A stretch of DNA of 64,000 nt, taken from assembly GCA_028697145.1 (NCBI GenBank), contig JAQVFR010000003.1, positions 3,988 to 67,987 on the forward strand, written 5' to 3'. This stretch comes from Actinomycetota bacterium. Lineage in GTDB: Bacteria; Actinomycetota; Geothermincolia; Geothermincolales; RBG-13-55-18. Made by a program: the position numbers and the translations under genes. The number at the start of each line of letters is the position of its first letter. Within the stretch, counting starts at the first letter, position 1. The notes below the pieces were generated by a model. It did not search any database, was not told where the DNA came from, and saw only the letters and a list, made by a program, of their open reading frames with translations. This document shows positions 1 to 64,000 of this stretch, piece after piece.

Positions 1-473
1 GAGGTGCGGGTACCGGGGGCATAGACACGCGCCAGGATAATGTAGGATAGCACGAGAAAGGTTATCCCGAAAAGCAGCGCCAGGGGCACGTTGAACCCCA
101 AGTCGAAGAGGTAGTAGCCGAGCAGGCCCCCCGCCGCTATACCAACGAAGAAGGCCAGCAGCGGTATGCCGTATAGGATATAGGCGGCGCGGATGGAAAC
201 GCTCGCCGGCAGGTCCACGACCACACGGTCGCCCTCCTTCGCCCCCGCGCGGTTATCCGCCTCCGCCAGCATGGTTTCCGAGTCCACCAGCACGCAACAG
301 GAGCCGCACCCCTCGCAGAAACGGCTGCGTCGCATAAGCACCTCGGCGACGCCACCGCGCACGGCCACCACCGTGCCCTCCTCGCTCCTCTTGCGGGTAG
401 AGGCGGGGTAATCGAAAAGCTCCGGCTTCTCCGCCGTATGCTCTACATCCCCGTTGCGGTCTTCGTCATCCAT
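1..473 (-). CDS. RseC/MucC-family protein (SoxR-reducing system RseC-like); partial, runs off the left edge of the window
   Basis: Minus-strand translation from the ATG at 473 (RBS GAGGAG upstream) reads MDDEDRNGDV...GTVVAVRGGVAEVLMRRSRFCEGCGSCCVLVD... followed by hydrophobic helices. The CxxC..CC motif after a GxVxxV beta-hairpin is typical of RseC. There is no stop codon before position 1. Confidence 0.5.
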   Translation of the reverse strand, partial: MDDEDRNGDVEHTAEKPELFDYPASTRKRSEEGTVVAVRGGVAEVLMRRSRFCEGCGSCCVLVDSETMLAEADNRAGAKEGDRVVVDLPASVSIRAAYILYGIPLLAFFVGIAAGGLLGYYLFDLGFNVPLALLFGITFLVLSYIILARVYAPGTRT

Positions 474-525
474 GTCCAGTATCTCCTCACAGATCTTATC
501 CCTACCGGCCCTCGCCTGCGCCCCG

Positions 526-3285
526 TCATTTGACGGAGCCGGCATACTTCTCGGGATCCTTATCGAACTCCTCCTCGCAGGCCTGGTTGCAGAAGTACAC
601 CGTCTTGCCCCGGTACTCGGAGGTGGCAGCGGCGTCTTTCTTCCTGATCGTCATCCCGCATACCGGGTCCGTAGCCTTGCCTATCATCTCAGGTCCCTCC
701 TCTCTTTTCACCTCTTCTCGGCGGGCAGCGCCCGCCCGGGCCTTTCCGCCACTCCGCTCCCCGAAACGCTTCAGGCGCAACGAGTTGCTTACCACCGATA
801 CCGAGCTGAAAGCCATTGCCGCGGCGGCGTAGATGGGGTTGAGCAGCATGCCCCATATGGGATAGAGCGCGCCGGCGGCGATGGGGATGCCTATGACGTT
901 GTAGATAAAGGCCCAGAAAAGGTTCTGCTTGATGGTGCGCAGCGTGGCTCGGGACAAATCGATGGCCGTCGCCACCCTGCGCAGGTCGTCGGAGATAAGG
1001 GTGATGTCAGACGTCTCCAGGGCCACGTCCGTCCCGGTACCGATGGCAATACCTATGTCCGCCTGGGCCAGCGCGGGCGCGTCATTGATGCCGTCCCCCA
1101 CCATGGCCACCACCCTGCCCCCGGACTGGATGCGGGCTACCTCCGCGGCCTTATCGGCGGGAAGCACCTCGGCCAGCACGCGGTCGACCCCCACCTGGCG
1201 GGCGACGGCCTCGGCGGTTGAACGGCGGTCGCCGCTGAGCATGACTACCTCCACTCCGAGCTTCTTCAGCTCGCGCACCGCCTCCGGCGCCATGGGCTTC
1301 AGGGTATCGGCCACCGCCACGAAGCCGAGAATTTCGCCTCCCGCCAGGGCGTAGATCACCGTCTTGCCCTCTCGCGCCAGTCCCTCGGCCTTATCCTCCA
1401 GGTCCCCCAGGTCTGCGCCGCTCTCCCGCATGAAGGCGGCGTTGCCCAGCCTCACCTCCCTGCCGTCCATCCCGGCCACGACTCCACGGCCTGGATAAGC
1501 CCGGAAATCACGGGCATCGCCGAGGGCCAGCCCCCTGCTACGCGCCTCCTCCACCAGGGTCTCCGCCAGGGGATGCTCGCTGCCGCGCTCCACCGCGGCG
1601 GCCAGGGCCAGGAGCTCGTCCTCTCCCCCGCCGTCCGCGGCGACTACGTCCGTCACCACCGGCCTGCCCCAGGTGAGGGTGCCGGTCTTGTCGAAGACAA
1701 CCACCTCCAGGCGGCCCGCCGTCTCCAGGACCTCGCCGCCCTTGATGAGGATACCCATCTCCGCCCCCCTGCCCGTGCCCACCATGATTGCCGTGGGGGT
1801 GGCCAGGCCCAGCGCGCACGGGCAGGCGATGACCAGTACCGCTACGAAGTTGATGAGGGCGAAGTTGAACGACGGCTCGGGTCCGGCCAGCAGCCACACC
1901 AGGAAGGTGACGGCGGCGATGGAGATGACCACCGGCACGAACACAGAGGCCACCTTGTCCACCAGGCGCTGGATGGGGGCTTTGCTCCCCTGCGCCTCCT
2001 CCACCAGCCTGACTATCTGGGCCAGAACGGTGTCTCCGCCGACCCGCGTCACCCGGAAGCGGAAAGAACCCGTTCCGTTCACCGTGGCCCCGGTTACCTC
2101 GTCACCCGGCCCTTTCTCCACCGGCAGCGGCTCGCCGCTGAGCATGGACTCGTCCACGGCGCTGCGGCCTTCCTCCACCATGCCATCCACGGGTATCTTC
2201 TCCCCCGGTCGCACGATGACTATATCCCCCACGCGCACCTCGTCGATGGCGATATCCACCTCCTCGCCCTCCCGCAGGACGCGCGCGGTCCGCGCCTGCA
2301 TGTCCATGAGGCGGCGGATGGCCTCAGAAGTGCGCCCCTTGGCGCTGGCCTCGAGGAAACGTCCCAGGAGGATGAGGGCGATGATAGTGGCCGAGGCGTC
2401 GTAATATACCGCCAGCTCCAACCCGGTCCCGCTGATGAAGGAGGGGAAGAAGGTGGCCACCACGCTGTAGAGGTACGCCGCGGTGGTGCCCACGGCGATG
2501 AGGGTGTTCATGTCCGAGGTGCCATGCCGCGCCGCCTTGAAGGCGGCGCGGTAGAAGGTCATGCCCGGCCAGAACTGCACCGGCGTGGCCAAGGCGAAGA
2601 GGACGATGAAGAGGGTGCGCTCGGGGATATCCCGCAGCAGGGGCAGGTGCATGCCACCCATGGAGAGGAACATGATCACCACCGCGGATACGGCGCTGTA
2701 GATGAGCTTGATCCTGAGCATCCTGGTCTCTCTTTCGCGCCGCCTGCGCTCGCGGTCGAGCGTCTCCTCGCCCTCGAGCGTGGCCACCAGACAGTAGCCG
2801 GCCGCGTCTACGGCGCGCGCCATCTTATCGAAGGAAACCAGCTCCGGATCGTAGGTCACCGTCGCCCGTTCCGTTGCCAGGTTGACGTCGGCTGCCGCCA
2901 CTCCCTCTACGCCCGAGAGGGCCTTCTCGACCCTCGCCACGCAGGAGGCGCAGGTCATCCCTTCCACGGCGTACGTCGCCTTCTCAAGGCCGGCCCTGTA
3001 TCCCAGGTCCTCGATGACGCCGGCGATGTCCTCCATGCCTGTCTCGCCCGCGCGGAACGAGACAGTGGCCTTCCCGGACGCCAGGTTAACGCTCGCGCTT
3101 TCCACCCCGGGCATCCCCCGCAGCGCCTTCTCAACCTTGGTGGCGCAGGTGGCGCAGGTCATGCCGCCTACGTTTATCACCCTTCTCGTGACGTCCTTGT
3201 CTTCTTCGCTCCCGATATCCGCCATCTCCATCAGCTCCCGTCCGCGAAGACCGCTAGTGCCCGTGACCTCCGCGGCAAGTTTCAA
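526..3285 (-). CDS. copA: Copper/heavy-metal translocating P-type ATPase with two N-terminal HMA domains and a C-terminal YHS/TRASH domain
   Basis: Two GMTCA(T/S)C metal-binding motifs, a CPC transmembrane motif ([10 protein letters not shown]), the DKTGTLT phosphorylation site and GDGINDAP. The C-terminus has PVCGM...C..C (YHS/TRASH-like). Start is either TTG at 3285 or an internal ATG near 3231. Confidence 0.92.
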
Positions 3286-3488
3286 CTATATTCTTCCCCT
3301 TCACCCGCGAATACGTCACCCGGAAACCGCATCCTGTCAATCCTTGCCGCCTCCTTCCTAAATTATGGAATCAGCGCAACGGAGTCACCATGAGCAAGCT
3401 CATCACATCCCGCCCGCGCTAAGACTCCCGCGGGGTTCCGGGCATGGTTTCACGGCAACCCCGCGGAGAGTTGGAGTAAAATGCCGGT

Positions 3489-4619
3489 ATGGGCGAAGAA
3501 AACCTCGAGGAGCAGCGGCGGTCCCTTGACCGCTCCAGGCTGCGGCGCGGCTTCATACTGGCGGTGTCCCTCTCCGCCGCTACCCTCGTGATCATCTCCC
3601 TGGTCACCCTGGATCGTGAGACCTTCAGCGCCCTCTCCAACCTCTCGCCCGGCTTCCTCGTCCTGGCCGCGGGCCTCTCCCTGGGCAGGTGGCTGTGGTC
3701 GATTGTGCGCATGCGCCTGCTGATTAGATGTGCCGGCAGGGACGTCCCCGTGCGCAACATAGTGAAGACGGTCTACGCCGGGTACTTCACCGGCCTCGTC
3801 ACCCCCCTGCGCGCGGGCGGTGTCACCGGGGAGATGTTCTTCCTATACGAATATGGGCTGGGCGCGGGCGAGGCTGTGGCCGTGGTCTCCTTCGGCGCCT
3901 GCATCTCCACGGCTCTGCTCCTGCTGCTCTTCCCCTTCGCCATCTGGATAGCCCGGAGCTTTATAGACCTGTCCATTACCATCCAGGGAGTCCTCTTCTC
4001 CGCTCTGGCCATAGGGCTTCTCTACCTGGCCCTGGTACTGTGGGCCATCCTGAGGCCCCATGCCACGGTGGAGAAGACCCTGATCGGATACTCACCCGCC
4101 TTTCTGCGCAGGCGTTCCTGGTACCGCCGCTTCCTCGCGCGCCTCTCCGCCGAGATACAGGCGTTCGCGGGATCCCTGCGGCAGCTGGCGAAGATAGGCG
4201 TGAGGAAACTGGCTTTAGTGGTCGTCCTGACCATGCTCTACTGGTTCACGGGTTTTATGGCCATCCCCGCGGCCGTCGTCGGCCTTGGTTACGGCTCGTA
4301 TTTCTGGCAGGCCGTGGTGGCGCAGCTGGTGGTGCACATCCTCATGCCCTTCGTGCCCACTCCCGGGGGCAGCGGCATCGGCGAAGTCGGCTTCCTCTAC
4401 GTCTACAAGAGCATCCTTCCCGACGTAGGCGTGGCGGGCCTGCTCACCCTCATCTGGCGTTTCATCGATTTCTATCTCGGTCTCCTGGTGGGAGGAGCGG
4501 CCTTCATCCTCATCATGCGGGACATCGGCCGCTCGCCCCGGCGAGAATCCGACGAAGCGGCAGGCGGGGTGGAGGGAGAAGCCGTTGAGATGCAGGCTCC
4601 GCCGCGCGGAAAGACATGA
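3489..4619 (+). CDS. Polytopic membrane protein, lysylphosphatidylglycerol-synthase transmembrane-region/flippase-like family (UPF0104)
   Basis: 376 aa with about eight hydrophobic helices and a PxxPGGxGxxE motif near the C-terminal helices (PFVPTPGGSGIGEVGF), as in the LPG_synthase_TM family. Family assignment is from memory. Confidence 0.45.
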   Translation: MGEENLEEQRRSLDRSRLRRGFILAVSLSAATLVIISLVTLDRETFSALSNLSPGFLVLAAGLSLGRWLWSIVRMRLLIRCAGRDVPVRNIVKTVYAGYFTGLVTPLRAGGVTGEMFFLYEYGLGAGEAVAVVSFGACISTALLLLLFPFAIWIARSFIDLSITIQGVLFSALAIGLLYLALVLWAILRPHATVEKTLIGYSPAFLRRRSWYRRFLARLSAEIQAFAGSLRQLAKIGVRKLALVVVLTMLYWFTGFMAIPAAVVGLGYGSYFWQAVVAQLVVHILMPFVPTPGGSGIGEVGFLYVYKSILPDVGVAGLLTLIWRFIDFYLGLLVGGAAFILIMRDIGRSPRRESDEAAGGVEGEAVEMQAPPRGKT

Positions 4620-4714
4620 GCGGATGCGCAGCACCTCCACTGATATAATCAAGACGTGTCCAGGCGCGGCGGTCACGCGGCCGCCGCGATACCATCGGGA
4701 TGAAAGGAGTTCGC

Positions 4715-5530
4715 ATGTTCGGACCGGGTGATCCCACGGCGATCATCGGCGAGAGGATAAATCCCACCGGACGCGCCAGGCTGGCCGAGGAGCTGCGCGA
4801 GGGGAAGTTGGACAAGGCGCTCTCCGACGCGGCCGCCCAGGCGCAGGCTGGAGCGGACTATATAGACGTCAACGTGGGCGCGCCCGGCGTGGACGAGACG
4901 GTTCTGCTGCCCCGCCTGGTTAAGGCGGTGGCGGAGGAAACGGGCCTGCCCGTGTGCGTCGACTCCGCCGATCCCGACGCCCTGGCCGCGGCCCTGGCCG
5001 TATACGGGGTGCCTGAAGCCATCGTCAACTCCGTCACCGCGGACGACGAGAGCATGGACGCCGTCCTGCCCCTGGTGGGCAAAGCGGGGTGTTACGTCAT
5101 CGCCATGACCAAGGACATGGGCGGTATACCCGCCACCGCGGAGGAGCGCCTGGCCCGGGCGGAGCGCATAGTCGAGCGCGCCTCGGCCCATAGCATCCCG
5201 CCCGGGCGCATCCTCGTGGACTGCCTTACCATCCCCGCCGCCACCGAAACCAACGCGGCCGCCGTGACCCTGCGCTCCATTTCCCTCATCCGCGAGATGC
5301 TGGGCTGCCCGGTGGTCCTGGGCGCCTCTAACATCAGCTTCGGCATGCCCGAGCGGGCGGTCATCAACTCCGCCTTCCTCTGCCTCGCCATAGAGGCGGG
5401 GATGTCGGCGGCCATCGTCAACCCACTGGAACCGGGCCTGGTCCTCTCCATGCGCGCCGCCGATTTCCTCCTGGGCAAGGACCGCATGGGGCGCGCTTAC
5501 CTGAAATACTACCGGGCCCACAAGGCGTGA
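4715..5530 (+). CDS. Pterin-binding methyltransferase (methyl-H4folate/H4MPT:corrinoid methyltransferase, AcsE/MtrH-like)
   Basis: IGERINPTG motif at the N-terminus and a DHPS-like TIM-barrel signature. The RBS GAAAGGAG sits 5 nt before the ATG at 4715 (the ORF-track start 4700 lies upstream in frame). A TATAAT box is at about 4645. Confidence 0.75.
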   Translation: MFGPGDPTAIIGERINPTGRARLAEELREGKLDKALSDAAAQAQAGADYIDVNVGAPGVDETVLLPRLVKAVAEETGLPVCVDSADPDALAAALAVYGVPEAIVNSVTADDESMDAVLPLVGKAGCYVIAMTKDMGGIPATAEERLARAERIVERASAHSIPPGRILVDCLTIPAATETNAAAVTLRSISLIREMLGCPVVLGASNISFGMPERAVINSAFLCLAIEAGMSAAIVNPLEPGLVLSMRAADFLLGKDRMGRAYLKYYRAHKA

Positions 5531-5543
5531 CAAGAGAGGCAGC

Positions 5544-7421
5544 ATGGAATACGACATAACCGTGCAGCCCGGCGGGACGCGGTTCACCTGTCCGAGCGAC
5601 GAGGACCTCCTCACCGCACTGCACGGAGCCGGTATAAACGTGGAGAGTGTTTGCGGGGGCATGGGCACCTGCGGCAAGTGCCGTGTCCGCATCCTGGAGG
5701 GAAAGGTGACGGACCCAACCCTCGAGGAGGAGGACCATCTCTCCGAAGAGCAGCTCGACGGGGGCGAGAGGCTGGCCTGCCAGGTCTTCCCGGAGAGCGA
5801 CCTGGTCATCGAGTTGCCCGATTCCTCCCTGGCAACGGGAGAGAGGCTCCAGCTCGCTTGCGAGCTGGAGGTCGGGGGATTCGATCCGGCCGTCCGCTTC
5901 CACGACCTCGAGGTGGAGATACCCGCCTCACCGGGCGACCACGGCTCCGACCTCCTGCGCCTGCGCGATGCCCTGGGGTCATCGCACCCGGGAGTACGGC
6001 TCGAGGGCGCTGACCTGGAGGGATTGCGCACGCTCCCTACCTTGCTGCGCGAGGAAGGAGGGAACGTACGGGCGGTGACCCGCGCCGGCAAGCTGCTCGG
6101 CCTTCTTCCGAGAGCGCGGAACCCCTTGGGGCTCGCGGTGGACCTGGGGAGCACCAAGGTCGCTCTCTTCCTCTGCGACCTCGCGGAAGGGCGCGTGCTC
6201 GCGAGTCATGGTTTCCTCAACCCCCAGATTCGGCACGGGGAGGACATCGTCACCCGCATACAGTACGCGATGGACAGGGATGCGGCCCGCCTGGGTCAGT
6301 TGGTGGTGGAGGCAATAAACGACAACCTGGACGTGATCAGCGCCGACGCTGGTCTCGGCCGTGAAGACATCTTCGAGATGGTGTTGGTGGGGAACACCGC
6401 CATGCACCACCTCTTCCTCGCGCTGCCGGTAACCCAGCTCGCCATGAGCCCCTACCTCCCGGCCACCGACCTTCCCCTGGAGGTCAAGGCCAGGGACCTG
6501 GGTCTGCAACTCAATCCCGCGGCCGTGGTCTACCTGCCGCCGCCCATCGCCGGCTACGTGGGTTCCGACCACCTGGCGGCGGTGGCCGCCGCGCGCCTTT
6601 GGGAACGTCCGGAACCTTGCCTGCTCCTGGACATCGGCACCAACACCGAGGTCGCCCTGCACGCCGGGGGACGCATGCGCACGTGCTCCTGTGCCTCCGG
6701 TCCCGCCTTCGAGGGTGGGGGCCTGAGCCAGGGGATGCGTGCCGGAGACGGGGCAATCGCCAGGGTATCCGTCGATCCCGCTGCGGGCGGGCTCCGGCTC
6801 TCGGTCATCGGGGACGCAACTGCGAAGGGGATCTGCGGTTCGGGCATCCTCTCGGCGCTCGCCGCCATGGTGGAGACGGGAGCCGTTGACACATCCGGCC
6901 GCATGCGGGAGGACGGTCCCGGTGTGGAACGCCGCGGCGAGGAACTCCTTTTTTACCTCGCCCCCCCGGACTCAGGCAATCCCGAAGGGGTTGCGATCAC
7001 CCAGAACGACGTCCGCGAGATACAGAAGGCGAAGGGCGCCATAAGGGCCGGCGTGGACGCCCTCCTTGCCGAGGCGGGCATAGGCCACGGGGACCTGAAG
7101 GAGGTCGTCCTCGCCGGTGCATTCGGCACCTTTATCGACCCTGCCGACGCCCTCGCCATAGCGCTGCTTCCGCCCGTCCCCACGGGCCTGGTCAACCAGG
7201 TGGGAAACGCCGCCGGAGCCGGTGCGCGTGGCATGCTCTTCTCCGCCGGCGCGCGCGCCGAGGCAGAGGAGGTCGCCCGACGCCTGGAATACCTGGAGCT
7301 TTCCGCCTACCCCGGGCTGAGCAAGCTCTTCGCGGCCGGCATGTACCTGTCGCAGGAGACGGTGCGCGGGGCCAAGGGCCGCTTCGGCCTCCAGGCTCCT
7401 CCGGCCTCAGGACCGGACTGA
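5544..7421 (+). CDS. RACo-like reductive activator of corrinoid proteins (N-terminal [2Fe-2S] ferredoxin plus ASKHA/DUF4445 ATPase domain)
   Basis: The N-terminus carries a plant-type ferredoxin motif C-x4-C-x2-C...C (CGGMGTCGKCRV...LACQ). The C-terminal 450 aa is an ASKHA-type fold (DLGSTKVALF..., IGTNTEV). The 625-aa length matches the RACo family. Confidence 0.8.
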   Translation: MEYDITVQPGGTRFTCPSDEDLLTALHGAGINVESVCGGMGTCGKCRVRILEGKVTDPTLEEEDHLSEEQLDGGERLACQVFPESDLVIELPDSSLATGERLQLACELEVGGFDPAVRFHDLEVEIPASPGDHGSDLLRLRDALGSSHPGVRLEGADLEGLRTLPTLLREEGGNVRAVTRAGKLLGLLPRARNPLGLAVDLGSTKVALFLCDLAEGRVLASHGFLNPQIRHGEDIVTRIQYAMDRDAARLGQLVVEAINDNLDVISADAGLGREDIFEMVLVGNTAMHHLFLALPVTQLAMSPYLPATDLPLEVKARDLGLQLNPAAVVYLPPPIAGYVGSDHLAAVAAARLWERPEPCLLLDIGTNTEVALHAGGRMRTCSCASGPAFEGGGLSQGMRAGDGAIARVSVDPAAGGLRLSVIGDATAKGICGSGILSALAAMVETGAVDTSGRMREDGPGVERRGEELLFYLAPPDSGNPEGVAITQNDVREIQKAKGAIRAGVDALLAEAGIGHGDLKEVVLAGAFGTFIDPADALAIALLPPVPTGLVNQVGNAAGAGARGMLFSAGARAEAEEVARRLEYLELSAYPGLSKLFAAGMYLSQETVRGAKGRFGLQAPPASGPD

Positions 7422-7429
7422 TCAGGGCT

Positions 7430-8662
7430 TCATTCGCCGACGATGGCTTCGCCTGCCACCAAGGCCAGGAAGTCGTTGGAGCCGTCCTCGATCATGCCCG
7501 CGCGGGCGTCGCGGAAGAGCTTCTCTATGGCCGATTCCTTGGAAAGCCCGAATCCTCCCATGAGCTGCACCGCCTCACTGGCCACCTCGAAGGCGGCCTG
7601 GGTGCAGAAGATCTTGGAGGCGATGGAGTACTGCGTGAAGGGCGGATTGGTGTTGAAGTTGAACTCCACGACCGCACGGGAGAATGCCCGGCAGGCCTCC
7701 ACCTGCTTGAACATATGGAAGAGCTTGTAGCGCACCAGCTGGTGCTCTATGAGCTTCTTCCCGCCCTGCACCCGCTGCTTGCAATAGGCCAGCGCCTCCT
7801 CGTAACAGGCGCGCGCCACGCCGGTGAAAAATGCCCCCATGCAGGCGTTGGCAGTGCTGACGGTGATGTCGAGGATGGCCTCGTAGCTCTCTTCGTCGAT
7901 GATCATGTACTCCTTGGGCACCCTCACGTTGTCGAAATAGATCTCGCCCTGGTTCAGAGCGCGCTGGCCCAGTTTGTCCCATGGTTTGCCACGGGTCACG
8001 CCGGGCAGGTCAAGCGGGATGACGCAGATGCCGCCGCCGGCCATGCCCATTTCCGGCTCGATGGTGAGATAGGCGCACGCGTGGGTGGCGATGGTGCCGT
8101 TGGAGACCCAGGCGGCCTTGGTGCCGTTGATGACGTAGTCGTCCCCGTCCAGGGTGGCGCGGCAGGCGGTCCTGGCGATCTCCGGGTCGGAGAACTGTTC
8201 GGTGAAAGGCCCAAGAGTATCGGAGCCGTGGTCGGGCTCGGTGATGGCCCAGCAGCCGATGATCTTGGCCTCCTCGTCCTCGCAGAAGGGTATGATGATG
8301 TTATCGATGAGGAACTCGGTGGGCACCATGCTGGCGATGAAGGCCGGGAAACAGGCCACGCCGAAGGCGATCATGAAATCGACGCTCCCCCAGGATATCT
8401 CCTCGAAGAGCATGTGTACCTCCAGGGGCGAAAAGCCTCCTCCGCCGTAGATCTCCGGCAGGAGTATCTTGTGCATGCCTATCTTGTAGCCCTTCCTGAG
8501 CACGTCCCAGTAGATGTCCTCCCTGGCGATGACGTCCTCGGGCGTCAACTTGTCCAGCTCCAGGCTGGCGGGGCGCAGCACCTCTGCAGCGAAGGTGTGC
8601 ACCATATCCCGGTTCATCCTCTGCACCTTGGTGAGGCCTAGGTTGAGGTCAACATAACCCAC
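7430..8662 (-). CDS. Acyl-CoA dehydrogenase family protein
   Basis: ACAD-like middle and C-terminal domains (GCWAITEPDHGSD, GGFG..E..IEKLFRDAR). The ORF extends to 8731; a GTG at 8662 preceded by AAGGGGGA is the preferred start but is uncertain. Confidence 0.75.
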   Translation of the reverse strand: MGYVDLNLGLTKVQRMNRDMVHTFAAEVLRPASLELDKLTPEDVIAREDIYWDVLRKGYKIGMHKILLPEIYGGGGFSPLEVHMLFEEISWGSVDFMIAFGVACFPAFIASMVPTEFLIDNIIIPFCEDEEAKIIGCWAITEPDHGSDTLGPFTEQFSDPEIARTACRATLDGDDYVINGTKAAWVSNGTIATHACAYLTIEPEMGMAGGGICVIPLDLPGVTRGKPWDKLGQRALNQGEIYFDNVRVPKEYMIIDEESYEAILDITVSTANACMGAFFTGVARACYEEALAYCKQRVQGGKKLIEHQLVRYKLFHMFKQVEACRAFSRAVVEFNFNTNPPFTQYSIASKIFCTQAAFEVASEAVQLMGGFGLSKESAIEKLFRDARAGMIEDGSNDFLALVAGEAIVGE

Positions 8663-8802
8663 GACGGTATCCCCCTTTTTTCGGTGCCAGGTCTCGGTTA
8701 ACGAGTTACCTGGCAATGATTCCCATACCATTCGGTTCTTTACGTACCCCGGAACAGCCCCTGTATACTTCCGGGATTAACAACGAACAAGACCTGACCC
8801 AC

Positions 8803-10416
8803 TTACGAGTAGTCCTCCAACTTAAACACGTTATCGGCGCCTTCTGAGAACTCGTCCTTGAGCACGCGGTCGAGATGCTTCTCCGAAGCGCTCTTGGGGA
8901 TCTCGTTCACCACTTGGATGTAAGAGGGCACCGAGTTCGGCTCCAGCCCGTCCTTCGCCGTCTGGAACACCGAGGCGGGATCTATGGCCTTGCCCTCGAA
9001 GGGCGCGACCGCAGCGACCAGGTCGCTCTCGCCCGGCGCCCCCGAGGCGGCGGGTATGCCGTAGACGCAGACCTCGGAGATGTCGGGGTGCTCGCCGATG
9101 ACCTTCTCCACGTAGGTGGGGATGATGAAGTCCCCCGCCCGCCTCAGGCCGCCGCCCTCCTTGCGGTAGTCGAAGTACAACCACCCCTCCTCGTCCTTGT
9201 GCACCATGTCGCCGGTGCGCAACCAGCCCCCGCGGGTCTTGTCCTGCGAGTCCTTCTCCCTGCCGTAGTACTCCACCTCGGGCTTGACGTTCACGGCCCG
9301 CATGAGCAGCTCGCCGGTGACCCCGGGCGACACCTCGTTGTCGTTCTCGTCCACGACGATGGCCTCCTGTATGCCCTCCAGGGGCTTGCCGAAAGAGCCG
9401 ATGGGCCCCACGCCGATGGGATTGTAGGCGAAGCCGCCCTCCACCGCCCCGTACCACTCCAGGATCTTAACCCCGAACCTCTTCTCGAAGGGCTCCCAGA
9501 TGGGCGCGGGAGTGCCGGCGCTGATGACCACCTCCACGGGATTGTCGGCATCGTCGGGCTTGGGAGGCTCGTTGTAGATGCCCGCCATCATCCCGCCCAG
9601 CAGGGAGAAAGTGGTGCATCCGTACTTGCGGCAGATGTCCCAGATGCGGCTCTTGGTAAAACGCTGGCTGATCACCCCCAGTATGCCCATGGACAGCGCG
9701 GGCAGCAGGCTGATGGCCAGGGCGTTGCCGTGGGTGAGGGACAGGCCGGTGTAGATGACCGTCTCCGGCGTGTACTTCCAGATGAGGGTGGGGGCCAGTT
9801 GCGCGAACATGGCGGTGCGGGTGGACTTGATCACCACCCCCTTGGGATTGCCCGTCACCCCCGAGGTATAAATGATGGCCATGGGCAGGTTGGGGTCGTC
9901 TATCCTCCCCTCCACCTCGAAGACGTCCGGCCCGGCCAGTATCTCGTTTATGGTGGGGTACTTTTTCGCGAGGTCGGGGTCGGCGTCCGGCTTGAGGTTG
10001 AGCCAGATCCTCTCGATCCCCGGTATGTTTTTAACCACGCTCTCCACCTCGGGAAGGAGGTCGGCGGTGGTGATGATCCCCTTCGCCTTGCAGTCCTGCA
10101 GCATATACCCGAGCTTCTCCCCCTTGGTGCGCGGGTCGATGGGCACCGCGATCATCCCCAGCAGCGTGGCGGCACCCGTGGTGAAGACGGACTCGGGGTG
10201 GTTGCGCATAAGGGTGGCCACCGCGTCGCCCTTGCGGAGGCCGAATTCTCTGTACGCCCTGGCCATCTTGAAGGTACTGGCGGCTATCTCCCTGTAAGTA
10301 AGGGGTTCATCCGGATAGAGGCCGCCGTTCTCGAAGATCAGCCCCACCTTGTCCGGGTTCTCCTCCAGCCTCATCTCGATCATGTTGGACATCAACGCCG
10401 GGTTCTTCTCTCCCAT
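8803..10416 (-). CDS. AMP-dependent synthetase/ligase (acyl-CoA synthetase)
   Basis: AMP-binding motif YTSGVTGNPKGV plus TGD...DGW. The ATG at 10416 has the RBS GAAAGG 9 nt upstream. The ORF-track start at 10425 is a GTG directly abutting that RBS, so the ATG is more likely. Confidence 0.85.
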   Translation of the reverse strand: MGEKNPALMSNMIEMRLEENPDKVGLIFENGGLYPDEPLTYREIAASTFKMARAYREFGLRKGDAVATLMRNHPESVFTTGAATLLGMIAVPIDPRTKGEKLGYMLQDCKAKGIITTADLLPEVESVVKNIPGIERIWLNLKPDADPDLAKKYPTINEILAGPDVFEVEGRIDDPNLPMAIIYTSGVTGNPKGVVIKSTRTAMFAQLAPTLIWKYTPETVIYTGLSLTHGNALAISLLPALSMGILGVISQRFTKSRIWDICRKYGCTTFSLLGGMMAGIYNEPPKPDDADNPVEVVISAGTPAPIWEPFEKRFGVKILEWYGAVEGGFAYNPIGVGPIGSFGKPLEGIQEAIVVDENDNEVSPGVTGELLMRAVNVKPEVEYYGREKDSQDKTRGGWLRTGDMVHKDEEGWLYFDYRKEGGGLRRAGDFIIPTYVEKVIGEHPDISEVCVYGIPAASGAPGESDLVAAVAPFEGKAIDPASVFQTAKDGLEPNSVPSYIQVVNEIPKSASEKHLDRVLKDEFSEGADNVFKLEDYS

Positions 10417-10454
10417 GCATATCACCCTTTCAATGCGTCATGCGGCTTCCGCCC

Positions 10455-11096
10455 TCATTCCACCGCGCCCATGAAGCGCCGCGTGAAGGAGGGGAACTCC
10501 TCTGCGAACTTCTCCGCCCATTCCTCCTTCGTCCAGTACTTGTGGCGGTCGAAGAAGGGGTTGCGGACCTGGCAGCTCACTGCCACGCCGATGCAGAAAT
10601 CTACGTCCTCGATGAACTCGCATGCCGGGGCGGCCGCCCCGATGGTCTGAAAGACACGGCAGTGCAGCCCCATGTAATGGGCCACGGCCGCAGCCGCGTT
10701 GGCGGCCATGTGCACGTCGTAGACGACGAAATGGCAGCAGGGGCCGTTGATGATCGACTCCACGTCCTCCGCCTTGTTCAGCTCCTCGCAGGTAGCGAAG
10801 CCGCAGGCGCCGCAGTCGTAGTTATAGACGGACTTGCGCCTGGCCCCCAGGAGCAGGGCGCGCGTGTCCTGCTGCGCCAGGTCCACGAAGGCGCGGCCGT
10901 CGCGATTGAAGAGGGGCGAGACCTCGGCCACTCCCTCGCAGTAGCCAGACAGGTCGTCGAACTCCTCGGGCCCGATGGCCGATATCCTGATCTTGGGATG
11001 ACCGAACTTGAGCGCGGTGTTCGCCGCCACCGCCATGAGTTCCAGCGCCCGGTCGATGCCGCTCGCGAGGAGATCGTCACCGTTGATGATAGCCAT
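10455..11096 (-). CDS. Cys-rich ferredoxin-like protein (DUF2148-like, C-x2-C-G-x3-C), paralogue 1
   Basis: 213 aa containing YDCGACGFATCEE, GPCCHFVVYD and an additional AAAPAC Cys. The ATG at 11096 follows a GGGGGGG RBS. It is tightly stacked after its paralogue (stop TAG at about 11112). Confidence 0.55.
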   Translation of the reverse strand: MAIINGDDLLASGIDRALELMAVAANTALKFGHPKIRISAIGPEEFDDLSGYCEGVAEVSPLFNRDGRAFVDLAQQDTRALLLGARRKSVYNYDCGACGFATCEELNKAEDVESIINGPCCHFVVYDVHMAANAAAAVAHYMGLHCRVFQTIGAAAPACEFIEDVDFCIGVAVSCQVRNPFFDRHKYWTKEEWAEKFAEEFPSFTRRFMGAVE

Positions 11097-11111
11097 ATCT
11101 CTCACCCCCCC

Positions 11112-11783
11112 CTAGCAGTAGATGGACCGGAAGGTCGGGAATAGCCGGTGTATGAGGCGGTTCTGCAGGGTCTCGTCGTTGTATTCCGCCCACTCTCTGG
11201 GCAGGTCTGCGAAGGGGCTCTTCTCCGTCACCGCGGCGAGGAAGCCCAGGGCGATGTCGCACTTGTAGGGCAGCAGCCCCATCCTCAGGGCGGCGGCCCC
11301 CACCGACATCTTGATGGCATGGTCGATACCCAGCTGGCGCGCCAGGGTCACGGCTCCGTTCAGGGCATAGGCCATGTTCATGGAGCGCAGCAGGCAGAAC
11401 GGGCCGCGGAAAGCGACCGACGGCGCGTCCGGCACCCTCTCGGCGTCACGCCACATGTCACAGAGCAGGTGCCCGCAGAGGTTGCAGTTGGAGTCCATGG
11501 GATCGTGGCTCGAGCGGCGGTCGGCCATGATCATGACCACGTCCGAGTCGCGCACCTGCACCGCGTCGGAGCGGAAAAATTCCCAGCGCGGGTTGTCGGC
11601 GGCCATCCTGTCGATGGCGATAGCCAAATCCTCTATCTCGTCCCTGGAATCCAGGACGTGGATGCTTATCTCGTCCACCCCGCCCACGCGGGGCGAGGTC
11701 GTCGCCGAGGCCAGGAGGAGCTTGCAGGCAAGCCTGACGCTTTCCTCCCTCCTTTCCTCGTACTCCCTCATCTTTCTTTCCAT
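11112..11783 (-). CDS. Cys-rich ferredoxin-like protein (DUF2148-like), paralogue 2
   Basis: Carries SNCNLCGHLLCDMW, the same C-x2-C-G-x3-C spacing as paralogue 1. The ATG at 11783 follows a GGGAGGGGG RBS. Confidence 0.5.
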   Translation of the reverse strand: MERKMREYEERREESVRLACKLLLASATTSPRVGGVDEISIHVLDSRDEIEDLAIAIDRMAADNPRWEFFRSDAVQVRDSDVVMIMADRRSSHDPMDSNCNLCGHLLCDMWRDAERVPDAPSVAFRGPFCLLRSMNMAYALNGAVTLARQLGIDHAIKMSVGAAALRMGLLPYKCDIALGFLAAVTEKSPFADLPREWAEYNDETLQNRLIHRLFPTFRSIYC

Positions 11784-11867
11784 GATGGGACCCCCTCCCT
11801 GCAAAGGAAACTCTTACGAAAACCTCCGGCATGCGCCTTTCCGCATCGCCGTCTCCCGGCAATAAGG

Positions 11868-12269
11868 CTACATGGGAAGGCCGTATTCCTCGCAGATAGC
11901 TGGGTAGGCCTCGTATGCCGGCTTGAGCAAGGGGAGCATGCCGAGGATCTTGGCCATGGGACCCTTGGCCTTGACCTTCCTCTTGGCCAGGGCCACGGGC
12001 AGCTTCAGGTTCTGCAGCCAGAAATTATGGCAGTCGTCGCCGGCCAGCCACATGATCACGTCGCCCTCGGCGTCGGTGGCTCCCACGGCCAGCCCCGGCT
12101 TGTCCGTGCCGTGCAGCAGCCAGATCTCTCCATCGGGGTCGTTGATGACGAACTGTACATTGATGTTCTCGTCGTTGAACTTCTGGCTGACGCTTTCGTT
12201 TTCGAGCAGTTTCGTGAAGAGCTTGCCAAGGACCTCGTACATGAACTCAGTGTCCTTGAATACCGGCAT
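11868..12269 (-). CDS. SCP2 sterol-carrier/lipid-transfer domain protein
   Basis: 133 aa beginning MPVFKDTEFMYEVLGKLF...WLLHGTDKPG...GDDCHNFWLQNLKLPVALAKRKVKAKGPMAKILGM, which fits the SCP2 fold consensus. The RBS AAAGGGG sits 9 nt upstream of the ATG at 12269. The ORF-track N-terminal extension is R/P-rich and judged non-coding. Confidence 0.7.
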   Translation of the reverse strand: MPVFKDTEFMYEVLGKLFTKLLENESVSQKFNDENINVQFVINDPDGEIWLLHGTDKPGLAVGATDAEGDVIMWLAGDDCHNFWLQNLKLPVALAKRKVKAKGPMAKILGMLPLLKPAYEAYPAICEEYGLPM

Positions 12270-12330
12270 AGCGCACACCCCTTTCACTCGCACCTTTTCC
12301 TCACACGCCCAGACTTGACAGCCATATAAC

Positions 12331-12355
12331 ATACCCAAGTATGATACCAAGGTAT
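12331..12355. promoter_or_regulatory. Operator-like double palindrome, site 1, between the divergent SCP2 operon and tetR
   Basis: Sequence ATACCCAAGTATGATACCAAGGTAT, made of two adjacent 12-mers of the ATACC-NN-GGTAT type. It is 22/25 identical to the site at 17427. A TTGACA hexamer lies at about 12314. Confidence 0.6.
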
Positions 12356-12537
12356 CTAATGCGGTGCCCCTCGTCAAGTGGAATAGTCTTGTATTTTCCG
12401 CGAACGGGGGGGCGGCGGACAAACGCCCGGGGAGCGTAGCGGGCGCGCGGCATCCGCGCAGGTTGTTCGCGCTCCCGGGGCGTGGTAGATTCTGTTGTAG
12501 CGACATGATCGCTTTGAATCGGGCAACGGGGGACAAC

Positions 12538-13146
12538 ATGGCGAAGAAGCGGACTGCGCCCAGGACGGAGAAAGGCATAAACACGCGGCAGGCGATTTTC
12601 GATACCGCCATCGCCCTGTTCGCGAAGCGGGGCTATGACAAGGTCACCATCGACGACATCTGCGACAAGGTCGGGGTCACCAAGGGCGCCTTCTACAACT
12701 ATTTCGAGTCCAAGGACCAGATCATCCTGGAGGAGTTCATGCGCATGGACGATCACTACGTCAAGGTCGCGCATGACATAGCGGACTTAAAGAGCAGCGC
12801 GGAGAAACTGCGCGTGTTCAACCGCGAAGCGGTCAAGCTCATGGCCGACCTCGGAGTCACCATGATGAAGGTGGTCTATCACTCCCAGATCGCTCCGAAC
12901 ATGCGCAGACCCTATCTCATGGACGGCAGGCGCTCCCTCTATAAGATCACGAACGAGCTTATAAAGGAGGGCCAGGAGAAGGGAGAGATCCGCGACGACA
13001 TCGCCAGCGAGGAGATGGCGGTCATGCTCATCAACTGCTTCCGCGGCCAGATCTATCACTGGTGCCTGGCAAACGGCTCCTTCGACCTGGTGGGCACCTG
13101 CGACACGCTTTTCGACCTCATAATGGATCGCCTCACGCCGCGCTAG
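12538..13146 (+). CDS. TetR/AcrR-family transcriptional regulator
   Basis: N-terminal helix-turn-helix AIFDTAIALFAKRGYDKVTIDDICDKVGVTKGAFYNYF. The first ATG after the divergent intergenic region is at 12538. Confidence 0.85.
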   Translation: MAKKRTAPRTEKGINTRQAIFDTAIALFAKRGYDKVTIDDICDKVGVTKGAFYNYFESKDQIILEEFMRMDDHYVKVAHDIADLKSSAEKLRVFNREAVKLMADLGVTMMKVVYHSQIAPNMRRPYLMDGRRSLYKITNELIKEGQEKGEIRDDIASEEMAVMLINCFRGQIYHWCLANGSFDLVGTCDTLFDLIMDRLTPR

Positions 13147-13308
13147 ACGCGTCGTCCGGCCTCGAGGCGGCTTATGCGGTGACCCCGCGATCGTCTCTGC
13201 AGCCCGCTTCGGCGCTCGATGCTCCATGCGGTTAAAGTGGCGGCTCTACCGTGTCGATTAATACCAGAGCAAGCGATAACTTATATTCTGGACAGGGGAG
13301 TCTGCAAC

Positions 13309-14358
13309 ATGAAGCGCTGTTCCGCATGCGGTGTTCCCAGAAAGATAACGTCCACCCACAGATGGCTGGATAACGGCACCATGGTGGAGACGAACAATCC
13401 CGATCACCGTATGATCTTCATAGAAAGCGACAACATAGGCGGCGTCTTCACGCGCATCGAGGAAATCCTCGGCCTCCCCATCGAGCACCTCGTCATCGAG
13501 AGCCAGCGCAGGATGACCTACGATTACGTCCGCAGCCTCATGCCGTCCATGGTGCTGAAGTTATTCCGCATGACCTCCATCAGGCCTCTGGCGAAAAGCG
13601 TGACCGAGCTGGGGAGACTCGTAGGCCTGGGAGACGTGGAACTTCTCTCTATGCGCATCAAGGGAGACGAGGGGGACTACGTGAAGCTGGGAGGGAGAAA
13701 CCTCTTCTACATACCTGCCTATTGCGGCATGGTGGTCGGCTCCATGGAGGCGCTGTCCGGACAGGAATGCAGCATCAGCTACGAGGAGACCTCGCCGGGT
13801 TACTACGAGGTGACCACGTCTGTCACGACCCACCCCGTGGAGCTGAAGGAGAGGTTCAAGCCACGGGAGTATTCGCGCAAAGAAGGGGACCTGCGCTTGC
13901 CGCGGTGCTCCCGCTGTGGGGGGCCGTCGGCGCTCGCGGGCTACGATTTCCTCTACGACGAGGGCATCATCCTGCACCGGGCGAACGCACGGCGCATGCT
14001 CTTCGACGGCCCCGCGGAGTTCGAGGCCATCTTCTCCGAGCTGGAGAAGGAGCTGGGCGAGGATATTCCGCAGGTGATAATCGAAGCTCAGAAGCTCTTC
14101 GTCAAGAGCGGATTCTACGACCTCGGCGAGATCATGGACACCGATGCCTTCAGGGAACACCTGGCGCTGCGCGGTCTTGGCAACCTGAGGGACATGGAGT
14201 ACGGAGAGGACCACCTGCGCCTGCGCATCGAGAACCCGTGCCTTCACCTGCTCCTCGCCGGCCTGGCCCAGGGAGTATTCGAGCTCGCGAGCGACCGCGA
14301 GGCCCGGGTTGCCTGGGAGCTGGCGGGAGACGGCGACCTGACCGTAGAGGCATCCTAG
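13309..14358 (+). CDS. Hypothetical protein with an internally duplicated CxxCG-headed domain (paralogue of 37380..38465)
   Basis: Begins MKRCSACGVPRK...; a second repeat starts at LPRCSRCGGP... Each repeat has a conserved ...ARRMLF.G...FEAI...LGE...VIIEAQ core. The RBS AGGGGAG sits 9 nt upstream. No confident family recall. Confidence 0.6.
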   Translation: MKRCSACGVPRKITSTHRWLDNGTMVETNNPDHRMIFIESDNIGGVFTRIEEILGLPIEHLVIESQRRMTYDYVRSLMPSMVLKLFRMTSIRPLAKSVTELGRLVGLGDVELLSMRIKGDEGDYVKLGGRNLFYIPAYCGMVVGSMEALSGQECSISYEETSPGYYEVTTSVTTHPVELKERFKPREYSRKEGDLRLPRCSRCGGPSALAGYDFLYDEGIILHRANARRMLFDGPAEFEAIFSELEKELGEDIPQVIIEAQKLFVKSGFYDLGEIMDTDAFREHLALRGLGNLRDMEYGEDHLRLRIENPCLHLLLAGLAQGVFELASDREARVAWELAGDGDLTVEAS

Positions 14359-14598
14359 GTACGCCGTCGACCTCCGCACTGCTTGGACCGTTGTCGGCGA
14401 CCGCATTCCGCCGATCCTTTTTACCGCGTCATTAGTATTCGACCGATGTGCCCGTGATCATGCGGACCATGCCCAGCATGGAGCAGGCGGCCAGGGCAAC
14501 AACGGCTTAAGCAGAATGTTCACCCGCGGGTTCTTCGCCTCGAGGCTTTCTACCAGGCCTATTCTCACAACCTCCCTCGAGACCGGGACCGCGAGGGC

Positions 14599-15597
14599 TC
14601 AGGGCATCTCCGTCCAGACCTTGCCGCCCTTGCGCCAGGTGATGGGCGGTAATTCCCTCTCCACCATGGTGTCCGCGTTCACGCGCGGGTAGCCCAGGAC
14701 GATGGCCGAAGCCACCTTGTAGGGCCACTTTATCCCCAGCTCCCTCTTGAGCCAGGGAAGGAAATTGATGCCGATGCTGAACGACAGCCAGCAGGTGACC
14801 AGCCCCAGGGAGTGGGCGGCCAGGACCATGTTGGTGCCGCAGATGCCAACGTCAATCCCCGGGTCGTTCATCCCCCGCTTGTCCATGAGGATCAGGATCA
14901 GGCACGGGGCCCCCAGGAAAACGTCTTTCGGCTTGAGGATGGCCGTGCCTCCCGATATGCCCCTCTGATCCATCAACCCGGGAGCCAACGCGCATAAGAG
15001 GCTGAGTATCCTCCTCGTCAGGGGATTGGTCTTGCCCGTCCAGTAGAAATTGGTGAGCAGCCTCCAGAAGGGGTCCATCTTCTCCGCGATATAGTCCATC
15101 TCCGCCCGGTCATTGATCACGATAAAGGCCCAGGGCTGGCAGTTGCCGTGGGAGGGGGCGAAGCGTCCGGCTTCGACCACGCGGCGCACAAGCACGTCCG
15201 GCACGGGGTCCTTGGAGTAGATGCGGTTGCTGCGGCGTTTGTAGATTACCTCCTCGACCGGCGTCAGCCCCTCGATACCCTCCACCTCCGGTATTTTCGG
15301 GTAACCGTCATCACCATGGTAGGACATGGTCCTGAAGATGCCTTCCTCCACGTTGTAGAAGCCCCGCATGCCGACTGCGCCCTTCTCACAGTGGGAGATA
15401 CAGGCGGAACAGGAAAAACATACCTTCCCATCGATCAGCCGCGCCTTCTTGTCCACGATCTCCAGGCAGCCCATGGCGCAGGCCTTGACGCAGTTCCCGC
15501 AGCCCGTACACTTCTCGGCGTCGATGATGATTTCCGAGAGCGACCACGCCTCCGGGTGAGCGGGCAAGTAAGCCTTCTTGAACTTTGCAGACGCCAT
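14599..15597 (-). CDS. Two-[4Fe-4S] ferredoxin domain fused to a nitroreductase-family domain
   Basis: CTGCGNCVKAC and CFSCSACISHC cluster motifs are followed by a nitroreductase-like fold (RRSNRIY..., HGNCQPW). The ATG at 15597 follows AAGGGGGA; an alternative ATG is at 15612. Confidence 0.75.
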   Translation of the reverse strand: MASAKFKKAYLPAHPEAWSLSEIIIDAEKCTGCGNCVKACAMGCLEIVDKKARLIDGKVCFSCSACISHCEKGAVGMRGFYNVEEGIFRTMSYHGDDGYPKIPEVEGIEGLTPVEEVIYKRRSNRIYSKDPVPDVLVRRVVEAGRFAPSHGNCQPWAFIVINDRAEMDYIAEKMDPFWRLLTNFYWTGKTNPLTRRILSLLCALAPGLMDQRGISGGTAILKPKDVFLGAPCLILILMDKRGMNDPGIDVGICGTNMVLAAHSLGLVTCWLSFSIGINFLPWLKRELGIKWPYKVASAIVLGYPRVNADTMVERELPPITWRKGGKVWTEMP

Positions 15598-15790
15598 CGT
15601 TTCCCCCTTCATCTCATACCTTTTACCATACGTACGCGTGCCAGGCCTGCACTCGCTGCACTCCGTTCAGGTGACTGGCACCGCCGCCTTCGGCGCTGTC
15701 GCTTCCGCGATGCATCCTGTCGAAACCTTTTTCATGCCTCGCGCCCCCCAGCCCGATAACTATGGGGTCGGTCGCCGCGAGTCCGCGAGC

Positions 15791-16077
15791 GGGACCGTTA
15801 CCCCAAGGTTCGGGCCAACCGAAGCCTTCCGTCTGCTGGACCGCCGCCAGCACGGCGGGCAAGGTGCTCGGAGGAGCTTGCGACGACGACCATCCTTGCC
15901 GCCGGGCTCCTGCGGAAGCGGGACCGTTGCCCCAAGGCTCGGGCCAACCGAAGCCTTCCGTCTGCTGGACCGCCGCCAGCACGGCGGGCAAGGTGCTCGG
16001 AGGAGCTTGCGACGACGACCATCCTTGCCGCCGGGCTCCTGCGGAAGCGGGACCGTTGCCCCAAGGCTCGGGCCAAA
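15791..16077. repeat. 129-bp tandem direct repeat, about 2.2 copies, intergenic
   Basis: The unit gggaccgtt(g/a)ccccaagg(c/t)tcgggccaaccgaagccttccgtctgctggaccgccgccagcacggcgggcaaggtgctcggaggagcttgcgacgacgaccatccttgccgccgggctcctgcggaagc starts at about 15791, 15920 and 16049. Copies are near-identical. All six frames give R/P/G-rich low-complexity translations. Confidence 0.85.
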
Positions 16078-16078
16078 A

Positions 16079-17338
16079 TCAACCCACGCGCTCCAATATA
16101 TGGATGCACATGGCCGCTTCGCCGGTGCCAATGAAGCCACCGCCGTTCTCTGACATGGCTATCCTCGCCCCCTCCACCTGGCGCTTGCCGGCCTCGCCCC
16201 GCAACTGCGTCACCAGCTCGACCAGTTGGGCGATACCAGAGGCCCCGATGGGATGTCCACGGCATTCCAGCCCTCCCGAGGTGTTGACGGGGAGCTTGCC
16301 CCCCAGCTTGGTGGCACCGGACTCCGCGAAGGGGCCGCCCTCTCCCTCTCCGCAGAAACCCAGTTCCTCGCACTGCAACAGCTCGCCGAAGGCGGTGGCG
16401 TCGTGCACCTCGGCCATGTCGATGTCCTCGGGGCCCACGCCGGCCACCTCGTATGCCTTCCTGCTCAGGCGTTCCCCGATGAGGTCCATGTCGCCTCCCT
16501 CGGGGATGGCGCCTCCGGTGAGCACCGATGCAAGGATCTTCACCGGACGCGCGCCGGTGAAACGCTTCAAGGCCTTCCCCGAGCAGAGTATCGCCGCCGT
16601 GGCCCCGTCCCCCATGGGCGCGCACATGGCGCGGGTGAGGGGGTAAGCCACCGGCCGGTCATTGAGGACCTCCTCGAGGGTCATATCCATCTGGTACTGG
16701 GCCAGGGGGTTCAGGGATGAATGGTAATGGTTCTTGGCGGCGATTATCGCCAGTTGCCGCTGCGTGGTGCCGTATTTCTCCATGTGCATCCGCGCCGCCG
16801 CGGCATAGAGGTCCATGAAGGGAGAGCGGGCGCCCTCGCCCCCTCCCTTCTTGCCCCCTCCCGTCGCCTCGGCCTCGGCCGCCTTCTTCTTCTCGTCCTC
16901 CATGAAAGCGGCAAGCACGACACGGATGAACTCCACGTCCGCGTTGGACATGAACATCTCGAACATGGCCTGCTTGTTGTCCGGGTTGAACATCTTCTCC
17001 ACCCCGATGGCCAGCGCCACGTCGTAAGCGCCCGCCCTGATGCCGAGGTAGGCGCCGTTCACGGCGCTGGTCGCCCCGGCGCAGGCGTTCTCTACGTTCA
17101 TGGTCGGGATGCCCTCGATGCCAAGCGGGACCAGCGCCACCTGGCCGCGTATGGAATGCTGGCCGGTGACTATCCCCCAGAAGGAATTGGAGAACCACGC
17201 CGCCTCAATATCCTTCTTCTGGACCGGGCAGTCCGCCAGCAGGTTGTCGATGACCTCCGCGGTCATCTGCTTGATGCTCTTCTCCGGGTACTTGCCGAAG
17301 CGGAACATCCCCACGCCGATGATATAGACGTCCTCCAT
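16079..17338 (-). CDS. SCP-x/nonspecific lipid-transfer-protein-type thiolase (thiolase-like superfamily)
   Basis: Begins MEDVYIIGVGMFRFGKY...; has NVENACAGATSA with an active-site Cys, and a C-terminal GGLECRGHPIGASG. The RBS AGGAGG sits 6 nt upstream of the ATG at 17338. Confidence 0.8.
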   Translation of the reverse strand: MEDVYIIGVGMFRFGKYPEKSIKQMTAEVIDNLLADCPVQKKDIEAAWFSNSFWGIVTGQHSIRGQVALVPLGIEGIPTMNVENACAGATSAVNGAYLGIRAGAYDVALAIGVEKMFNPDNKQAMFEMFMSNADVEFIRVVLAAFMEDEKKKAAEAEATGGGKKGGGEGARSPFMDLYAAAARMHMEKYGTTQRQLAIIAAKNHYHSSLNPLAQYQMDMTLEEVLNDRPVAYPLTRAMCAPMGDGATAAILCSGKALKRFTGARPVKILASVLTGGAIPEGGDMDLIGERLSRKAYEVAGVGPEDIDMAEVHDATAFGELLQCEELGFCGEGEGGPFAESGATKLGGKLPVNTSGGLECRGHPIGASGIAQLVELVTQLRGEAGKRQVEGARIAMSENGGGFIGTGEAAMCIHILERVG

Positions 17339-17426
17339 CCCTGCCTCCTTTGTTAAGACTTCGACGTCGCACAGACAGAACAGGCGCCTCAGCAGCACTA
17401 TGCGATCGCCAACCGCAGACAGTTTA

Positions 17427-17451
17427 CATACCCTGGTATGATACCATGGTA
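17427..17451. promoter_or_regulatory. Operator-like double palindrome, site 2, about 90 bp upstream of the thiolase start
   Basis: Sequence ATACCCTGGTATGATACCATGGTAT; its second 12-mer is a perfect palindrome. TTTACA is immediately upstream. Confidence 0.6.
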
Positions 17452-17474
17452 TTTTAATCCCCCGGCAGCGTCAA

Positions 17475-18539
17475 TTACGGCTGCCAGCCTTCCTCGGAGG
17501 CCTCTAGCAGGCGCAGCAAGGCCTCCTGGCTCGTGGTGGGATACATCTGACAATACTTGGCATCTCGCATAAGGCGTTCCATGCCATAGTCGCGCATGTA
17601 ACCGTAGCCACCGTGAATCTGTACACCGTCGATGGCCGACTTGCACGCGCTCTCCGTGCAGCGCAGCCAGGCCACCACGGCTGGCGCGATCCCGCCGTCC
17701 TCGCAGGCCCTCTTGACCAGGGTTCTCCCCTGCTCCACCGCCGCGAGCATCTCGGCCAGGAATATGCGCATCTGCTGGTGCTCTACGATCATCTTCCCCG
17801 CCTGATACCTCTCGCTCGCGTAGGCATAGGCCTTGTGCAGCGCGCTGCGCGAAATCCCGTTGGCTATGGACGCCAGGCCCAGCAGCATCACCCTTTCCAC
17901 CGCCCCTGCCATGTCCCCCCCGGAGATGATGTTGGAAGGCTCGGCGCCGTCGAGACGGACCGACCCGGCCCGGGCAGCCCTCAGCCCCATCTGATACGCC
18001 TCGGGTGTCGTCTCCACGCCGCGAGTGTCGCCGCGCACCGTGAGGGCTTGCGTCCCCCCCGAGCCAGCCGGGATCAGGGTGATGAAGGAGCATTCCTGGA
18101 CGTTGAAGGCGAAGGGCACCCGTCCCTGCACCCTCCCCCCCGAGAACGAAACATCGCCGGGGAAGGCGAGACATGCGGGATAATCGTCGGGGCTCACGCC
18201 GGTGATCAGCGCCTCGGGCTCGCCCATGGCCGACGGCAGCAGGGCGGTATTATGCGCCAGCAGGGAGGCGGCGACTCCCGCCTCCTCCACCGCTATCTCC
18301 TCCAGGGCGACACAGAAGGCGTATTCGTCCAGGCCCCCTCCCCCGCATTCCTCGGGGATGAGGGCCGCCAGCATTCCAATGTCACCCGCTTTGGCGATGA
18401 CCTCCCTGACCCGCCCCCGGGTCGGCTCCAGGTCGAGTTGCTCCGCCTGCTGCGAGAGTTCTTTTTGCGCGAAGGCCGCTGCGGTCTCTCGCAGTATCCT
18501 GTACTCCTGGTCCTCGTGAAATTCCGGCAGCCTGATCAT
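17475..18539 (-). CDS. Acyl-CoA dehydrogenase family protein, short form (354 aa), candidate beta-type subunit
   Basis: Has the ACAD C-terminal helical domain (IHGGYGYMRDYGMERLMRDAK). Its ATG overlaps the upstream TAG (TAGATG), indicating translational coupling to 18540..20015. Confidence 0.7.
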   Translation of the reverse strand: MIRLPEFHEDQEYRILRETAAAFAQKELSQQAEQLDLEPTRGRVREVIAKAGDIGMLAALIPEECGGGGLDEYAFCVALEEIAVEEAGVAASLLAHNTALLPSAMGEPEALITGVSPDDYPACLAFPGDVSFSGGRVQGRVPFAFNVQECSFITLIPAGSGGTQALTVRGDTRGVETTPEAYQMGLRAARAGSVRLDGAEPSNIISGGDMAGAVERVMLLGLASIANGISRSALHKAYAYASERYQAGKMIVEHQQMRIFLAEMLAAVEQGRTLVKRACEDGGIAPAVVAWLRCTESACKSAIDGVQIHGGYGYMRDYGMERLMRDAKYCQMYPTTSQEALLRLLEASEEGWQP

Positions 18540-20015
18540 CTATCTCACCCCTTTCTTGAAGGGACCGGGGATCTCCACCTGCAGCGACTGAGCTATCTCG
18601 GTGTTGTAGACCACCAGACGGTTCAGCTGGTTGGTGCCCTCGTAGATCTGGGTCAGCTTGGCGTCACGGTAGGCCTTCTCGACCCAGGGCCTCTGCGGTG
18701 AATCGTCCGCCCCCATGACCTCCAGCGCCCGCGAAGTCAGAGCCATGGCGTTGTCCGCGCACGTGAACTTGGCCAGGGACGCCTTGGCCAGCATGTCCGT
18801 AACGTCCTCGTCCTTTATGAAGTAGCGGAAGAGCGCGTTGACGAGAGCCTTGCCGTAATAGGAGTTGAGGAAAGCCGAGTAGGGCTTCGATGTGCGTATT
18901 GTCCGCGGAATGAGGAAGGTCGAGAGGAAGATGGGATGGGTGAAGGCGCCGCGGAAGACGGCGTCGCCGCCAAAGCTGTGATTCAGGAAGAGTCCGCGGT
19001 TCTCCTGTATGCTCCCCAGCATATCCGCCAGGGTCATCCTTATGCGGTCCTCGTCTATGGGACGCTTGCCGTTGCGTTTCTCCCTGGTCCAGGCCAGGAA
19101 ATGCTCGAAGGCGCCGCGCGCGATTCCGGTGGCGATGGCCCCCACCGGCCCCCGGGAGGCGGCCATGATGATGAGGATGCCGTTGGCCATGCCGTCCCCC
19201 TCGTAACCGAGCACGTGCGAGTCCGGCACGAAGACGTCCTCGAAGAGCAGTTCGGCCGCGTGGCAGGCCCTTTGCCCCATCTTGAGCTCCACCCTCGGCG
19301 TGGAAAATCCCTCCATATCCCTCTCCACCAGGAAGGTGGTCCAGGTCTGCAGGGGCCGGCTGCGGTCCGTGGCCGCGGTGACCGTGAAATACTTTGCCTC
19401 GCTGCCGCCGGAGATGAAGCACTTTCGGCCGTTGAGGAGGTAGCCTCCCTTGACCTTTTTCGCCTCCATGCCGATCTTGCCCACCTCGAGGAACTCAGGC
19501 TCCTCCACGTCCGTCCCTGCCGACGGCTCGGTGATGCCGTAGGCCATGACCACCGGGTTGCCCTTCTTTTCCTCCTCCACTATCTCATGCAGGACGGTGT
19601 CCCAGTGGGCCATGGCGCCCGAGGCGATGACCGGCGCCACTCCGAGGGAGTGCGCCGCGAGCGCAAGCCCGATGCCGCCGCATGCCGAGCTCAGTTCCTC
19701 GACCGCAAGGGCCATGCCGGTGATCATGTACTTCTCGGCCAAACCCCCCAGCACCTTGGGGATGGCAAGCGAGAAGATGTTGTATCTGCAGGCCTCCCTC
19801 ATCGTTTCCCAGTCGAAGTAATCCGGTTCCCGCTCCATGCGCTGGTCAAGCTGAAGAGCCCGTGGCAGCGCCACCTCCCGTTTGTACTCTGCGCAGCCCT
19901 CGACGATCCCGAGTATCTCGTCGATCCCCTTGCGGTCATGTTCGCGCAAGGCCGCCAGCGCCGGGAAATCGAGGAGAACCTTCTTCCCTCTCTCGCTCAC
20001 CCCTTTAGCGGTCAT
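18540..20015 (-). CDS. Acyl-CoA dehydrogenase family protein (491 aa)
   Basis: Carries AYGITEPSAGTD and a C-terminal YEGTNQLNRLVV ACAD signature. Confidence 0.8.
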   Translation of the reverse strand: MTAKGVSERGKKVLLDFPALAALREHDRKGIDEILGIVEGCAEYKREVALPRALQLDQRMEREPDYFDWETMREACRYNIFSLAIPKVLGGLAEKYMITGMALAVEELSSACGGIGLALAAHSLGVAPVIASGAMAHWDTVLHEIVEEEKKGNPVVMAYGITEPSAGTDVEEPEFLEVGKIGMEAKKVKGGYLLNGRKCFISGGSEAKYFTVTAATDRSRPLQTWTTFLVERDMEGFSTPRVELKMGQRACHAAELLFEDVFVPDSHVLGYEGDGMANGILIIMAASRGPVGAIATGIARGAFEHFLAWTREKRNGKRPIDEDRIRMTLADMLGSIQENRGLFLNHSFGGDAVFRGAFTHPIFLSTFLIPRTIRTSKPYSAFLNSYYGKALVNALFRYFIKDEDVTDMLAKASLAKFTCADNAMALTSRALEVMGADDSPQRPWVEKAYRDAKLTQIYEGTNQLNRLVVYNTEIAQSLQVEIPGPFKKGVR

Positions 20016-20299
20016 ACCTTCCCCCCTTCTCGCATCTCCACGACAGGCACAGCGCTGCGGGTACCCTGCGGATAAGCCAAGACGGCCGTCAAATCATTCC
20101 GGAACGACCTGATGTTTCCGTCACCAGGCGATCGCCGATTCCAAGGGGCTTTCCGCACCCGCACCTGAGACGAAGAAACAGCCTGATCGCACAGGATCAG
20201 GTATCGGGCTTGCGACCAGCCATATGCATGCAGCCAAGACAAAGGTATTGTAAACCATTAATCACTACTGAACAAAGCCATTCGGCTTGTATAGGAATA

Positions 20300-20325
20300 G
20301 AGGCAGGCCCGGTTTGGCCTGCCTC
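20300..20325 (-). terminator. Stem-loop downstream of the enolase-fusion gene (intrinsic-terminator-like)
   Basis: Perfect 10-bp stem gaggcaggcc/ggcctgcctc with a 6-nt loop. On the minus strand it is followed by a U-containing tract (UAUUCCUAUA). Confidence 0.4.
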
Positions 20326-20341
20326 GTACTGGAAGTCTTCC

Positions 20342-22834
20342 TTACTTGTTGAACGCGCCCTCCCCCACCTCGCCGGTGAAGATGGGCTCGTAGAATCGCC
20401 TGCGCGCTTCGGGGTAGTTCTCGAAACTCAGGCCGATGCGCTCGTTGAGGTCCATTCCGAGGTTGCGGTACACCAGCCACGGCGGCAATCCGTCCCTCAG
20501 GGCAACCGCCTTGATGAGAAGCTGCCCCAGGGTGAGGGTGACGTCCCCGCCGACCATGCGCTTGAAGGACGCTTCCTCCTCGTAGGCGTCCCACTCCGCC
20601 TCCGAGTACGCCGGGAGGATGCCCTTGTCCCTGGCCTTCTCTATGTCCATGGCCATGATCATGCGCTCGATCTCGAACGCGTTGCCGACGGCGCCCAGCG
20701 GCATTCCCACCAGACCCAGCTTCTCGACTATCTCGTTGACGACGGGGATACCCTCCTCGGGGCCCATGAGTATGGTCTCGTTCTCTCCGCGGGACAATCC
20801 CCCGGGGATGGGAGAGACTATCTCCATGCCGTTGGAGAGGCGCATGGAGGACATGAGCCCGTACTTGCCCGCCCCCAGGGTTGAGGGGAAGGCGGTGACG
20901 GAGCTGATGGTAACGTCCGGACCCACGCCGGAGGTGACGGCCGCCCCGCTGCGCCAGTCCTCGGCGGATTTCTGCATGTAGTAATAAAGGCCGGCGCGGT
21001 TGGAGAGGAACACGCCGCCCAGCTTGGCCAGGACGACCCTGCCCCGCGGCCGGTAGGAGGCAGCCAGCGTGGCCGTGACCTCTAGGGGGTCGGGCAGGGT
21101 ATCGGGCTGGGTGGAGCGGTGGGAGATGACGGTGTTGAAGCCGGCGGAGTGGAACACCTCCATGTACATCCAGGCCTGGGAAAAGGTGCCAACCTGGTTC
21201 AGCTTCACCAGGCCCGCGTTACACACGCCCTGCTTGAGGGCATCGTATGCAATGGTAGGGTTCGTCACCAGGCTGTCGTCGCCGATGATGACCATCTTGT
21301 CACCGAGCTCTTCCGTCAACCTCTGCCAGAACCTCCACTGGCTCTCGGGCGCCGCGAAGGGGTCCTCGGAGGCGAGCTGGTGCCCCCACTGGTAGAAGAG
21401 CTCTATGTAGCGGTCGCACAACTCATCCCCGCTCATCTTGCGCCCCTGCCAGGTATAGAGGTGCGTCTCGGGGTCGAACATGGTGTCCGAGTCCGCGGCG
21501 TTGTCTATGCCCAGGAACACGTTCTCGCCGTAGAGGTATCCGTGCTTCGCGCCCGCCTTGCCCACGGCCTCCATGAGCAGCTTGATGGCCGCCTCGTCCC
21601 CGCCGCCGTAGCCGTTGAAGGAGCATCCCCCCTCGTTCTCGCGGCCTCCCCCGGATACTCCCTCCCGGGAAAGTATCTCCGCCACGATCTGGTTCTGGAG
21701 GGCCGGCAGCACCCGCAGGGTACCGAAGAAACCCCGGCTGGCGACGTCGTCCGTCTCCTGCGGGAAGAGGATGATCCACTTCTCCTGGGCCACCAGGTCG
21801 GGAGAGGTGTTGCCCTTGTTGCCCTCGGCGTCCACGTACTCGGTGTGCTTGCCCGCCTGGATGGCATTGTGCGCCCCCTCGGGCAGGTAGACCGCTACGC
21901 CCTTGAAGCGGGGATCGTCTCCCCCGTATTCCGCCCAGTTACGCACCTCGCCGATGAGCCGCTCGTAATTGCTCTTCGCGCGGCTGTCGATCTCCTCGCG
22001 GCCGGCGTCCACTCTCATGGTGCCGGCGGCAGCCTGGGCGGCCAGCTCAGCCTCTATCTTCCTCTTCTCGCGGTAGCGGTACATGGCGTTGTTGTCCTGA
22101 TGCCTCCCCAGGAAAGCGATGGTGCCCAGGGCGAGGATGCGTGGGGTTATGTAAGCCATGACCTCATTTATCGGCGTTTCCGGCCAAGCTACGCGCCAGG
22201 CGATGGAGAACCCGAAGAGGGCAAGGCCGGAGAGGCCGGCGATGTAGGCCACCCAGAGGTCGAAGCGCGAGCCGGCGGCGGCCACGTTGAGGGCCGGGGT
22301 GCCGTTGAGGCGGTAGTTCAGGCCCTCCTTGATGATGGCCGGGTACTTGCCGGCGGGCCCGAGGAGGAACATCTTGGCCAGTTCGGTCCAGAAGCCGCCG
22401 CTGCCGGTCCTGAACTTGACCGAGCCGTCCTCCTGCCTCTCCACCAGCCTCGCCCCGATGGTCTCCTGTAGGCTGCGCTCGAGGTTGTACGTCTTCGCCG
22501 CCTCCAGGACATGCAGGGTGTGGTGTCCGCCGAGCATGAAGTACGCGAAGAGGATGCCGAGCGCTATGGATACGCTGAACTCGATGGCGAAGCCTCCTAT
22601 GGAGCCGGACATGGTCTCGGCTATGCTTGGGTAGAACAGGGAGACCAGGACCTGCACGTGCAGGGCCACGGCGAAATAGCCCCATTTCACGAACTCGGAG
22701 GTGGACCAGGCGCCCAGGAATATGCCCTCTCTCCAGCTCCTTGGCATGATCGCCGACATTATCCTGTCGAAGCGTGGGTTGTACGCAGCGCCAGTGCGCT
22801 GCGCCAAGGGTTTTCTTCCTGACTTGCTCACCAC
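20342..22834 (-). CDS. Membrane-anchored enolase-superfamily fusion: four N-terminal TM helices, a complete enolase domain and a 230-aa C-terminal domain of unknown function
   Basis: Residues 1-260 contain four hydrophobic helices. Residues 270-600 carry enolase motifs GREEIDSRAKSNYE (enolase N-terminus), GYGGGDE, IDNAADSDTMFD, LASEDPFA, IIGDDSLVTNP, KLNQVGTFSQ and ISHRSTQPDT. A GTG start at 22834 sits 11 nt after GAGGAGG. The reading frame is continuous. Confidence 0.8.
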   Translation of the reverse strand: MVSKSGRKPLAQRTGAAYNPRFDRIMSAIMPRSWREGIFLGAWSTSEFVKWGYFAVALHVQVLVSLFYPSIAETMSGSIGGFAIEFSVSIALGILFAYFMLGGHHTLHVLEAAKTYNLERSLQETIGARLVERQEDGSVKFRTGSGGFWTELAKMFLLGPAGKYPAIIKEGLNYRLNGTPALNVAAAGSRFDLWVAYIAGLSGLALFGFSIAWRVAWPETPINEVMAYITPRILALGTIAFLGRHQDNNAMYRYREKRKIEAELAAQAAAGTMRVDAGREEIDSRAKSNYERLIGEVRNWAEYGGDDPRFKGVAVYLPEGAHNAIQAGKHTEYVDAEGNKGNTSPDLVAQEKWIILFPQETDDVASRGFFGTLRVLPALQNQIVAEILSREGVSGGGRENEGGCSFNGYGGGDEAAIKLLMEAVGKAGAKHGYLYGENVFLGIDNAADSDTMFDPETHLYTWQGRKMSGDELCDRYIELFYQWGHQLASEDPFAAPESQWRFWQRLTEELGDKMVIIGDDSLVTNPTIAYDALKQGVCNAGLVKLNQVGTFSQAWMYMEVFHSAGFNTVISHRSTQPDTLPDPLEVTATLAASYRPRGRVVLAKLGGVFLSNRAGLYYYMQKSAEDWRSGAAVTSGVGPDVTISSVTAFPSTLGAGKYGLMSSMRLSNGMEIVSPIPGGLSRGENETILMGPEEGIPVVNEIVEKLGLVGMPLGAVGNAFEIERMIMAMDIEKARDKGILPAYSEAEWDAYEEEASFKRMVGGDVTLTLGQLLIKAVALRDGLPPWLVYRNLGMDLNERIGLSFENYPEARRRFYEPIFTGEVGEGAFNK

Positions 22835-23096
22835 TTTTTCGCCAACCTCCTCGTTCCGGGACCCGGCTCACCCGGGTCTCATTGCGTTGCGACCGGCATA
22901 CCAATCATCAAACCGGCCCTTTCCTTACACGGACGCCCTTTCCGCAGAAGCGCTGGGCTTTTCGGTGTTTCCTTCAACGGGATGATATTTTACCATCCCC
23001 TGCGCTCAAACTCACGATATACAATTGAGTGGTCTCTCCTCTTTTTCCTTCTCGGACCTGCCTACAAAAGAATTACAGCAACGATCGCGGCGGGGC

Positions 23097-25733
23097 CTAC
23101 AGCCTTATGCGCAGATCGGAGACGGGATAGCTCATGCAGGGATGGATGTATCCGAAATGCTCGTCCGCCCAGCGCCTGAGAACGCGCGCGGGCGCGAAGA
23201 ACTCGCCCGCCACCAGGCGGGTGCGGCAATAAGTGCACTCCCCTGAACGGCAGACGGCCTCGACGACCAGGCCCGCCCGCTCCATGGAGTTCATGAGGGG
23301 CTCGCCGGCCCTGGCCTTGAAGGTCATGCCCGAACGCTCCTCTACCACCTCGAACTCCGTCTCGGGCGCGACTCCAGGCCAGCCTTTCTCCATGGTCACA
23401 TCGTCCGGGGGGCCGTAGGCCTCTTTTTTCACGCGCGTTCCCGGCACCGACAACGCCGCCAGCGCGCCCTCGCAGAACGGGTACATCTCGGGCGGCCCGC
23501 AAATATAGAAGGTCCTGCCCTCCACGTTGCCCAGTGCGCTCGATATCATGTCCGCGTCGATGAATCCGCACAGTCCGCCCCAGTCGCTGTCCGGCTCGGA
23601 GATGATGAAGTCCACGTCGATGTTGTCGTTCTCCGATCCCAGTTGAGCCAGCTCCTTGCGGAAGATGATGTCCCCCGCCTCGCGGGACCCGTAGAGAAGG
23701 TGGATGCGCAGGGGACTCCCCTTCTCCACGACCTCGCGCATGATGGACATGAACGGGGTGATGCCGCTGCCGCCCGCGAGGAACACCAGGTCGGAGCCGT
23801 CCACGAGCGGTTCGTGGTAGAAGCTGCCCGCGGGCCCCGTGGACTCCAGCACGTCCCCTGCCCCCACCTCGTCCAGCAGGCAGGAGGAGACGAAACCCCC
23901 CGCCTTGCGCCTGACCGTGATGTCGTAATACGGCTTTCCGGGAGCGGAAGAGATGCTGTACGGCCGCGAGGTCTTCACTCCGCCCGCCTCGACGAAGAGG
24001 TTGACGTACTGCCCCGCGCGGAACGCGGGAAGAGTCCCCTCCACCGGCACCAGGCGCAGGGTCCTGGCGCTTTCCGTCTCCTCCAGGACCTCAGACACCC
24101 GGAGCGAGAGGCGGTGCGGGTGCAGGCCGGCCATGGACTTGTCGACCGCGTGGGCATCCATTTCTATCTCCGGCGCCTCGGCCGCCTGGTTCTCACAGAA
24201 GGTCTTGAGGCCGTCGATGGCGGCCGCCTCCATGCCTCCCTTCTCCATGTCCTCGAGGACGTCCTCCGCCGCCGTAACGCCGGAATTGATGCAGGGCTGA
24301 AAGCCCCCGCCCGTGCGCACCCAGGCGCCGGCGAGGTAGAGCCCCCGCACCGGGCCGCGGTTGGGGAGGCGCATCATCGTCCCCTCCGCCGGCGAGTTCT
24401 CATACCCGTAGACCGCCCCGTAGGCGTTACCCGTGTAGCGCATGTGGGTGAGGGGGGTTGCGACCTCCACCTCCTCGATATGCTCCTTGAGCCCGGGCGC
24501 CACCTTGTCCGCGAGGTCGATGAGCCTGCCGGCCAGGGTGTTCTTGGCCTCAACGTACCGCTCGGGGGAGAGGTCGAGCCACACGTCGCCGTAACCCATG
24601 GTGGTAAGGGATACGGCGCACGTACCCGGGGGAGAGAAGTCCGGGTCCACGATGTTATAGGGGGCTATGGCGCATCCCGTTGGCTCGAAGACGGCGCTGC
24701 GCCTGGCCACCTCGTAATGGTTCTCGAAATCGTAGTCCATGTTGAACATGGTCTCGTGGTTCTCCAGACCCAGTTCCGACACGGGGCAGTCCAGGCCGAG
24801 GAAGACGGAGAAGAGGGAGTTGCCGATAGTCCCCCAGCCCAGGCGCTTGAGGTACCAGGAAGGGATGTTCTCGCGCCCCACGAGGTCGATGCAGGTGGCG
24901 ATGGGGCTGGCGTTGCTCACTACGTAAGACGTGGATATCTCCGCGCCGTCCTCCGCGACCACGCCCCGCACCTCATTGCCCTCCAGCACTATGCGTGAGG
25001 CCCCGTTGTTGAGCCACACATCCCCGCCGTTCTCCATGATGGATTCCACGAAGGCCTGGGAGAGGGCCTGGCTCTTGCCCTTTATGTGCACCGGGCCGTA
25101 CTTGAGGTAGATGGCGTTGGCGATGGCGAAGAGGAGGAATGAGAGCTTGGAGGGCGGGAGGCCGTAATAGCCCCAGAGCTGCGCGATCACCGACCTTGCC
25201 TTTTCGTCCTTGACCTCCGCGTTCAGCACGTCCGCAAGGTTGGCGCCGGCATAGGTCATGAGGTTGGTGAAGGCCGAAGGGTCCTTGGCCATGGCGTCGG
25301 GGGTGAAATTTTCGACTTCCTCCATGATGGCGAACATGAGGGAGGTGAACTTCCTGATCCCCTCCTTCTCGACGGGGAAATGTTCGCACAGCACCTCGTC
25401 GTAGCCCGCGTGGTCGGCCGGCATCACGAGGTCGAGGTCCGGGTAGAGGCTGCGGTAGAAGTCCGGGATGTCCAGAAACTCCACCTTCTGTGCCACACCG
25501 CACTTCTCCAGCGTGCGGTACAGGGGCCCTCGCCGGTCGGCGTGGCCGAGTCCGGAGAGCTCGTGCAGGGAGATCTCGAACTCGAAGCGCCCGCGGCGAA
25601 AGGTGGAGGCGTATCCTCCCGGTACGCAATGTTTCTCCAGGAGCAGGACCTTCTTGCCGGCCACCGCCAGGTTCGCCGCCGCGGAGAGCCCGCCGAGCCC
25701 CGCCCCTACGACCACGGCATCGTAATCTCTCAT
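23097..25733 (-). CDS. Three-domain flavoprotein: CrtI/phytoene-desaturase-family FAD oxidoreductase, FNR-like FAD/NAD(P)-binding reductase and plant-type [2Fe-2S] ferredoxin
   Basis: N-terminal Rossmann motif DYDAVVVGAGLGG, then PGGYASTF..GRFEFEIS and a C-terminal LYLAGAWVRTGGG (CrtI family). The middle region has RPYSISS and LAGGSGITP (FNR-like). The C-terminus has CRSGECTYCRTRLVAGE...C. The ATG at 25733 follows GGAGAGGGAGG. Confidence 0.8.
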   Translation of the reverse strand: MRDYDAVVVGAGLGGLSAAANLAVAGKKVLLLEKHCVPGGYASTFRRGRFEFEISLHELSGLGHADRRGPLYRTLEKCGVAQKVEFLDIPDFYRSLYPDLDLVMPADHAGYDEVLCEHFPVEKEGIRKFTSLMFAIMEEVENFTPDAMAKDPSAFTNLMTYAGANLADVLNAEVKDEKARSVIAQLWGYYGLPPSKLSFLLFAIANAIYLKYGPVHIKGKSQALSQAFVESIMENGGDVWLNNGASRIVLEGNEVRGVVAEDGAEISTSYVVSNASPIATCIDLVGRENIPSWYLKRLGWGTIGNSLFSVFLGLDCPVSELGLENHETMFNMDYDFENHYEVARRSAVFEPTGCAIAPYNIVDPDFSPPGTCAVSLTTMGYGDVWLDLSPERYVEAKNTLAGRLIDLADKVAPGLKEHIEEVEVATPLTHMRYTGNAYGAVYGYENSPAEGTMMRLPNRGPVRGLYLAGAWVRTGGGFQPCINSGVTAAEDVLEDMEKGGMEAAAIDGLKTFCENQAAEAPEIEMDAHAVDKSMAGLHPHRLSLRVSEVLEETESARTLRLVPVEGTLPAFRAGQYVNLFVEAGGVKTSRPYSISSAPGKPYYDITVRRKAGGFVSSCLLDEVGAGDVLESTGPAGSFYHEPLVDGSDLVFLAGGSGITPFMSIMREVVEKGSPLRIHLLYGSREAGDIIFRKELAQLGSENDNIDVDFIISEPDSDWGGLCGFIDADMISSALGNVEGRTFYICGPPEMYPFCEGALAALSVPGTRVKKEAYGPPDDVTMEKGWPGVAPETEFEVVEERSGMTFKARAGEPLMNSMERAGLVVEAVCRSGECTYCRTRLVAGEFFAPARVLRRWADEHFGYIHPCMSYPVSDLRIRL

Positions 25734-26086
25734 GTCGCAACCTCCCTCTCCGTCACCCGATCCGCTGCCAGTAACAAGTCTAGATTGAGTATTACCCCCA
25801 AGTTTGACGGCGTAAACTCGCGCGCGCCCGGAAAATGACGGGGTGTGGGGGCCCGTCCCCTCATAAGGGTAGAATGGGCAACGAGCAGCGCTTGCGATGT
25901 GCAAAGGGGCTGGAATGTATGGACATCACAGTTAGACAAGAGGGAAGCGCGCATATCGCGTTGATAAGAAGCCGAAAGTATTGATCGCCGATGTGGACGA
26001 CGCATTGGACCCCGCGAACGGCTAAGAAGACCACGGGGCTAGACGGATCGCGGGTGCCTCATCCCGGGAAATACGGACCGGTGCGC

Positions 26087-26896
26087 TCAATCCTTGCCGA
26101 TGTCTTTCTTCTGGCTCTCGGGGGGGGCGGCCGCCAGCAGGCCGCCGGCGAGGTAGAGGCTCTCTATGAGCAGGACCTGGTTGCGGTCCTCCACGCGCAG
26201 GGTGTCGCGCAGGTTGCCGGAATTGAGGCCGATGTTAATGGCGTCCTTGGTCATGCGCAGCGCCAGGGGAGATTTCTCCGCCATCCTCCGGGCCATTTCC
26301 ATGGCCTTTTCCATCAGCTCCTCTCGGGGATAAACGTGGTTGGCGAGGCCGATGCGGTGGGCTTCCTCTATCTCGATGACCCGGCCCGTCAACAGCATCT
26401 CCGCCGCCATGCCCCATCCCACTATGCGCCATAGGAAGTAGCTGGAACCCATGTCCGCGCCACCCGTTCCGATATTGATATAGGAAGCGCAATACTTCGC
26501 CGCCGGGGAGGCCAGGCGCACGTCCGCGGCCATGGCGAAACTCAGGCCCGCGCCCATCGCCGCGCCGTTCACCGCCGCGATGATGGGCTGGGGGCAGGAA
26601 CGCATCATCTCGATGATATCCGAGAACAGCTTCTGGCCGCTCTGGATGGTCTCTCCGTTGATGACGTCCCCGGTCATGCTGGCCGCTTCCTTCAGGTCGA
26701 GCCCGGAGCAGAATCCCCGGTCCCCGGAGCCGGTCATGACGACCACCCTGCACTCGTACATGCTGAGCATCTCCTTCCAGAAGGAATTGAGCTCCGTGAG
26801 CATCACCGCATTTATCGCGTTGAGACGGTCGGGGCGGTTCAGGGTGAGCACGCCTATGCCGTCATCGAGTTCGAATCTGAGCGTCTCGTACTGCAT
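26087..26896 (-). CDS. Enoyl-CoA hydratase/isomerase (crotonase family)
   Basis: Crotonase fold motifs ...RFCSGLDLKE... and AAVNGAAMGAGLSFAMAADVRLA. Confidence 0.85.
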   Translation of the reverse strand: MQYETLRFELDDGIGVLTLNRPDRLNAINAVMLTELNSFWKEMLSMYECRVVVMTGSGDRGFCSGLDLKEAASMTGDVINGETIQSGQKLFSDIIEMMRSCPQPIIAAVNGAAMGAGLSFAMAADVRLASPAAKYCASYINIGTGGADMGSSYFLWRIVGWGMAAEMLLTGRVIEIEEAHRIGLANHVYPREELMEKAMEMARRMAEKSPLALRMTKDAINIGLNSGNLRDTLRVEDRNQVLLIESLYLAGGLLAAAPPESQKKDIGKD

Positions 26897-26951
26897 GTGA
26901 ACGACCTCCCTCTGCTGCGGATGGAAACGGGGAGCGCGAGGCTCCCAACCC

Positions 26952-27575
26952 TTATGGACCGATATCGATATCGCCGCTTACCTTGGCGATAGTGATCTTA
27001 ACCTGGTTCTCGTAGAGCTCTACGACGACCGTGACGACCGTCCCCTCCTGTTCCTGCAGCATCCACGTCGTCGCCTCCGCGGCGGACGCCATGGGCGCGC
27101 CGATCTTCGACTCGTACCAGGAAACCACCTTGGCGATGGCGTCAGTGGTGGTGAACTCGGCTCCCGCGACCGCCAGCTGCTGGTCTCCGGAGGTAGTGGT
27201 GCCGCTCACCCCGCTGCCCTCTATATACTTCGCACCCGGATATACTGGAGCGCCCAGCGCATCCTCACTTGGCGCCTGCTCCTGCACCTCGATGGTGGAC
27301 TGCTCTCCTCCCTCTTCCTCGAGGGTCACCTTGCCGCTCTCCCCCTCCTCCTGCGGTTCCTCGACGGTTATCTTCCGCCCGCCTTCGTCCGTCAACTCGG
27401 TCGATTCCCCGCCACTCTCCTTTTCGGTGGAGACCTCACCGCCGTTTTCGCTCGTGCCGTCTTCGGCCCGTTCGGCTGTGGCTCCGTCCTTATCGCCGCC
27501 ACACCCCGTCAGCAGGACAATGGATGCCGTGCAGGCGAGCATGAGCACCAGGGTAAGGCACAGGATCTTCTTCAA
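26952..27575 (-). CDS. Acidic low-complexity lipoprotein
   Basis: Signal peptide with the lipobox LLTGC; E/G/T-rich linker; conserved C-terminal 100 aa. Confidence 0.6.
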   Translation of the reverse strand: MKKILCLTLVLMLACTASIVLLTGCGGDKDGATAERAEDGTSENGGEVSTEKESGGESTELTDEGGRKITVEEPQEEGESGKVTLEEEGGEQSTIEVQEQAPSEDALGAPVYPGAKYIEGSGVSGTTTSGDQQLAVAGAEFTTTDAIAKVVSWYESKIGAPMASAAEATTWMLQEQEGTVVTVVVELYENQVKITIAKVSGDIDIGP

Positions 27576-27708
27576 CTTCCGCTCCTTTCAGCCGTCCCTC
27601 CACGCGCACCCCAGACGAAAGGCCTGCGGTATACGGTATTTAGAGTATAAACCATGCCCCGGGGTTCAAACCATTTGAAGGGGCGCTCCGGGTCCGGGGT
27701 ATGTCGAA

Positions 27709-28359
27709 TCAGCGGCCGGAGGCGTCGGCCTGGTTGGAGTAGCCGCGGCTCTCCCAGTATCCCTCGTACTCCCCCACGATGACCTCGATGGCGGTCACCC
27801 ACTTTATCCACTTGTAGCCCAGACGGTCCGGCACCACCAGGCGCAGCGGGAAACCCTGCTCTTGCGGGAGCATCTCTCCATTGGATCCGTAAGCGAGCAA
27901 TGGATCGGTCTCCTCTATGTCCGCGAGGGTAAGGGAAGTGGTATATCCACCGTGAGACGAAAAGACCACGTTGTCCGCCCCAGCGAGCACGCCCGCCCTC
28001 TCCAGGAGCGGCGCGAGCCTGATGCCCTTCCACAGGGCGGTCTCCGTCCATCCCTCCACGCACGGCAGGTCCACCAGCCTTTCCTCGGCCTGCATGGACG
28101 TGATGTCCTCGAAGCCGAGTGAGAGAGGGTTCTCCACCATTCCGCTAACGGTCAGGGCGAAAGCCTCGGGGTCGATGACCGGGTCGGTCTCGGCTGTGCG
28201 CACGCGCATGTCATCGTTGGGTGTTACCTCAGCGGTGCCGCCGTCGGGAAGTCCGATCTCTTCCCTTGATCCAACTCCCCGCAGCAGAATGAACGCCGTC
28301 GCGGAAACGAGGAGCGCGACGACCAGGATAGGTATGCCGTATCTCTTCATCCATTCCAT
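27709..28359 (-). CDS. MsrP/YedY-like molybdopterin-dependent oxidoreductase domain protein (sulfite-oxidase fold)
   Basis: LPCVEGWTETALWKGIRLAPLLERAG and GFPLRLVVPDRLGYKWIKWV match the MsrP HCVTGWS...WTGVPL pattern (from memory). An N-terminal hydrophobic anchor is present. The ATG at 28359 has a weak RBS; a GTG at 28431 is an alternative. Confidence 0.6.
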   Translation of the reverse strand: MEWMKRYGIPILVVALLVSATAFILLRGVGSREEIGLPDGGTAEVTPNDDMRVRTAETDPVIDPEAFALTVSGMVENPLSLGFEDITSMQAEERLVDLPCVEGWTETALWKGIRLAPLLERAGVLAGADNVVFSSHGGYTTSLTLADIEETDPLLAYGSNGEMLPQEQGFPLRLVVPDRLGYKWIKWVTAIEVIVGEYEGYWESRGYSNQADASGR

Positions 28360-28508
28360 GGCTCGATCATATACGGGTTTGGCGAGCGCCTGGATGACGG
28401 TGCTCAATGCGATCGATGCTGTTTCCGGCACGTCGCCGCGTCGGGTTCTACATGCTATGCATGAAAATAGGGAGGGGGGCGAGCCCCCCTCCCTCTCCTG
28501 CGGTGGGA

Positions 28509-30608
28509 TTACCGCGTACGCGCCATCCTCAGCAGCCCATAGGAAGCGATGAAAGCGCCTGTCAGGATCAATAACCCTATCATCAGCAGCAGGTAGCTGA
28601 CCTCGAAGCCGGTTACCGGCAAGGTCTGCCCGCTTTCGATCTGGGCGGGAGGAACGACCACCTCCCCTGCCACCTGCACGTTGTTGAAGAAATCGACTAC
28701 CTTCTCCTCCCCGGCGGAGAGGCTGAAGGAAACCGAGACGGGCGCGGTCGCCACGTATCCATCGCCCACGATCTCCTCGACGGTGTAGTCGCCCGCCTTG
28801 AGACCCGTGAAGGCGTAGGAACCGTCGGCCCCGCTCACTGTGGTGGCGATGATATCGCCCTCGGCGTCGCGCAGGTTGATAGCAACGCCGGCCAGGCCGG
28901 CCTCACCCTCGTCGAACGCGCCGTTGGCGTTGAGGTCGAGCCACTTGGTGCCGAGCACCGAGGCGTATTGGGCATTAAGGAAATCGACACGCTTCTCCTC
29001 GCCCGCTCCCAGCATCACTCCGATCTGTGCGGCGCTGGTGGCGTAGTAGCCTTCCGGCACCTCCTCCATCACCATGTACTGGCCATCCAGCAGGGCCTCG
29101 AAGACGAAGTAACCATTGGCGTCGGTCACTCTCTCCTCGGAGACACCCATGCCCTCGAGGACTATGGTCACGCCCGCGAGCGCGGACTCTCCGTCCTGGC
29201 GGATACCGTCCGCATTGGCATCCAGCCACTTGTACCCGTAGATGCTGGAGAGCCTCTTGTTCATGAAGACGTAGTGCTCAGCGTCACCGTCCTCGAGCAC
29301 GATGTCATGCTCGGTCCCGGTGACGGACACCCAGCCTTCGGGCACTACCTCATAGAGGTGGTATTCACCGGGTGTGATCCATCCGAAGTCGAACAAGCCG
29401 TTCTCGTCGCTGAAGGCTTCGGCGTAGAAACCCTCGCCTTCGAGCACGAACTTGACTCCCGCGACAGGCTCCTGGGTGATGAAGTCGATCTTCTCGCCGG
29501 TTATGCGGCCTCTAGGATCGGTGACCACGATCTCCACGTCCACGTCATCCTCGAGGTCTCCGATCTTGGCCTTGTTGTTGAGGATATAGACCCCGGCTTC
29601 CTCGGCGGTCAGGTCCTTCTCGATGACGATGGTGAACGGGGCCTCCGCCAGGTCCAGCATCCAGGGACCGGTCAGGGAGCCTGCGTCCGCGCCGTTGATG
29701 GTGGTCGAGGTTATCTCGTAACTCAGTCCCGTTGCGGGATCTATTGTCTCTATATCCTCCAGCATCACCTCGGTGGAACCTCCACCAGCGGGCTTCGCGA
29801 AGTCCTGGCGATAATGGAATTTCCAGTCCTGCATGCCCGGCTTCGGGGGGTCGGGCTTGTTGCTGATGGTGATCTCGATGAGGTTGCTCATGGAGGTCAC
29901 GCTGGCCAACGGCACAGGCAGGGTGAATGTACCAGAGTAGGAATAGACGTGGGGTCCACCCGTGGGTATGGCGTTATCCCCCATGGGAACCGTAGTGGTT
30001 ATGTTGGAGGTCGCCGCGAGCCAGGCAGGTCCGCCCGCCTTGTACCAGACAGTGTCGGAGACCGCGATCACGTCAGCGGCCCATTCGCCCGTGTTCTGCA
30101 CGAAGATATTACCCTCGATGTTATATGAGTTCGAGAGCTCGGCATCCACCTCTATGGTGAAGTTGACCTGCTTGGTCTCTCCCGCCTTCATCTCTATGTA
30201 GGACTCGGAAGCCGTCTTCTCCAGGCTTATCTCGGGCCCGGAGGCGGTGACCAGGTCAACGTCCTTGGATATATCAAGGCTGGTGACCTCCCAGGGGTCC
30301 TGCTGGACCATTACCATGGCCTCCGACTGCTCCTGGGCCGCCTTTTCTTCGACTATGGCCTGCTCTTCGACGGCCGCTTTCTCCTCAAGGGCTGTAGCCT
30401 CTTCCTCGGCGATGGTCTCTTCGTCGGCGATTGCCTCCTCTTCCGCCTCAGCCCCCTCTGCGATGACTACCGCCTCCGATGTCGAAGCCTTCTTCTCTCG
30501 GGAGGCTCCCGCATCGGAAGCGGAGGCAGGAACGAAGGGGAAAGCCAGCAGCAGCGCAATGGCCACTACCAGCATCATGCTGAGTAGCGTTCTTATTCTT
30601 TCGTTCAT
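28509..30608 (-). CDS. LPXTG-anchored cell-surface protein with Cna-B/SdrD-B-type repeat domains
   Basis: Signal peptide; repeated D.N.NG..D.GE.GLAGV.I modules; C-terminal LPVTG followed by a hydrophobic segment and an RMARTR tail. Confidence 0.8.
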   Translation of the reverse strand: MNERIRTLLSMMLVVAIALLLAFPFVPASASDAGASREKKASTSEAVVIAEGAEAEEEAIADEETIAEEEATALEEKAAVEEQAIVEEKAAQEQSEAMVMVQQDPWEVTSLDISKDVDLVTASGPEISLEKTASESYIEMKAGETKQVNFTIEVDAELSNSYNIEGNIFVQNTGEWAADVIAVSDTVWYKAGGPAWLAATSNITTTVPMGDNAIPTGGPHVYSYSGTFTLPVPLASVTSMSNLIEITISNKPDPPKPGMQDWKFHYRQDFAKPAGGGSTEVMLEDIETIDPATGLSYEITSTTINGADAGSLTGPWMLDLAEAPFTIVIEKDLTAEEAGVYILNNKAKIGDLEDDVDVEIVVTDPRGRITGEKIDFITQEPVAGVKFVLEGEGFYAEAFSDENGLFDFGWITPGEYHLYEVVPEGWVSVTGTEHDIVLEDGDAEHYVFMNKRLSSIYGYKWLDANADGIRQDGESALAGVTIVLEGMGVSEERVTDANGYFVFEALLDGQYMVMEEVPEGYYATSAAQIGVMLGAGEEKRVDFLNAQYASVLGTKWLDLNANGAFDEGEAGLAGVAINLRDAEGDIIATTVSGADGSYAFTGLKAGDYTVEEIVGDGYVATAPVSVSFSLSAGEEKVVDFFNNVQVAGEVVVPPAQIESGQTLPVTGFEVSYLLLMIGLLILTGAFIASYGLLRMARTR

Positions 30609-30653
30609 TTTAATCCCTCCTTTTCTCTTTCCAGTTGGTGAATCCGGTCAATT

Positions 30654-30687
30654 AAAAAACGGCCTCTTTGTTTCGAAAAGAGGCCGG
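30654..30687 (-). terminator. Rho-independent terminator (minus strand)
   Basis: 9-bp stem cggcctctt/aagaggccg followed on the minus strand by TTTTTT. Confidence 0.6.
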
Positions 30688-30927
30688 TTTCACTATTAGC
30701 TCAGAACGTTATTAGTGACCATCTCATAAAACGTTCGTCATCGCTTCCTCTTAGACTGATCTAAACCTAGTGCTTTCATCTATCTAGTAAGTCCATCCTT
30801 AAGATAAAGCACGGACTCGTGCCCTTCTATGATTCAGATCAGGCAACTTTGATCATGAGAACGGCAGTTGGACAGCGGCAGTCTCGAGGCGTATCCGGGG
30901 CGGCGCGAACCTTCTGCTCCGTAATGC

Positions 30928-31170
30928 TCAGCCACCTCGGGTACGCTTTTCATGCCTCTTCGTCCTTGTCCAGACGATCAGCACGATCGATATAAAGAGA
31001 AGTACGGATGCGGCCAGCCAGCCGATAATGCCCGCCGTGAGTAAGGCATCGAGGTTGGCGGAACTGCCTACTATCGTGCAGACCAGGGCCAGAACGAGCG
31101 CGAGAAGCGCCATGATCAACATGATCCTTGCGACGGTTTTCATCCCTGCTCCCCCGTCCTTATCCGGCAA
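30928..31170 (-). CDS. Small hypothetical membrane protein
   Basis: 80-aa ORF with two hydrophobic helices and a basic C-terminus. It lies in a relatively AT-rich stretch between the two surface-protein genes. Confidence 0.3.
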   Translation of the reverse strand: MPDKDGGAGMKTVARIMLIMALLALVLALVCTIVGSSANLDALLTAGIIGWLAASVLLFISIVLIVWTRTKRHEKRTRGG

Positions 31171-31560
31171 CCGAGGTAAAAAGACGATCGGGGCAGACCG
31201 GTCAGATCATAACTTCCGCGGCTCAAAGCCCCCACCCTCTCATCACCTCGCTTAATAGGCACCAAGTGTTTTTGTCCCTTTACGGTGCTGATTGATACCT
31301 GCTGTTGATTTTAGCAGAGAGCCCGGTGGGGAATGCCATTAAGGCCGTGGCCTGCATCTATCCGCGTTCTTCAAAAAGATGTTTCGCCTCGTCATGTATG
31401 GGGAAACACGATATAACGATATATATACGGTCCTGTATAGACAAAGGAAAAATATGTTATAATACGGTTGCTTGCACAATAGTTATATATCAAGGGATGC
31501 TGGGATCCGCGTTCTCGACATGGTCACCTGGGGACGCGGGGAGCTAAATGGTGAAACCGG

Positions 31561-31590
31561 CCCGATCGCAAGAGTGGTCGGGTTTTTTTA
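31561..31590 (+). terminator. Stem-loop plus T-tract, plus strand (terminator/attenuator of a possible leader or sRNA)
   Basis: cccgatcg-caagag-tggtcggg followed by TTTTTTTA. Upstream are TATAAT at about 31456 and a TTGCAC hexamer nearby. Confidence 0.4.
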
Positions 31591-31871
31591 TACACCGGTA
31601 CGGCTGACAAAAAGGGAGAGAGGGATAGGGCCAAGAGAGAACGGCTGAGACCGGAGAATGGGCAGTTTTCCCGGTTGCGGCCAGAGTTCATCCGGCGTAG
31701 ATGCACGGGGCAATGCTGCTGAAACGGCACGATCTCGACTATCTCATCGATGGCCTGAGCCTCACCTTTTTTATCCGTGCCTGGCGGGAGGGTGTCTTTC
31801 CCGCGTAATAGCGGGAATGACGCTGTTCACGCTGAGTAACCGACTGCATGAAAAGAAAGGGAGGTGAGATC

Positions 31872-34289
31872 TTGGAAGGCCTCAAAAAATGGATCGCGCT
31901 CCTCGCCACCGTAACTATGTTGCTGCTTGCTCTGATGTCTGGACTCATCTCGGCAGCGCCGTCGAAGGAATGGAAAGAAGACAAGGAGGAGCAATCGGAT
32001 ATAGTCGAGGATAAGACCGATGAAGAGGGTCTTGGAGGCGAGGACACGGTCGCTGGCCCAAGCGAGGAAAAGAACACCGTAGATGCAGGTGAGGCACCGG
32101 AAGCCCCCGACTCCGGCAAAGATGTGGCGGACACTGGGGCTGGAGGAAGCGAGGAATTGCCTCCCGCTGCACTCCTGGCCGCATGCGAACCCACGATGTC
32201 GACGATGGCGTCGGTGACACCGACACTGGTCGATCCCTGGGCATCGGGTGATGCGAAGCCCGAGTGCGTATTGGCTGCCACGATACTCGGGGTAAGCCCC
32301 GCCGATGAAGCCTATAAGGTTGATGCTGCCGCCCCCAACGGCACGTACACGAGTAACGGCAACACCATCACCATCTCCAACAGCACCGGCAAGGTGTTCG
32401 ACTGGGCGTCCGTGTACCCCGTGCAGTGCGTGATCGTGAAGGCGGGAACCGCCGCATACCTGTTCTACTACCCTGGTGGAGCTTACGGCGATACCGGCCT
32501 CTATGCACCGTACAACAAAGATATAAGTCACGTCACTTTCTGCTTCAACGTGCCTGTCCTGGGTTCCATCTGCGGCACCAAGTGGGAGGATCATAAGGAA
32601 GGCGCACCCGTCGACGGTGTGACCATCATCCTCCTCGACGCTACCGGCAATGAAGTAGCAAGGACCGTAACCGCGAATGGAGGCAAGTACTGCTTCAACG
32701 ATATCCCGCTGGGCGAATATACGGTGAGGGAACTCCTGGACCCCGGGTGGTATGCGAAGAGCCCTGCCAGTGGAGAGTGGACGGTCATCCTGAGCGAAAG
32801 CGGAAGCGGTATAGTAACCGCGGGAATCCTGTGCTGTCCGCCTCCCCCGCCTCCGCCGCCCTGCGTGACTGATGTGGACTTCATCAATGCCCGATACGGT
32901 TCCATCACCGGCCTCAAGTTCGAGGACATGAACGCGGACGCAGACAAGGATGCCGAGGATACGCCCTGGGCTGGGATCACCATCCAGCTCAAGCAGGGCG
33001 CTACGGTGGTCGCCACCACCGTGACCGATGCGAACGGCAGGTTCACCTTCTCGAGCGTCATGCCGGGGACCTACGACGTGGTCGAGGTCCTGGGAGCCGG
33101 TATCTACACCAGCACCTCGCTGATCATCTCCGGCGTGGAGGTTGCCTCCGGGCAAGCGGTGGTCCTGGACGAGACGCCCTTCCTCAACTACGAGGAGGGC
33201 TCCATCTCGGGCTACAAGTACCGTGACCTCGACGCCGACGGCGAGCTGGACCCCGGCGAGCCCGGATTCGCGGGCGTGACCATCAAGCTCTACGATGCGG
33301 ACGATGACCTGATCGACACCACGGTGACCGACGCAAACGGCAAGTTCGTCTTCATCGGCGTCGTGCCGGGGACCTACTCCATAGCAGAGGTGCTGGGCGC
33401 GGGGGTCCTCTCCAAGAGACTCACCACCATCACCGGCGTGGTGGTGGTATCGGGCGAGGAGACGGTGCTCGAGCAGAAGTACTTCCTCAACTACGAGGAG
33501 GGCTCCATCACCGGCCTCAAGTTCGAGGACATGAACGCGGACGGGGATAAGGACGCAGGGGATGCGCCCTGGGCCGGGATCACCATCCAGCTCAAGCAGG
33601 GCGCTACGGTTGTCGCCACCACCGTGACCGACGCGAACGGCAGGTTCCTCTTCACCGGCGTCGAGCCGGGGACCTACGACGTGGTCGAGGTCCTGGGTGC
33701 CGGTATCTACACCAGCACCTCGCTGATCATCTCCGGCGTGGAGGTTGCCTCCGGGCAGGCGGTGGTCCTGGACGAGACCCCCTTTCTCAACTACGAGGAG
33801 GGATCCATCTCGGGCTACAAGTACCGTGACCTCGACGCGGACGGCGAGCTCGACGAAGCAGATACACCGTGGGACGGGAACTCTACTCCCATCGCAGTCG
33901 AGCTGTGGTCGGGCGGTTCGAAGATCGAAGAAACCATAATAAACAACGAGCATGGTTTCTATCTCTTCGCCGATCTTGAACCCGGCGAGTACACGGTCAA
34001 AGAAGCCGAGCCCTTCCCGGAGGGCGTTGAAACGGCGATGGACGATACCTCGTTCACAGTCGTCATCGAGTCCGGCGAGCACCTCGTTGTCGCCCCGGAG
34101 CAGTACTTCCTCAACTACATCCTGGAAGTCGCTCCTGTAATCATCGAGCCTGAGGTTGCGCCCCAGGTCCCAGGCCAGTTGCCCATGACGGGCTGGAACC
34201 TGCTGCCATGGGTCCTTGCCGCCGGGTTGCTCGCGCTCCTCGGATTGATAACCCTGATGCTCGGAGTGATACAGCTCCGCAGGAACTGA
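31872..34289 (+). CDS. LPXTG-anchored cell-surface protein with Cna-B/SdrD-B-type repeats and a poly-proline linker
   Basis: RBS AGGGAGGTGA then TTG at 31872 (an alternative ATG is at 31848). Signal peptide; CCPPPPPPPPC linker; four repeats of NYEEGSI(T/S)G.K(F/Y).D..AD...D...W.GITI.L; C-terminal LPMTG plus TM helix plus RRN. Confidence 0.8.
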   Translation: MEGLKKWIALLATVTMLLLALMSGLISAAPSKEWKEDKEEQSDIVEDKTDEEGLGGEDTVAGPSEEKNTVDAGEAPEAPDSGKDVADTGAGGSEELPPAALLAACEPTMSTMASVTPTLVDPWASGDAKPECVLAATILGVSPADEAYKVDAAAPNGTYTSNGNTITISNSTGKVFDWASVYPVQCVIVKAGTAAYLFYYPGGAYGDTGLYAPYNKDISHVTFCFNVPVLGSICGTKWEDHKEGAPVDGVTIILLDATGNEVARTVTANGGKYCFNDIPLGEYTVRELLDPGWYAKSPASGEWTVILSESGSGIVTAGILCCPPPPPPPPCVTDVDFINARYGSITGLKFEDMNADADKDAEDTPWAGITIQLKQGATVVATTVTDANGRFTFSSVMPGTYDVVEVLGAGIYTSTSLIISGVEVASGQAVVLDETPFLNYEEGSISGYKYRDLDADGELDPGEPGFAGVTIKLYDADDDLIDTTVTDANGKFVFIGVVPGTYSIAEVLGAGVLSKRLTTITGVVVVSGEETVLEQKYFLNYEEGSITGLKFEDMNADGDKDAGDAPWAGITIQLKQGATVVATTVTDANGRFLFTGVEPGTYDVVEVLGAGIYTSTSLIISGVEVASGQAVVLDETPFLNYEEGSISGYKYRDLDADGELDEADTPWDGNSTPIAVELWSGGSKIEETIINNEHGFYLFADLEPGEYTVKEAEPFPEGVETAMDDTSFTVVIESGEHLVVAPEQYFLNYILEVAPVIIEPEVAPQVPGQLPMTGWNLLPWVLAAGLLALLGLITLMLGVIQLRRN

Positions 34290-34305
34290 CGTTCACGACC
34301 ACAGG

Positions 34306-34337
34306 AAAGGGCCCCCGGCCGGGGGCCCTTTCTCATT
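34306..34337. terminator. Bidirectional intrinsic terminator between convergent genes
   Basis: Perfect 20-nt palindrome gggcccccggccgggggccc flanked by aaa on one side and tttctcatt on the other. Confidence 0.6.
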
Positions 34338-34382
34338 GCCGATTACATCTCAAGGCAGGTCGAGCAGGAGCAGGCCACCCTT

Positions 34383-35675
34383 TCAGCTTATCTCGCGGAT
34401 GCGCTCGTACAGCTCGTTGCGGTGAAACTGGTCGAAGTCGTAATAGCCGCGCACGACGTCGAGCCTTGAGAGTTGCGCTCCACCCTCCCATAGCTGAAGC
34501 GTCTTCGCGTCCCTCCAGTATTTCTCCACGTAGTAATCGGTCACGTAACCATACGAGCCCATGAGCTCCATGGCGCGGTTGGTGACGTTGATCGCCGCGT
34601 CGCAGCAAAAGACCTTGGCGGCCGATGCCCTGGAGAGCATGTGCACGGATGCGCCGTCACCATACACCTCGGGGCGGTCATATAAATAAGCGGCGTTGAC
34701 GTAATTGTCCCTTCCCGCCTGTATGCCCATGGCGATATCGGCAAGCATGGTGGCGCAGACGGTATGCTGCCGGATGGGCTTTCCCGCCGCTATCCTGTCG
34801 GTGGTAAAGGCAAGGACCTCGTCCAGGGTCCCCTGGGCCATACCGATGGCCAGCCCCGCGGAGACGATGCGCGCGAAGGCCTGGTTGTCCCACAGCAACT
34901 CCGCGTCCCAGCCCGGCCCGGCGGCCCGCCATCCCTCCGGCACGCGCACTCCCTTGAGCTCGAAACCGCCCTGTCTGCTGCCCCTGAGCCCTTCCTTGTC
35001 CTCGAACCCCAGGAACGTAAACCCTTGCGTCGGGACCTCCACGTAGACCAGGGCGATCCCTTCGTCGCCCAGGCTCTGATCCGTGCTCGCGACCACGCAA
35101 TATGCGCCCGCAAGGCCCGCGTTGACCGACCATACCTTGGTGCCGTCCATTACCCACTGCCCGTCGCGCAAGGCGGCGGCACAGGTTATCCCGCTACCCA
35201 TGAGGTCGGCGTTCTCGATATCGCTGCCCCCTTGTGGCTCGGTGGCTGCGAAGCACCCCAGGCATAGTTCATCCTCCTGTACGAAGCGGGGTGCAAAATG
35301 CTCCAGCACCTCACGGTTGTCAGTCTTTATCGCCGGTCGCATGGCCAGAATGCCGCCCATCAGGGAGGTAAAGAGGGCGGCATCTCCCCTTCCCATCTCC
35401 TCCGCCAGCAAGGCCGTGGTCAAGGCCGAGGACAGGCCCATGCCGCCATATTCCTCCGGCAGGAACCCTCCCTGCAGCCCCAGGGGCAACATCTTCTTCA
35501 GCGTTTCCTCCACCAGCCCGTAATCCGAGCGTGTGCTCTCGTCGAGCTCCCTACGCACCGGCATGATCTGCTCGTCCACGAAATCCCGCGTCGAGCTCAG
35601 AAGGAGCTTGTCCGAGGGACTTAGAAGTTCCTGGACGAACCTGTTCTCCTTGCGTTCAATGGATACCTGTGCCAT
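34383..35675 (-). CDS. Acyl-CoA dehydrogenase family protein (tandem paralogue A)
   Basis: ACAD-like throughout (CFAATEPQGGSD, YGYVTDYYVEKYWRDAK). About 45% identical by eye to 35749..37044. Confidence 0.75.
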   Translation of the reverse strand: MAQVSIERKENRFVQELLSPSDKLLLSSTRDFVDEQIMPVRRELDESTRSDYGLVEETLKKMLPLGLQGGFLPEEYGGMGLSSALTTALLAEEMGRGDAALFTSLMGGILAMRPAIKTDNREVLEHFAPRFVQEDELCLGCFAATEPQGGSDIENADLMGSGITCAAALRDGQWVMDGTKVWSVNAGLAGAYCVVASTDQSLGDEGIALVYVEVPTQGFTFLGFEDKEGLRGSRQGGFELKGVRVPEGWRAAGPGWDAELLWDNQAFARIVSAGLAIGMAQGTLDEVLAFTTDRIAAGKPIRQHTVCATMLADIAMGIQAGRDNYVNAAYLYDRPEVYGDGASVHMLSRASAAKVFCCDAAINVTNRAMELMGSYGYVTDYYVEKYWRDAKTLQLWEGGAQLSRLDVVRGYYDFDQFHRNELYERIREIS

Positions 35676-35748
35676 GTCCTCTATCCTCCTTGCCGGCTCA
35701 GCCGGCGGACGACCTTTTCTGCTTCACGCGCTCCGCCTCCCTCTGTCT

Positions 35749-37044
35749 TCATTTCCTTCGCATCTCCTGCATCTTTTCATAGAGATCATTCTCGTAGAAC
35801 TGGTTGTAGTCATAGTAGCCGCGGGTGACGTCCATCTTCCCCAGCTGTACTCCCCCCTCCCACAGCTGGACGATCTTGTTGTCGCGCCAGTACTTCTCTA
35901 CGTTATAGTCGGTGGCGTAACCGTAATTGCCCATGAGCTCCATGGCCTGGTTGGTAGCCTTCACCGCCATATCGCAACAATAGACCTTGGCGACCGTGGA
36001 CCTCGACAGCATGTACTTCGAATGCCTCGGCCCGTAGGTCTCCGGGTGGTCGTACATGTAGGCGGCGTTGACATATGAGTCCCGTCCCACCTGGATGCCT
36101 ATGGCGATGTCCGCGAGGATGTTCGCGGCCACGGTGTGCTGGCGTATGGGCTTTCCCGCAACCTTGCGGTCGCGCGTGAAGGCCAGTGCCTCGTCGAAGG
36201 CGCCCTGGGCGATGCCCGCCGCCCACGCCGCACTAAAGAGGCGGGCAAAGACCAGGTTGTCGTGCAGCAGCTCCGCGTCTTTTCCGGGTCCCGCGGCGCG
36301 GTACTCCAGGGGTACGCGCACGTCCTCGAAATAGAAGTCACCCTCGTGGCTGCCGCGGAAACCGGCCTTGTCCTCGAACCTGCCAAAGCTGTATCCCTCT
36401 ATAGGGACAGGCACGTAGATGAGGGCGATACCGTCGTCGCCCAGGGACGGGTCTGTGTTGCACACCACGCAATATACATCGGACTCCCCCGAGTTCGTCG
36501 GCCATACCTTGGCGCCGTTGATCACCCATTCGTCACCGTCCAGCACGGCGCGGGTGTGTATGCCCTTTCCCTTCATGTCAAGGTTCTCTATGTTGCAGCC
36601 GCCCGAGGGCTCGGTCATGGCGAAGCAGGCGACGTAAGGCTCACTTCCCAGGAAGCGAGGCGCAAAATCTTCCAGCAGGGTCTTGTTCTCTGCGAACACC
36701 GCCGGGCGGAAAGCCCAGGTGCCGCCTCCGATGGGCGCAATACAGGCGGGCTCGCTCCTGCCGAACTCGTCGAGGATGACGCAGTAGGTTAGCGCCGAGG
36801 TGAGGTTCCAGCCCCCGTATTCCGGCGGAAGGAACGCGCTCTGAAAGCCAAGGTCGACAAGCTTTCTCTGCACCTCCTTCACCAGTTTCCAATCGCCGCG
36901 TGTGCTGGCCTCCATCTCCTTTCGTATGGGCATGATCTCGCGTTCGACGAAGTCCCGGATCAGGTTCACCAGGAACCTGTCCCCGGGGCTTACCAGCTCG
37001 TGCATGAACCTGTTCTCCCTGTTCTCGATGGAAACCTCTTCCAT
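35749..37044 (-). CDS. Acyl-CoA dehydrogenase family protein (tandem paralogue B)
   Basis: Begins MEEVSIENRENRF...; has CFAMTEPSGGCN and YGYATDYNVEKYWRDNK. The RBS AAGGGGGAAGGGAG precedes the ATG at 37044. The ORF-track upstream extension is not used. Confidence 0.75.
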   Translation of the reverse strand: MEEVSIENRENRFMHELVSPGDRFLVNLIRDFVEREIMPIRKEMEASTRGDWKLVKEVQRKLVDLGFQSAFLPPEYGGWNLTSALTYCVILDEFGRSEPACIAPIGGGTWAFRPAVFAENKTLLEDFAPRFLGSEPYVACFAMTEPSGGCNIENLDMKGKGIHTRAVLDGDEWVINGAKVWPTNSGESDVYCVVCNTDPSLGDDGIALIYVPVPIEGYSFGRFEDKAGFRGSHEGDFYFEDVRVPLEYRAAGPGKDAELLHDNLVFARLFSAAWAAGIAQGAFDEALAFTRDRKVAGKPIRQHTVAANILADIAIGIQVGRDSYVNAAYMYDHPETYGPRHSKYMLSRSTVAKVYCCDMAVKATNQAMELMGNYGYATDYNVEKYWRDNKIVQLWEGGVQLGKMDVTRGYYDYNQFYENDLYEKMQEMRRK

Positions 37045-37149
37045 ACTCCCTTCCCCCTTTTCGCATGAGCGATAAACAGAACCCCTCCTGTTCCGTGAGA
37101 AGCCTTTTTCGACCGGACCGCCGATGAGACCTGACATGCCGCGAGGCCG

Positions 37150-37356
37150 TTATTCACGCCCCTCGCGCCTGTCGCGTTCGCGTTTGTATGGTACCCCTTT
37201 GCCCTTCCTGCCCTGCTTGACCTTGGTAGGAGGAGGCATCGCTTTGCGGATGCGTTTGAAAGCCTCTAGCCAGGAATCCCCTCTCTTCTCTACCCCCATG
37301 GCGACCTCCAGCCGCTGTCTCTCGATTGTCCGGTTTGCGCCCTGTTGATTCGTCAT
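37150..37356 (-). CDS. Small basic hypothetical protein (68 aa)
   Basis: MTNQQGANRTIERQRLEVAMGVEKRGDSWLEAFKRIRKAMPPPTKVKQGRKGKGVPYKRERDRREGRE. The RBS GGGAGGA is adjacent to the ATG. It sits between the CxxCG paralogue and the ACAD pair. Confidence 0.4.
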   Translation of the reverse strand: MTNQQGANRTIERQRLEVAMGVEKRGDSWLEAFKRIRKAMPPPTKVKQGRKGKGVPYKRERDRREGRE

Positions 37357-37379
37357 TCCTCCCGCACGTGGCGAGCGCG

Positions 37380-38465
37380 CTATTCCCCGCCCGGGGCGAG
37401 GATGTAGGAAACCGACGAAGGACCGGTCAGCGACCAGTCCACCCTTGCCCTCTTCCCCTCCATCGCCTCGTAGAAGGCGGCCAGCCTTCCGGCCATGAAG
37501 TACTCGCTGTAAGGGTTCTCCACCCACACCCTGAGGGCGCCGCCCGCGGTGTATTCCACGTCGGTCGCCAGGCCCTGCCCATAGAGCGGAAGCAGGGAGA
37601 GCATCTCCTGCAGCAGGTCGCTCCTGGCCTCCTCCGAAGTGCTGGTCAGACCAAGGTCGTCCAGCATCTTCAGGGTATAGTCCCTCTCCGCGTCTACGAT
37701 GATGGGGATGACCTCGTCTCCGAGTTCCCGTATGAGCTCCCTCGCCACCAGGGAGAGCAGGAATCCCTCCCAGTTGAGCATGCGTATCCCCCTGCGCTTG
37801 TCGATGATAAGGCCTTCGTCCTCCCGCCATTCCATGTGCCTGATGTCCAGGGGAACGCCGCAGCGGGGGCAGCGGTGGTGGCGGTAGTCGCCGTCTTTCA
37901 CCGGTGGGAACTCGACCTCCAAGCGCTCCGACAACTCCGGCTTATACTCTGTCACCTCGACCCTGAGGAGGTACTCCCCGTCTTCCTTCTTCCAGAACGA
38001 GCGCAACGGCTTTCCCTCCAGGGCCTCGAAAGCGCCGACCACGACCGCCGCCATGAGGTCCAGATCCCAGGGATTGCGCATGCGTGCCACCCCGTATTTC
38101 CCGCTGCGGTATTCGACGGTGCGAGAGCTCGCCGTGCCCGTCATCCACGCCATGTTATTAAAGAAGCGCACGGCGCCGTACTTGAAGGGAGGTATGCGCA
38201 GGGTAAGGCGTATGGTCTGCGACTGCAGGAGTGCCGCGATGACGATGCGCACCGAATTACGCTCCGCCTCGTAGAATATGCGGTTAACGGGAAAGCCCAA
38301 CCCCTCAGAGATACGGCGCCTCAGCTCGGGCAGGAGATCGGCCTCGTAGAATACCTGCCTTATGCGTGAATCCCCCCTGCTGACGATGGTGCCGTTGGAC
38401 TCCCAACGGTTCATGCGACTCACCATCTTGGGAACACCGCATACGCTGCAGCGGCTGTAATGCAT
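37380..38465 (-). CDS. Hypothetical protein with an internally duplicated CxxCG-headed domain (paralogue of 13309..14358)
   Basis: Begins MHYSRCSVCGVPK...; second repeat starts HHRCPRCGVPLD... It shares the ...RRGIRMLNWEG...L..EL....IP.IVDAE... core with the first paralogue. The RBS AGGGGGT precedes the ATG at 38465. Confidence 0.6.
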   Translation of the reverse strand: MHYSRCSVCGVPKMVSRMNRWESNGTIVSRGDSRIRQVFYEADLLPELRRRISEGLGFPVNRIFYEAERNSVRIVIAALLQSQTIRLTLRIPPFKYGAVRFFNNMAWMTGTASSRTVEYRSGKYGVARMRNPWDLDLMAAVVVGAFEALEGKPLRSFWKKEDGEYLLRVEVTEYKPELSERLEVEFPPVKDGDYRHHRCPRCGVPLDIRHMEWREDEGLIIDKRRGIRMLNWEGFLLSLVARELIRELGDEVIPIIVDAERDYTLKMLDDLGLTSTSEEARSDLLQEMLSLLPLYGQGLATDVEYTAGGALRVWVENPYSEYFMAGRLAAFYEAMEGKRARVDWSLTGPSSVSYILAPGGE

Positions 38466-38613
38466 GCCTACCCCCTGCAAAAAAGCTAAAGAAGCCGCCC
38501 CTATTCTAAACCAGAGGATTCTTTCATCTCAACCGCATGCTTGTTAAGTTATGGGCCGCACGACCGTTAAGGCGCCATGATCGCTAGGGGTATGACAGAT
38601 CCTGCCATTGCAT

Positions 38614-38641
38614 CTAGAAAAGCCCGCTGCCCCAAGCGGGC
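38614..38641 (-). terminator. Rho-independent terminator after the acyl-CoA ligase gene (minus strand)
   Basis: Stem gcccgct/agcgggc with loop gcccca, followed on the minus strand by TTTTCT. Confidence 0.5.
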
Positions 38642-38725
38642 CAACACGCGTCATCGGCCAGTTCCACTTGCTGCCGGTCGCCCATGCTCGCATACGCGCC
38701 GTCTGGCGAGTATTCTTAGGAGTAT

Positions 38726-40306
38726 TTATGTCTTGGATTTGCCCTCAAACTCCCGCCGCAACTCCCGCTTGAGAACCTTACCGCTAGCCGTCATTGGCAG
38801 CGCCGGCCGGACATAAACCTTCTTGGGGACTTTGTACCCGGCCATGTTCTTTTTGCAGAAAGCGATGATCTCTTCCGGGGTTACCTCCACATCCGGTTTG
38901 GGGACGACGATCGCCGTCACAAGCTCCATCCAGTAAGGATCGGGAACCCCGATGACCGCCGCCATGGCCAGCTTCGGGTGCTGGAGTAGCGTTCCTTCTA
39001 CTTCCTGGGAGGAGACGTTTTCTCCGCCCGTCTTTATCATGTCCTTTTTCCGGTCGACAAAATAGAACCAGCCGTCTTCGTCCATATAGCCTAGATCCCC
39101 GGTATGCAGCCAGCCGTTGGCTAATGCTGCCGCTGTAAGATCTTGTTTCTTCCAGTAACCCTTCATCACTGCTGCAGACCGGATAACCAATTCTCCCACC
39201 TGTCCAACCGGTACCTCACGATCATTGACGTCGAAAACCCTTACCGCCACGCCCGTATCGGGGATACCGATAGCGTTCCGTTTCTGATCGAATGCTTCCG
39301 GGCTGGAAGTCGTTCCCACAGGGCTGCTCTCCGTCTGTCCCCAGTAATTCCGCCACTGGGTGTCCGGATTGATCCCCTTCCAGCGCTCTATGACCACATT
39401 CGGGATGACGGCACCAAAGGAAACGAATTTCTTCAATGAAGACAGATCGTACTCGTCGAACCCCGGGATAGAGGGAATGGCGGCATAGAGGGTGGGCGGA
39501 TACACCCAGTAGGTTATCTTTTCATCCTGCGTCACCTTCAGGGTTTGTAATGGATCCGGGGCATAGGTGATTACCGCCCGTGCTCCGGTGGCCAGCACTC
39601 CCAAGAGGACGGTGTTGCCAGCGACATGAAACATCGGGATGTCGATGATAAAGGCGTCATCGCGTGTGAAGTTGGCATCCGGAATGAGGTGAAGGAGCGA
39701 CATGTAGTAATTGAGATGAGTGGTCATGACGCCCTTGGGAAAACTCTCCGTTCCGGTAGTATAGATAAGGGTCGCCACGTCGTCGGAATCGATGATGACC
39801 TCCGGCTCCGTTGCCGGATACGCGCCGTTGAAAAAATCGCCGACATCTATCCAGCCATCCGGCTTTGGCTTCTTGCCGAAATTGAGCCAGCCGAAATGCT
39901 CGATGCCCTTTAGCCCATCTTTCACCGAGAGCACGTTTTCCGTGAGCATATCCTCCACGAAAAAGGCCTTGGGCTCGGCATCGCCGATGATATAACTTAT
40001 TTCCTCGCCCTTGAGCATGAAATTCAGCGGAACCGTGATCGCCCCGAGCTTGGCCAAGCCGAAACAGCAATAGAGATAATCCATACAGTTGTGGGTCATA
40101 AAGGCAACCCGGTCTCCACGCTTGATCCCCAGTTCGGCAAAGGCGTTGGCCGCCATGCAGCTCTTCTCGTTAAGCACCCTGAAGCTGATGCGCTCTTCTC
40201 CATAGATGAATACGGTTCTTTCCCGGAAACGCGCCGCCGACCGGCTGACCAGATCGCCTATGACCGCTCGTCTCAAAAGGTTCTCGTGCAACTCATCCAA
40301 AACCAT
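38726..40306 (-). CDS. AMP-dependent synthetase/ligase (acyl-CoA synthetase), second copy
   Basis: YTTGTESFPKGVMTTH, TGDLGYMDEDGWFYFVDRKKDMIKTGGENV and a C-terminal lid domain. The RBS GGAGGGAGG precedes the ATG at 40306. Confidence 0.85.
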   Translation of the reverse strand: MVLDELHENLLRRAVIGDLVSRSAARFRERTVFIYGEERISFRVLNEKSCMAANAFAELGIKRGDRVAFMTHNCMDYLYCCFGLAKLGAITVPLNFMLKGEEISYIIGDAEPKAFFVEDMLTENVLSVKDGLKGIEHFGWLNFGKKPKPDGWIDVGDFFNGAYPATEPEVIIDSDDVATLIYTTGTESFPKGVMTTHLNYYMSLLHLIPDANFTRDDAFIIDIPMFHVAGNTVLLGVLATGARAVITYAPDPLQTLKVTQDEKITYWVYPPTLYAAIPSIPGFDEYDLSSLKKFVSFGAVIPNVVIERWKGINPDTQWRNYWGQTESSPVGTTSSPEAFDQKRNAIGIPDTGVAVRVFDVNDREVPVGQVGELVIRSAAVMKGYWKKQDLTAAALANGWLHTGDLGYMDEDGWFYFVDRKKDMIKTGGENVSSQEVEGTLLQHPKLAMAAVIGVPDPYWMELVTAIVVPKPDVEVTPEEIIAFCKKNMAGYKVPKKVYVRPALPMTASGKVLKRELRREFEGKSKT

Positions 40307-40434
40307 GGCTTCCTCCCTCCAAATATGATTTGTTCCAGACCCTCTTGAAGCCATATGTGCTCCCCCCTCCATATTTCCTCTCTTTCCCAAAGCGGCCTGA
40401 CCTCGGCTTCCCCCCCTGGCCGCCGAAGTGGCGA

Positions 40435-41883
40435 CTAGCCAGTGATTCCGCATAGCCGTCTGGCCGATTCGATGGCCTCCTGCCGGTACGGGGCTTGCTT
40501 AGAGAACTCAAAAAGCTCCATCTTGCAGGCCTGCCCGGATCCCCCGCCGTGCGTAGCGGAGTGCAGTATGGAGCCAAGTCCCCATGAGATATTCTCGATG
40601 AGTCTGACCATGCGAATCCTGTGTTCCGCGGGGACATCGTCCACGCCCTTGAGGAAACGCTCCAGGAAAGGCGCGATCTCGGGGTTGTTCATCTCCTTCT
40701 CGCTCGGGCAGCAGGAAAGGATACCCCCGGTTATGTCCTCGGCCAGCCTGATGAGATCGAAGACGGCGCGCGATGCGTAGTACTTGGCATTATTGGCGAG
40801 CACGGGATCGGATACGTAGCCGCCTCCGGGAAGTTCGTAGCCGCGCATGGCGGCAGCGATCCCGCAGGAATACACGGTTTCAGTGATAGCGATCATGTCC
40901 GCCAGCTTGTCCCGGACGTGGGCGGAATCCTCCAGGCCATTGTAGCGCGCCACGAGTTGAGTCGCGGCCACCAGCACGTCGGCCCATCCCGCCTTGCAGC
41001 CACCCGTGGTGGGACGGTGTGATGAGCCGAAGAGGCCGACCAGTTCCTCGAGGTAATCCACCTCCCCGCAGAGGAATACCCGCTCCCAGGGAACGAAAAC
41101 GTCGTCGAACACAACAACGCATTCGTGCACCCCGTAACGGCTGTTGCCCAGGTCTATATCCGCCCCTTTTTGCCGGCGCTCGTCCTGTGAATGGCGCACC
41201 GATATATGAATCAGCCCCGGCGCGGTGGTGGGTACCGCACAGGCCACAGCGTAATCCTCGGAGCCCCGACGGTGGGTCGTGCAGGGCAACACCAGCTTCT
41301 CGTGCGAGATGGCGGCTCCGGTCTGGTGTAGCTTCGCTCCCCTAAGCACTATACCATCGCCGTTCTTTTTCACCACGCGCAAATACATGTCCGGGTCGGA
41401 TTGATCGCATGCCTTGATCTTACGGCCTCCCTTGGGGTCGGTGATGGCGGGGCAGGCCAAAAGGTCATTCTCCTGCATGTACCTTATCCAGTCGGACACA
41501 TTGCGATGATAGGAGGTGCCATTGTCCGCATCCACCTTCGCGGCGATATACAGCAGGGGCGCGTAGGCGTTCTGGATACAGCGGAAGGAGCACATACCAA
41601 GTTGGCGGTTGCAGTAGCGGGTCACGTTTACTTTGGCCACCAGCTCATCTGCGTTCTGTGGGACGTGTTGGAATATAGGCACCGGCTCCCCGCTAAGATG
41701 GGAGGTTGTGATGACCTTGTCCCTGTATGCGGGTTCGCATGCCAGATCGTAGGTGAAGGCTACCGCCTCGGCGGCGGCCTGCACCGACGGGTGGTCCATG
41801 GCGCTATCGACCTTCCCGCCATCGATGTAGAGCGGCAGTTTCATGTCTCTGACGCTCTGCAGGTACTCTTTCCCCGTTCTCAT
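40435..41883 (-). CDS. 4-hydroxybutyryl-CoA dehydratase/vinylacetyl-CoA delta-isomerase family protein (AbfD-like, FAD/[4Fe-4S])
   Basis: Recalled alignment to Clostridium AbfD covers TDPKGGRKIKACDQSDPDMYLRVVKKNGDGIVLRGAKLHQTG, GADIDLGN...VVFDDVFVPWERVFLCGE and HRPTTGGCKAGWADV. The Cys of CSFRC and the H-x6-C motif are conserved, consistent with the cluster ligands. The ATG at 41883 has GAAGGGAG 8 nt upstream; an alternative start is at 41889. Confidence 0.8.
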   Translation of the reverse strand: MRTGKEYLQSVRDMKLPLYIDGGKVDSAMDHPSVQAAAEAVAFTYDLACEPAYRDKVITTSHLSGEPVPIFQHVPQNADELVAKVNVTRYCNRQLGMCSFRCIQNAYAPLLYIAAKVDADNGTSYHRNVSDWIRYMQENDLLACPAITDPKGGRKIKACDQSDPDMYLRVVKKNGDGIVLRGAKLHQTGAAISHEKLVLPCTTHRRGSEDYAVACAVPTTAPGLIHISVRHSQDERRQKGADIDLGNSRYGVHECVVVFDDVFVPWERVFLCGEVDYLEELVGLFGSSHRPTTGGCKAGWADVLVAATQLVARYNGLEDSAHVRDKLADMIAITETVYSCGIAAAMRGYELPGGGYVSDPVLANNAKYYASRAVFDLIRLAEDITGGILSCCPSEKEMNNPEIAPFLERFLKGVDDVPAEHRIRMVRLIENISWGLGSILHSATHGGGSGQACKMELFEFSKQAPYRQEAIESARRLCGITG

Positions 41884-41931
41884 CGTCATTTGCTCCCTTC
41901 GAATCGATGTTCCTTACCGCTAGCCCCGTCC

Positions 41932-42516
41932 TCACTGCCCCCCCGGCCGTTTTGCGCAAGCCCTGGTAATGAACTCCAGAAAGAGACTCGCGACCTCGTC
42001 TGTTGTCAACGGCCCACTCTTTCTGTACCAAACGGGAAGCCAGTTGCACATGCTCGAGATAATGCGCGCGGTCATGGGCACGTCTATCTCCTCGAATGTG
42101 CCTTCCTCGACCGCCTGCTCGAGGGCAGCCCGCAGTATCCCCTCGTATTCCCGGCTCAATGAGCGGATGCGCGCCCTCTGCCGCGCCGGAAGCTCCTTCT
42201 CCTCCGCGAAAAAGACGCTGGCGAAGTCGCCGTACTCCGAGAACAGGGAGAGGTGCATGCAAAAGAGCTCTGCCAACTTCTCCCTTGCCGTCATCGTGGA
42301 GTTGTCGACCTCGCGTGCCTGGTTGAGTAGCTTGCTGACCGCCTGGTCGCAGATGCTGTAGAGGAGATCATTCTTCGCCTCTATGTAATGGTAGAGCGTG
42401 GGCTTGGAGATTCCCAGTTCGGAGGCGATATCCTCCAGTGTAGTGGAACTGTACCCCTTCCTGCTGAAGAGCGCTGCGGACGTATTTAGGATCTCCCACC
42501 AGCTGGTCTTGGCCAC
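41932..42516 (-). CDS. TetR/AcrR-family transcriptional regulator
   Basis: Helix-turn-helix ALFSRKGYSSTTLEDIASELGISKPTLYHYIEAK. GTG start follows the RBS AAAGGA. Confidence 0.85.
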   Translation of the reverse strand: MAKTSWWEILNTSAALFSRKGYSSTTLEDIASELGISKPTLYHYIEAKNDLLYSICDQAVSKLLNQAREVDNSTMTAREKLAELFCMHLSLFSEYGDFASVFFAEEKELPARQRARIRSLSREYEGILRAALEQAVEEGTFEEIDVPMTARIISSMCNWLPVWYRKSGPLTTDEVASLFLEFITRACAKRPGGQ

Positions 42517-42794
42517 GTCTTGATCCTTTCGTCGACCACATGGGAAACTGATAGCCTTCAGTATAGCACATATCTACTGGCTAGTATATCCTTCATCATT
42601 ATTTAGTTAAAGCAACCATTTGCATTATATACTCTATTTGCAGGGATATTACTATTTTATATAATGGTGTTAATTACCTTATCTACCCTTCAGTATTTAT
42701 AGACGCGCCTTTTCTTCACTGTTTCCAGATAAGCTTCTCTGGCCTGATCCGCAATGAGGTCGGTGATACTCCGAGATTTCATTCATCCTCCAGG

Positions 42795-42958
42795 TTCGCC
42801 GCCTTTACCGGGCTTGTTCCTTCGACTTATGCCTCTGGAGAAAAGATATGCCATGGTTGGATTACCAGGCAGTGCAACAAGTGTCTGGGGTGAGCCTTCA
42901 TCGAGGCGGTGACCCCCGCCGTCTGGATATCACCGTGAAGCATGTTCCTATTACGAGC
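42795..42958 (+). pseudogene. IS110-family transposase C-terminal fragment (frameshifted remnant)
   Basis: Translations read RFAAFTGLVPSTYASGEKI(C)HGWITRQCNKCLG in one frame and then AFIEAVTPAVW in another. This matches the conserved IS110/IS1111 C-terminal block (GLVPS.YSSG....GRITK.GN..LR..L.EAA.) with one frameshift. It lies next to a sharply AT-rich stretch at 42540..42720. Confidence 0.5.
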
Positions 42959-43243
42959 GCATCAAGAGGCGGAAGGGAGCCAGGGACACCAAAGAGCGAC
43001 GGTGAGTAAATTGTCCGAGATAGCACGGTGTGTGGACGGAGGAGTATCCCAATTAGGCGCAATAGAAAGTAAGGGATCGGCCCTCTTAAATTTCTGGGTT
43101 TATTGACCTATGGAGGCGATCCGCAGGCTAGGTGGTCATATGGAAAGCCTACAACCACACTTTAGCCACAATTTCAGCCACAGTGACGATTCGGTGGTCA
43201 GTCTCCCCCATTCCCCTCAGGATAAAACCGCTGGTAAACATGG

Positions 43244-43328
43244 TGGTGCCCGGGGCGGGAGTCGAACCCGCACGAGTTTCCCCGAGGGATTTTAAGTCCC
43301 TTGTGTCTACCGGTTCCACCACCCGGGC
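43244..43328 (-). tRNA. tRNA-Leu (anticodon UAA), type II with long variable arm
   Basis: Minus-strand sequence GCCCGGGTGGTGGAACCGGTAGACACAAGGGACTTAAAATCCCTCGGGGAAACTCGTGCGGGTTCGACTCCCGCCCCGGGCACCA. It has a 7-bp acceptor stem, anticodon loop CUUAAAA, a GGTTCGA T-loop and an encoded CCA. Confidence 0.85.
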
Positions 43329-43488
43329 ACGCCGCTTATAACCTGTGCATGAGGCCTCCCCGCGAAGGCAACCCCATGCTAGCACCGCCTATTTTCAGCG
43401 TCAATCAAAGCTCCCACGCGTGATCGTATCGGTTCGGGGCAGCAGCACGTTACGATGTTCGAGGGGATCAGCGGCGAGGACAGGCGGC

Positions 43489-43884
43489 TCAACCCGCGGA
43501 ACGGTTTGCGCACGTGGTGTTGAGGGCGGAACGGATTACCTTCACTAGCTCGGCGGGCTGGAAAGGCTTGGTGAGATACGATGCTGCCCCCAACCTGAGG
43601 GCTTTTTCGCGTTCCTGGCGCCGGTTGCAGGCGGTGAGGACGACCACGGGTATATCCCGTGTCTCCTCGTCCGACTTGAGCATGCGCAGGACATCGAAGC
43701 CATTCAGTTCGGGCATCATGATGTCCAGGATGATGAGGTCCGGCTTTCCCGCGGTCACACTATCCCTTGTGCTCTCATTCGAGCCAAGGCCGGTGATCCT
43801 GTAACCTTCTACCTCGAGGATTATCTGGAGCAGGCGATGAACGGCGGGCTCGTCGTCGATGACCATGATCTTCTTCTCGCTCAT
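43489..43884 (-). CDS. Single-domain response regulator (CheY-like receiver)
   Basis: IMVIDDEP...DLIILDIMMPELNGFDVLRMLK...PVVVLTA...K. The ATG at 43884 follows the RBS GGGAGAGGG. Confidence 0.8.
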   Translation of the reverse strand: MSEKKIMVIDDEPAVHRLLQIILEVEGYRITGLGSNESTRDSVTAGKPDLIILDIMMPELNGFDVLRMLKSDEETRDIPVVVLTACNRRQEREKALRLGAASYLTKPFQPAELVKVIRSALNTTCANRSAG

Positions 43885-44057
43885 TGCCCTCTCCCGGCCT
43901 CGTATCATGAAGAAAGAGATTCCCATAACGATAAGGAGCGCTTTCGCGCCCCACATAAGTCTATACTTTTCGCGCCGCCAGCGCTACCACTTTTTACCTG
44001 AGATTTTATCTCATATTCTCCCACTTGGAGCCTCGGCCTTGCGCATGTGAGCCATCC

Positions 44058-45014
44058 TCACGCGCCGCACCCACGTGCCGCGGTGATGGCCAGGCCATCA
44101 AGGATATCCTTCTCGCTGACAAGCAGGCGCTCCCATCCCAGCTCGCGCAGGAACACGACCAGCACCGCGGTCCCACCCACGATGACATCGGCCCGGCCGG
44201 GCTCCAGCCGCATGAATTCCTTCCTCTCGGCCAAGGGGAGCGCCTGGAGAAACCGATATATCTCGGTGATCTCCTCTCGACTCAACCAGGAATGGTGGAT
44301 TGCATCCCCATCGTATTCCTCCAGCCCCTGCCTGATCCCGGAGATGGTGGTGACCGTTCCCGCCAGCCCCACCATGAGCCGCGGAGAAAAGCCGGCGATG
44401 CGCATGACGTGGGGGCAGAGCACGGAACCGATATATTCCTCCATCTCCCGCACCTCCTGCGCGCGTGGCGGGTCTCCGACCAGGAACCTCTCGCTCATGC
44501 GCACGCAGCCGACGTCCAGGCTGAGTTCCTCCACGATAGCTCCGTCCCGTCCCAGGATTATCTCCGTCGAGCCGCCTCCGATATCCACCACCAGAACGGT
44601 ATCGCGGCGGGGACACAATTCCCCCAGGTCGTAGGTGGATCCCAGGAAGGAGAGCTGCGCCTCCTCCCGGCCTGAGAGCACGCGCGGCCTGGTACCCATG
44701 ATCCGCTCCACCAGGCCCAGGAACTCCCCGGCGTTGGACGCGTCCCTGGCGGCGCTGGTCGCCGCCACCTCGCAGGCCATCACGTCTTCCCCGCGCATCA
44801 GTTCGCGGTAGTCGCGCAGGACCTCCGCCGTGCGCTGCATGGCCATCGCATCAAGGCTCCCCGTTTCGTCCACGCCCTGTCCAAGGCGGGTTATCTTCAT
44901 GATGCGGTGCATGGTCCGTATTTCGGGCGAAGCGGCCGCACCCGAGACCTCGGCCACGAGCAGGCGGACCGAGTTGGTGCCGATATCCACGCCCGCCACG
45001 CGTATCGCCCTCAT
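44058..45014 (-). CDS. ppx: Ppx/GppA-family phosphatase (exopolyphosphatase/pppGpp phosphohydrolase)
   Basis: VAGVDIGTNSVRLLVAE and DIGGGSTE, an ASKHA fold. ATGA overlap with the upstream DUF501 gene. Confidence 0.8.
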   Translation of the reverse strand: MRAIRVAGVDIGTNSVRLLVAEVSGAAASPEIRTMHRIMKITRLGQGVDETGSLDAMAMQRTAEVLRDYRELMRGEDVMACEVAATSAARDASNAGEFLGLVERIMGTRPRVLSGREEAQLSFLGSTYDLGELCPRRDTVLVVDIGGGSTEIILGRDGAIVEELSLDVGCVRMSERFLVGDPPRAQEVREMEEYIGSVLCPHVMRIAGFSPRLMVGLAGTVTTISGIRQGLEEYDGDAIHHSWLSREEITEIYRFLQALPLAERKEFMRLEPGRADVIVGGTAVLVVFLRELGWERLLVSEKDILDGLAITAARGCGA

Positions 45015-45562
45015 CGCCTCCCCTCTTCCCTCAGGAAGGGGCCGCAATTCCCTTCGCACTCCCGCTCCTGCGCCCCGCTCAGCTCCTCCGCCACTTCCGC
45101 CCCCACCGGGTTATCTCCTCCCGCGAGGAAATGGGCCAGGTGAGCGTGGAGGCATTTCAATCCCCCGGCCACCGTCCCACCGATGCCCTCCCGGCCGGAG
45201 AAATACTCTCTCGCCTTTTCCCCCGCCCCCAGTCTATCCGCCCATTTCTCCCTCTCCACGGCATAGTCGCGCTCCGCCTGCCGCAGCGCTTCAGCGAATC
45301 CCGGCACCTCCTCCGCCTTGCGCCGCAGAAGCCCTCGCAACTCCCCGCTCTCCAGGCCGGAGACGCGGCGCTGCAGCAAGGGGCATGTGAGCCAGAACAG
45401 CGTGGGGAAAGGCGTCCCGTCGGGAAGCAGTGGAGGGTTGGCGATCACCTCGACCACGCCGTGAGGGCAGCGGGCGGCCACCCTCACCTCACCGCGCACT
45501 GGCCGGCCGAGCTGTCTCCCCAGCGTCTTCAAGTCTTCCGTCCCCGGGGATTCGTATTCCAT
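45011..45562 (-). CDS. DUF501-domain protein (actinobacterial partner of ppx)
   Basis: Conserved syntenic position before ppx as in Actinomycetota; has CPHGVVEV... and C..H.H motifs. Start is uncertain (ATG at 45562 or GTG at 45607). Confidence 0.5.
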   Translation of the reverse strand: MEYESPGTEDLKTLGRQLGRPVRGEVRVAARCPHGVVEVIANPPLLPDGTPFPTLFWLTCPLLQRRVSGLESGELRGLLRRKAEEVPGFAEALRQAERDYAVEREKWADRLGAGEKAREYFSGREGIGGTVAGGLKCLHAHLAHFLAGGDNPVGAEVAEELSGAQERECEGNCGPFLREEGRR

Positions 45563-45705
45563 GGATAACTCGATCGCAGATAATCCCGGGCCTTCAAGGC
45601 ACCGCACGTTTCCCCGGGGCAGCCCGGGCCGGGCTTGGCTTGCGGCTCACTTCTTCCCTTTCATGACCTCACGGCGCCGCGTATGCCGAAGCGCCCACCG
45701 GACGA

Positions 45706-46140
45706 TTATTTCTTGTGCGCGATGAATATCTTTATCGTCGCCAGCACCAGTTCCTCGTCCCGCTGGTTCTTGATCTTCTGCTGGATGGTGACCACCCCGC
45801 CGAGTTCGCCCTTGTCCTTCTTCTCCACCGTCTCCGCCTCGACGCGGATGGTATCCCCGATCCTGGTAGGGCCGACGAAGCGCACCTTGTCCATGCCGTA
45901 AAAAGCGACGATGGCCATCTCGGTCACGGGCATGAGGCCCGAGGCGGCGGACATGACCAGCAGGCCGTGGGCGATCCTCTCGCCGAAGGGGGTCTTGGAA
46001 GCCCATTCCTTGTCGATGTGCAGCGGGTACCAGTCTCCGCTGAACATCGCGAAGTTCACAATGTCCGCCTCGGTGATGGTGCGGCCACGGCTCACGAACA
46101 CCTCCCCTTCCTTGAAATCCTCGAAGTACTGCATGTTCAA
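45706..46140 (-). CDS. MaoC-like (R)-specific enoyl-CoA hydratase (hot-dog fold)
   Basis: FAMFSGDWYPLHIDKEWASKTPFGERIAHGLL, a hot-dog dehydratase signature. Confidence 0.8.
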   Translation of the reverse strand: MNMQYFEDFKEGEVFVSRGRTITEADIVNFAMFSGDWYPLHIDKEWASKTPFGERIAHGLLVMSAASGLMPVTEMAIVAFYGMDKVRFVGPTRIGDTIRVEAETVEKKDKGELGGVVTIQQKIKNQRDEELVLATIKIFIAHKK

Positions 46141-46426
46141 CCATCCTCCTTGCCTGCTACATGAACGCCGAACCTGTCAGCATGATTATATATCAACTAA
46201 GGTCGGGGTTTCGCTCGGCCTCCGGTTTCCCGGCTTGCTCGCGGAGCTTTGCGGGGAAAACCGCGGCGGTGCTTGAACCTTGCCGGCCCCCGCGGCCTCG
46301 ACCCGTTGCGAACCCGGATACGCGAGCACGCCAGAGCTTGAAATCCTCGCTGGTTGAGGTTATCTTATTATTGTTCCCGGAATGTTAAGTTGCGGTTAAT
46401 AATCCGTCCGGCGAAAGGAGCAGGGA

Positions 46427-47581
46427 ATGGGATCAAGTCCTTATTTCACCGAGGAACACGATATGCTCAGGCAAAGCATACGGGAGTTCGTGGAGAAGGA
46501 GCTGGCGCCCCACGCCGAGGAGTGGGAAGAGGAGGAGATGTTCCCCAACTGGGTCTTCAAACGCATGGGCGAACTCGGCTTCCTCGGGCTGCGTTACCCC
46601 GAGGAGTACGGGGGAGGCGGCGGGGATTACTTCACCGAGATCGTGCTCATGGAGGAAATAACCCGCTGTGGGTCGGGCAGCCTGGGCATGGCCGTAGGTG
46701 TGCAGGTGGGAATGGCCACCCCTCCCATCCTCAAGTTCGGCAACGAGGAGCAGAAGCAGAAATACCTGGTTCCGGCAATAGCCGGCGACAAGATCGCCTG
46801 CCTGGGCATCACCGAGCCGGGCGCCGGGTCCGACGTAGCCAGCCTGACCACCTACGCAGAGAAGGTCGACGGTGGCTGGAAGGTCAACGGCAATAAGATA
46901 TTCATCACCAACGGCTGGCGCGCCGATTTCATGACCCTGGTGGCGCGCACCGAGAAGGTCAAGGGCTACAAGGGGATCAGCCTGTTCCTGGTGGACTGCG
47001 ACACCCCCGGTTTCGTGAAGTCCCGCAAGCTGGACAAGGTGGGGTGCCGCGCCTCTGACACGGCGGAGATCTTCTTCGAGGACATGTTCATCCCCGACGG
47101 TTCCATGCTGGGCGAGGAGGGCAAGGGCTTCTACCACATAATGTGGGAGCTGCAGGGCGAGAGGCTTATCGCGGCCGCCCTGTCCGTAGCCGGCTCGAAG
47201 CTGGTCCTGCAAGAGGCCATTCAGTACACAAAGGAGAGGGAGCAGTTCGGCAAGCCCATCTGTAAGAACCAGGCAATCGCCCACCGCATCGCCGACCTGG
47301 CGACCAAGCTCGAGGCCTGCGAGGCGTTCCTCTATTCCTGTGCGTGGAAAGTCAACCAGGGAGAATTCCCGGCGGGTGAGATATCCATGGTCAAGCTCAT
47401 CAGTTCCCTGGTGGCCTGCGAGGTGGCCGACGAGGCCATGCAGTTCATGGGCGGCTACGGCTACATGATGGAGTACCCGGTGCAGAGGTCGTGGAGGGAC
47501 TCGCGCCTGGGGCGCATCGGCGGCGGTACCGACGAGATCATGCGGGAGATCATCGCCACCACCATGGGCCTGTACGCCTGA
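46427..47581 (+). CDS. Acyl-CoA dehydrogenase (classical short/medium-chain type)
   Basis: Begins MGSSPYFTEEHDMLRQSIREFVEKELAP...; has YGGGGGDYF, GITEPGAGSDVAS and a C-terminal MQFMGGYGYMMEYPVQRSWRDSRL. The RBS AAAGGAG is present. Confidence 0.9.
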   Translation: MGSSPYFTEEHDMLRQSIREFVEKELAPHAEEWEEEEMFPNWVFKRMGELGFLGLRYPEEYGGGGGDYFTEIVLMEEITRCGSGSLGMAVGVQVGMATPPILKFGNEEQKQKYLVPAIAGDKIACLGITEPGAGSDVASLTTYAEKVDGGWKVNGNKIFITNGWRADFMTLVARTEKVKGYKGISLFLVDCDTPGFVKSRKLDKVGCRASDTAEIFFEDMFIPDGSMLGEEGKGFYHIMWELQGERLIAAALSVAGSKLVLQEAIQYTKEREQFGKPICKNQAIAHRIADLATKLEACEAFLYSCAWKVNQGEFPAGEISMVKLISSLVACEVADEAMQFMGGYGYMMEYPVQRSWRDSRLGRIGGGTDEIMREIIATTMGLYA

Positions 47582-47837
47582 TAGCGCCCGCAACGGCGGC
47601 GCCGCAGGTGTGGCTGCATACCGCGGGAGGATACCGGCCACAAACATGGGTCAGCTCAAAAGGGAGGAAACCGGCCGCGCCGCATGGGCGACGCAAGGTT
47701 CAGCGGATTTGCACGCGATGAAAAGGGGCGCGGATCGCCGCGCCCCTTCCGTTGCGTGAGAATATACCCTTGTTCGCCCAGTGGGGTCCCGGTCGGCCTT
47801 CGGCCCGGGGCGTGATGACGAGAGAAAAGGGCCCCCG

Positions 47838-48263
47838 TCAGGGAAGATAGACGGTCGCCTCTCCCCCCTTGAGCACCTCGCTGCCGTCGTCTTTCTCGGC
47901 CCATACATCCAGGACAACAAGGTTGCCCTCCAGCTTCTCCCGCACCTTTCCCTTGAAGATCACCGTCTGTTCGGGTATAACCATGCCCCGGAACTGGCAG
48001 GACAGCTTCTTGAGATAGCCGGGATCGCCGATCCAGTCCACGACCGTCTTCCCCAGCAGGGCCATATTGAAGAGCCCGTGGGCGATGACGTCGGGGAGCA
48101 TGGCCACTTCCTTGGCGAAAAATGGATTGGTATGGATAGGGTTGAAGTCGCCGCTGGCCCCTGCGTATATGATGGCGTCCATGCGGTCGAACTTGTGGGT
48201 GAAGGCCGGGACTTCCTGGCCCACCTGGATATCGTCGTACTTGAGGCTCGTGAGTTCCGTCAT
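47838..48263 (-). CDS. MaoC-like dehydratase (hot-dog fold), C-type subunit of a tandem pair
   Basis: 142 aa beginning MTELTSLKYDDIQVGQEV...ASGDFNPIHTNPFFAKEV...AHGLF. The ATG at 48263 follows GGGGAGG. The ORF-track N-terminal extension is R-rich noise. Confidence 0.75.
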   Translation of the reverse strand: MTELTSLKYDDIQVGQEVPAFTHKFDRMDAIIYAGASGDFNPIHTNPFFAKEVAMLPDVIAHGLFNMALLGKTVVDWIGDPGYLKKLSCQFRGMVIPEQTVIFKGKVREKLEGNLVVLDVWAEKDDGSEVLKGGEATVYLP

Positions 48264-48268
48264 GGCGA

Positions 48269-48706
48269 TCAACCTCCCCGGATGATGAAGGTGGCCCGGG
48301 AACGGCACACCAGCTCGTCTCGCTGGTTTTTTGCCTCCCCCTCGTAGACCACGAAGTCCAGGTTGCCCTTCTCGTAGATGTCCGCTATCTTCCCGGTCTC
48401 CACGATGATGTCGTTCGGCTTCACCACCGTGAACCACTCGAACTCCTGGGCGCCGTGCACCAGCATGGCCAAGTTGAGCTTGACCTCCGGGTCCAGGAGG
48501 ACCATCCCCGCGCCGCGCAAGGCGTAGACGGCGGCGAAGTTGGGCATGCCGATTATATCCCCGTACTTCGTGCCCCTGGAGAATTCCTCGTCGTGATAGA
48601 TGGGTCGCTCGTCCTTGGCGGCCGAGGCGTACTCCCTCATCTTCTCTCGACCGATCTCGTACTTGAGCGGTCCGTAAGCCTTCCCGATCCACTTGTGGTC
48701 GACCAT
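48269..48706 (-). CDS. Hot-dog fold protein (MaoC N-terminal-like), second subunit of the tandem pair
   Basis: 145 aa beginning MVDHKWIGKAYGPLKYEIGREKMREYA... The RBS AAGGAGTGAGG precedes the ATG at 48706. The stop lies 5 nt before the next gene's start. Confidence 0.65.
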   Translation of the reverse strand: MVDHKWIGKAYGPLKYEIGREKMREYASAAKDERPIYHDEEFSRGTKYGDIIGMPNFAAVYALRGAGMVLLDPEVKLNLAMLVHGAQEFEWFTVVKPNDIIVETGKIADIYEKGNLDFVVYEGEAKNQRDELVCRSRATFIIRGG

Positions 48707-48914
48707 GGCCTCACTCCTTTCCGCATTTACCCCTCCCCATGCAAAGCAAGAAGATTCTATCACCGCCCGCTGCGCCCGGACAACAATGAAAAGGCCCCGT
48801 GGGGGCCTTTTCCAGCCTATTTGATGGTCCTTTCGTTTCTCTATTTTGTATCCGTATGGGAGGGCGGGGGTTTTTGCCTGTATTCGACAGGGCGTTCCCG
48901 CCTCCTCTGGTCTC

Positions 48915-49406
48915 TTAGCTCCCGCCGCGGTCCTGGTTCTGCGCGCCGTCACCATCGCAGGTGCTGTCGCAGGAACCGTCACAGAGCCTGTCCCGGGTGC
49001 GGTCGCAGTCACCGGCGCATTCGCCGCCCTGCACCGCGCCTCGCGCCTGCGGTCCCGCCGCGGCACCTTCCTCCGGGGTCTCGTCGCTCCATCCCTTGCG
49101 GCTCTGGGTGGAATCGCCGTCACATTCTCCGTCACAGTCGCGCTCGCGCAAACGCTCCTGAACGCAGTCGCCTTCGCACGCGCCGTTCTCGGCACCGACA
49201 CAGTTCTCCGCGCGGATATTGCTTTCCTCGCCGGCGTTGCGGCACCCGAAGGAGAAGGCGTCGCCGGCCACGCGGGTGATCCCTTCACCCTCCGCGCATC
49301 TGCCGGCTCCCCCGTCCGACACCCCTGCCGCTACGGCAATTCCAGCCGAGACGAGCAGCGCCAGCGCCACTGCGGCCACCGCGATGATCGTTCCTCTCTT
49401 CTTCAA
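48915..49406 (-). CDS. Secreted Cys-rich, Asp/Glu-rich protein of unknown function
   Basis: RBS AAAGGAGGTGA then TTG at 49406. Signal peptide MKKRGTIIAVAAVALALLVSAGIAVAAG. At least 16 Cys in repeated C-x(1-3)-G-x-C and CDG-x-CD patterns. It is divergent from the ECF sigma gene. Confidence 0.5.
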   Translation of the reverse strand: MKKRGTIIAVAAVALALLVSAGIAVAAGVSDGGAGRCAEGEGITRVAGDAFSFGCRNAGEESNIRAENCVGAENGACEGDCVQERLRERDCDGECDGDSTQSRKGWSDETPEEGAAAGPQARGAVQGGECAGDCDRTRDRLCDGSCDSTCDGDGAQNQDRGGS

Positions 49407-49583
49407 ATCCAGCTCACCTCCTTTGCCAGAATCGTTCTTACCCTTTAATACGAACCGGGCTATCGTCATGTACGCGTTATTTTTCGCCGACGCACCGGTA
49501 CAATAAGTAATCGTCATGGCTATCAGAGCGTTCATGTGAGACCCTTACTTCGTATATACAGGTAAAAGCGAAAGGCGGAGTTT

Positions 49584-50126
49584 TTGGCGCCCCTGGAGGA
49601 ACTGGCACTGCGCAGTGCCGCAGGCGATGAGAGTGCCTTTGCGGAATTATACGGGACCCTCCTCGACCCGGTGTTCAGGTACCTGTACTGGAACATTGGC
49701 TCCAGGGAGGATGCCGAGGACCTGGCCGAGGAAGTCTTTCTCAAGTGCCTGGTCAATATCAGCAGATATGACCCGAGGCGAGGCCCCTTCAAGGCCTGGG
49801 CCTTTCGCATTGCCCACAACCTGCTGGTGGACCACCAGAGGCGTCAGGGCAGGAGGGGCAGGGAAGAACTGAGGGAGGACCTGCAAGACGGGACGGCCTC
49901 GGCGCCGGATAGCCTGGAGGAGCAGGAGAGGGCAAGGATCGTGAGGGAGACCCTGGAGGAATTGCCCTCCAACCAGAGGCAGGTTATAGCGATGAAATAT
50001 TTCGCGGAGATGAGCAACGCGGAGGTGGCCAGGGCCATAGGCCGCAGCGAAGGAGCGGTGAACGCCCTGCAGCACCGCGCACTGCGCCGTCTAGGCAGAA
50101 TACTCGAGGAACGAGGTTGGAGATGA
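49584..50126 (+). CDS. ECF-subfamily RNA polymerase sigma-70 factor
   Basis: Region 2 LAEEVFLKCL...AWAFRIAHNLLVDHQR and region 4 QRQVIAMKYFAEMSNAEVARAIGRSEGAVNALQHRALRRL. TTG start follows GGCGGAG. Confidence 0.8.
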   Translation: MAPLEELALRSAAGDESAFAELYGTLLDPVFRYLYWNIGSREDAEDLAEEVFLKCLVNISRYDPRRGPFKAWAFRIAHNLLVDHQRRQGRRGREELREDLQDGTASAPDSLEEQERARIVRETLEELPSNQRQVIAMKYFAEMSNAEVARAIGRSEGAVNALQHRALRRLGRILEERGWR

Positions 50127-51121
50127 TGGCCGGCAGGAGAAGCAACGGCAAAGACGACCTGGAAACGGCGGCAGCCGCCTTCCTGGCTGAGGTGGAGATC
50201 CCCCCCGCCCCGCAGCGTTTGCGGGAGTACGGCCTCCAGCGCGTGCTGGTGAGGGCGAGGGCCAAGGAGGGCGGGAAAGCGCCCGCCACCGCCAGGCGCG
50301 CTTACCGCAATCCCGCTCTCTTGCGCCACACGCTGGTCGTTGTCGTGGCCGTACTCCTGGTGATGACGTTATCCACTACGGGAGCGTATGCGTTCTCCCT
50401 GGACGCCCAGCCCGACTCCCCCCTGTACGGGACCAAGATCTTCTTCGAGCGAGCGCGCGTTATTCTCAACCTGTCCAGCGCGGGTGACATGCGCCTGGAG
50501 ATGGATTTCTCGGAGCGCCGCATGGAGGAACTGCGCAGGATGGCCGCGTCCGGCAAGGCCGGAGGGGCGGAGCGCTGGCTGCGCGAGTACGGCCGTAACA
50601 TCGAAGTCGCCGGATCCCTCGCAGGGGCCGTGTCCGGGGAGGATGCCGAGCGCCTCTCCCTGCAGTTCCAGGAGATGCTGGAACGGCAGGCCCTGATGAT
50701 GCAGGAAATACGAAGGGGGCAGCCATCAGGGCTGGAAGAGCCGATCGAGGGCGCCTTCCGTATCTGCGACCAGGAAAGGGCGCGCATGCGCCAGCGCTGC
50801 GGGCAGCAGGGCGCCGGGGCGCCGGCGCAGGAAGGTGGCCAGGGCGATGGTGACTGCCCTCGCACGGAGGATTCGTCACCTCAGGAGGGGGCAAGCTCCG
50901 CCACCTTCATCGAGCCCTCGGGCAGCGGCAGCGCACCGGGGGAGTCCAGCCCCCTTTGCGGCGAAGGAACCCTTTCAGGTGATGCCCTTGAGGCCGGCGA
51001 TGAGCCTGTGGAAGCGGCCCCGGATGCCTCCCAGCCGAGGATCGATGCCCCGGAAAGCGAGCAGGCCAGCAGGGATATGGAATACCGGGGAGACGGCCCG
51101 GGCAAGGGACATATGCCTTGA
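50123..51121 (+). CDS. Putative anti-sigma factor, single-pass membrane protein
   Basis: ATGA overlap with the sigma-factor stop. One TM helix (LLRHTLVVVVAVLLVMTL). The extracytoplasmic domain has coiled-coil character and an acidic Pro/Gly/Ser-rich tail. Confidence 0.55.
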   Translation: MMAGRRSNGKDDLETAAAAFLAEVEIPPAPQRLREYGLQRVLVRARAKEGGKAPATARRAYRNPALLRHTLVVVVAVLLVMTLSTTGAYAFSLDAQPDSPLYGTKIFFERARVILNLSSAGDMRLEMDFSERRMEELRRMAASGKAGGAERWLREYGRNIEVAGSLAGAVSGEDAERLSLQFQEMLERQALMMQEIRRGQPSGLEEPIEGAFRICDQERARMRQRCGQQGAGAPAQEGGQGDGDCPRTEDSSPQEGASSATFIEPSGSGSAPGESSPLCGEGTLSGDALEAGDEPVEAAPDASQPRIDAPESEQASRDMEYRGDGPGKGHMP

Positions 51122-51129
51122 CCGCGGGC

Positions 51130-51627
51130 TCAGGGGGGAGGTTGGTCGCCGGAAGAGGTAGTATCCGTCTCCTCTTCATGGTAATCAAGGACGATGATGG
51201 GTATCTCCCCGGGCTTGACGAAGCCCATGCCGCGCGCCTCCGACTCCACGAAGGTATCGGTCATGTCCCATGCCTTGCGCTCCTCCAGGACCGCGGTGCG
51301 GGCTTTCTCCTCCGCCAGTTGGGACTCGGCCCGCGATAGATTACGGCGGCTCTCGATCACGCGCGTCACCGGAGCGAAAAGAACGTAGACGATCAGGCCC
51401 GCCGCCAACAGGGTCAGTATGACCGCCGCTGTCCTGCGCCTTCTCCTCACACCAGCCGGCGCCTCGCGCCGCCTGGGGGCGGCATGATCCGAGCCTTCCT
51501 TTCCAGCTTCCCTTACCCTGCTCCCCTGCACGAGGCGCAATTCGCGGGCTTCATCTCTCTGGCGGCGCGGCGCGGCCCGTGAAGCGCGAGTTGTCCTGTG
51601 GCCCATGGGTTGCGATACCCTGCTCAT
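51130..51627 (-). CDS. Septum formation initiator family protein (FtsB/DivIC-like)
   Basis: Basic N-terminus, one TM helix (AAVILTLLAAGLIVYVLF), a coiled-coil (AESQLAEEKARTAVLEERKAW) and a conserved ARGMGFVKPGEIPIIV block. Confidence 0.65.
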   Translation of the reverse strand: MSRVSQPMGHRTTRASRAAPRRQRDEARELRLVQGSRVREAGKEGSDHAAPRRREAPAGVRRRRRTAAVILTLLAAGLIVYVLFAPVTRVIESRRNLSRAESQLAEEKARTAVLEERKAWDMTDTFVESEARGMGFVKPGEIPIIVLDYHEEETDTTSSGDQPPP

Positions 51628-51831
51628 TTTTTTACTCTTCTTTTTTTTGCCAACAACTCTTGCATACTACAACAATAGTATAATATTCCACCATTAACTT
51701 ACAAGCGCATCCGGTTTAACGGACTTCTCAACGATGGGCGGGATCTATTCCTGCTCCGTATGCATGGCGCGTGGCACGGCGCAAGCCACGGAAAAAGCGG
51801 GGGCATGCTGGTCAGAGTCGTGCCGTCAAGG

Positions 51832-53475
51832 CTATCGCGGCGGGCCGGAATCGGTCCATTTCAGCCTCTCCCGCAGCTCGTCGAACCTCTTCCTCTTCGC
51901 GGGATCGATGCGCTCATAGGCGAAATCCGCCTCCTCGGTATAGAAGCCGGTGTCGGCGGCGGCGTGCGGGTCGAAGGCGGAGGATATCCTTCTCTGCCAG
52001 CGGTTGTAGTTTCCCGCCAGCGGGCTCAGGGCCTTTCGTACCGGCGCGATGAAAGCCGACAGGGGGGTCATGCACAACTCGATGGCATTGAGGGTGGCGG
52101 AGAACTCGATGGGATTGAGGGCGTCCAGGGCTCCCTTGTTGTCCACCGAATAGGCGTATAGGACCTCGCAGTGGGCCCAGGTGTTGTTCTCGTAGGGGAC
52201 GAAATAAGGGTTGTTGCCCCCGTCCTCCATGATGCACTCCCTCTCCATGAACTCCTGCTTGGCCTCTGCGATGGCATCCACCCACTTCATCTGGGTATCC
52301 AGGGCCTCGTTGCCGTCCAGGCAGGTCCCGAAGATGCCGCCGGGCCGGAAGGCCAGGGGGATGATGCTCACGCGCAGCAGGTTGAGTCCCATGAAAGAGG
52401 CCATGGGCCCCATCTTGTTCAGGTCCAGCATGAAGCCGTCGTATTCCAGGACGATGCGCTTGAGCACCTGCTCCTGGAAGGCTATCTCCCCCGCCGAGCT
52501 TCCGGCCAGGACGAGGGTCAGGGGGTAGGCGAGGGTGTCCGCGAGTATGGGCCTGATGGCCTTGGTGTCCAGGAGAGAGAAGCCGGTGTGGGGCATGACC
52601 AGTGCGGTATAAGCCACCGGGGCTATCCTGACGCAGCCGTATCCGATCTCGGATTCCCCGATCTTGTAGAGCGCGTCCGCGAACTCCCGGGGTCCGGGAA
52701 AGAACATCATGTAGAAACGCATGTGCTCCGGCACCTCCACGCGGGAGTCCAGCACCAGGCCCTCGCTCTTCAGCCGGGCCGGTCCCGGCCAGTTGTAGAG
52801 CTTGAGGGCGCACTTGGTGAAGACCCCCAGGCCCGAGAGCGCCCCCAGGGCCCCCCGCATGATGCCCCGCAGGGAGGGTCCGGGGCCGTCGCCACAGTAC
52901 CATCCCAGGCCGGACCCGGGGGTGCCCAACCTCAGCACCTCTCCGTCGGGCAGGACCCACTCCACGCCCACGACATTGCGCGCACTGTAGGCCATGTAGA
53001 TGCAGTCGTGCCCCACCCCGCTCATGGAGGTGGCGCTGGCCAGGGGCGAGCAGGAGGGACCGGCACCGATGATGTGGGTGTTGAGCCCCAGTTTCATGGT
53101 CTCGGCCTGGAGTTGGGCGCCGCTGACGTAGGGCTCGACCACGGCGATCATGTTGCGCTCGTCGATGTCCAGGATGCGGTCCATGCGGCGCATATCCAGC
53201 TGCACCACGTCCTCGGTGGTGGGCCCGGACGCCGCGCCCCAGCCGGTTGAGAGCGCCTTGAACTTGAGGCCGTGACGGTTGCATGTGCGCACGACCTCCT
53301 GCACCTCCTCGGTGCTGGACGGCAGGACAGCCGCTACGGGCCGGGTGATCCACAGCGCGGGGTCGTCGTTGAGGAAAGGCTGCCAGGTGTAACCCTCCAG
53401 CACCGCGGGCTCGCGCGATACGTTATCCGGACCTACCGCGGCCTCGAGTTCCCTATATGCCTCATCCGAGATCAT
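51832..53475 (-). CDS. FAD-linked oxidase, VAO/PCMH-type FAD-binding family (tandem paralogue 1)
   Basis: Begins MISDEAYRELEAAVGPDNVS..; has a PCMH-type FAD-binding domain (VVRTCNRHGLKFKALSTGWG..) and a C-terminal substrate domain. The RBS GGAGGTGG precedes the ATG at 53475. Confidence 0.7.
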   Translation of the reverse strand: MISDEAYRELEAAVGPDNVSREPAVLEGYTWQPFLNDDPALWITRPVAAVLPSSTEEVQEVVRTCNRHGLKFKALSTGWGAASGPTTEDVVQLDMRRMDRILDIDERNMIAVVEPYVSGAQLQAETMKLGLNTHIIGAGPSCSPLASATSMSGVGHDCIYMAYSARNVVGVEWVLPDGEVLRLGTPGSGLGWYCGDGPGPSLRGIMRGALGALSGLGVFTKCALKLYNWPGPARLKSEGLVLDSRVEVPEHMRFYMMFFPGPREFADALYKIGESEIGYGCVRIAPVAYTALVMPHTGFSLLDTKAIRPILADTLAYPLTLVLAGSSAGEIAFQEQVLKRIVLEYDGFMLDLNKMGPMASFMGLNLLRVSIIPLAFRPGGIFGTCLDGNEALDTQMKWVDAIAEAKQEFMERECIMEDGGNNPYFVPYENNTWAHCEVLYAYSVDNKGALDALNPIEFSATLNAIELCMTPLSAFIAPVRKALSPLAGNYNRWQRRISSAFDPHAAADTGFYTEEADFAYERIDPAKRKRFDELRERLKWTDSGPPR

Positions 53476-53818
53476 GCAGCCACCTCCATGTCCTGGCACG
53501 GACCGTTTACGCAGTCGTTGTCGCTTGTGTCCGACACGCTGTCATCTTCCCTGGACAAATCATAAGGCAAAGTACGTTTGAAATAAAGTGGCGCGTTCTC
53601 CTGGTCTAGCAGGGGTAAAAGCCCAGCAGGGCCCTCGCGGAACATTACCGACCGCCGCGTCAGCTATCGCTGTCGCAGGCGAAGTCCACCTGCGGCGTCA
53701 TGGTGCGCCCGCTGCCCTTGATGACGATCATGTCGATCTTGTGGAAGGAAAGCAGGTCGGGCAGCCAAGCGGTGCCTTCCCCTGCTGAACCAGGCCGGCT
53801 GCCCGCGGCAGCGGTACC

Positions 53819-55462
53819 TTATACCGGGTCTTCTTCGGACCCCTTGTGTTTCCTCACCAGCTCCTCAAGCTGCTTCACCTTTGACGGTTCGATGCGCGAT
53901 ATGTCGAACTCCGCCTCACCGCAGTAGAGGGTGGAGTCGGCGGCCCTGCCCGGGTCCAGCCGCTCGGATACCTTTTTCTGCCAGGTATTGAACCAGCCGG
54001 CCAGGGGGCCTATTATCCCGCGCACCCTGGGATCGGACGAGAACATAGGCTCCATGCACTGCTCCAGGGCAGCGATGGTGAAGTCCATGAAGATGGGCTC
54101 CAGGGTGGCCCGGTGCTCGTCTTTGCGCGGATCGAACTGGTAGACCACCTCGCAGTGGGCCCACATGTTGTCCTCGTACGGGACGTAATACGGATTGTCG
54201 GCCAGGTCGTCGATTATCCCCTGCCTGGCGATCCATCCCTTCTTGATCTCCATGCACTCTTCCCTCCAGTTCTCCTGGGTTTCGATAGCGTCGTTGCGGC
54301 AGAGGGCGGTGTTGAAGGAGCCGCCGATGCGGAAGACCAGCGCCGGCAGGGTGGCGCGCACGAATCCCATGAGGGCCATGGACACGAAGGGCCGGATAAC
54401 GCTCATGTCCAGCGCCAAGCCTCCGTGGTCCGCGACGATGGCCTGGAGGGCGGCGCTCTGGAAACCGACCTCCCCTTCCGAATCGCCCGCGAGGACGAAG
54501 AGCATCACGTATTCGAGGGTTTGCCCCAACACTTTCCGCAGAGAGGTGGCTTTGGTCAGCTTGCCGAAGAGGTGGGGTGCAATGACGTTCAGGTAGGCGG
54601 CGGTGGCCGTGCGCATGGCGTTGTATCCTATCTCCGACTCCCCTATCCTGAGCATCGCTTCCAGGAATCTCGCGCGGTCGGGAAGAGCGCACATGAAGAA
54701 ACCCATGTTCTCCGGTATCTCCGATTCGGCGTCCAGGAGCGTCCCCCGCGTCTTCACCACCGGCGGTCCCGTCCACTTGTAGAGCTTGAGGCAGCATGCG
54801 GTGAAGATGCCGATGCCGCCCAGGGCGCCGGCGGAGCCGCGCATGATGCCGCGCAGGGAGGGGCCCGGGCCGTCGCCGCAGAACCAATCCAGGCCGGAAC
54901 CGGGGCTTCCCACCCTGAGCACCTCGCCGTCGGGCAGCACCCACTCCGCGCCCATGACGTTGCGGGGGCTGTAGCTCATGTACACGCTGTCGTGCCCGAC
55001 TCCCCACCCCGAGGTGGCGCTGGCCAATGGGGAGCAGTTGGGGCCGGAGCCGTGGATGTGCAGGTTAAGTCCCAGTTTCATCGTCTCTGCCTGGATCTGG
55101 GCCGCGATGGCATACGGCTCCACCACCGCGTACATGTTCTTCTCGTCGATCTCCAGGATGCGGTTCATCCTACGCAGGTCTACCTGCACCACGTTGTCGT
55201 AGGTAGGCCCGCACCATACCCCCCAGCCGGTGGAGAAGGCCTTGAACTTGAGGCCGTGGCGGTTGCAGGCGCGCACCACCTCCTGCACCTCCTCGGTGCA
55301 GGAGGGCAGGACCACGGCAACCGGTCGCTTGACCCAGCGCTCCACCGGATGGTCGTTGTTGGTTGGCTGCCAGGCGTAGCCATCCAGAACGCCGGGCTCC
55401 CGGGATACGTTATCGGGACCGACCGCTTCCTCGAGTTGCGAATACGCCTCGTCCGAGATCAT
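53819..55462 (-). CDS. FAD-linked oxidase, VAO/PCMH-type family (tandem paralogue 2)
   Basis: Begins MISDEAYSQLEEAVGPDNVS..; collinear with paralogue 1 at about 60% identity by eye. The RBS GGAATGGAGG precedes the ATG at 55462. Confidence 0.7.
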   Translation of the reverse strand: MISDEAYSQLEEAVGPDNVSREPGVLDGYAWQPTNNDHPVERWVKRPVAVVLPSCTEEVQEVVRACNRHGLKFKAFSTGWGVWCGPTYDNVVQVDLRRMNRILEIDEKNMYAVVEPYAIAAQIQAETMKLGLNLHIHGSGPNCSPLASATSGWGVGHDSVYMSYSPRNVMGAEWVLPDGEVLRVGSPGSGLDWFCGDGPGPSLRGIMRGSAGALGGIGIFTACCLKLYKWTGPPVVKTRGTLLDAESEIPENMGFFMCALPDRARFLEAMLRIGESEIGYNAMRTATAAYLNVIAPHLFGKLTKATSLRKVLGQTLEYVMLFVLAGDSEGEVGFQSAALQAIVADHGGLALDMSVIRPFVSMALMGFVRATLPALVFRIGGSFNTALCRNDAIETQENWREECMEIKKGWIARQGIIDDLADNPYYVPYEDNMWAHCEVVYQFDPRKDEHRATLEPIFMDFTIAALEQCMEPMFSSDPRVRGIIGPLAGWFNTWQKKVSERLDPGRAADSTLYCGEAEFDISRIEPSKVKQLEELVRKHKGSEEDPV

Positions 55463-55654
55463 GCTGCAGCCTCCATTCCCCACACCAGCACGAGTATGAC
55501 GCTTCGTCATTTTTTGTTCGAGTAAATAATACAATCAGGCTTGCGCTAAATCAAAACCGGATGTGTCGGCTTACGGCGCATAACCTGCGTTGGCTCAGGG
55601 TTCTCGCGAGATCCTGATCCGGGTGCCCGGCCTGATAACCGGGTCAATCCCGCG

Positions 55655-57088
55655 TCAGACGGTGACGCAGTGGATGGTATTGGTGGTGGGGATGCCCTCC
55701 CCGTCGCCCTCCTTGACCCCTGCGGTCACGACTATCGTATCTCCCGCGCCCAGCAATCCCTCGCGGGAAGCGATATCCCTGGCGGTGGCGAACATCTCCT
55801 CGATGCTCCCCCTCACCTGGACCAGCCGGGGATATACGCCCCAGAAGAGCGTCAACCGTCGTGCCGTCGCCAGAGACGGAGTGGACGCAAGGATCGGCTG
55901 GCGAGGGCGGAAGCGGCTCATCTGGCGCGCCGTGAACCCCGATTCCGTCGGCGCCACGATCGCCGTAGCGCGGGTCTGGCGGGCAAGGCCGCAGGCGGAG
56001 AAGCACACCGCCTCCACCATGCCGCTGCTGATCCAGCGCCTGCGCTCGTCCAGCCAGCGATCGTAGGGAAGCACCGTCTCCGCCTTGAGGACGACCCTCC
56101 GCATGGTGTTCACGGTATCCACCGGGAAACTCCCCACCGCCGTCTCCCCAGAGAGCATCACGGCGTCGGTGGCGTCGAACACGGCGTTGGCCACGTCGGA
56201 GACCTCCGCCCGCGTGGGCGTCGGACTGTCGATCATGCTCTGCAGCATCTGGGTGGCGGTGATCACCGGCTTGCCCAGGCTTGCCGCTACCTCGATTATT
56301 TTCTGCTGCAGCAGCGGTATCTCCTCCAGGGCCATCTCCACGCCCAGGTCTCCCCTGGCGATCATCACCCCGTCTGCTTCCTCGACCACGGCCTCGAGGG
56401 CTTCCACCGCCTCCCTCTTCTCGATCTTGGCGATGACGGGGGCATCGAAGTCCAACCTCCTCATTTCCTCGCGCAATGTGGTGACGTCGCCGGGCGACCT
56501 CACGAAGGAGAGCGCCACCCAGTCAACCCCCAGCTCCCGCCCCAGTTCGAGGTCGGAGAGGTCCTTTGCGGTCAGGGGCGGTACGTCGAGGTACACTCCC
56601 GGCAGGTTGATCCCCTTGCGAGAACTCAACCACCCTCCCGCTATCACCCGGCAGTGCACCTCGTTCGCGGAGACGGCTATGACCTCGAGCCGCAGGTTGC
56701 CATCGTCGAGAAGCACGGCGTCCCCGGGGTGCAGCGCCGCCTCGAGGTGGTCTGCGTAGCCGACGCTGACGCGGTTGGCGTCGCCCACGACCTCCGCCGC
56801 CGTCAGCACAAAGCCCTGCCCGTCCTCGAGGCGGACGCCGCCGTCGTCGATCTCGCCGATCCTTATCTTGGGGCCCATGAGATCGAGGATGACACCCACC
56901 TCCCTGCCCGCGCGCCGCGAGGCTTCGCGTACGGCCTTGACTCCCTCGCGCATGTCGTCACGGTTCGAATGGGAGGCGTTGATGCGGACCACGTCCATGC
57001 CCGCCGCTATCATGCCCTGCAGCGTACCGACGTCCCTGCATGCCGGGCCGAGGGTCGCTACGATCTTGGTCTTGCGCGCCGTGTCCAT
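55655..57088 (-). CDS. pyk: Pyruvate kinase
   Basis: KIVATLGPA, MDVVRINASHS, VILDLMGPKIR, IAKIEKREAVE, MIARGDLGVE and MLSGETAVG. The ATG at 57088 follows GGGAGGGGA. Confidence 0.9.
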   Translation of the reverse strand: MDTARKTKIVATLGPACRDVGTLQGMIAAGMDVVRINASHSNRDDMREGVKAVREASRRAGREVGVILDLMGPKIRIGEIDDGGVRLEDGQGFVLTAAEVVGDANRVSVGYADHLEAALHPGDAVLLDDGNLRLEVIAVSANEVHCRVIAGGWLSSRKGINLPGVYLDVPPLTAKDLSDLELGRELGVDWVALSFVRSPGDVTTLREEMRRLDFDAPVIAKIEKREAVEALEAVVEEADGVMIARGDLGVEMALEEIPLLQQKIIEVAASLGKPVITATQMLQSMIDSPTPTRAEVSDVANAVFDATDAVMLSGETAVGSFPVDTVNTMRRVVLKAETVLPYDRWLDERRRWISSGMVEAVCFSACGLARQTRATAIVAPTESGFTARQMSRFRPRQPILASTPSLATARRLTLFWGVYPRLVQVRGSIEEMFATARDIASREGLLGAGDTIVVTAGVKEGDGEGIPTTNTIHCVTV

Positions 57089-57089
57089 C

Positions 57090-58157
57090 TCAGTCCCCTC
57101 CCGCGCCCATGCGCCGTATGCCCCCGCGGCCCACGAATAATATCTCGTTGGCTGCCTCGTTCCAGGCCAGCGGCGTCCTCGCCTCCAGGCCGGTGTAGCG
57201 ATATATGACCCGCTCCCCGTGATCCAGGTATTCCAGGCCCCTCTCTCCCACGTACGCAAGCCTCTCGTCCGTGCGCGAGGGATAGAAGTCGTAATAGGAG
57301 ATCTCGTATCCCAGCCCGTCGGTAGACGCCACCCTTTTTATCTTGTCGGGTGGTTCGACCCTCGACCAGGTCCCCTTCACCCTGTCCTGTCCCTTCACGA
57401 ACGTGGGCCCCACGTAAAGCACCGTGTCCTCCCGGAGCCACCATATGAAATATACCTCTCCCTCACAGTCGGCGTAATGCTCCCATCCCCGCCTGCCCGG
57501 GACAGCCGTCTGCAGCAGATGGCGGTAGCTCTCCTCCTCGCCGATGACGGCGGTCCCGCGGCGGGAGATGATCCCGAGCCCCGAGGTGTCCCATGCCGCC
57601 AGGTCCTGGGCCTCCGCCAGAAACGTCTTGTCCTCTCCTTCCGCTCCCATCAGCCAGAAGGCGGGAGCGTCTCCGGACGCGGCCGCCGGTGACACCGTCC
57701 ATAATATGTACCTGCCGTCGGGCGAGGGTATGGGATCGCTGTCCTTCTCCGGGCTCTCCGTGAGGTTTCTTGTCTCCGTTCCATCCATATCCAGGAGGTG
57801 GATATCATCGGCGTCCTCGAAGGCGACGCGAGAGGTGTCGCCGAGCCAGGCGAGTCTTCGTCCGCTTATCTCCCGCTCGAAGACGGCGCCGGCGTCCCCG
57901 TCAAGCCCGACGACCCTCAGTACGGCGCCCTCGCTGCCTTCCGTCCCCCCGATAAAAGCGAGAAAGCGCCCGTCGGCGCTCGCCTGCATGCAGAGCACCT
58001 CTGCTTCCTCCACGGGGACGACCAGCTCTCCTTCGCCGGCGATCTCCTTCACCTTCGTCTTGGGGACCACGATCATGCCGCTCAGGATGTCGAGCATGAA
58101 ATAGCTGATCCCCACCAGCAGGATGCAGGAGGCGACCATGACGATGACGATGACCAT
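57090..58157 (-). CDS. Membrane-anchored beta-propeller protein with PD40/TolB-like repeats
   Basis: N-terminal TM helix followed by repeats of the SPDGRYI...S type. Confidence 0.5.
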   Translation of the reverse strand: MVIVIVMVASCILLVGISYFMLDILSGMIVVPKTKVKEIAGEGELVVPVEEAEVLCMQASADGRFLAFIGGTEGSEGAVLRVVGLDGDAGAVFEREISGRRLAWLGDTSRVAFEDADDIHLLDMDGTETRNLTESPEKDSDPIPSPDGRYILWTVSPAAASGDAPAFWLMGAEGEDKTFLAEAQDLAAWDTSGLGIISRRGTAVIGEEESYRHLLQTAVPGRRGWEHYADCEGEVYFIWWLREDTVLYVGPTFVKGQDRVKGTWSRVEPPDKIKRVASTDGLGYEISYYDFYPSRTDERLAYVGERGLEYLDHGERVIYRYTGLEARTPLAWNEAANEILFVGRGGIRRMGAGGD

Positions 58158-58285
58158 GTAGCGCTTGGAGATCGGCCCTCTCCTCGTCTCTACCAGCTAG
58201 TCCCCGGTGGACTCACGTCCCCATGTAGCCATTATAGTCTCGCGCGAGGCGAGCTGGCGGCGGGCCGGCAAGCCCGGCACTTCCA

Positions 58286-60487
58286 TCAACTCCCGGTATA
58301 GCCTTCGGCGAAATACCATTCCTCGGAGGGGGAGATGGTGCCCTGCGAGCAGCTGCCCCCGTCACGGTTCCTGTAGACGAAATACATGGCGCGCTCGGCT
58401 ACCAATGGCTTATCCGACTCGACCAGGGTGGAGAACTCCGCTTCCTCCAGGCCCTGTAGATCGTCCACGTGCACGGTGTAGCGGGCATGGGGTTCGATCA
58501 CCGCCCTCTTCGTGACCTCCTCCCCGTCATCACGCATGAAGGTCAGGGTGACCGCGGCCTGGTCCGGTCCCGGGTTCTGCAGCAGTATATAGGTATCGAA
58601 GTACGCCGCGGTGTATCCCTCCGCGAAATACCAGCGCCGCGAGGTCTGGGATACGCCCAGGGCATCGTGGCCTCCCCCCCTGCCCTCGTAGATAAAATAC
58701 ATGGCCCTTTCCGCGACTATGGGTGTATCCGACTGCACGCGCAGCGAGAACTCCGTCTGTTCCAGGCCCGGCAGGTCGTCCACGTGCACGGTGCCGCGGC
58801 TGCGTCCCGGCACCACGATGTCGATTTTCCGGGTGGTGGCGTCGGGGAGCATGAATTCGAGCGTCACCTCCGCCTCTTTTTCGTCGGGGTTGGCCAGCAG
58901 GACCCAGGTATCGAAATCGCCGGCGGTGTATCCCTCGGCGAAGTACCATGTCAATCCGGTAGCCGACGCCCCCTCCGCCACCGTCCCTCCCCTCGCGCCC
59001 TTGTACCCGAAATAGACGGCCCGCTCCGCCACCACCGGGAGGTCGCTCTCCATCTTCACGCAGAACTCGCCGCAGTCGAGCCCGGGCTCCAGGTTCATCC
59101 AGATGGTCGTGCGGGAATGGGGAGCCAGGGTGTAGTAAAGCTCGTCGACTTCGCCCGCGTTGCCCATGAAGGAGACCGTGAGACGGGCCTCCCGGTCGTC
59201 GGGGTTCTGCACCAGGTAGAAGGTATCGAAATCGCCGCCGGTGTATCCCTCCGCGAAATGCCATTCCGTCCGGGGCTGGTTCGATCCCATACAGGCGTGC
59301 CCGCCCTTGCGGCCGCTTCCGAGGAAATCGAAGTACATGGCGCGTTCCGCGACGACCGGCCGATCCGACCGGACCTTGACGGAGACGTCCGAGTTCTGGA
59401 TGCGGTCGTTCACGCAGATGGTGTGGCGGGACCGCGGGCCCACCTCGCATTCCTCCTGCATCGTCCCTCCCCCGGGGAACATGTAGGTCACCGTGCACAG
59501 CACGGTCTCCTCGCCCGGGTTCTGTATGAGCAGGTACTCGTCGAAGTTCTGTGAGTTCAGGAAGAAGAAATGCGTCTGCAGGCCCACCACGGAGGCGAAG
59601 AGGGTCCCCTTCACCGTCCTGCTGCCGTCGCTGCCGTCCACGCGGATCCGGTTGACGCGGCCCGAGGTCCAGCGCGAGACCACCTCGAAGCCGTAGAGGG
59701 TCCCCACGGCTGTGTCAGCATGGGAGTTAAGCTTGGCCTGCAGCTCTTCCCAGGACATGGTCACCTTCCAGTCGTGGTCCTCGTCGCTGGCGCAGGCGTC
59801 GTCGTAAACGGGGCTCAGGTAAGGCAGGTTACTACCCCCCCACGCCTCTTCCATGCTAGCCGTATAGCCGCCGCAGCAGGAGCTGTAGGCGGCGACGATA
59901 GGCTCTCCGCCGTAGGTAATGATCTCCCCCGCGGTGGCGTTCACCGCTGCCACCGTGTTCGGCCTGGTCTTCGGGTCGATGGTCTCTACGAAGGCCTGGC
60001 AGCAGCTCCCGTACGGACAGATATCGTAACCGTCTTTGGTGTGCTTGTCGCGGTCTTTACAGGAGAGGACATAGGTCCTGGCCGCCACCATGGTCACCCT
60101 GAGGCCCTGCGTCGGCCAGCTGTCTGGCTCCTCCTGCAAGCGGTACAGATACTCCCGCAGCGTATATTTCCTTATCACGTTATCTCGGCAGAGGACCCTG
60201 ATGGGCATGTCGTCGCTCACGCGCGAGAAATCAACGCCGGTATAGTAGGCGCGGATGATGTCGTGGTATTCCTCTCCGCGCATGGCCCGGTAGTATACTC
60301 CCGCCATGCACAGCCCCACGCCGTGGCCCCGGCCGTGGCCGATGAAGGTCACGCTGCCCCCGCCGGCCGACGCCCCCTCGTCGCTGGGGAACGGAGCGCC
60401 CAGGAGGGCCGTAACGAGCACCGCCACGACCATGAAAGCCGCCAGCGCCTTCCGGCCTCTTCCTTCCCGTCTTGTCTCTTCGGGCAT
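58286..60487 (-). CDS. Secreted or membrane-anchored SpoIID/LytB-domain protein with four C-terminal WYFAEGYT-type repeats of about 110 aa
   Basis: RBS AGAGGAGGG then ATG at 60487. Signal or anchor helix, then a SpoIID/LytB-like region (..GHGRGHGVGLCMAG.., YSSCCGGYT). Four repeats follow, each containing W(Y/H)FAEGYT, FDT(Y/F/W).L..NP and P(V/I/L)VAERAMYF. Confidence 0.65.
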   Translation of the reverse strand: MPEETRREGRGRKALAAFMVVAVLVTALLGAPFPSDEGASAGGGSVTFIGHGRGHGVGLCMAGVYYRAMRGEEYHDIIRAYYTGVDFSRVSDDMPIRVLCRDNVIRKYTLREYLYRLQEEPDSWPTQGLRVTMVAARTYVLSCKDRDKHTKDGYDICPYGSCCQAFVETIDPKTRPNTVAAVNATAGEIITYGGEPIVAAYSSCCGGYTASMEEAWGGSNLPYLSPVYDDACASDEDHDWKVTMSWEELQAKLNSHADTAVGTLYGFEVVSRWTSGRVNRIRVDGSDGSRTVKGTLFASVVGLQTHFFFLNSQNFDEYLLIQNPGEETVLCTVTYMFPGGGTMQEECEVGPRSRHTICVNDRIQNSDVSVKVRSDRPVVAERAMYFDFLGSGRKGGHACMGSNQPRTEWHFAEGYTGGDFDTFYLVQNPDDREARLTVSFMGNAGEVDELYYTLAPHSRTTIWMNLEPGLDCGEFCVKMESDLPVVAERAVYFGYKGARGGTVAEGASATGLTWYFAEGYTAGDFDTWVLLANPDEKEAEVTLEFMLPDATTRKIDIVVPGRSRGTVHVDDLPGLEQTEFSLRVQSDTPIVAERAMYFIYEGRGGGHDALGVSQTSRRWYFAEGYTAAYFDTYILLQNPGPDQAAVTLTFMRDDGEEVTKRAVIEPHARYTVHVDDLQGLEEAEFSTLVESDKPLVAERAMYFVYRNRDGGSCSQGTISPSEEWYFAEGYTGS

Positions 60488-60504
60488 ATCCCTCCTCTTT
60501 GTTG

Positions 60505-60552
60505 CCTTATATATTAACAATAGACTCCGTTAATTAACAATAATATTGTTTA
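60505..60552 (-). promoter_or_regulatory. Sigma70-like promoter with an overlapping palindrome upstream of the SpoIID/LytB-domain gene
   Basis: Minus strand reads TTGTTA, a 17-bp spacer, then TAATAT about 35 nt before the RBS. The perfect palindrome AACAATAATATTGTT (two TTAACAATA direct copies) overlaps the -35 hexamer. Confidence 0.4.
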
Positions 60553-60734
60553 ATCACACGCCACCTTCTCATGGGCTCCTGGTTAGAGATATCGGCAGAT
60601 ATTCCTTCTCCCGAAAGCGTGCTTTGGGATGAAAACCGTCCCGCGGGAAAGTCCCGGCGACGTAACGCGGCTTCGCGCATGCGGAGCCGGCATGCTGAAG
60701 TCACGGAGATAATCGAGACGCAGCGCGCCGGGTG

Positions 60735-60998
60735 TCAGGCCGTCTCCGCCGGTTTGGATTGGACCAGGTTTTCCGCTACGCCCAGGAGGGCCTCCCCGAA
60801 CCTTCTCGTCAACAGCCCTGCCTCCTCGAGGGATTTCACGGCCTCGCACACCATGTCATGGGGCCTGCATAAAAGGGAGGCCAGCCTTCCCTCGCTCACC
60901 AGGAGGAACGGATTGGCCTTGAAGAAGCCGATCACTTCGGCCTTTACCGAACCGCCCGCCGCCGGATCGATTACGTCCGGATTGCCATAATCTTCCAT
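60735..60998 (-). CDS. Small hypothetical protein (87 aa)
   Basis: The ORF has non-random composition (MEDYGNPDVIDPAAGGSVKAEVIGFFKANPFLLVSEGRLASLL...). No family recognised. Confidence 0.3.
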   Translation of the reverse strand: MEDYGNPDVIDPAAGGSVKAEVIGFFKANPFLLVSEGRLASLLCRPHDMVCEAVKSLEEAGLLTRRFGEALLGVAENLVQSKPAETA

Positions 60999-61234
60999 AG
61001 ATACTCTACCGCTATCATTTGACGCGCGGAATCCATGCTGGGAGGGATCCCTTCAAACCAGAAAAACCTCAAGCCCTGTGAGATATGCCTGCCCCCGGCG
61101 CAGGCCCGCGCAAGGAGCTTGTGTTGCCGTAAGAAATATATCATAAAGGGATGGCGCTTGAAAGCGCGGCGGGACATCTACAGCGAGGCATTTTCGGCGG
61201 TGCGGTTGCGAGCCCGCATGCGCCGGAAACGAGG

Positions 61235-61903
61235 TCAGAACATCCCCTCCTTGATAGCCTTGATGATCACCTGCGCGCGGTCCTCCACGCCCAGTTTGCG
61301 GAATATGTTGCGCAGGTGGGTCTTGACGGTGCTGAGGGTTATGCCCAGCTCCCCCGCCACCGCCTTGTTGCTGTAGCCCTTGGCCACGAGCCGCAGCACA
61401 TCCGCCTCGCGGTCGGTCAGCGAGAGAAGTGGGTCTTCTCCGTTATTTACCGTGGTCAGGAGGCCTCCCTGTGATCGCAGCACCGCGACCAGTTCCCGGG
61501 TGATGGAGGAGGCGACCAGGGGAACTCCTTCGGAGGCGCTGTTGATCGCCTTCAAGAGCTGCTCTCTTCCGCAATCCTTGAGTATGTAACCTATGGCCCC
61601 GGCGCGAATGGCCTCCGCGGCTATCTCCAGGTCGTCGTATACGGTGAGGATGATGGCCTGTATTTCCGCGGTCTCGGGGTCGCTCTTGAGCTTGCGCACC
61701 ACCTCTATGCCGCTTATGTCCGGCAACTTGATGTCAACCAGCATGACCTGCGGCCTTTCGCGGCGTGCCAGGTCCAGGGCTTCCGCGCCGTTCTCGGCCT
61801 CTCCCACGAGGCGTATCCCGCTCTCCCCCTCGAGAACGCGGCTGACCCCCATGCGCACTATCTCATGGTCGTCCACTATCGCCAGGCGTATCGTCTTCTT
61901 CAC
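61235..61903 (-). CDS. NarL/LuxR-family response regulator
   Basis: Receiver domain (IRLAIVDDHEIVR...VMLVDIKLPDISG) plus a C-terminal LuxR helix-turn-helix (LTDREADVLRLVAKGYSNKAVAGELGITLSTVKTHLRNIFRKLGV). GTG start follows AGGAAGG. Confidence 0.85.
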   Translation of the reverse strand: MKKTIRLAIVDDHEIVRMGVSRVLEGESGIRLVGEAENGAEALDLARRERPQVMLVDIKLPDISGIEVVRKLKSDPETAEIQAIILTVYDDLEIAAEAIRAGAIGYILKDCGREQLLKAINSASEGVPLVASSITRELVAVLRSQGGLLTTVNNGEDPLLSLTDREADVLRLVAKGYSNKAVAGELGITLSTVKTHLRNIFRKLGVEDRAQVIIKAIKEGMF

Positions 61904-61914
61904 CCCAGACCTTC

Positions 61915-63954
61915 CTACTTTTTTTGGGGCACGGGAAAGGAGAAGCTGACCTTGGTGCCGTCTCCGGGGCGCGTATCTATCACCAGGTCGCCCTGCATGA
62001 GCTCCGCCCTCTCCCTCATGCCCTTGATGCCGAGGCACTCCCCCGTCACGATCTTTTCCCGTACCTCCCTCTCGATGAAACCGGCCCCATCGTCCTCTAT
62101 CGCCATCTCCACCCAGCCGTCGCCCCCCTTCAACATGAACTTCACGCTGGCGGCACCCGCGTGGCGGGCGATGTTCGACAGCGCCTCCTGGGCCACGCGA
62201 AAGATAGTGACCTCCGTGAGCGAATCCAGTCTCTCCAGGCTCCCCCGGGTAATGAACTCCACCGCCAGCCCATTCTCGGCGGCGAACCGCTCCAGGTATG
62301 TGGACAGGGACTTCTCCAGTCCCAGCACGTCCAGCGCGGATGGGCGCAGGTCCCCTATGACCTGCCGCAAGTCCCTCAGGCCCTCGCGGGCCTTCTCTTT
62401 CAGCCCCTCGAGGGAATCGGTCAGGACGGGGAAGTAGGCCAGTTGCGCCTCGAGCATCTCGAGCCTGAAGATGAAGTCCAGGAAATAAGGCGCAAGCCCG
62501 TCGTGGAGTTCGCGCGAGATGCGTATACGCTCCTCCTCCTGGGCCTTTGAGGTGTCCTGGATCAGCTCCTGCAGGCGCGCGCTCTTGTCCAGCAACTCCT
62601 GCATGAGCTTGGAGTTGAGGAGCGAAACCGCCACCTGAGTGGAGAGGGCGACCATGAAATCGAGCTCATCCATGGTGAAGGGGGCCTGGTCCAGCCTTCC
62701 CCCCAGCCAGAGCAGCCCAGTCCTTTCCCCGTGCACTTCCAGGGGTATCAGTATCGCCCCGCCCTCCTCGTCGCGCCAGTGCATCTCCCTTACCACCCCG
62801 CCGCCCTCGTAGGTGCGCAGGGAGCCCAGGCGCAGGAACTCCAGCTCGCATAAACCCCGGTTGACCCGGTTTCCCACCAGCCAGTAGGTTGAGAACCTGT
62901 TGCTCTCGCAATAGGTGGTGTAGGAGTCATCCCACTCCAGCACGTGCACCCCCTCCTCCACGCAATCGCGGAAGTGGTAGGCGATATGGTCGCGGCAGGC
63001 CGAATAACCCACCATCCTGTAGCCGCCGTCCTCGACCATCATCAGGGCGCAGGATCCCAGGTTCATCGACTTCCTTACCTCTTCGACGACGCTCGCAGCC
63101 AGCTCATCGAGGTTGCTCACCGTGCGTATCGAATGGGCCAGCTCCTGCAGCAGCCTCCCCTCCTCGAACTCGCGGCCGTATATGTAGCGCCCGGTAAGCC
63201 TCCTTGCCAACCTCAGCTCCGCGTGGTAGCCGACCATGAAGGGGAGGCCGGTCAGAACGAACATCAAGTAGGCTATCCAGCCGAAACCGAGGTCCAGCCC
63301 GTAGGCATAAAAGGCGCAGAGCAGTGTGAACACGGCCAGGTTAACCGCCATGACCACGGCATGCGTCAGCATGTTCCTGGTCACCGAGCGTATATCGATG
63401 AACAGGCCGTAACGCAGTATCCCGTAGGCCAGCATGCACACGAAGATCAGGCTGGACTGCGGGGTGGTGATATAGTGGCTGATCTCGAAGTTCTGGATGA
63501 CGTTCGCCACCATCATCGGCACGGGGGCCATGGCCAGGATGAACAGGCCTTTGCGGGCGACCTTGCTCGAGTTGCGGCTGCGCTCGTACAGGAAGATCGC
63601 CATCGAGGCGCTGATGATGGCAAAGCCCAGGGCGGTGAGAAACCAGAAGAACGGCGTCCGCACCACGTTCACTCCCTGGCCCACGTCCACGAGGAAGTAA
63701 GAAGAGTATATGGCCCCCGTGGTGAAAAGGAGCAGCAATCCCAGCAGCCAGGGGGCATAGAGGACCGCGACAGTGGCTGTCGCCTTCTTTCTGTCCAGCA
63801 TGAAACCCCTGGCGCGCGGAAAATGCAGGGCGAGCAGAAGATAGGTGGGCATGAGCAGCATCTCCCCTATCCCCTGGACGCGGGTCCAGAAGATCTTGCC
63901 CCCGAGGTCGCTCGCCGTCATGGTCATGGCCTCGCCCAGCGCCCACACCGCCAT
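61915..63954 (-). CDS. Sensor histidine kinase with an N-terminal multi-helix membrane domain, a GAF-like domain and a HisKA_3 plus HATPase_c core
   Basis: About seven hydrophobic helices, then a GAF-like region, then an H-box (RISRELHDGLAPYF) and an ATPase with G-boxes (IEDDGAGF, GLGIKGMRERAE). Its stop lies 11 nt before the response-regulator start. Confidence 0.8.
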   Translation of the reverse strand: MAVWALGEAMTMTASDLGGKIFWTRVQGIGEMLLMPTYLLLALHFPRARGFMLDRKKATATVAVLYAPWLLGLLLLFTTGAIYSSYFLVDVGQGVNVVRTPFFWFLTALGFAIISASMAIFLYERSRNSSKVARKGLFILAMAPVPMMVANVIQNFEISHYITTPQSSLIFVCMLAYGILRYGLFIDIRSVTRNMLTHAVVMAVNLAVFTLLCAFYAYGLDLGFGWIAYLMFVLTGLPFMVGYHAELRLARRLTGRYIYGREFEEGRLLQELAHSIRTVSNLDELAASVVEEVRKSMNLGSCALMMVEDGGYRMVGYSACRDHIAYHFRDCVEEGVHVLEWDDSYTTYCESNRFSTYWLVGNRVNRGLCELEFLRLGSLRTYEGGGVVREMHWRDEEGGAILIPLEVHGERTGLLWLGGRLDQAPFTMDELDFMVALSTQVAVSLLNSKLMQELLDKSARLQELIQDTSKAQEEERIRISRELHDGLAPYFLDFIFRLEMLEAQLAYFPVLTDSLEGLKEKAREGLRDLRQVIGDLRPSALDVLGLEKSLSTYLERFAAENGLAVEFITRGSLERLDSLTEVTIFRVAQEALSNIARHAGAASVKFMLKGGDGWVEMAIEDDGAGFIEREVREKIVTGECLGIKGMRERAELMQGDLVIDTRPGDGTKVSFSFPVPQKK

Positions 63955-64000
63955 GAATACGGAGATGAGGAAAACGATGTTATTTACCGTCTGACGCCGG

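Follow-up and report, generated by a model that had tools for sequence, protein, structure and literature searches.

A tandem palindromic motif as candidate operator of an adjacent TetR-family regulator at two promoters of an uncultured Actinomycetota lineage

Two 25-bp sequences in the window, i.e. the whole stretch of 64 kb that was analysed, are likely operators of the TetR-family repressor encoded beside them (12538-13146), which would thereby control two promoters. The preliminary description had proposed that a shared operator ties this TetR to two operons, and comparative genomics now lends strong support to that proposal. As judged from sequence, a local repressor-operator circuit of an ordinary arrangement is well supported for this uncultured Actinomycetota lineage; within it, we infer TetR binding and repression, as well as their stoichiometry and inducer. 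Bound TetR would keep RNA polymerase off two minus-strand promoters. Repression of the first would silence an operon for SCP2, two DUF2148 proteins, an acyl-CoA ligase and an ACAD, and repression of the second, an internal promoter before the thiolase gene, would probably reach as far as the ferredoxin-nitroreductase gene. The features on which this proposal is built are:

12331..12355: operator O1, ATACCCAAGTATGATACCAAGGTAT; on the gene strand (minus) ATACCTTGGTAT-C-ATACTTGGGTAT; weight matrix score 42.5 bits
12349..12354, minus strand: putative -10, TACCTT (TAnnnT type), within O1 (first unit), at 17-bp spacing from the -35
12372..12377, minus strand: putative -35, TTGACG, 16 nt ahead of O1, SCP2-operon promoter
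12538..13146, plus strand: TetR-family regulator of 202 aa, predicted repressor of O1 and O2
17428..17452: operator O2, ATACCCTGGTATGATACCATGGTAT; on the gene strand (minus) ATACCATGGTAT-C-ATACCAGGGTAT; weight matrix score 46.4 bits
17446..17451, minus strand: putative -10, TACCAT, within O2 (first unit), at 17-bp spacing from the -35
17469..17474, minus strand: putative -35, TTGACG, of the thiolase promoter, abutting the ACAD stop codon (17475-17477)

The two candidate operators and their promoter register

O1 and O2 are each made of two palindromic 12-mers that repeat every 13 bp and have the unit consensus ATACCnnGGTAT, and the identity of 22 out of 25 positions reported for them earlier was reproduced. 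The location of O1 in the divergent intergenic region between SCP2 and tetR had been described exactly, in coordinates and in sequence. For O2 the sequence was right, but the site lies one base to the right of the 17427-17451 given previously; its distance to the thiolase ATG (17341), put at about 90 bp, is 86 bp. The paired ATACC-NN-GGTAT 12-mers of the preliminary description are exact in three of the four units, but the first 12-mer of O1 ends in AGTAT.

When both strands of the 64 kb were searched with the 25-mer pattern, allowing up to three mismatches, only O1 and O2 were found (0.00 expected from 100 dinucleotide shuffles of the window), and the 12-mer with at most one mismatch matched only the four operator units (0.54 expected). 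With a weight matrix built from orthologous sites, the best other score in the window was 8.3 bits, a value that shuffled sequence also attains (maximum 11.8 bits). The weaker half-sites suggested near 13270 and 15630 did not survive this analysis, being single ATACC pentamers with weight-matrix scores within the noise; the window contains 123 copies of the ATACC/GGTAT pentamer, or some 1.9 per kb. Repetition and inverted symmetry are also properties of a low-copy repeat or a mobile-element remnant with no regulatory role, but such an origin is extremely improbable, considering that there are two copies in 64 kb and one to three per related MAG, at the same promoter positions and genes, with non-conserved flanks and with neither transposase nor target-site duplication.

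The register of the two sites on the minus strand is identical: TTGACG, 16 nt, motif. The -10 consensus of actinobacteria is of the TAnnnT type, and because TTGACG lies 16 nt upstream, TACC(T/A)T within the motif can be read as such a -10 at 17-bp spacing. These -35 and -10 assignments are putative and derive from consensus matches; a promoter scan of the window reported the O2 promoter (TTGACG-17-TACCAT) and did not report the SCP2-operon promoter at O1. In this register the operator would span roughly -10 to +12 of either promoter, and since each operator begins 1 nt before the predicted TAnnnT -10, a bound repressor would cover about -13 to +12.

The same register bears on whether the palindromes could act as RNA, in the form of a 5'-leader hairpin or attenuator. 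The 25-mer does form a hairpin in MFE structures if fully transcribed, but the predicted -10 in unit 1 puts the start of the transcript inside the motif, leader folding is no better than that of shuffles (z = 0.23 and -0.57), and no Rfam match was obtained. Moreover, it is base identity that is conserved (13 invariant columns), rather than pairing with covariation. Taken together, an RNA function of the palindromes is highly improbable.

Conservation of the sites and their linkage to the tetR gene

On the sequence evidence, both operators are kept in place in about 20 related genomes. The position of O1 is retained in seven relatives (L001, L003, L006, L027, L029, L042 and L048), and 11 non-redundant relatives have O2 in the interval that separates the thiolase from the short ACAD. 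Relatives whose TetR is 71-100% identical contributed 19 non-redundant promoters, of thiolase and SCP2 genes, to a phylogenetic footprint, which gave 1.0-2.0 bits for the motif columns (except column 19) and 0.7-1.5 bits for the -35 columns (-21 to -16), with mostly less than 0.5 bits in spacer and leader. In one relative (L005) the palindrome has decayed while a TTGACC -35 and a TAACAT -10 are still present, and promoter and operator are therefore separable. A recognisable motif is absent at the TetR orthologues of L007 (58% identity) and L008 (49%), suggesting that specificity has drifted in some branches.

A scan of one genome per species (185,579 species) was restricted to near-exact matches, and weaker regulon members elsewhere would therefore be missed. 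It yielded 40 stretches, 15 of which come from nine related Actinomycetota MAGs (one to three sites each). Every one of the 15 falls within the cluster around tetR, ahead of SCP2, of tetR itself or of the thiolase. The remaining 25 are compatible with a naive chance estimate of about 35, and a member of this TetR family is encoded in two of these 25 stretches and not in the other 23. More distant homologues, including those of these two stretches (L044 and L038), also have the motif nearby: it lies within 200 bp upstream of the TetR gene in Desulfatibacillum (L044; 41% TetR identity), where this gene is divergent from a CoA ligase, and in Gemmiger (L038; 27.5%), a double unit occurs 142 bp upstream of the TetR gene in L058 (34%), and three phased units are found between tetR and thiolase in L009 (45%), one of them between -35 and -10. 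Relatives use the 12-mer singly, doubly or triply, at a fixed 13-bp period.

Across the loci, a TetR orthologue is the only regulator that consistently adjoins the motif. This is relevant to the proposal that the sites are bound by another regulator encoded elsewhere, for instance a CsoR-like protein. The consensus of the Thermus CsoR-like protein TTHA1953, TACNNTACNNNNGTANNGTA, includes a TAC-N4-GTA core, and its probe contains ATACCTTGGTAT, the 12-mer of one O1 unit. However, TAC repeats at a distance of 5 bp are required in the 20-bp CsoR-like consensus and are missing from the 25-mer, and no gene for a CsoR-like or other regulator is common to the motif loci, so we consider binding by such a protein very unlikely.

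Somewhat less remote, though still unlikely, is a conserved promoter function of the motif itself, as an element recognised by an alternative sigma factor or an activator. In its favour, overlap of the motif with the predicted -10 is constant, and conservation is stricter in the promoter-proximal unit, ATACCATGGTAT. Nevertheless, tandem palindromes are unusual for sigma recognition, L005 retains its -35 and -10 despite palindrome decay, the triple array of L009 has a unit between these elements, and the motif is tied to a TetR gene across phyla. The register to -35 and -10 also differs at dedicated tetR sites: relatives in which tetR and the SCP2 promoter lie apart have a separate operator copy for tetR, in the arrangement TTGC(A/G)T-17-TAGTAT, and this different register implies that the motif is not itself a promoter element.

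These dedicated sites also bear on the suggestion that the TetR regulates its own gene. Autoregulation is well supported in the relatives that have a dedicated tetR operator, but it is uncertain in the source window, where the shared operator is 182 nt away from the tetR ATG and no conserved -35 was found at it on the tetR strand.

The regulator compared with characterized TetR proteins

The 202-residue regulator contains a helix-turn-helix domain of the TetR_N family (PF00440, residues 20-65, E=7.5e-17), and also matches the Pfam domains TetR_C_24 and TetR_C_4. The match with the YsiA-like TetR_C_4 (PF08359) is weak (26.9 bits, E=6e-6; the cut-off is 21 bits), and TetR_C_24 scores higher. Its AF2 model (pLDDT 86.9) has nine helices in an all-helical TetR fold, and Foldseek aligned it with many structures of the TetR family at probability 1.0.

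Among PDB sequences, the best match (E=5e-13) is MbdR of Azoarcus sp. CIB (PDB 4uds), a footprinted TetR-family repressor that acts both on its own promoter and on one inside an operon, and for which the CoA thioester formed first in the pathway is the releasing ligand (PMC4424350). The two systems share a palindrome with ATAC/GTAT arms, the MbdR operator overlapping -10, -35 or +1, and the presence of sites at several promoters of one catabolic cluster, which in the case of MbdR is CoA-dependent and anaerobic (PMC4424350). For the present regulator, the inducer is most likely a CoA thioester made by the co-regulated ligase, probably an acyl-CoA. In contrast to the single 18-bp ATAC-N10-GTAT operator of MbdR, the units described here are ATACC-N2-GGTAT (ATAC-N4-GTAT) in tandem with a 13-bp period, and ATAC-N10-GTAT is absent from the 25-mers of both O1 and O2. 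Assignment as an MbdR-type regulator was rejected on account of this N4 spacing and tandem arrangement. The proteins are, furthermore, only distantly related, and genes for a benzoyl-CoA-type reductase are absent here.

The best TM-scores (range 0.67-0.82) are with acyl-CoA-binding FadR/YsiA regulators from B. subtilis (1vi0, 3whc; 0.77/0.82 to 1vi0), B. halodurans (5gp9, 5gpc) and T. thermophilus (3ang). Like these, the regulator has a TetR_C_4 domain and has acyl-CoA ligase, ACAD and thiolase genes as presumed targets. In B. halodurans, two FadR dimers occupy one operator without dimer-dimer contact, but the two 16-bp sites overlap with an offset of about 4 bp, unlike the 12-mers found here, which are 13 bp apart (PMC5397183). 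A FadR-box operator was likewise rejected, since GATGAATGAATACTCATTCAT is unrelated in sequence to ATACCnnGGTAT (PMC5397183). Identity of the TetR to FadR/YsiA proteins is only about 20%, and the structural likeness of the model appears generic to the TetR fold, which does not identify the ligand.

In QacR, cited in PMC4424350 (ref. 58) and PMC5397183 (ref. 18), a pair of dimers shares one long inverted repeat, and the half bound by each dimer is not palindromic. An operator of about 25-28 bp over the promoter or +1, with two proposed dimers, is a common property, but here each unit is itself palindromic and may stand alone or occur three times. From these analogies and from the arrays of one, two and three units, the earlier picture of two dimers side by side is plausible, most likely with one dimer on each 12-mer, so that an operator would hold two dimers bound to different helix faces.

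KstR and KstR2 recognise the motifs TnnAACnnGTTnnA and AnCAAGnnCTTGnT, respectively. They resemble the present system as TetR repressors of CoA-dependent lipid or steroid catabolism, with ACAD pairs and SCP-x-type thiolases, and some of the TetR orthologues carry a KstR/KstR2 label from JGI. Identity with either was rejected, as both motifs are unlike ATACCnnGGTAT and KstR2 is a weak PDB match (E=1.5e-9), outranked by many TetR proteins in sequence and structure searches.

A more far-reaching reading combines a modular operator grammar, undescribed for the TetR family, with the RNA motif of the thiolase operon (see below) into two-layer control; taken jointly, we regard this as possible but rather doubtful. 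The ATACCnnGGTAT unit with TTA/TAA flanks would be used one, two or three times at a fixed 13-bp period, with the dimers forming a chain that spirals round the promoter, and the number of units would set the strength of repression. Transcriptional and RNA-level control would then act on an undescribed anaerobic CoA-dependent pathway of Wood-Ljungdahl-type Actinomycetota, involving SCP2, DUF2148 and ferredoxin-nitroreductase proteins.

Target operons and an intercistronic RNA motif

The genes that could be assigned to the two operons or that adjoin them, all on the minus strand, are:

7430..12269: target operon 1, five genes from SCP2-like to ACAD, from Pfam and gene order
11868-12269: SCP2-like protein, operon 1
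11112-11804: DUF2148 protein, operon 1
10455-11105: DUF2148 protein, operon 1
8803-10425: acyl-CoA ligase, operon 1
7430-8731: ACAD, last gene of operon 1
16079..17341: SCP-x-type thiolase, first gene of operon 2 (Pfam Thiolase_C_1, E=2.7e-42, and Thiolase_N)
14599..15612: 4Fe-4S ferredoxin-nitroreductase fusion, from Pfam, probable distal gene of operon 2
18540-20015 (491 aa) and 17475-18539 (354 aa): the two genes of the ACAD pair, upstream of O2
15629..15717: structured RNA motif with four helices and covariation, one copy, in the nitroreductase leader

The membership of the first operon was confirmed, the two Cys-rich ferredoxin-like proteins of the preliminary description being DUF2148 proteins, and the same gene order is found in L001, L003, L006, L027, L042 and L048. 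The extension proposed for the second operon holds in part. The ferredoxin-nitroreductase gene is a probable distal member: it is on the thiolase strand, comes after the thiolase in relatives, and no terminator-like site was found between the two genes on the minus strand. The ACAD pair, on the other hand, is not driven by the O2 promoter, since it precedes O2 on the minus strand, with its stop codon directly against the -35; no motif was found upstream of the pair (20016-20341), and read-through from its own promoter would have to cross O2. Only in a rearranged relative (L004) is the ACAD pair downstream of an operator.

As regulation this is a textbook arrangement, and its value is that it ties two operons together as one functional module of a lineage for which there is neither culture nor genetics. 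Rearranged relatives add ligase, ACAD pair and nitroreductase to the operator-linked module. Since some of its proteins lack a known role (the two DUF2148 proteins, the SCP2-like protein and a 318-aa protein without a Pfam match), the module provides a handle on an unknown CoA-dependent catabolic pathway, and the TetR-operator pair is a candidate heterologous biosensor for the pathway substrate.

Less expected than the operator circuit is the RNA motif of about 96 nt, which occupies the gaps between the genes of the thiolase operon, after each stop codon. The window copy scores 41.3 bits with covariance model R1 (E about 5e-8), and comparison of the motif from the window, L001, L005 and L010 with the 4227 covariance models of Rfam gave nothing at E<=1. 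The RNA motif belongs to the O2-controlled transcript and is not a TetR site.

Two copies of a double palindrome and the genes around them

The preliminary description had reported two copies of a 25-bp double palindrome, and had read these as operators of a TetR-family regulator controlling two operons. The two 25-mers are real, and are identical at 22 of 25 positions, as had been stated. Site 1 lies exactly where it had been placed; the sequence of site 2 is also present, but one base rightward of the position originally assigned. Three of the four 12-mer units have the exact ATACC-NN-GGTAT form ascribed to all of them, whereas site 1 has AGTAT at the end of its first unit. The ORFs of the cluster were annotated by Pfam, with the following layout:

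7430-8731, minus strand: ACAD gene (ACAD1), operon 1
8803-10425, minus strand: AMP-dependent ligase gene, operon 1
10455-11105, minus strand: second DUF2148 gene, operon 1
11112-11804, minus strand: DUF2148 gene, operon 1
11868-12269, minus strand: SCP2-like gene, first gene of operon 1
12331-12355: site 1, ATACCCAAGTATGATACCAAGGTAT
12538-13146, plus strand: TetR gene, divergent from the SCP2 operon
13219-14358 (likely true start 13309): gene of a 379-aa (probably 349-aa) protein without Pfam match
14599-15612, minus strand: 4Fe-4S ferredoxin-nitroreductase fusion gene
15788-16076: tandem repeat with a 129-bp unit, between the thiolase and nitroreductase genes
16079-17341, minus strand: SCP-x-type thiolase gene
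17428-17452: site 2, ATACCCTGGTATGATACCATGGTAT
17475-18539, minus strand: short ACAD gene lacking the middle domain
18540-20015, minus strand: ACAD gene

The motif is rare in the window. Allowing up to three mismatches, a search for the 25-mer pattern finds only these two places in 64 kb (and nothing in 100 shuffles), and the 12-mer with up to one mismatch yields just the four known units, against 0.54 expected. The best weight-matrix hit after the two sites reached 8.3 bits, with a shuffle maximum of 11.8, and no additional operator exceeding this ceiling was found upstream of the ACAD pair, ACAD1, or the genes for the nitroreductase, the 379-aa protein or the FAD oxidoreductase. The weaker half-sites that had been suggested near 13270 and 15630 are noise, i.e. 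single ATACC pentamers (123 in the window) whose 12-mer matrix scores stay under 9 bits.

On the gene strand, both sites are preceded by TTGACG and 16 nt; at site 2 this hexamer (17469-17474) directly abuts the ACAD stop codon (17475-17477). TACCTT or TACCAT inside the motif is a putative -10 of the actinobacterial TAnnnT type with 17-bp spacing, matching the consensus, and the operator would cover about -13 to +12 of both putative promoters. A promoter scan reported the site-2 promoter and did not report the weaker site-1 -10. The thiolase leader downstream of site 2 contains a weak terminator-like hairpin with a 5-bp stem (17384-17398, minus strand).

Read along the minus strand, site 2 thus follows the ACAD pair and precedes the thiolase gene. 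The proposed extension of the thiolase operon to the ACAD pair does not hold, since these two genes precede site 2 and no motif lies before them in the window; an operator precedes the pair only in the rearranged relative L004. The proposed extension to the nitroreductase gene fares better: this gene may plausibly close the operon, since it shares the strand of the thiolase gene, nothing resembling a terminator was found between the two on the minus strand, and relatives have the same order.

The 379-aa protein encoded downstream of tetR has two CxxC pairs, and its gene is kept beside tetR in several relatives, with tandem duplicates in some (L010, L048). Corrinoid-methyltransferase genes consistently flank the cluster (3489-7421 in the window, and in relatives L003-L006), encoding a pterin-binding MtrH-like protein and a RACo-type reductive activator, and in L005 also B12-binding and URO-D-like proteins. 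No operator was found among these flanking genes, either in the window or in L003-L006.

Conservation of the motif and its association with the TetR gene

Orthologues of the TetR protein (202 aa) range from 100% down to about 45% identity and are mostly from uncultured Actinomycetota MAGs, the named relatives being Candidatus Solincola (class Geothermincolia). Nine loci around such orthologues were retrieved. The motif is present in L001/2, L003, L004, L005 (decayed) and L006, either before the SCP2 gene or tetR, or in the gap that separates the thiolase gene from the short ACAD gene; in L009, with a TetR of 45% identity, three phased units lie between tetR and a thiolase gene. In the TetR loci L007 (58%) and L008 (49%) the motif was found neither with as many as 5 mismatches allowed nor at 14.5 bits or more; L007 shows only a loosely similar GGTA-N7-TACC. 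A metagenome scan with the TetR alignment gave mostly distant relatives, with few close orthologues and three above 60% identity among the matches listed, and added a gradient of identity (L050, L051, L052, L058 and L077).

An alignment of 19 non-redundant thiolase and SCP2 promoters, anchored on the motif, showed 1.0-2.0 bits in motif columns 1-25, column 19 excepted, and 0.7-1.5 bits in the -35 hexamer. Short flanks are conserved as well (TAG upstream, GTnA downstream), and most columns of the spacer and leader carry less than 0.5 bits. Conservation is of base identity and not of pairing, which speaks against a role of the palindromes as RNA, whether as a hairpin or as a known RNA family; likewise, the folding z-scores (0.23 and -0.57) are insignificant and no Rfam hit was found at the operators, so that this reading has no support.

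The preliminary description had proposed a genome-wide scan to distinguish an operator from a repeat. With the slightly relaxed pattern ATACYNNRGTANNATACCNNRGTAT, one genome per species from 185,579 species gave 40 stretches, where a naive base-count expectation is about 35 chance hits. Fifteen of the 40 come from nine related Actinomycetota MAGs, with one to three sites per genome, and all 15 are upstream of SCP2, tetR or thiolase genes. A profile of this particular TetR family found a member in just two of the remaining 25 stretches, and in both the motif is at most 200 bp upstream of that gene: a Desulfatibacillum MAG (L044; TetR 41% identical, divergent from a CoA ligase gene) and a Gemmiger MAG (L038; 27.5% identical, divergent from a flavoprotein reductase gene). 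The motif is thus rare, bound to promoters and tied to a TetR gene, as for an operator and not a repeat; a mobile repeat, in particular, is made unlikely by the copy number and the fixed context. Binding by a CsoR-like protein, an idea prompted by a literature match on ATACCTTGGTAT, is not favoured, since its consensus does not match the 25-mers and the surrounding genes include none for such a protein.

The core of the reading as a TetR-operator regulon of two operons is strongly supported by phylogenetic footprinting and the co-occurrence of regulator and operator. This kind of system is well known, and no earlier description of this particular regulon was found in the literature on the motif strings, DUF2148 or Solincola.

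Possible autoregulation, proposed dimer arrangement and probable inducer

In six loci (L001, L011, L027, L029, L048 and L050) tetR is located apart from the SCP2 promoter and has its own operator copy. These dedicated operators overlie a good promoter, TTGC(A/G)T-17-TAGTAT, in a register that differs from that of the target promoters. Such separate copies in a different register argue that tetR would be under operator control in this lineage, and that the motif is probably not itself a promoter element; L005, where the palindrome has decayed and the -35 and -10 are retained, likewise speaks against a promoter element. Near tetR itself, L005 has no operator, but a copy of the RNA motif described below is located there.

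The window has one operator shared by both directions, at a distance of 182 nt from the tetR ATG. A conserved promoter on the tetR strand that would overlap it was considered and rejected, as there is no consistent -35 (the window has TTGACA at a poor 19-bp spacing) and a TATGAT in the operator centre is the sole conserved feature on that strand. Outside the operator there is another candidate tetR promoter, TTGTTC-17-TAGATT (about 12464-12492), whose region shares GTGGTAGATT with the tetR leader of L005. The autoregulation that had been proposed is well supported in relatives by their dedicated operators, and may plausibly also occur in the window, where the shared operator lacks a consistent tetR-strand -35.

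The number of 12-mer units varies from one to three, with a period of 13 bp throughout the relatives. Two units are the usual case (L058, with 34% TetR identity, is another example), L009 has three, and the unit is used singly in L077, before the ACAD1 orthologue of L001 and of L003, and before a transporter gene of L003:

L001, 4195-4206: single 12-mer unit
L003, 6360-6371: single 12-mer unit
L003, 3545-3556: single 12-mer unit

In L077 each unit is contained in a longer palindrome, TTAACATAC-N4-GTATGTTAA. This modularity favours one dimer per 12-mer, and so two dimers would occupy each operator of the window. For B. halodurans FadR, binding of two dimers to one operator without mutual contact is documented, with the difference that its two sites overlap (PMC5397183). 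The single units of L001 and L003 share the context GGGGTCAGGTCTTG-N7/8-ATACCnnGGTATGTAA, in L003 also before the AI-2E-family transporter gene; upstream of ACAD1 in the window (8732-8802) GGGTCAGGTCTTGTT is retained and the palindrome is lost.

Among solved structures, MbdR (4uds, E=5e-13) is nearest to the TetR protein in sequence, with FadR/YsiA proteins next. MbdR is a repressor studied by footprinting, and its ATAC-N10-GTAT operator lies across the -10, -35 or +1. It governs four promoters within a single anaerobic CoA-dependent cluster, its own promoter and an operon-internal one among them, and the first CoA thioester releases it (PMC4424350). The window system shares this logic but differs in operator geometry. 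The AF2 model of the TetR protein (pLDDT 86.9) has its top TM-scores to acyl-CoA-bound FadR/YsiA structures, and Pfam TetR_C_4 is above cut-off. With a ligase, ACADs and a thiolase as targets, an acyl-CoA is our best guess for the inducer. Identity with KstR/KstR2, suggested by JGI names, is unsupported.

An intercistronic RNA motif

Examination of the presumed half-site near 15630 revealed that the nitroreductase leader is conserved and recurs within the cluster as a four-helix RNA motif of about 96-130 nt. MAFFT with RNAalifold mis-registered the inner helices, and a covariance model built from four 96-nt copies resolved the register. P1 is a GNRA hairpin (UCGC-GNAA-GCGA), P2 a long hairpin, and P3 (GUGCCAG/CUGGCAC) encloses a variable P4; two helices covary, and AUGCA, CGG and CACGYGUACGU are conserved single-stranded. 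A search with the model gave 20 significant copies in 12 sources, among them:

Window, 15629-15717, minus strand: RNA motif, 41 bits
L001, 14148-14243 and 15343-15438: RNA motif
L010, 3445-3540, 4613-4728 and 5871-5961: RNA motif
L005, 9725-9820, 14226-14326, 15421-15521 and 19827-19922: RNA motif

Pairing is found in 90.9% of cells, against 30-42% with partners slid by 1-3 columns. Both-side pair changes number 15, against 3-6 in slid controls and 6.6±1.4 in shuffles (0 of 500 reach 15), counts that lean towards structure because the copies were aligned to the model itself. The covariation is strong, with clean switches such as CG:9/UA:9 and UA:9/GC:5. No Rfam family matches the motif.

Of the 20 copies, 18 lie in sense orientation in intercistronic gaps of one operon, which encodes the thiolase, a protein of about 318 aa without Pfam match, the nitroreductase and a second ligase. 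The motif starts 13-23 nt past the preceding stop codon in 10 of 11 measured copies, and lies 16 to 218 nt from the next start codon. This anchoring to stop codons points to an intercistronic element for processing, stability or translation coupling, and less to a riboswitch of the classical type. Only the copy in the window departs from this spacing, at 361 nt past the stop codon, because the 318-aa gene is missing there (none was found in the window by tblastn). The 129-bp tandem repeat stands in its place, directly 3' of the thiolase stop, with 2.2 copies that are 98% identical; it is private to the window, apart from a 55-bp piece that matches L049.

Follow-up and report, generated by a model that had tools for sequence, protein, structure and literature searches.

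The window, which is the whole stretch of 64,000 nucleotides that was analysed, has a GC content of about 62% and a strong GC3 bias, and the gene calls were therefore clear. It was found to contain exactly two copies of one protein family. Gene A is located at nucleotides 13309..14358 on the + strand and encodes a 349 amino acid protein with two V4R-like repeats. Gene B is located at nucleotides 37380..38465 on the - strand and encodes a paralogue of 361 amino acids with the same two-repeat architecture. The start codon of A is the ATG at nucleotide 13309, with the sequence GGGGAG 8 nucleotides 5' of it. The longest open reading frame at gene A begins at nucleotide 13219, and the public gene calls give the identical product of 349 amino acids (P0001, a public hypothetical protein); the 361 amino acid product of B was also identical to that of the public gene calls. 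Both reading frames were present where the original prediction had located them, and its claim of paralogy was borne out, as A and B aligned end to end with 29% identity (BLASTP, E 1e-42), including the match between MKRCSACGVP and YSRCSVCGVP that had been quoted in its favour.

Each protein had been described as two repeats, each headed by a CxxCG knuckle, and our study agreed on both points. Comparison of the N-half and C-half profiles of a 36-member alignment gave an hhalign probability of 99.4-99.6% and E-values of 1e-22 to 1e-23, and the single-sequence BLAST comparison of the halves was not significant (E 2.3). Repeat 1 of A (13309..13833, + strand, approximately residues 1-175) was found to contain the knuckle, an N-terminal arm and an alpha/beta core, on the evidence of hhalign (E about 1e-22) and the secondary structure of the model. 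Repeat 2 (13894..14355, + strand, approximately residues 196-349) is the slightly better conserved half, the mean frequency of the majority residue being 0.62 in repeat 2 and 0.55 in repeat 1. The CxxCG-x-P motif was present at the start of both halves in A and in B. In A, knuckle 1 contained C4-S-A-C7-G-V-P10 (13318..13338, + strand), conserved in at least 90% of the family members, and knuckle 2 contained C200-S-R-C203-G-G-P206 (13906..13926, + strand), which was invariant in the 36-member alignment. In B, the first cysteine pair was C6..C9 (38439..38450, - strand) and the second was C199..C202 (37860..37871, - strand), and no cysteine was found outside the two knuckles. The knuckles lie about 195 residues apart, in different repeats. 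Across the family, the only cysteine columns conserved at 90% or more were those of the two knuckle pairs, i.e., four cysteines. Both pairs were present in 208 of the 222 full-length family members, and the remaining 14 were mostly N-terminally truncated gene calls or CxC variants.

A gene encoding a TetR-family regulator (12538..13146, + strand; Pfam TetR_N, E 1e-16; gene call of 202 amino acids) was found directly upstream of A, at a distance of 162 nucleotides. Alignment of the intergenic regions has shown the presence of a non-coding motif, TTAAAGTG..GTCGA..TACCAG (13232..13267, + strand), 42-77 nucleotides upstream of A. The motif was conserved in five orthologous loci and was not palindromic; it is a candidate promoter or regulator site, overlapped by a promoter-like pair of hexamers at 13258-13287. 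A search for inverted repeats in the spacer between tetR and A gave none. A had been said to follow tetR and its operator directly; this was correct for the tetR gene, but in place of a palindromic operator only the conserved motif was present. A forms a tetR-A unit of its own on the strand opposite to the acyl-CoA dehydrogenase (ACAD) and thiolase genes. The island in which A lies is preserved around its orthologues in four other genomes, and the order of tetR followed by the family gene was kept in all four orthologous islands found (L004, L028, L029 and L030). One side of the A-type island contained an ACAD gene, a ligase gene, two DUF2148 genes and an SCP2-like gene, followed in the middle by tetR and one or two family copies, and on the other side by genes for a Fer4-nitroreductase, an SCP-x-type thiolase, an ACAD pair and an Enolase_C protein. 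The open reading frame that lies between the genes of the nitroreductase and the thiolase was considered as a DUF35 partner of the thiolase and was rejected, as it had no Pfam match. Pterin_bind and RACo proteins were also found to be encoded in the window, 6-8 kb from A.

Gene B is followed, 23 nucleotides downstream, by a small basic open reading frame (37150..37356, - strand; 68 amino acids, pI 11.2), which in the public gene calls is shortened to 49 amino acids by the choice of an internal start. Two tandem genes with Pfam ACAD domains come next (35749..37137 and 34383..35675, together spanning 34383..37137, - strand), and the order of B, small reading frame, ACAD and ACAD was kept across strains (L007-L009). 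The small basic reading frame was tried as a partner of the family and rejected, since none of the other family members was found to have it as a neighbour. Upstream of B and on the same strand were found genes for an acyl-CoA ligase (38726..40453, - strand), an HpaB-like protein (40435..41889, - strand) and a TetR protein (41932..42516, - strand); this cassette (38726..42516, - strand) was missing in one strain variant. B had been described as the head of an operon. The 68 amino acid reading frame and the two ACAD genes do follow it, but the TetR, HpaB-like and ligase genes precede it on the same strand, and its status as operon head is therefore uncertain. The closest relative of B that was found (63% identity) lies after two amine-oxidase-like flavoenzymes, with an aldehyde:ferredoxin oxidoreductase gene facing it and no ACAD neighbour.

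In the sequence-family searches, A and B matched no model of Pfam or NCBIfam. The scan of all 36 aligned members with Pfam at E <= 10 gave only spurious zinc-ribbon matches, and the sequence-profile search of the PDB gave no match below E 0.25. Neither V4R (PF02830) nor XylR_N (PF06505) was matched in Pfam by A, B or the 36 aligned members, even at E <= 10. Against a 61-sequence profile of XylR_N and V4R, hhalign gave marginal values that were not significant (C half, E 0.005 with a probability of 7%; N half, E 0.036), and a 3-sequence XylR_N and V4R set was likewise marginal; the DmpR sequence used for hhalign was checked against 6iy8. The only stretch that hhalign aligned in both repeats contained the arm G-x-I..R-M followed by E-L..L-G of helix 1, in the correct topological position. 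The relation of the family to DmpR-type domains is one of predicted fold, and at the level of sequence its homology to V4R/XylR_N is marginal and not established. The A-R-R-M..F..L-G..I-I-E-A core pointed out in the original prediction falls at the stretch which hhalign aligns to the DmpR-type arm and first helix. The rubredoxin and zinc-ribbon models gave only scattered sub-threshold matches (zf-Mss51, Zn_ribbon_TFIIB and RUBY_RBDX). Among the DUF35 and zf-ChsH2 models, zf-ChsH2 reached E 0.6, far below the cut-off, and the OB-fold domain was not matched. The YxSxR motif and the invariant histidine of H-NOX were sought in the family and were absent.

The AlphaFold2 models on the family alignments were confident, with a pLDDT of 91.8 and a pTM of 0.90 for A, and a pLDDT of 90.8 and a pTM of 0.88 for B. 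The order of secondary structure was identical in the two models and was repeated twice in each. In Foldseek, the best structural matches of A and B were sensor domains of the DmpR/PoxR/MopR type, and the PoxR, MopR and DmpR sensor domains aligned over 173-186 columns. Each repeat is predicted to be a DmpR/PoxR-type sensory domain of the V4R / Bet3 / H-NOX fold class, with the N-terminal arm and the alpha/beta core of the V4R/XylR_N DmpR-type domain present in the predicted fold. The original prediction could not place the two proteins in a known family and had proposed a Foldseek comparison of AlphaFold models among its checks. With Pfam and NCBIfam empty, that statement stands for the sequence, but it does not stand for the fold, to which Foldseek assigned a class in each repeat. 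It was right that the proteins resemble neither DUF35 nor a classical rubredoxin, as no model matched significantly and the predicted fold is V4R-like and not OB.

The best structural match was the sensory (A) domain of DmpR, PoxR, MopR and XylR (XylR_N PF06505 and V4R PF02830; 6iy8, 5fru and 5kbe). The match covers the whole repeat of A and B, about 160-185 residues, including the N-terminal arm, and a similar arm and helix-1 motif (G-x-I..R-M..E-L..L-G) is at the same place as in DmpR, without a significant sequence match. DmpR forms a tight dimer through exchanged arms (PMC7264223), whereas in A and B two copies are fused in one chain. Unlike DmpR and the other sigma54 activators, A and B are stand-alone proteins with no AAA+ or DNA-binding (HTH) output domain. 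The internal zinc site of DmpR (C151, E172, C177 and C185; PMC7264223) is absent from the family, whereas the CxxCG knuckle that starts each arm of A and B is lacking in DmpR. The host lineage of A and B, Actinomycetota, is a further difference from the DmpR-type activators.

A and B also resemble the V4R proteins BchJ, MJ1460 (PDB 2oso) and COG1719 ('predicted hydrocarbon-binding protein') in being stand-alone proteins with no catalytic motif and in being encoded beside enzymes that act on hydrophobic substrates. However, BchJ, MJ1460 and COG1719 are single domains of about 150-200 amino acids, have neither N-terminal cysteine knuckles nor a tandem duplication, and are recognised by Pfam V4R, which does not recognise the present family. 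H-NOX, the Bet3-family subunits of TRAPP, YslB and BcsD belong to the same broad fold class with identities of only 6-16%. Stand-alone H-NOX members can act on partner proteins, but A and B contain neither the heme-ligating histidine nor the YxSxR motif. The fold class also includes scaffolds, i.e., BcsD and the TRAPP subunits, so the likeness of fold does not prove ligand binding; unlike these scaffold members, A and B gave no evidence of scaffold assemblies. With the Cys4 sites of rubredoxin and zinc ribbons, A and B share two C-x-x-C-G knuckles, proline at the typical positions and exactly four conserved cysteines, but their knuckles are far apart in separate repeats and the metal site is putative. 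The fold class has been described before, but no description was found in the libraries searched of the family, of its two fused modules with cysteine knuckles, or of its confinement to Geothermincolia and its expansion there.

The covariation of residues was studied by mean-field DCA on 212 family sequences (Meff 174). Many of the top pairs agreed with the beta-hairpins of the model, and the covariation signal is therefore informative. The pair at rank 1 joined T14, which is in the repeat-1 arm on the helix that directly follows knuckle 1, to G205 within knuckle 2. The pair at rank 10 was F37-M230, on equivalent strands of the two repeats, and several pairs connected residues 216-231 of the repeat-2 arm with residues 124-145 of the repeat-1 core. 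The block between the two knuckles was not enriched overall, with 4 pairs in the top 1% where 2.9 were expected. The covariation supports in part an exchange of arms between the repeats, and would put knuckle 2 near the repeat-1 arm. As the universally conserved cysteines number exactly four, two on each arm, we lean towards a single Cys4 metal site that the two repeats share.

The profile search of 1.84 billion representative proteins gave 558 family clusters (50% identity), nearly all of about 350 amino acids and with the same two-repeat architecture. No further recognised domain was found in any family member. The only long member, P0153 (549 amino acids), had a low-complexity tail without a domain, which is probably an artefact of the gene call. 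The median pI of the family is 5.5, and this acidity speaks against DNA binding. All of the 35 loci recovered from a species-level genome collection were in Geothermincolia-type actinobacterial MAGs, i.e., Candidatus Solincola species, Anoxymicrobiaceae and Geothermincolales, and the named homologue matches were likewise from Actinomycetota MAGs. Geothermincolia-type hosts form an uncultured, deep-branching actinobacterial class of anaerobic digesters, sediments and hot springs. Single MAGs were found to contain at least 5-7 family copies.

The gene contexts of the family were varied, and most of the neighbours were enzymes whose substrates are hydrophobic or activated with CoA; the A-type islands contain, among others of this kind, the SCP2-like genes, the SCP-x-type thiolase, the ACADs and long-chain-type ligases. 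The scan of the genome collection was built on an alignment of 10 more closely related sequences, so the loci are biased toward one subfamily. In this subfamily-biased census, a tandem second family copy was present at 11 of the 37 independent loci, and the largest sampled subfamily followed a geranylgeranyl-reductase-family gene (passing TIGR02032) and a B12-binding radical SAM gene, at 14 loci. Another member adjoined genes for a URO-D-type methyltransferase and a B12-binding corrinoid protein. Further members were found beside a glycyl-radical enzyme, Amidohydro_2 with a PaaK-like ligase, DUF362, TetR with SDR, LivG/F-type ATPases (ABC transporter) or a cyclase, and a TetR gene was also nearby in locus L037. 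An ACAD gene was present within 6 kb in only 3 of the 37 independent loci of the same biased census, all three of them orthologues of A's island. The original prediction of a conserved co-location with ACAD operons did not survive this count, and the closest relative of B likewise contradicts it. The link with ACAD genes is not a trait of the family and is conserved only for the orthologues of A.

On the basis of the models, A and B are probably non-catalytic binders of hydrophobic small molecules and not partners specific to ACADs. Previous studies reported that the N-terminal arms of DmpR intertwine into an interlocked dimer and that the phenol is enclosed by a hydrophobic cavity (PMC7264223). 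For V4R domains, the binding of hydrophobic ligands and an action either in cis or in trans have been proposed (PMC2253512), and BchJ, the protein that gave V4R its name, is now seen as a possible pathway chaperone and not as a reductase (PMC7242693). The reading that we favour, and to which we give an even chance, is that of a metal-clamped pseudo-dimer which serves the adjacent enzymes by holding hydrophobic substrates or intermediates. The two DmpR/PoxR-type modules of one chain would pack together and swap their N-terminal arms, as the interlocked homodimer of DmpR does, to form a covalent pseudo-dimer. The CxxCG-x-P knuckles at the arm tips would each give two cysteines to one tetrahedral metal site, most likely of structural zinc, which would clamp the arms, and the cores would enclose pockets for hydrophobic small molecules. 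Having no catalytic or output domain, the protein would be a ligand-holding accessory to the enzymes encoded beside it and would solubilise, protect or present a hydrophobic substrate or intermediate. B may hold the acyl-CoA substrates on which the neighbouring ligase and ACADs act, and A may hold the substrate of the surrounding lipid-type acyl-CoA island; different paralogues would serve different pathways. This reading of A and B as ligand-holding accessories draws on the ligand-binding fold, the lack of a catalytic or output domain, the acidic pI and the many paralogues beside different enzyme sets, together with the precedent of V4R for hydrophobic ligands (PMC2253512) and the chaperone view of BchJ (PMC7242693).

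A fold and a testable function are hereby assigned to a family of about 560 clusters, with several copies per genome, which had no annotation. If ligand binding is true, the V4R/DmpR-type domain also exists in a fused, pseudo-dimeric and output-less form, with a metal clamp unseen in the characterised members. The paralogues may flag gene clusters for hydrophobic substrates in organisms whose metabolism is known from MAGs alone. DmpR-type domains are already used as biosensors, and a compact single-chain version could therefore become a new sensing scaffold.

A possible but less probable explanation is that the family members are sensors in trans, which would bind an effector as the A domain of DmpR or a stand-alone H-NOX does and would pass the signal on through protein-protein contact. 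A would act on the TetR repressor encoded beside it, as an anti-repressor or co-repressor, and other paralogues would act on the neighbouring enzymes, which would be controlled allosterically. The best structural matches are themselves sensor domains; within the superfamily H-NOX proteins are stand-alone sensors, and signalling in cis or in trans has been proposed for V4R domains (PMC2253512). The order of tetR followed by the family gene was found in all five A-type loci, with a further TetR gene upstream of B and another nearby in L037. The occurrence of one paralogue for each catabolic cluster is what specific regulators would be expected to show, and the conserved upstream motif suggests that A is itself regulated. 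The pairing of A with TetR, on the strand opposite to the enzymes, counts against an accessory role for A, and a regulatory role fits at least equally well. However, TetR proteins have a ligand-binding domain of their own, no member of the family is fused to an output domain, and most members adjoin enzyme genes and not those of a regulator, kinase or cyclase. The tandem duplicates at 11 of the 37 loci would also be unusual for dedicated regulators.

A more speculative reading, which we regard as improbable, takes the family members as stand-alone, single-chain mimics of the DmpR sensory dimer, in which an inter-repeat Cys4 metal centre would tie the two arms together, would respond to redox or metal and would gate the capture and release of the ligand, each paralogue controlling a different anaerobic pathway or supplying it with a hydrophobic substrate. 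The pathways in question would be radical SAM/isoprenoid, corrinoid methyltransfer, glycyl-radical and acyl-CoA oxidation. If true, Geothermincolia would possess a lineage-specific alternative to one-component regulators and lipid-carrier proteins.

It is very unlikely that the pockets hold a corrinoid, another tetrapyrrole or a flavin for delivery to neighbouring cofactor-dependent enzymes. The fold class does include the heme-binding H-NOX, and BchJ has been linked to tetrapyrrole intermediates (PMC7242693); the commonest neighbour was a B12-binding radical SAM enzyme (14 of 37 loci), though its predominance is inflated by the search patterns. The member beside the methyltransferase and corrinoid-protein genes and the Pterin_bind and RACo proteins encoded 6-8 kb from A would fit such a cofactor chaperone. 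Flavoenzymes neighbour many copies, but they are frequent in catabolic clusters of any kind. Directly beside A and B there are no B12 enzymes, and the family has no invariant histidine and no H-NOX YxSxR motif.

Marginally less probable still is a redox protein, whose four cysteines would bind iron as in rubredoxin and would pass electrons to neighbouring redox enzymes or sense redox. Both knuckles are of the rubredoxin type (C-P/x-x-C-G-x-P), Fe-S and flavin proteins occur among the neighbours (the Fer4-nitroreductase, DUF2148, the ACADs and radical enzymes), and the V4R domain of MsvR senses redox through cysteines (PMC3729527). Against this, two large domains in about 350 amino acids go far beyond the needs of an electron carrier, the Pfam rubredoxin and zinc-ribbon matches were all insignificant, the neighbours are too varied for a single dedicated redox partner, and zinc is the usual metal in such structural knuckles.

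The original prediction had suggested that the two proteins serve the dehydrogenases or the thiolase as an accessory subunit, a chaperone or a factor that delivers substrate, a model taken here as one of dedication to the ACADs or to the SCP-x-type thiolase. The idea of a non-catalytic accessory is compatible with the ligand-binding fold, and it is the specificity for ACADs that fails: although B lies on the strand of its two ACAD genes, 23 nucleotides 5' of the small reading frame, in an order kept across strains, and the islands around the orthologues of A always contain ACAD, thiolase and ligase genes, such dedication has equally little probability given the 3 of 37 loci, the ACAD-free closest relative of B, the transcription of A with or after tetR on the strand opposite to the ACADs and thiolase, and a fold that is not the DUF35 fold which partners such thiolases, with no DUF35 HMM match. 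The association with ACADs is a trait of two particular paralogues and not of the whole family.

A third subfamily was found within the unannotated family of two-repeat, two-Cys-pair proteins to which both window paralogues, A (13309..14358, plus strand) and B (37380..38465, minus strand), belong. Its members were more distant (20–29% identity, HMM E-values of 1e-16 to 1e-30) and contained the two repeats and two Cys pairs common to the rest of the family. One member was present at nucleotides 15629–16768 (minus strand) of another genome locus, L006, and equivalent copies were found in the loci L016, L018, L021, L023, L025, and L035. The third-subfamily copy recurred on the strand opposite to that of the radical-SAM-linked copy, at a distance of 5–8 kb from it.

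The region upstream of the family gene A contained a non-palindromic motif, TTAAAGTG..GTCGA..TACCAG (13232–13267, plus strand). It was conserved at five orthologous loci in the spacer preceding the family gene, and outside the motif these spacers had diverged. An inverted repeat of 14 nucleotides (93% complementary, with a 33-nucleotide spacer) was present at 12423–12483, within the divergent region that precedes tetR, and may serve as a regulator site or form a hairpin.

The A-type islands, the acyl-CoA gene islands around A and its orthologues, contained further conserved genes. A tandem pair of DUF2148 proteins, which have a ferredoxin-like domain, was encoded at 10455–11804 (minus strand), flanked by an acyl-CoA ligase gene and an SCP2-like gene, and this pair was conserved in every A-type island. 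The adjoining SCP2-like ORF (11868–12269, minus strand; 133 aa) had a weak match to the sterol-carrier-like SCP2 domain, with a Pfam E-value of 6e-4, just under the cut-off, and was conserved at about 92–94% identity across all A-type islands. A second weak SCP2-like gene was found in L045, close to the closest relative of B. Two large, unusual proteins were also encoded inside the acyl-CoA island of the window, both on the minus strand. The 830-aa protein (20342–22834) contained an enolase C-terminal TIM barrel as its only recognised part, and in the 935-aa protein (23097–25904) an amine-oxidase-like flavoprotein was fused to FNR-like FAD/NAD domains and to a 2Fe-2S ferredoxin domain. Genes adjoining the island (4700–7421, plus strand) encoded a pterin-binding methyltransferase subunit and, for the reductive activation of corrinoid proteins, a RACo-type activator.

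Upstream of B, a cassette of TetR, HpaB-like, and acyl-CoA ligase genes (38726–42516, minus strand) was present in the window and in the locus L008. The Soeholt contig (L007) lacked the cassette and was otherwise identical; the cassette is a strain-level presence/absence variation.

Two cyclic-di-GMP-II riboswitch aptamers were found at 30673–30757 (minus strand) and 31486–31569 (plus strand), with scores of 61 bits and, for the GAG variant, 48 bits, both above the gathering score. They lay upstream of divergent genes encoding large surface proteins with SdrD_B/SpaA repeats (28509–30608, minus strand, and 31848–34289, plus strand), and this arrangement suggests that adhesins in this actinobacterium are under c-di-GMP control.

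Follow-up and report, generated by a model that had tools for sequence, protein, structure and literature searches.

The 129-bp repeat in the gap between the thiolase and the nitroreductase gene is probably a copy-number-variable duplication inside a non-coding, dispersed composite of the MITE/BOX/BIME-like kind, located between the thiolase stop codon and a separate motif named F. In the window (the whole 64-kb stretch of DNA that was analyzed) TRF reported the array at positions 15788-16076 with a period of 129, 2.2 copies, 98% matches and a score of 564. This was the single long-period tandem array that TRF reported there. The repeat search revealed two full copies at 15788-15916 and 15917-16045 and a partial third copy of 31 nt at 16046-16076. 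In the alignment the full copies were identical at 127 of 129 positions (two differences) and the partial copy corresponded exactly to copy 2. Such an identity between copies cannot have originated by chance. The near-perfect head-to-tail repeat described in the first-pass annotation was therefore confirmed, and the copy starts proposed there (15791, 15920 and 16049) are all at most 3 nt off. The exactly repeated stretch comprises 138 nt and the overall pattern is A-B-A-B-A, where B denotes H-C. Repeat and profile searches detected no further copy of the 129-bp unit within the 64-kb window.

Modules of the thiolase-nitroreductase gap

Both flanking genes are encoded on the minus strand. The thiolase gene (16079-17338) encodes an SCP2-type protein of 419 aa with the Pfam domains Thiolase_N and Thiolase_C_1, and this exact protein is recorded in 14 public contigs. 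Its TGA stop codon lies at 16081-16079 and the repeat block begins 2 nt beyond. The second gene (14599-15609 including the RBS AAGGGGGAAACG at 15598-15609) encodes a Fer4 and nitroreductase protein (Pfam) of 332 aa, and the exact product is again recorded publicly. Public gene calls place the nitroreductase start at the ATG at 15597, which gives a coding sequence of 14599-15597; an alternative ATG extends it to 15612. The intergenic distance of 466 bp between co-oriented genes given earlier holds for the ATG at 15612, and the distance is 481 nt with the ATG at 15597.

Read in gene orientation (minus strand, as for all modules given below), the order is thiolase TGA, TT, A1 (31 nt), H-C (98 nt), A1, H-C, A2, dX (14 nt), D (30 nt), a spacer of about 20 nt, F (about 97 nt), RBS and nitroreductase ATG. 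The first copy of module A1 (TTGGCCCGAGCCTTGGGGCAACGGTCCCGCT, 16046-16076) is a left-arm, TIR-like sequence that was delimited by alignment, by an A-family HMM and by the A/D consensus pairing. The second copy at 15917-15947 is identical to the first in the alignment. Module A2 (15788-15818) aligns as A with the changes G10A and C19T, the latter of which preserves a G-U pair in a small GGGGY/GUCCC stem. The A-family HMM gave no match in the window outside the thiolase-nitroreductase gap.

Hairpin H has a length of 58 nt. Its first copy (15979-16036) was assigned by nhmmer (E=8e-17), by membership in a family of 57 instances, by stem covariation and by its local fold. Its second copy, identical to the first, was found by profile match at 15850-15907, and the profile search detected H in the window only in this gap. 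From 14 consensus stem pairs 12 are formed in the window copy (-26.3 kcal/mol), with one bulge. The loop of 29 nt contains a GCUC/GAGC mini-stem. Segment C (TGGCGGCGGTCCAGCAGACGGAAGGCTTCGG, first copy at 15948-15978) corresponds to the 'AAGTGGCAGCGCAGACG' module located 3' of H in type-i members of the family; module coordinates place its second copy at 15819-15849. The dyads named in the first-pass annotation are all present: ggcggcaagg...ccttgcccgcc is the H stem, gctc-ctcc-gagc is the inner mini-stem of H, and gctgg...ccagc lies in segment C. The B to A1 junction at 15947/15948, which reads GGAAGGCTTCGG/TTGGCCCGAGCC across C and A1, is diagnostic for the tandem arrangement.

The repeat block ends with dX (14 nt, CGCGGACTCGCGGC) and module D (GACCGACCCCATAGTTATCGGGCTGGGGGG) at 15744-15787, D being the right-arm inverted repeat of A. 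A2-dX-D forms a local hairpin of its own (-41.9 kcal/mol). Judged by module X as it occurs in the related contigs L016 and L114, this segment looks like an internally deleted A-X-D element. Motif F follows at 15627-15723. It comprises three hairpins and a terminal box GGCCTGGCACGCGTACGT at 15630-15647, and was identified by nhmmer (E=6.5e-19), by position statistics and by a consensus fold with compensatory changes. A profile search found F in the 64-kb window only in this gap.

Several other features were observed in the window and in related contigs. The palindrome ATACCnnnGGTAT occurs as two tandem pairs with a spacing of 13 nt at 12331-12355 and 17428-17452. One pair is located in the divergent region upstream of a TetR-family gene and the other between acyl-CoA dehydrogenase genes and the thiolase gene. 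In total, 13 matches to the palindrome were counted in the window versus 4.2 expected by chance. These pairs are likely operators, still putative, of the local TetR regulator. Two c-di-GMP-II-type riboswitch aptamers are located on opposite strands about 730 nt apart, at 30673-30757 (minus strand) and 31486-31569 (plus strand), with scores of 61.3 bits for RF01786 and 47.9 bits for RF03169. Two Moco (molybdenum/tungsten cofactor) riboswitch aptamers were found on the same strand and 1 kb apart in L114 (6478-6596 and 7479-7627). Diverged repeats with periods of about 300-315 nt and duplicated segments of 1.4-2 kb, with 60-90% identity, are present in the window at 32825-33879, 34390-36339, 52708-55476 and 58373-59264; these resemble repeated protein domains or paralogous genes. 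Tandem repeats of about two copies were also observed in apparent coding sequence of L018 (3570-3817, period 134, 99%) and L120 (3413-3731, period 155, 96%), which may be real in-frame duplications or assembly loops.

Coding potential and copy number of the unit

The length of the unit (129 = 3 x 43 nt) and its open state in six of six frames would fit a protein-coding sequence, either a C-terminal extension of the thiolase formed by TGA read-through, whose frame remains open for 152 codons beyond the TGA, or a small ORF of the MIRU type through which translation of the two flanking genes is coupled. The end position of the thiolase, however, is constant in 17 relatives (HILE[RK]xx followed by TGA, TAA or TAG). 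The copies of the family differ by indels of 1, 2, 5 and 10 nt, which are not multiples of 3, and the variation of H is compensatory in the stem rather than synonymous. Pfam gave only sub-threshold noise across the gap. The gap ORFs stop at 15623, 15760 and 15798 and none reaches the nitroreductase ATG at 15597; as they do not overlap this ATG, there is no coupling at -4. A coding relic was considered as well. Six-frame translations of the unit compared to all loci by tblastn resulted only in a DNA-level match to L021 and low-complexity noise. The constant thiolase end, the indels and the Pfam result bear out the earlier statement that the unit is non-coding, and a coding function is extremely improbable.

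Public contigs encoding exactly these thiolase and nitroreductase proteins share 99.96-100% identity with the window. Two NCBI MAGs exhibit a gap of 352 nt, corresponding to A1-H-C-A2 with a single unit. The JGI contig L013 exhibits a gap of 481 nt and the same 2.2-copy structure as the window. None of the Logan contigs (k=31) crosses the gap. The k=31 assembly graph was simulated for each copy-number state, with positions counted in nt after the thiolase stop codon. For two or more units, the simulation predicted contigs ending at 32 or 140 and restarting at 239. Ends at 32 (L006-L008) and 140 (L003) and restarts at 239 (L014 and L015) were indeed seen. No break is predicted for a single unit, and a single unit together with another H copy in the sample predicts an end at 87, which was seen in L004, L005 and L009. 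The match of the contig breaks to the simulation for at least two units indicates the presence of the tandem junction in no fewer than six independent data sets, namely five Logan runs and the JGI assembly. The one-unit state is indicated by three Logan runs and the two MAGs. Copy numbers obtained from short reads are to be read as lower bounds, the one-unit state of the two MAGs could be an assembly collapse, and graph cleaning of the Logan contigs could hide a rare junction. The gap lengths and contig breaks agree with the previous suggestion of a copy-number-variable locus, with alleles of one and of at least two units in near-identical strains. Thus, the locus is a real VNTR within a population that is otherwise almost clonal.

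The second copy might also have been created by assembly, by a de Bruijn-graph loop traversed twice or by strain variants stitched in tandem, the true genome carrying one unit. The two MAGs of the same population do contain only one unit, short-read assemblers are unable to count the copies of a 138-nt exact repeat, and several near-perfect tandem repeats of about two copies are found at contig ends of related metagenome contigs. A graph loop, however, requires reads over the C to A1 junction, which exists only with two or more units. The breaks at 32 and 140 (ends) and 239 (restart) fit two or more units in six independent data sets and are unexpected for a single-unit genome. In addition, the same 2.2-copy sequence was obtained in the independent JGI assembly (L013), and the Logan contigs break at branch points that only the tandem junction creates. 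An artefact is therefore very improbable, and a real duplication remains the preferred reading.

The H family, the composite element and motif F

A scan of JGI metagenome contigs for the 24-nt H core TCGTCGCARGCTCCTCCGAGCACC yielded 52 stretches with 57 instances, 47 of which are distinct. They occur on both strands, and some contigs carry two copies several kb apart. No match to the H core was found in viral contigs. Some H-bearing contigs encode proteins that are 59-84% identical to those of the window and partly syntenic, and consequently derive from relatives of the window organism. Two of the contigs, L099 and L027, were suspected to be the same contig on account of their equal length; comparison showed that they are different. 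For dispersal of H within the genome of the window organism itself, the contig breaks at 87 nt are no more than a hint. Naive ORF calls are misleading at this GC content; the gene context was determined with a codon-position GC gene caller validated on the window. According to this caller, 55 of the 57 instances are intergenic. Relative to H, the upstream gene is co-oriented in 32 cases and opposed in 20, and intergenic contexts of all types are represented. This dispersed family of uncultured Geothermincolia-like Actinomycetota bears out the REP/MITE-like element that had been listed as a possibility.

The stem of H was analyzed using 19 distinct sequences, in which 95.9% of the cells were paired. 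Five pairs were changed on both sides, a value matched by 1 of 500 shuffles, and the covariation score of 0.111 (versus 0.063) was matched by none of 500. The stem is thus kept through compensatory changes. Compared to the consensus, the window copy itself shows an A-U to G-C swap. The 29-nt loop is nearly invariant across the family, and H is 93% identical between the window and L021, whose flanking genes are about 80% identical. The near-invariance of the loop and the conservation of H above that of the flanking genes could reflect functional constraint instead of selfish spread.

Two subfamilies of H are told apart by their flanking modules and the window copies belong to type i. The type-ii subfamily is commoner (for example L130 1090-1200, L108, L124 and L137). 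In type ii the 3' arm of H and the next module form TTGCTC-N17-TATAGT, which comes close to the consensus geometry of a sigma-70 promoter and is directed towards the downstream gene. Type-ii H is preceded by the 5' half of F in 18 of 25 copies. In 5 cases the 3' box of F is located within 260 nt downstream, as if H were inserted into the variable hairpin P3 of F.

An alternative reading of the unit is a functional cis-acting RNA in the thiolase-nitroreductase transcript, e.g., an attenuator, a stabilizer or processing site, or a protein-binding RNA, whose duplication would alter nitroreductase expression in a selected way. The compensatory stem, the near-invariant loop and the conservation of H between window and L021 are in line with such a function, and type-i composites usually begin a few nt past the stop codon of a co-oriented gene. 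Co-transcription of thiolase and nitroreductase is plausible, since a sequence scan detected neither a sigma-70-like promoter nor an intrinsic terminator on the gene strand of the gap. Moreover, for BIME and BOX elements an influence on the expression of genes transcribed together with them has been reported (PMC3049150). Rfam covariance models, however, gave no match to the unit, neither at gathering thresholds nor at E<=10. Nothing relevant was found on canonical family members in 13 related loci, nor on canonical composites at E<=1. Neither the unit nor the gap folds more stably than shuffled sequence (z of -0.18, -1.07 and 0.02 for sense strand, antisense strand and whole gap, respectively). 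Because these z-scores are ordinary, the argument from dyad symmetry to a structured RNA fails on energy alone. H lies on either strand with respect to its neighbours and in all intergenic contexts, and both alleles coexist in near-identical strains, as neutral variation predicts. Consequently, the earlier idea of a recently duplicated regulatory RNA or attenuator found no support in the Rfam search, the fold energies, the search for terminator-like sites or the orientation of H, and we regard a selected cis-acting RNA as unlikely.

The repeat is better described as part of a dispersed composite element. In type-i members the order is T-rich spacer, A, linker, H, C and D, and A often begins a few nt past a stop codon. 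RNAalifold predicted three nested helices from nine non-redundant composites. In the outer helix, A (GCCCGRG) pairs with D (CYCGGGC), and one position shows 5 G-C and 3 A-U pairs. The middle helix is formed by CGGTC with GACCG, and the H stem is located at the tip. Thus, the composite is about 170 nt long and has inverted repeats at its ends. In L114 (around 10545-10580) and in L099 (minus strand, upstream of H) the upstream ORF seems to enter A and to end at the TAA of the conserved GGTAACGG. This suggests, on the basis of distances from a crude gene caller, that insertion of the composite can replace the native stop codon of a gene.

Thiolase orthologues with 82-91% identity are found in MAGs labelled Actinomycetota, 'Ca. 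Solincola', 'Ca. Geothermincola' or Geothermincolia. In L021, a stretch of 55 nt with 93% identity to the B core is located 35 nt past the stop codon of the orthologous thiolase; this related MAG thus carries H at the orthologous site. L016 contains a single A-like module there. Among the closest relatives, L016 and L021 have different versions of the composite, and L017 and L018 have none. This differing content shows that the site is dynamic. No obvious target-site duplication was recognized at the window junctions (TGATT/TTGGCCC ... GAGGCATG/AAAAAGG) or at the flanks of 10 family copies. L118 and L122 were considered for a filled/empty comparison and rejected, as synteny leaves the window end or breaks. 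A tblastn search of 1.15 Mb of fetched loci for a Y1 transposase gave spurious matches only; it used two RAYT/IS200-family queries and is a weak test. With neither a target-site duplication recognized nor a transposase (RAYT or IS) found in the fetched loci, mobility of the element is a property that we infer.

Motif F begins 5-13 nt past the thiolase stop codon in 7 relatives, versus 356 nt in the window. Judged by these positions, F is the ancestral occupant of the gap and the A...D block an insertion between the thiolase stop codon and F. F was found in L022, L028, L050, L021, L024, L018 and L016, and 38 further matches were obtained in L096-L147. It usually begins 5-30 nt past the stop codon of a co-oriented gene and recurs in successive spacers of one operon. 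In this motif of about 100 nt, hairpin P1 is capped by a GNRA loop and accompanied by hairpin P2 and by a GUGCC/GGCAC helix enclosing the variable hairpin P3; the 3' box GGCCUGGCACGYRUACRU forms the end. The P3 loop is UUUCCGAA and compensatory changes were observed at 4 pairs. Rfam contained no match to F. A reading of the box as a sigma-54 promoter (CTGGCACG-N4-ACGT) was rejected on inspection of the sequence, as the -12 GC element is missing at the required spacing. F is therefore best regarded as a candidate structured RNA or protein-binding element. A more speculative and rather improbable proposal is that H and F are lineage-specific elements read by a dedicated protein or RNase, as processing or termination signals or as small catalytic or protein-binding RNAs, and that the number of A-H-C units tunes the Fer4-nitroreductase as a phase-variation-like contingency switch.

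Origin of the duplication and relation to known repeats

The most likely origin of the duplication is slippage at, or unequal crossover between, the A repeats of 31 nt. The single-unit allele A1-H-C-A2 already offers two such direct repeats 129 nt apart. Slipped-strand mispairing or unequal crossover between them would convert it to A1-H-C-A1-H-C-A2. The exchange would have to fall within the first 9 nt of A to yield the exact structure observed, and the reverse of the same process could delete a unit. This model is supported by the recurrence of tandem duplication in related contigs, namely a 169-nt unit in L114 and arrays of F in L050 (x2.9) and L129 (x1.9). The L114 repeat (4262-4600, also in L134) contains two copies of a unit composed of the last ~40 nt of a gene and a complete A-X-D. 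Its second copy has a 10-nt deletion, and it represents a second independent tandem duplication involving this repeat family. The F arrays are near-perfect and lie at 2201-2477 in L050 (period 97) and at 6276-6477 in L129 (period 104); a further one occurs at 7612-7760 in L119 (period 80, x1.9). Since tandem duplication also affects other modules of this repeat system in related contigs, the first-pass description of such duplications as uncommon does not hold for this clade.

The design of the element is closest to that of BOX, and it also resembles BIME, NIME and Correia-type mosaics. BOX of Streptococcus pneumoniae (boxA - n x boxB - boxC) is likewise a modular composite of about 200-600 bp or less with complementary pairing end modules and an internal module that folds alone and varies in tandem number. 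It too is intergenic, often co-transcribed and different in length between strains. For this length variation, a change of the boxB number by slipped-strand mispairing or unequal crossover has been proposed (PMC3049150). The window element shares the complementary ends, the variable tandem interior and the alleles of one and at least two units, a resemblance of design only. In contrast to BOX, it belongs to Actinomycetota and has 68% GC, its repeated unit includes the left arm A besides H-C, and no TSD or IS partner was recognized. Phylum and base composition differ, and sequence homology with the pneumococcal boxA, boxB or boxC is unlikely.

Like BIME/REP of enterobacteria and pseudomonads, the element is an extragenic mosaic of short motif families that forms hairpins and often lies just past stop codons within operons; BIME/REP may act as attenuators or mRNA stabilizers. 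A REP, however, is an imperfect palindrome of 20-40 nt with a GTAG/CTAC head, whereas H comprises 58 nt with a conserved 29-nt loop and no GTAG head. H is therefore not a REP. GTAG motifs were found in the composite family only in modules D and E of some relatives. Correia, NIME and other MITEs share with the composite an interior flanked on both sides by inverted repeats of ~25-30 nt, an overall size of ~170 nt, a strong predicted pairing and many dispersed copies, which for the composite are spread over metagenome contigs of relatives. Terminal inverted repeats are present, as A (GCCCGRG...CGGTC) pairs with D (GACCG...CYCGGGC) in the 9 non-redundant composites including G-C to A-U swaps. Unlike these MITEs, the element is not AT-rich (67.6% GC in the gap vs 62.2% in the window), and no TSD was recognized and no cognate transposase found in the fetched loci. 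Mycobacterial MIRU-VNTRs are likewise actinobacterial tandem units of ~50-130 bp between co-oriented operon genes with strain-variable copy number. A MIRU is inserted at a start codon, and the ORF that it contains is coupled to the downstream gene at -4 nt (PMC12548453). The window unit, in contrast, is a hairpin-rich composite without an ORF linking the flanking genes, and because the gap holds no coupled ORF the element is not a MIRU. It belongs to the general kind of small interspersed mosaic repeats, outside any named family.

Most likely, the element is selfish or neutral in its behaviour, a sequence of the MITE/BOX/BIME-like kind whose presence just past stop codons is tolerated. Any effect of the duplication would consist of one extra stable hairpin (H, -26 kcal/mol) in the intercistronic thiolase-nitroreductase transcript. 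The element probably has no function or affects the mRNA only mildly.

No paper on repeats in Geothermincolia was found, the searchable literature on this class being sparse. The finding opens no new category of biology and its value is mainly practical. It accounts for the breaks and collapses of short-read assemblies of this population at the thiolase-nitroreductase gap, and provides a VNTR marker for tracking strains of an uncultured Geothermincolia-like actinobacterium across samples. It also documents modular intergenic repeats (A, H, C, D, X, E and F) that had not been described before, from an actinobacterial class that branches deeply and has received little study. For research on MITE/REP/BOX-type elements, this set is a new example from a GC-rich lineage. 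The remaining novelty is the strong conservation of the H loop and motif F itself with its good covariation, its strict rule of starting just past a stop codon and no counterpart in Rfam. The conserved H loop and the structured motif F are thus candidate functional RNA or DNA sites.

Follow-up and report, generated by a model that had tools for sequence, protein, structure and literature searches.

A probable membrane-tethered, circularly permuted enolase carried on a degenerate site-2-protease-like domain in Geothermincolia

Few enzymes are as conserved or as well studied as enolase, and to our knowledge every described enolase places its capping domain before its TIM barrel, a fixed order that defines the enolase superfamily. 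The window considered here, the whole 64-kb stretch of actinobacterial DNA that was analysed, carries an 830-aa reading frame in which enolase motifs follow four hydrophobic helices. What is this protein, and is it still an enolase? An earlier note on this DNA had described an enolase-family protein of highly unusual build, tethered to the membrane by several helices, and the present analysis supports that description while revising the identity of most of its parts. The main explanation, which we hold at a probability of roughly 60%, is a cytoplasm-facing, membrane-tethered and circularly permuted enolase that would retain enolase chemistry.

The features of the gene and its product are collected in Table 1. 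The single continuous frame seen in the earlier note was confirmed; it is uninterrupted, begins at a GTG codon 11 nt downstream of a Shine-Dalgarno-like sequence, and has a uniform nucleotide composition along its whole length. An exact-sequence look-up of the 830-aa protein returned no record. Upstream of the gene, the promoter consensus scan gave 1 site where 0.8 are expected by chance, and downstream the number of terminator-like sites was not above chance. An Rfam scan of positions 19900-23300 at E<=1 yielded a spurious lncRNA as its sole match, and a riboswitch or leader RNA at the gene was rejected. No canonical eno is present within the window, and eno is absent from the place upstream of divIC that it usually occupies in actinobacteria. 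Beta-oxidation-type synteny around the permuted-enolase gene is common only to its closest relatives (L003-L005, L016 and partly L006) and is absent in L001 and L007-L015, and a short-chain dehydrogenase lies upstream of the gene only in L003, L005 and L016. The neighbourhood is therefore treated as uninformative on function, and a conserved functional neighbour in Geothermincolia was rejected because shared synteny is limited to the closest relatives.

Table 1. Coordinates of the gene, its flanking signals and the regions of the encoded protein.
Feature	Position in window	Strand	Remarks
ORF	20342..22834	(-)	830 aa, uninterrupted, GTG start
Shine-Dalgarno-like AGGAGG	22846..22851	(-)	11 nt 5′ of GTG at 22834; read directly from sequence
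Promoter-like site TTGAGC-16-TATCAT	22982..23009	(-)	in 263-bp upstream gap; consensus scan, weak
Terminator-like hairpin	20182..20201	(-)	in 327-bp gap 3′ of stop codon; weak
N-terminal tail, residues 1-44	22703..22834	(-)	predicted cytoplasmic; 8 K/R vs 2 D/E
Four-TM domain, residues 45-243	22106..22702	(-)	degenerate site-2-protease (M50)-like
HHTLH, residues 104-108	22511..22525	(-)	putative HExxH zinc-protease motif remnant; catalytic Glu replaced by His
Basic helical linker, residues 244-298	21941..22105	(-)	12 K/R; contains REEIDSRAKSNYE (residues 281-293)
Enolase TIM-barrel domain, residues 299-632	20939..21940	(-)	Pfam Enolase_C, hhalign, residue mapping
Enolase capping ("N-terminal") domain, residues 641-791	20462..20914	(-)	C-terminal of barrel; hhalign, phmmer, AF2
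Conserved C-terminal tail, 39 aa, residues 792-830	20345..20461	(-)	alignment invariants and AF2 helices

The analyses show that the protein is built, in this order, of a basic tail, a four-TM putative pseudo-protease, a basic linker, a TIM barrel, a cap and a conserved tail. Across the clade, mean pairwise identity reaches 81.5% in the barrel, 79% in the cap and 70% in the TM domain, values equal to or above those of neighbouring genes. The N-terminal tail is the least conserved part (49%) and has low pLDDT in the AF2 model. Two helices are modelled in the linker (246-272 and 279-295), and soluble orthologues of 560-586 aa begin inside it. The C-terminal tail is likewise modelled as two helices (785-800 and 807-820) and holds the invariant motif Y815-E-P-I-F819.

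The central segment had been taken for a complete enolase, and this claim failed. Pfam Enolase_C matches the protein with E=1.8e-26 (93.5 bits vs a cut-off of 21.5), and hhalign pairs E. coli enolase residues 133-421 with residues 299-632 at a probability of 98.7%; judged from these alignments, the central region is the enolase TIM barrel alone, without its cap. The motifs NEGG, EDPF, GDDSLVTNP, KLNQVGT and SHRS do stand in canonical order, as the earlier note had it, and are invariant among homologues. The stretch REEIDSRAKSNYE, read there as the enolase N-terminal block, bears a chance resemblance to it: D283 is its only invariant residue, and it lies in the second predicted linker helix. 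On TIGR01060, the curated enolase equivalog model with a cut-off of 300 bits, the protein scored 101.7 bits in natural order and 103.1 bits once its parts were re-joined in the canonical way. A score of about 102 bits that does not rise upon re-joining indicates a strongly diverged enolase. Insertions in the barrel, for example at residues 331-349 and 404-412, could alter specificity.

Where, then, is the cap? The C-terminal 230 aa, which the earlier note could assign to no family, correspond to the enolase N-terminal domain followed by the 39-aa tail. When the window protein's own clade was aligned by hhalign to a canonical-enolase alignment, the cap matched enolase residues 3-135 (probability 92.8%, E 4e-7), and with distant relatives added it matched residues 2-136 (probability 99.3%, E 4e-20); significance was obtained only against the canonical-enolase alignment, as the clade profile compared with the single E. 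coli enolase gave an insignificant E of 0.34 in the cap region. By phmmer the cap segment matched residues 321-486 of a relative, P0052 (E 1e-26), a segment that Pfam calls Enolase_N; the window protein itself, in natural or re-joined sequence, has no direct Pfam or NCBIfam match to Enolase_N. In the AF2 model the cap has strands at 642-650, 660-666 and 671-676 followed by helices, with a pLDDT of about 90. Its topology is beta3-alpha4, with an active-site loop PGGLS681RGE, an insertion of about 25 residues behind the second helix, and the equivalent of the DSRGNPTVE block at residues ~648-661.

The exchanged order recurs among homologues. Against one canonical enolase, the family HMM gave two matches whose order was exchanged (profile positions 605-697 to enolase 15-114, and 289-595 to 155-428), and in 8 relatives Pfam reports Enolase_C and then Enolase_N. 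Re-joining P0057 in canonical order merged two TIGR01060 matches into one that covers profile positions 2-400 of 425 with 297 bits, and relatives of the P0057 type, at 293-297 bits, nearly reach the cut-off. Identification of the C-terminal region as the enolase capping domain makes the protein a circularly permuted enolase, barrel first and cap second. An echo at the junctions ("WLVYRNLG" and "NWAEYGG") hints that the permutation may have arisen by duplication and subsequent deletion.

Residue mapping located all 14 enolase catalytic, Mg2+-binding and substrate-binding positions in the window protein. The barrel supplies H330, Q350, E351, E401, D444, E490, D491, D520, K544, H572, R573, S574 and K604, and the 14th position is Ser681 of the cap loop, the counterpart of the mobile-loop Ser of enolase. 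The set is identical in 22/22 family members and in 11 canonical enolases. It comprises the catalytic base (Lys) and acid (Glu), three carboxylates that bind Mg2+, the substrate-binding His, Arg, Ser, Lys and Gln, and the loop Ser, and it covers both Mg2+ sites. Since every canonical functional residue is present and invariant in the family, enolase chemistry is most likely retained. At the cytoplasmic face of the membrane, Mg2+-dependent abstraction of an alpha-proton would be followed by beta-elimination of water, which would interconvert 2-phosphoglycerate (2-PG) and PEP, or a closely similar compound. The protein thus shares with canonical enolase (Eno; TIGR01060; Pfam Enolase_N plus Enolase_C) a homologous TIM barrel, a beta3-alpha4 cap and all functional residues. 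It differs in its barrel-then-cap order, its length (830 aa vs about 430), its membrane anchor, its barrel and cap insertions and its conserved tail.

The four hydrophobic helices reported in front of the enolase were confirmed within residues 45-243, both as Kyte-Doolittle peaks and as AF2 helices, and the AF2 model of residues 1-275 has a pLDDT of 85. Counts of K/R in successive loops are 8, 0, 11, 0 and 12, which by the positive-inside rule predicts an N-in/C-in topology in which both the N-terminus and the enolase module lie on the cytoplasmic side. The cytoplasmic loop within the TM domain (residues 104-190) is conserved and contains two beta-hairpins.

The membrane region was not the plain anchor that had been assumed. 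Distant relatives from Acidobacteriota and Planctomycetota have homologous TM domains with intact HExxH, AAGP and LD motifs, the HExxH being accompanied by a downstream Asp. HHTLH of the window protein aligns to their HExxH column, which reads HE[MILTR]GH, and in the column of the third-ligand Asp it has "FLG" (residues ~243-244, Gly) where HExxH-intact relatives have "LD" or "FD". Both HExxH and the downstream Asp are kept in 11 relatives, both are lost in 8, including the window protein, and 2 are mixed. Peptidase_M50 (PF02163) gave sub-threshold matches of 19.7-25.4 bits (E 1e-5 to 6e-4) to P0057, P0064 and P0068; the gathering score of 27.2 bits is reached by no relative, and the window TM domain gave no match. 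Alignment of the TM domain to RseP by hhalign had an E of 8.7e-4 at a probability of 23%, with the HExxH, PxGG-loop and AAGP motifs aligned. Foldseek with the TM-domain model found no match at E below 0.4, and a TM-domain search of a protein database retrieved 6 fragments only. The loss of the catalytic Glu and of the Asp ligand marks the window TM domain as a predicted pseudo-protease. Taken together, the motif comparisons show a domain of apparent descent from a site-2-protease-type zinc metalloprotease, now a putative pseudo-protease anchor that is still well conserved. It is about 70% identical across the clade and has remained under purifying selection; the anchor is not simply a passive tether.

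Resemblance to characterised site-2 proteases (RseP, SpoIVFB, MjS2P) is clearest in the distant relatives, in which HExxH stands where a TM helix ends on the cytoplasmic side and is followed by a Pro/Gly-rich hairpin loop, AAGP and, further on, an Asp co-varying with it. The window copy, in contrast, is without the catalytic Glu, the Asp ligand and the NxxPxxxLDG motif as such. SpoIVFB and RseP, like the window protein, combine their membrane core with soluble domains (CBS domains in SpoIVFB, PDZ domains in RseP). An enolase as partner domain of a site-2 protease is not known to us, and the literature searches found none. A looser parallel is offered by iRhoms, which are pseudo-proteases relative to rhomboid proteases and are retained as membrane scaffolds; there, as here, catalytic residues are lost and an intramembrane-protease fold, a putative one in our case, is kept (70% mean identity for the window clade). 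The window protein belongs to a different protease family, is bacterial and is fused to a metabolic enzyme, so the likeness is one of analogy only.

The same fused architecture was found in 34 full-length clusters (90% identity clustering) at 60-90% identity, drawn from independent assemblies in four sources (NCBI, JGI, ENA and Logan), and at 15 loci in GTDB species-representative genomes of Actinomycetota, including Candidatus Anoxymicrobiaceae (class Geothermincolia). The earlier suggestion of a lineage-specific rearrangement or fusion is borne out by this distribution; what it had not seen is the kind of rearrangement, a circular permutation. In L023, L025 and L026 the anchor and the permuted enolase are separate adjacent genes (TM-profile E 1e-21 to 1e-39), with the anchor gene immediately upstream. 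One sister clade is without the membrane domain, and its core is still 82-84% identical to the window protein; this clade dropped the anchor and kept the core, which argues that the enzyme core has a function of its own. These soluble forms do not represent the ancestral state, as they make up a single clade nested inside the membrane forms. The L025 contig also carries a canonical enolase beside the permuted form, so that in this relative, at any rate, the housekeeping role does not fall to the permuted form.

A third component appears among deeper relatives, most of which lie next to a PPDK-like phosphohistidine protein or are fused with one. PPDK-like genes of about 835-890 aa adjoin the permuted-enolase gene in L014, L025, L028 and L031, a PPDK-like fragment is adjacent in L023/L024, and in P0061 a PPDK-like protein is fused to the enolase. 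This partner has only weak Pfam PPDK_N (ATP-grasp) matches and a phosphohistidine-swivel-type motif, read by eye; the sources name it for its swivel domain only. PEP would be the metabolite shared with pyruvate phosphate dikinase and PEP synthase, but the partner is without the PEP/pyruvate-binding TIM barrel found in dikinases, and the functional link is putative. No PPDK-like gene occurs in the 64-kb window or in the flanks of close relatives. Given that deeper relatives couple the anchor-enolase pair to this PPDK-like protein of ATP-grasp/phosphohistidine type, the ancestor was probably a PEP-linked machine at the membrane, of which the window protein is probably a reduced version. More speculatively, and in our judgement with the odds well against it, the window protein could be the reduced survivor of an ancient and undescribed three-part membrane machine in which a site-2-protease-type domain, a permuted enolase and a PPDK-like protein coupled 2-PG/PEP chemistry to phosphotransfer or intramembrane proteolysis, and in Geothermincolia it may replace canonical enolase as the only enolase.

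Several other explanations were weighed against a permuted enolase with retained chemistry. Two of them are refuted. An assembly or annotation artefact, in which a frameshift or lost stop fused an ordinary eno with the gene of a membrane protein, had been named in the earlier note as what could overturn its picture, and split TM and enolase genes are indeed known from distant lineages. The same continuous frame in all 34 clusters excludes it. The enolase part is permuted and not an ordinary eno in any of them, and composition is even across the gene; the probability of an artefact is close to nil. Hardly more credible is a complete canonical enolase in the middle of the protein, flanked by a plain four-helix anchor and an unrelated 230-aa C-terminal domain. 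The order of the barrel motifs and the superficial likeness of the linker stretch to an N-terminal block would suit it, but N-terminally the matches go no further than enolase residue ~133, and the spacing between "REEIDSR" and the barrel is about 17 residues, against about 120 in canonical enolase. That stretch is unconserved and helical in the model, and the missing cap makes up the C-terminal domain.

The remaining two concern what the module does. It might be an enolase-type enzyme whose substrate is some other 2-hydroxy acid, phosphorylated or membrane-proximal, and which shares a pathway with the PPDK-like protein; the window clade would keep a part of that pathway. The adjacent or fused PPDK-like genes, with their missing PEP/pyruvate barrel, are consistent with such a pathway, as are the score far below the equivalog cut-off and the canonical enolase beside the L025 module, which argues against a redundant function there. 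We nevertheless regard a substrate other than 2-PG as unlikely, given that Arg, Ser, Lys, Gln and His, which in canonical enolase bind the 2-PG phosphate and carboxylate, are all invariant, that P0057-type relatives score almost at the equivalog cut-off, and that PPDK-like genes are missing from the window and from the flanks of its close relatives. Less plausible still is a non-catalytic 2-PG/PEP sensor or scaffold that reports to the membrane domain, both halves being pseudo-enzymes in the window clade. Many lineages fuse or place the module beside the site-2-protease-like domain, known site-2 proteases have regulatory soluble domains (CBS, PDZ), and the protease site is already degenerate here; a sensor, however, would have no need of a general base, a general acid and three Mg2+ ligands that stay invariant over wide divergence, and the soluble clade kept its core after losing the membrane domain.

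A literature search on circularly permuted enolase, or on enolase and glycolysis in Geothermincolia, found nothing relevant. A natural permutation that keeps the full catalytic set in at least three bacterial phyla implies that the enolase fold tolerates re-wiring, and the permuted enolase offers a clean test case for the origin of permutations. Because such proteins score under the curated enolase threshold, pathway reconstructions from MAGs of Geothermincolia and the like may wrongly report incomplete glycolysis or miss a paralogue with a novel role. That the permuted enolase is fused to, or paired in an operon with, a site-2-protease-like domain, and that a PPDK-like neighbour recurs, points to an unexplored link between central carbon metabolism (2-PG/PEP) and the membrane.

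The window gene reads without interruption, as the earlier note had proposed, from a GTG start preceded 11 nt upstream by AGGAGG, and GC content is even over the frame and the neighbouring genes. The four hydrophobic helices placed near the N-terminus in that note were recovered inside residues 45–243, both as Kyte-Doolittle peaks and in two AlphaFold2 models, and the enolase active-site motifs it had listed are present (NEGG, EDPF, GDDSLVTNP, KLNQVGT and SHRS). Matches to Pfam Enolase_C (E=1.8e-26) and to PDB enolases (E down to 3e-25) stand well above chance level. Taken together, the frame, the helices, the motifs and these matches indicate that the ORF, its membrane helices and its kinship to enolase are real. 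Among 5.8 billion proteins searched, 50 close homologues were found at 60–90% identity; 34 of these clusters, drawn from NCBI, JGI, ENA and Logan assemblies, share the same fused, full-length architecture, for which the note had suggested a search. In GTDB species genomes, scanning identified 15 loci. Recurrence of the identical fusion in these clusters and loci rules out an assembly artefact.

Features of the window protein, its surroundings and the loci of its relatives
Feature	Location	Strand	Details
Window ORF	20342..22834	-	830 codons, GTG start, uninterrupted
Barrel catalytic/ligand positions	H330, Q350, E351, E401, D444, E490, D491, D520, K544, H572, R573, S574, K604		identical in 22/22
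Cap-loop catalytic position	S681		relocated cap; identical in 22/22
Amine-oxidase/phytoene-desaturase-like flavoprotein + FNR-type FAD/NAD module + 2Fe-2S ferredoxin domain	window 23097-25904	-	935-aa fusion
Beta-oxidation-type gene set	window 14599-20015	-	
Beta-oxidation-type gene set	window 46427-49288		
Large surface-type protein	window 28509-30608	-	SdrD_B, SpaA, CarboxypepD_reg repeats; divergent pair
Large surface-type protein	window 31848-34289	+	as above
ppx/gppA	window 44058-45059	-	~6 kb downstream of divIC, same strand
DivIC/FtsB-like gene	window 51130-51627	-	
Two FAD_binding_4 (FAD-linked) oxidases + pyruvate kinase	window 51832-57259	-	upstream of divIC, in place of eno
Separate anchor gene	L023 6887-7969		TM-profile match
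Separate anchor gene	L025 7078-8001		TM-profile match
Separate anchor gene	L026 5483-6367		TM-profile match
PPDK-like gene	L014 6983-9625	-	
PPDK-like gene	L025 1659-4166		
PPDK-like gene	L028 1-1074		
PPDK-like gene	L031 10001-12670		
PPDK-like gene, fused	L029 2240-8179		

The Pfam match is limited to residues 389–576, part of the barrel, and TIGR01060 scores 101.7 bits where its cut-off is 300. When a family profile was aligned with E. coli enolase, residues 299–632 corresponded to enolase 133–421, which spans the entire barrel and none of the N-terminal domain. The complete central enolase of the earlier note is thus complete as to its barrel and lacks the N-terminal domain at that place. 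The segment REEIDSRAKSNYE (residues 281–293), which had been read as the N-terminal block, was rejected in that role: it lies merely ~17 residues ahead of the barrel, is a predicted helix in the model, and has D283 as its sole invariant residue among homologues. The C-terminal ~230 residues, previously assigned to no nameable family, form three strands and then helices in a high-confidence model, and this is the beta3-alpha4 topology that the enolase capping domain has. With a profile built from the window's clade, residues 642–790 aligned to enolase 3–135 at a probability of 92.8% (E 4e-7), which rose to 99.3% (E 4e-20) when distant relatives were added. Run on one canonical enolase, the family HMM matched in swapped order, with profile positions 605–697 on enolase 15–114 and 289–595 on enolase 155–428.

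Distant relatives display the same order. When 1.84 billion representatives were searched exhaustively with the HMM, just 13 proteins reached E<=1e-30; below these, canonical enolases appeared in their thousands. Among intermediate matches, Pfam placed Enolase_C ahead of Enolase_N in P0052, P0056, P0057, P0060, P0061, P0063, P0064, P0083 and others, and homologues also occur in Acidobacteriota and Planctomycetota. When P0057 was cut and its parts re-joined in the canonical order, its two TIGR01060 matches became a single continuous one (positions 2–400 of 425, 297 bits), with the same outcome for P0052. The re-joined window protein showed no gain (103 bits), as its sequence is too diverged. 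After re-joining, all 14 canonical enolase positions were identical in each of 22 family members; they cover Mg2+ binding, acid/base catalysis and substrate binding, roles that we assign, in yeast numbering, from the established enolase literature. These data show that the window protein is a circularly permuted enolase whose catalytic set is complete. Residues 784–794 (LPPWLVYRNLG) and 298–305 (RNWAEYGG) both align to canonical enolase PLYEHIAELNG; this possible echo at both ends of the permuted module would fit tandem duplication followed by truncation.

The N-terminal domain aligns to those of the distant relatives, many of which have HExxH where a TM helix ends; after it come a Pro/Gly hairpin loop, the AAGP motif and, within the final TM helix, an Asp. 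Peptidase_M50 matches fell below threshold in three relatives (E 1e-5 to 6e-4), and E. coli RseP aligned with the profile at the same three landmarks (E 8.7e-4). Of 21 copies, 11 keep both HExxH and the Asp, 8 have lost both and 2 are mixed, the pattern expected of a shared zinc site. In the window protein and its clade, H[HQ]xxH replaces HExxH and Gly replaces the Asp, which leaves the site dead; the membrane domain is nonetheless ~70% identical across the clade. The 4-TM domain is thus a degenerate site-2-protease-like domain.

In three distant lineages (L023, L025 and L026) a separate anchor gene (TM-profile E 1e-21 to 1e-39) lies directly upstream of a soluble permuted enolase, with gaps of -1 to 31 nt. 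Within the window's family, soluble forms of 560–586 aa make up one clade nested among membrane forms, and those at L003 and L016 share the window gene's neighbourhood, which means that the anchor was lost secondarily and that the enolase core would work without it. The MAG STD1_74 holds two differing copies (L017 and L018), one a membrane-type fragment (residues 23–415, 73% identity) and the other a fragment of residues 367–830 (84% identity), so two paralogues may occur in some genomes.

Deeper relatives repeatedly adjoin a PPDK_N-like protein of ~835–890 aa, called after its phosphohistidine swivel domain in the sources. It neighbours the permuted enolase at L014, L025, L028 and L031, occurs as a fragment at L023/L024 and is fused within the 1979-aa P0061; no such gene was found in the window. 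The family has weak PPDK_N (ATP-grasp) matches and a phosphohistidine-swivel-type motif without the PEP/pyruvate barrel, adjoins or fuses to S2P-like and permuted-enolase genes in at least 5 lineages, and has at least 196 homologues (Acidobacteriota, Saganbacteria, Cloacimonadales, Aminicenantes and Elusimicrobiota); it is widespread and uncharacterised. Five genes of interest lie at L025 190-10145 on one 18.7-kb contig. This contig holds a canonical enolase and the PPDK-like gene alongside the permuted enolase, a divergent 551-aa enolase-like gene of normal domain order, a 289-aa gene of no assigned family with a HGDLRPEHI kinase-like motif, and the split TM gene; its permuted enolase has a 215-aa extra C-terminal domain, also found in P0035 and P0050. 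At L026, a phosphoglycerate mutase lies near the permuted enolase.

The window gene is solitary, separated by 263 bp from its upstream neighbour and by 327 bp from the downstream one, and no riboswitch was found at it. Upstream lies the amine-oxidase/FNR/2Fe-2S fusion gene, kept directly upstream in L003, L004, L005 and L016; downstream are an acyl-CoA dehydrogenase pair, a thiolase and a nitroreductase. This synteny is limited to the closest relatives (it is missing from L001 and L007-L015) and was therefore not used to infer function. The beta-oxidation-type genes, which we take to resemble a steroid or branched side-chain set, include paired acyl-CoA dehydrogenases, the second (17475-18539) without the middle domain, a Thiolase_C_1-type thiolase, a ferredoxin-nitroreductase fusion, a MaoC/FAS1-dehydratase hydratase pair and one more acyl-CoA dehydrogenase. 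L003 and L005 have a homologue of the surface-type repeat proteins at the same place.

Actinobacterial eno usually lies upstream of divIC. No canonical eno was found in the 64-kb window or in ~300 kb of relatives' flanks, and the usual eno-ftsB-ppx arrangement seems broken up in the window. As to whether the permuted form is the sole enolase, these observations are suggestive only.

Neither a natural permuted enolase nor an M50-enolase fusion was described in the literature searched. All close homologues and loci come from uncultured Actinomycetota, several labelled Candidatus Anoxymicrobiaceae, a member of class Geothermincolia, and one named in its source as a Candidatus Geothermincolia protein; their source names are "hypothetical" or "enolase-like domain-containing". 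The permuted fused protein is conserved within this actinobacterial class. By the positive-inside rule, both termini, the HHxxH motif and the enolase module are all predicted to be cytoplasmic, and we infer that the protein would carry out enolase chemistry at the inner face of the membrane.
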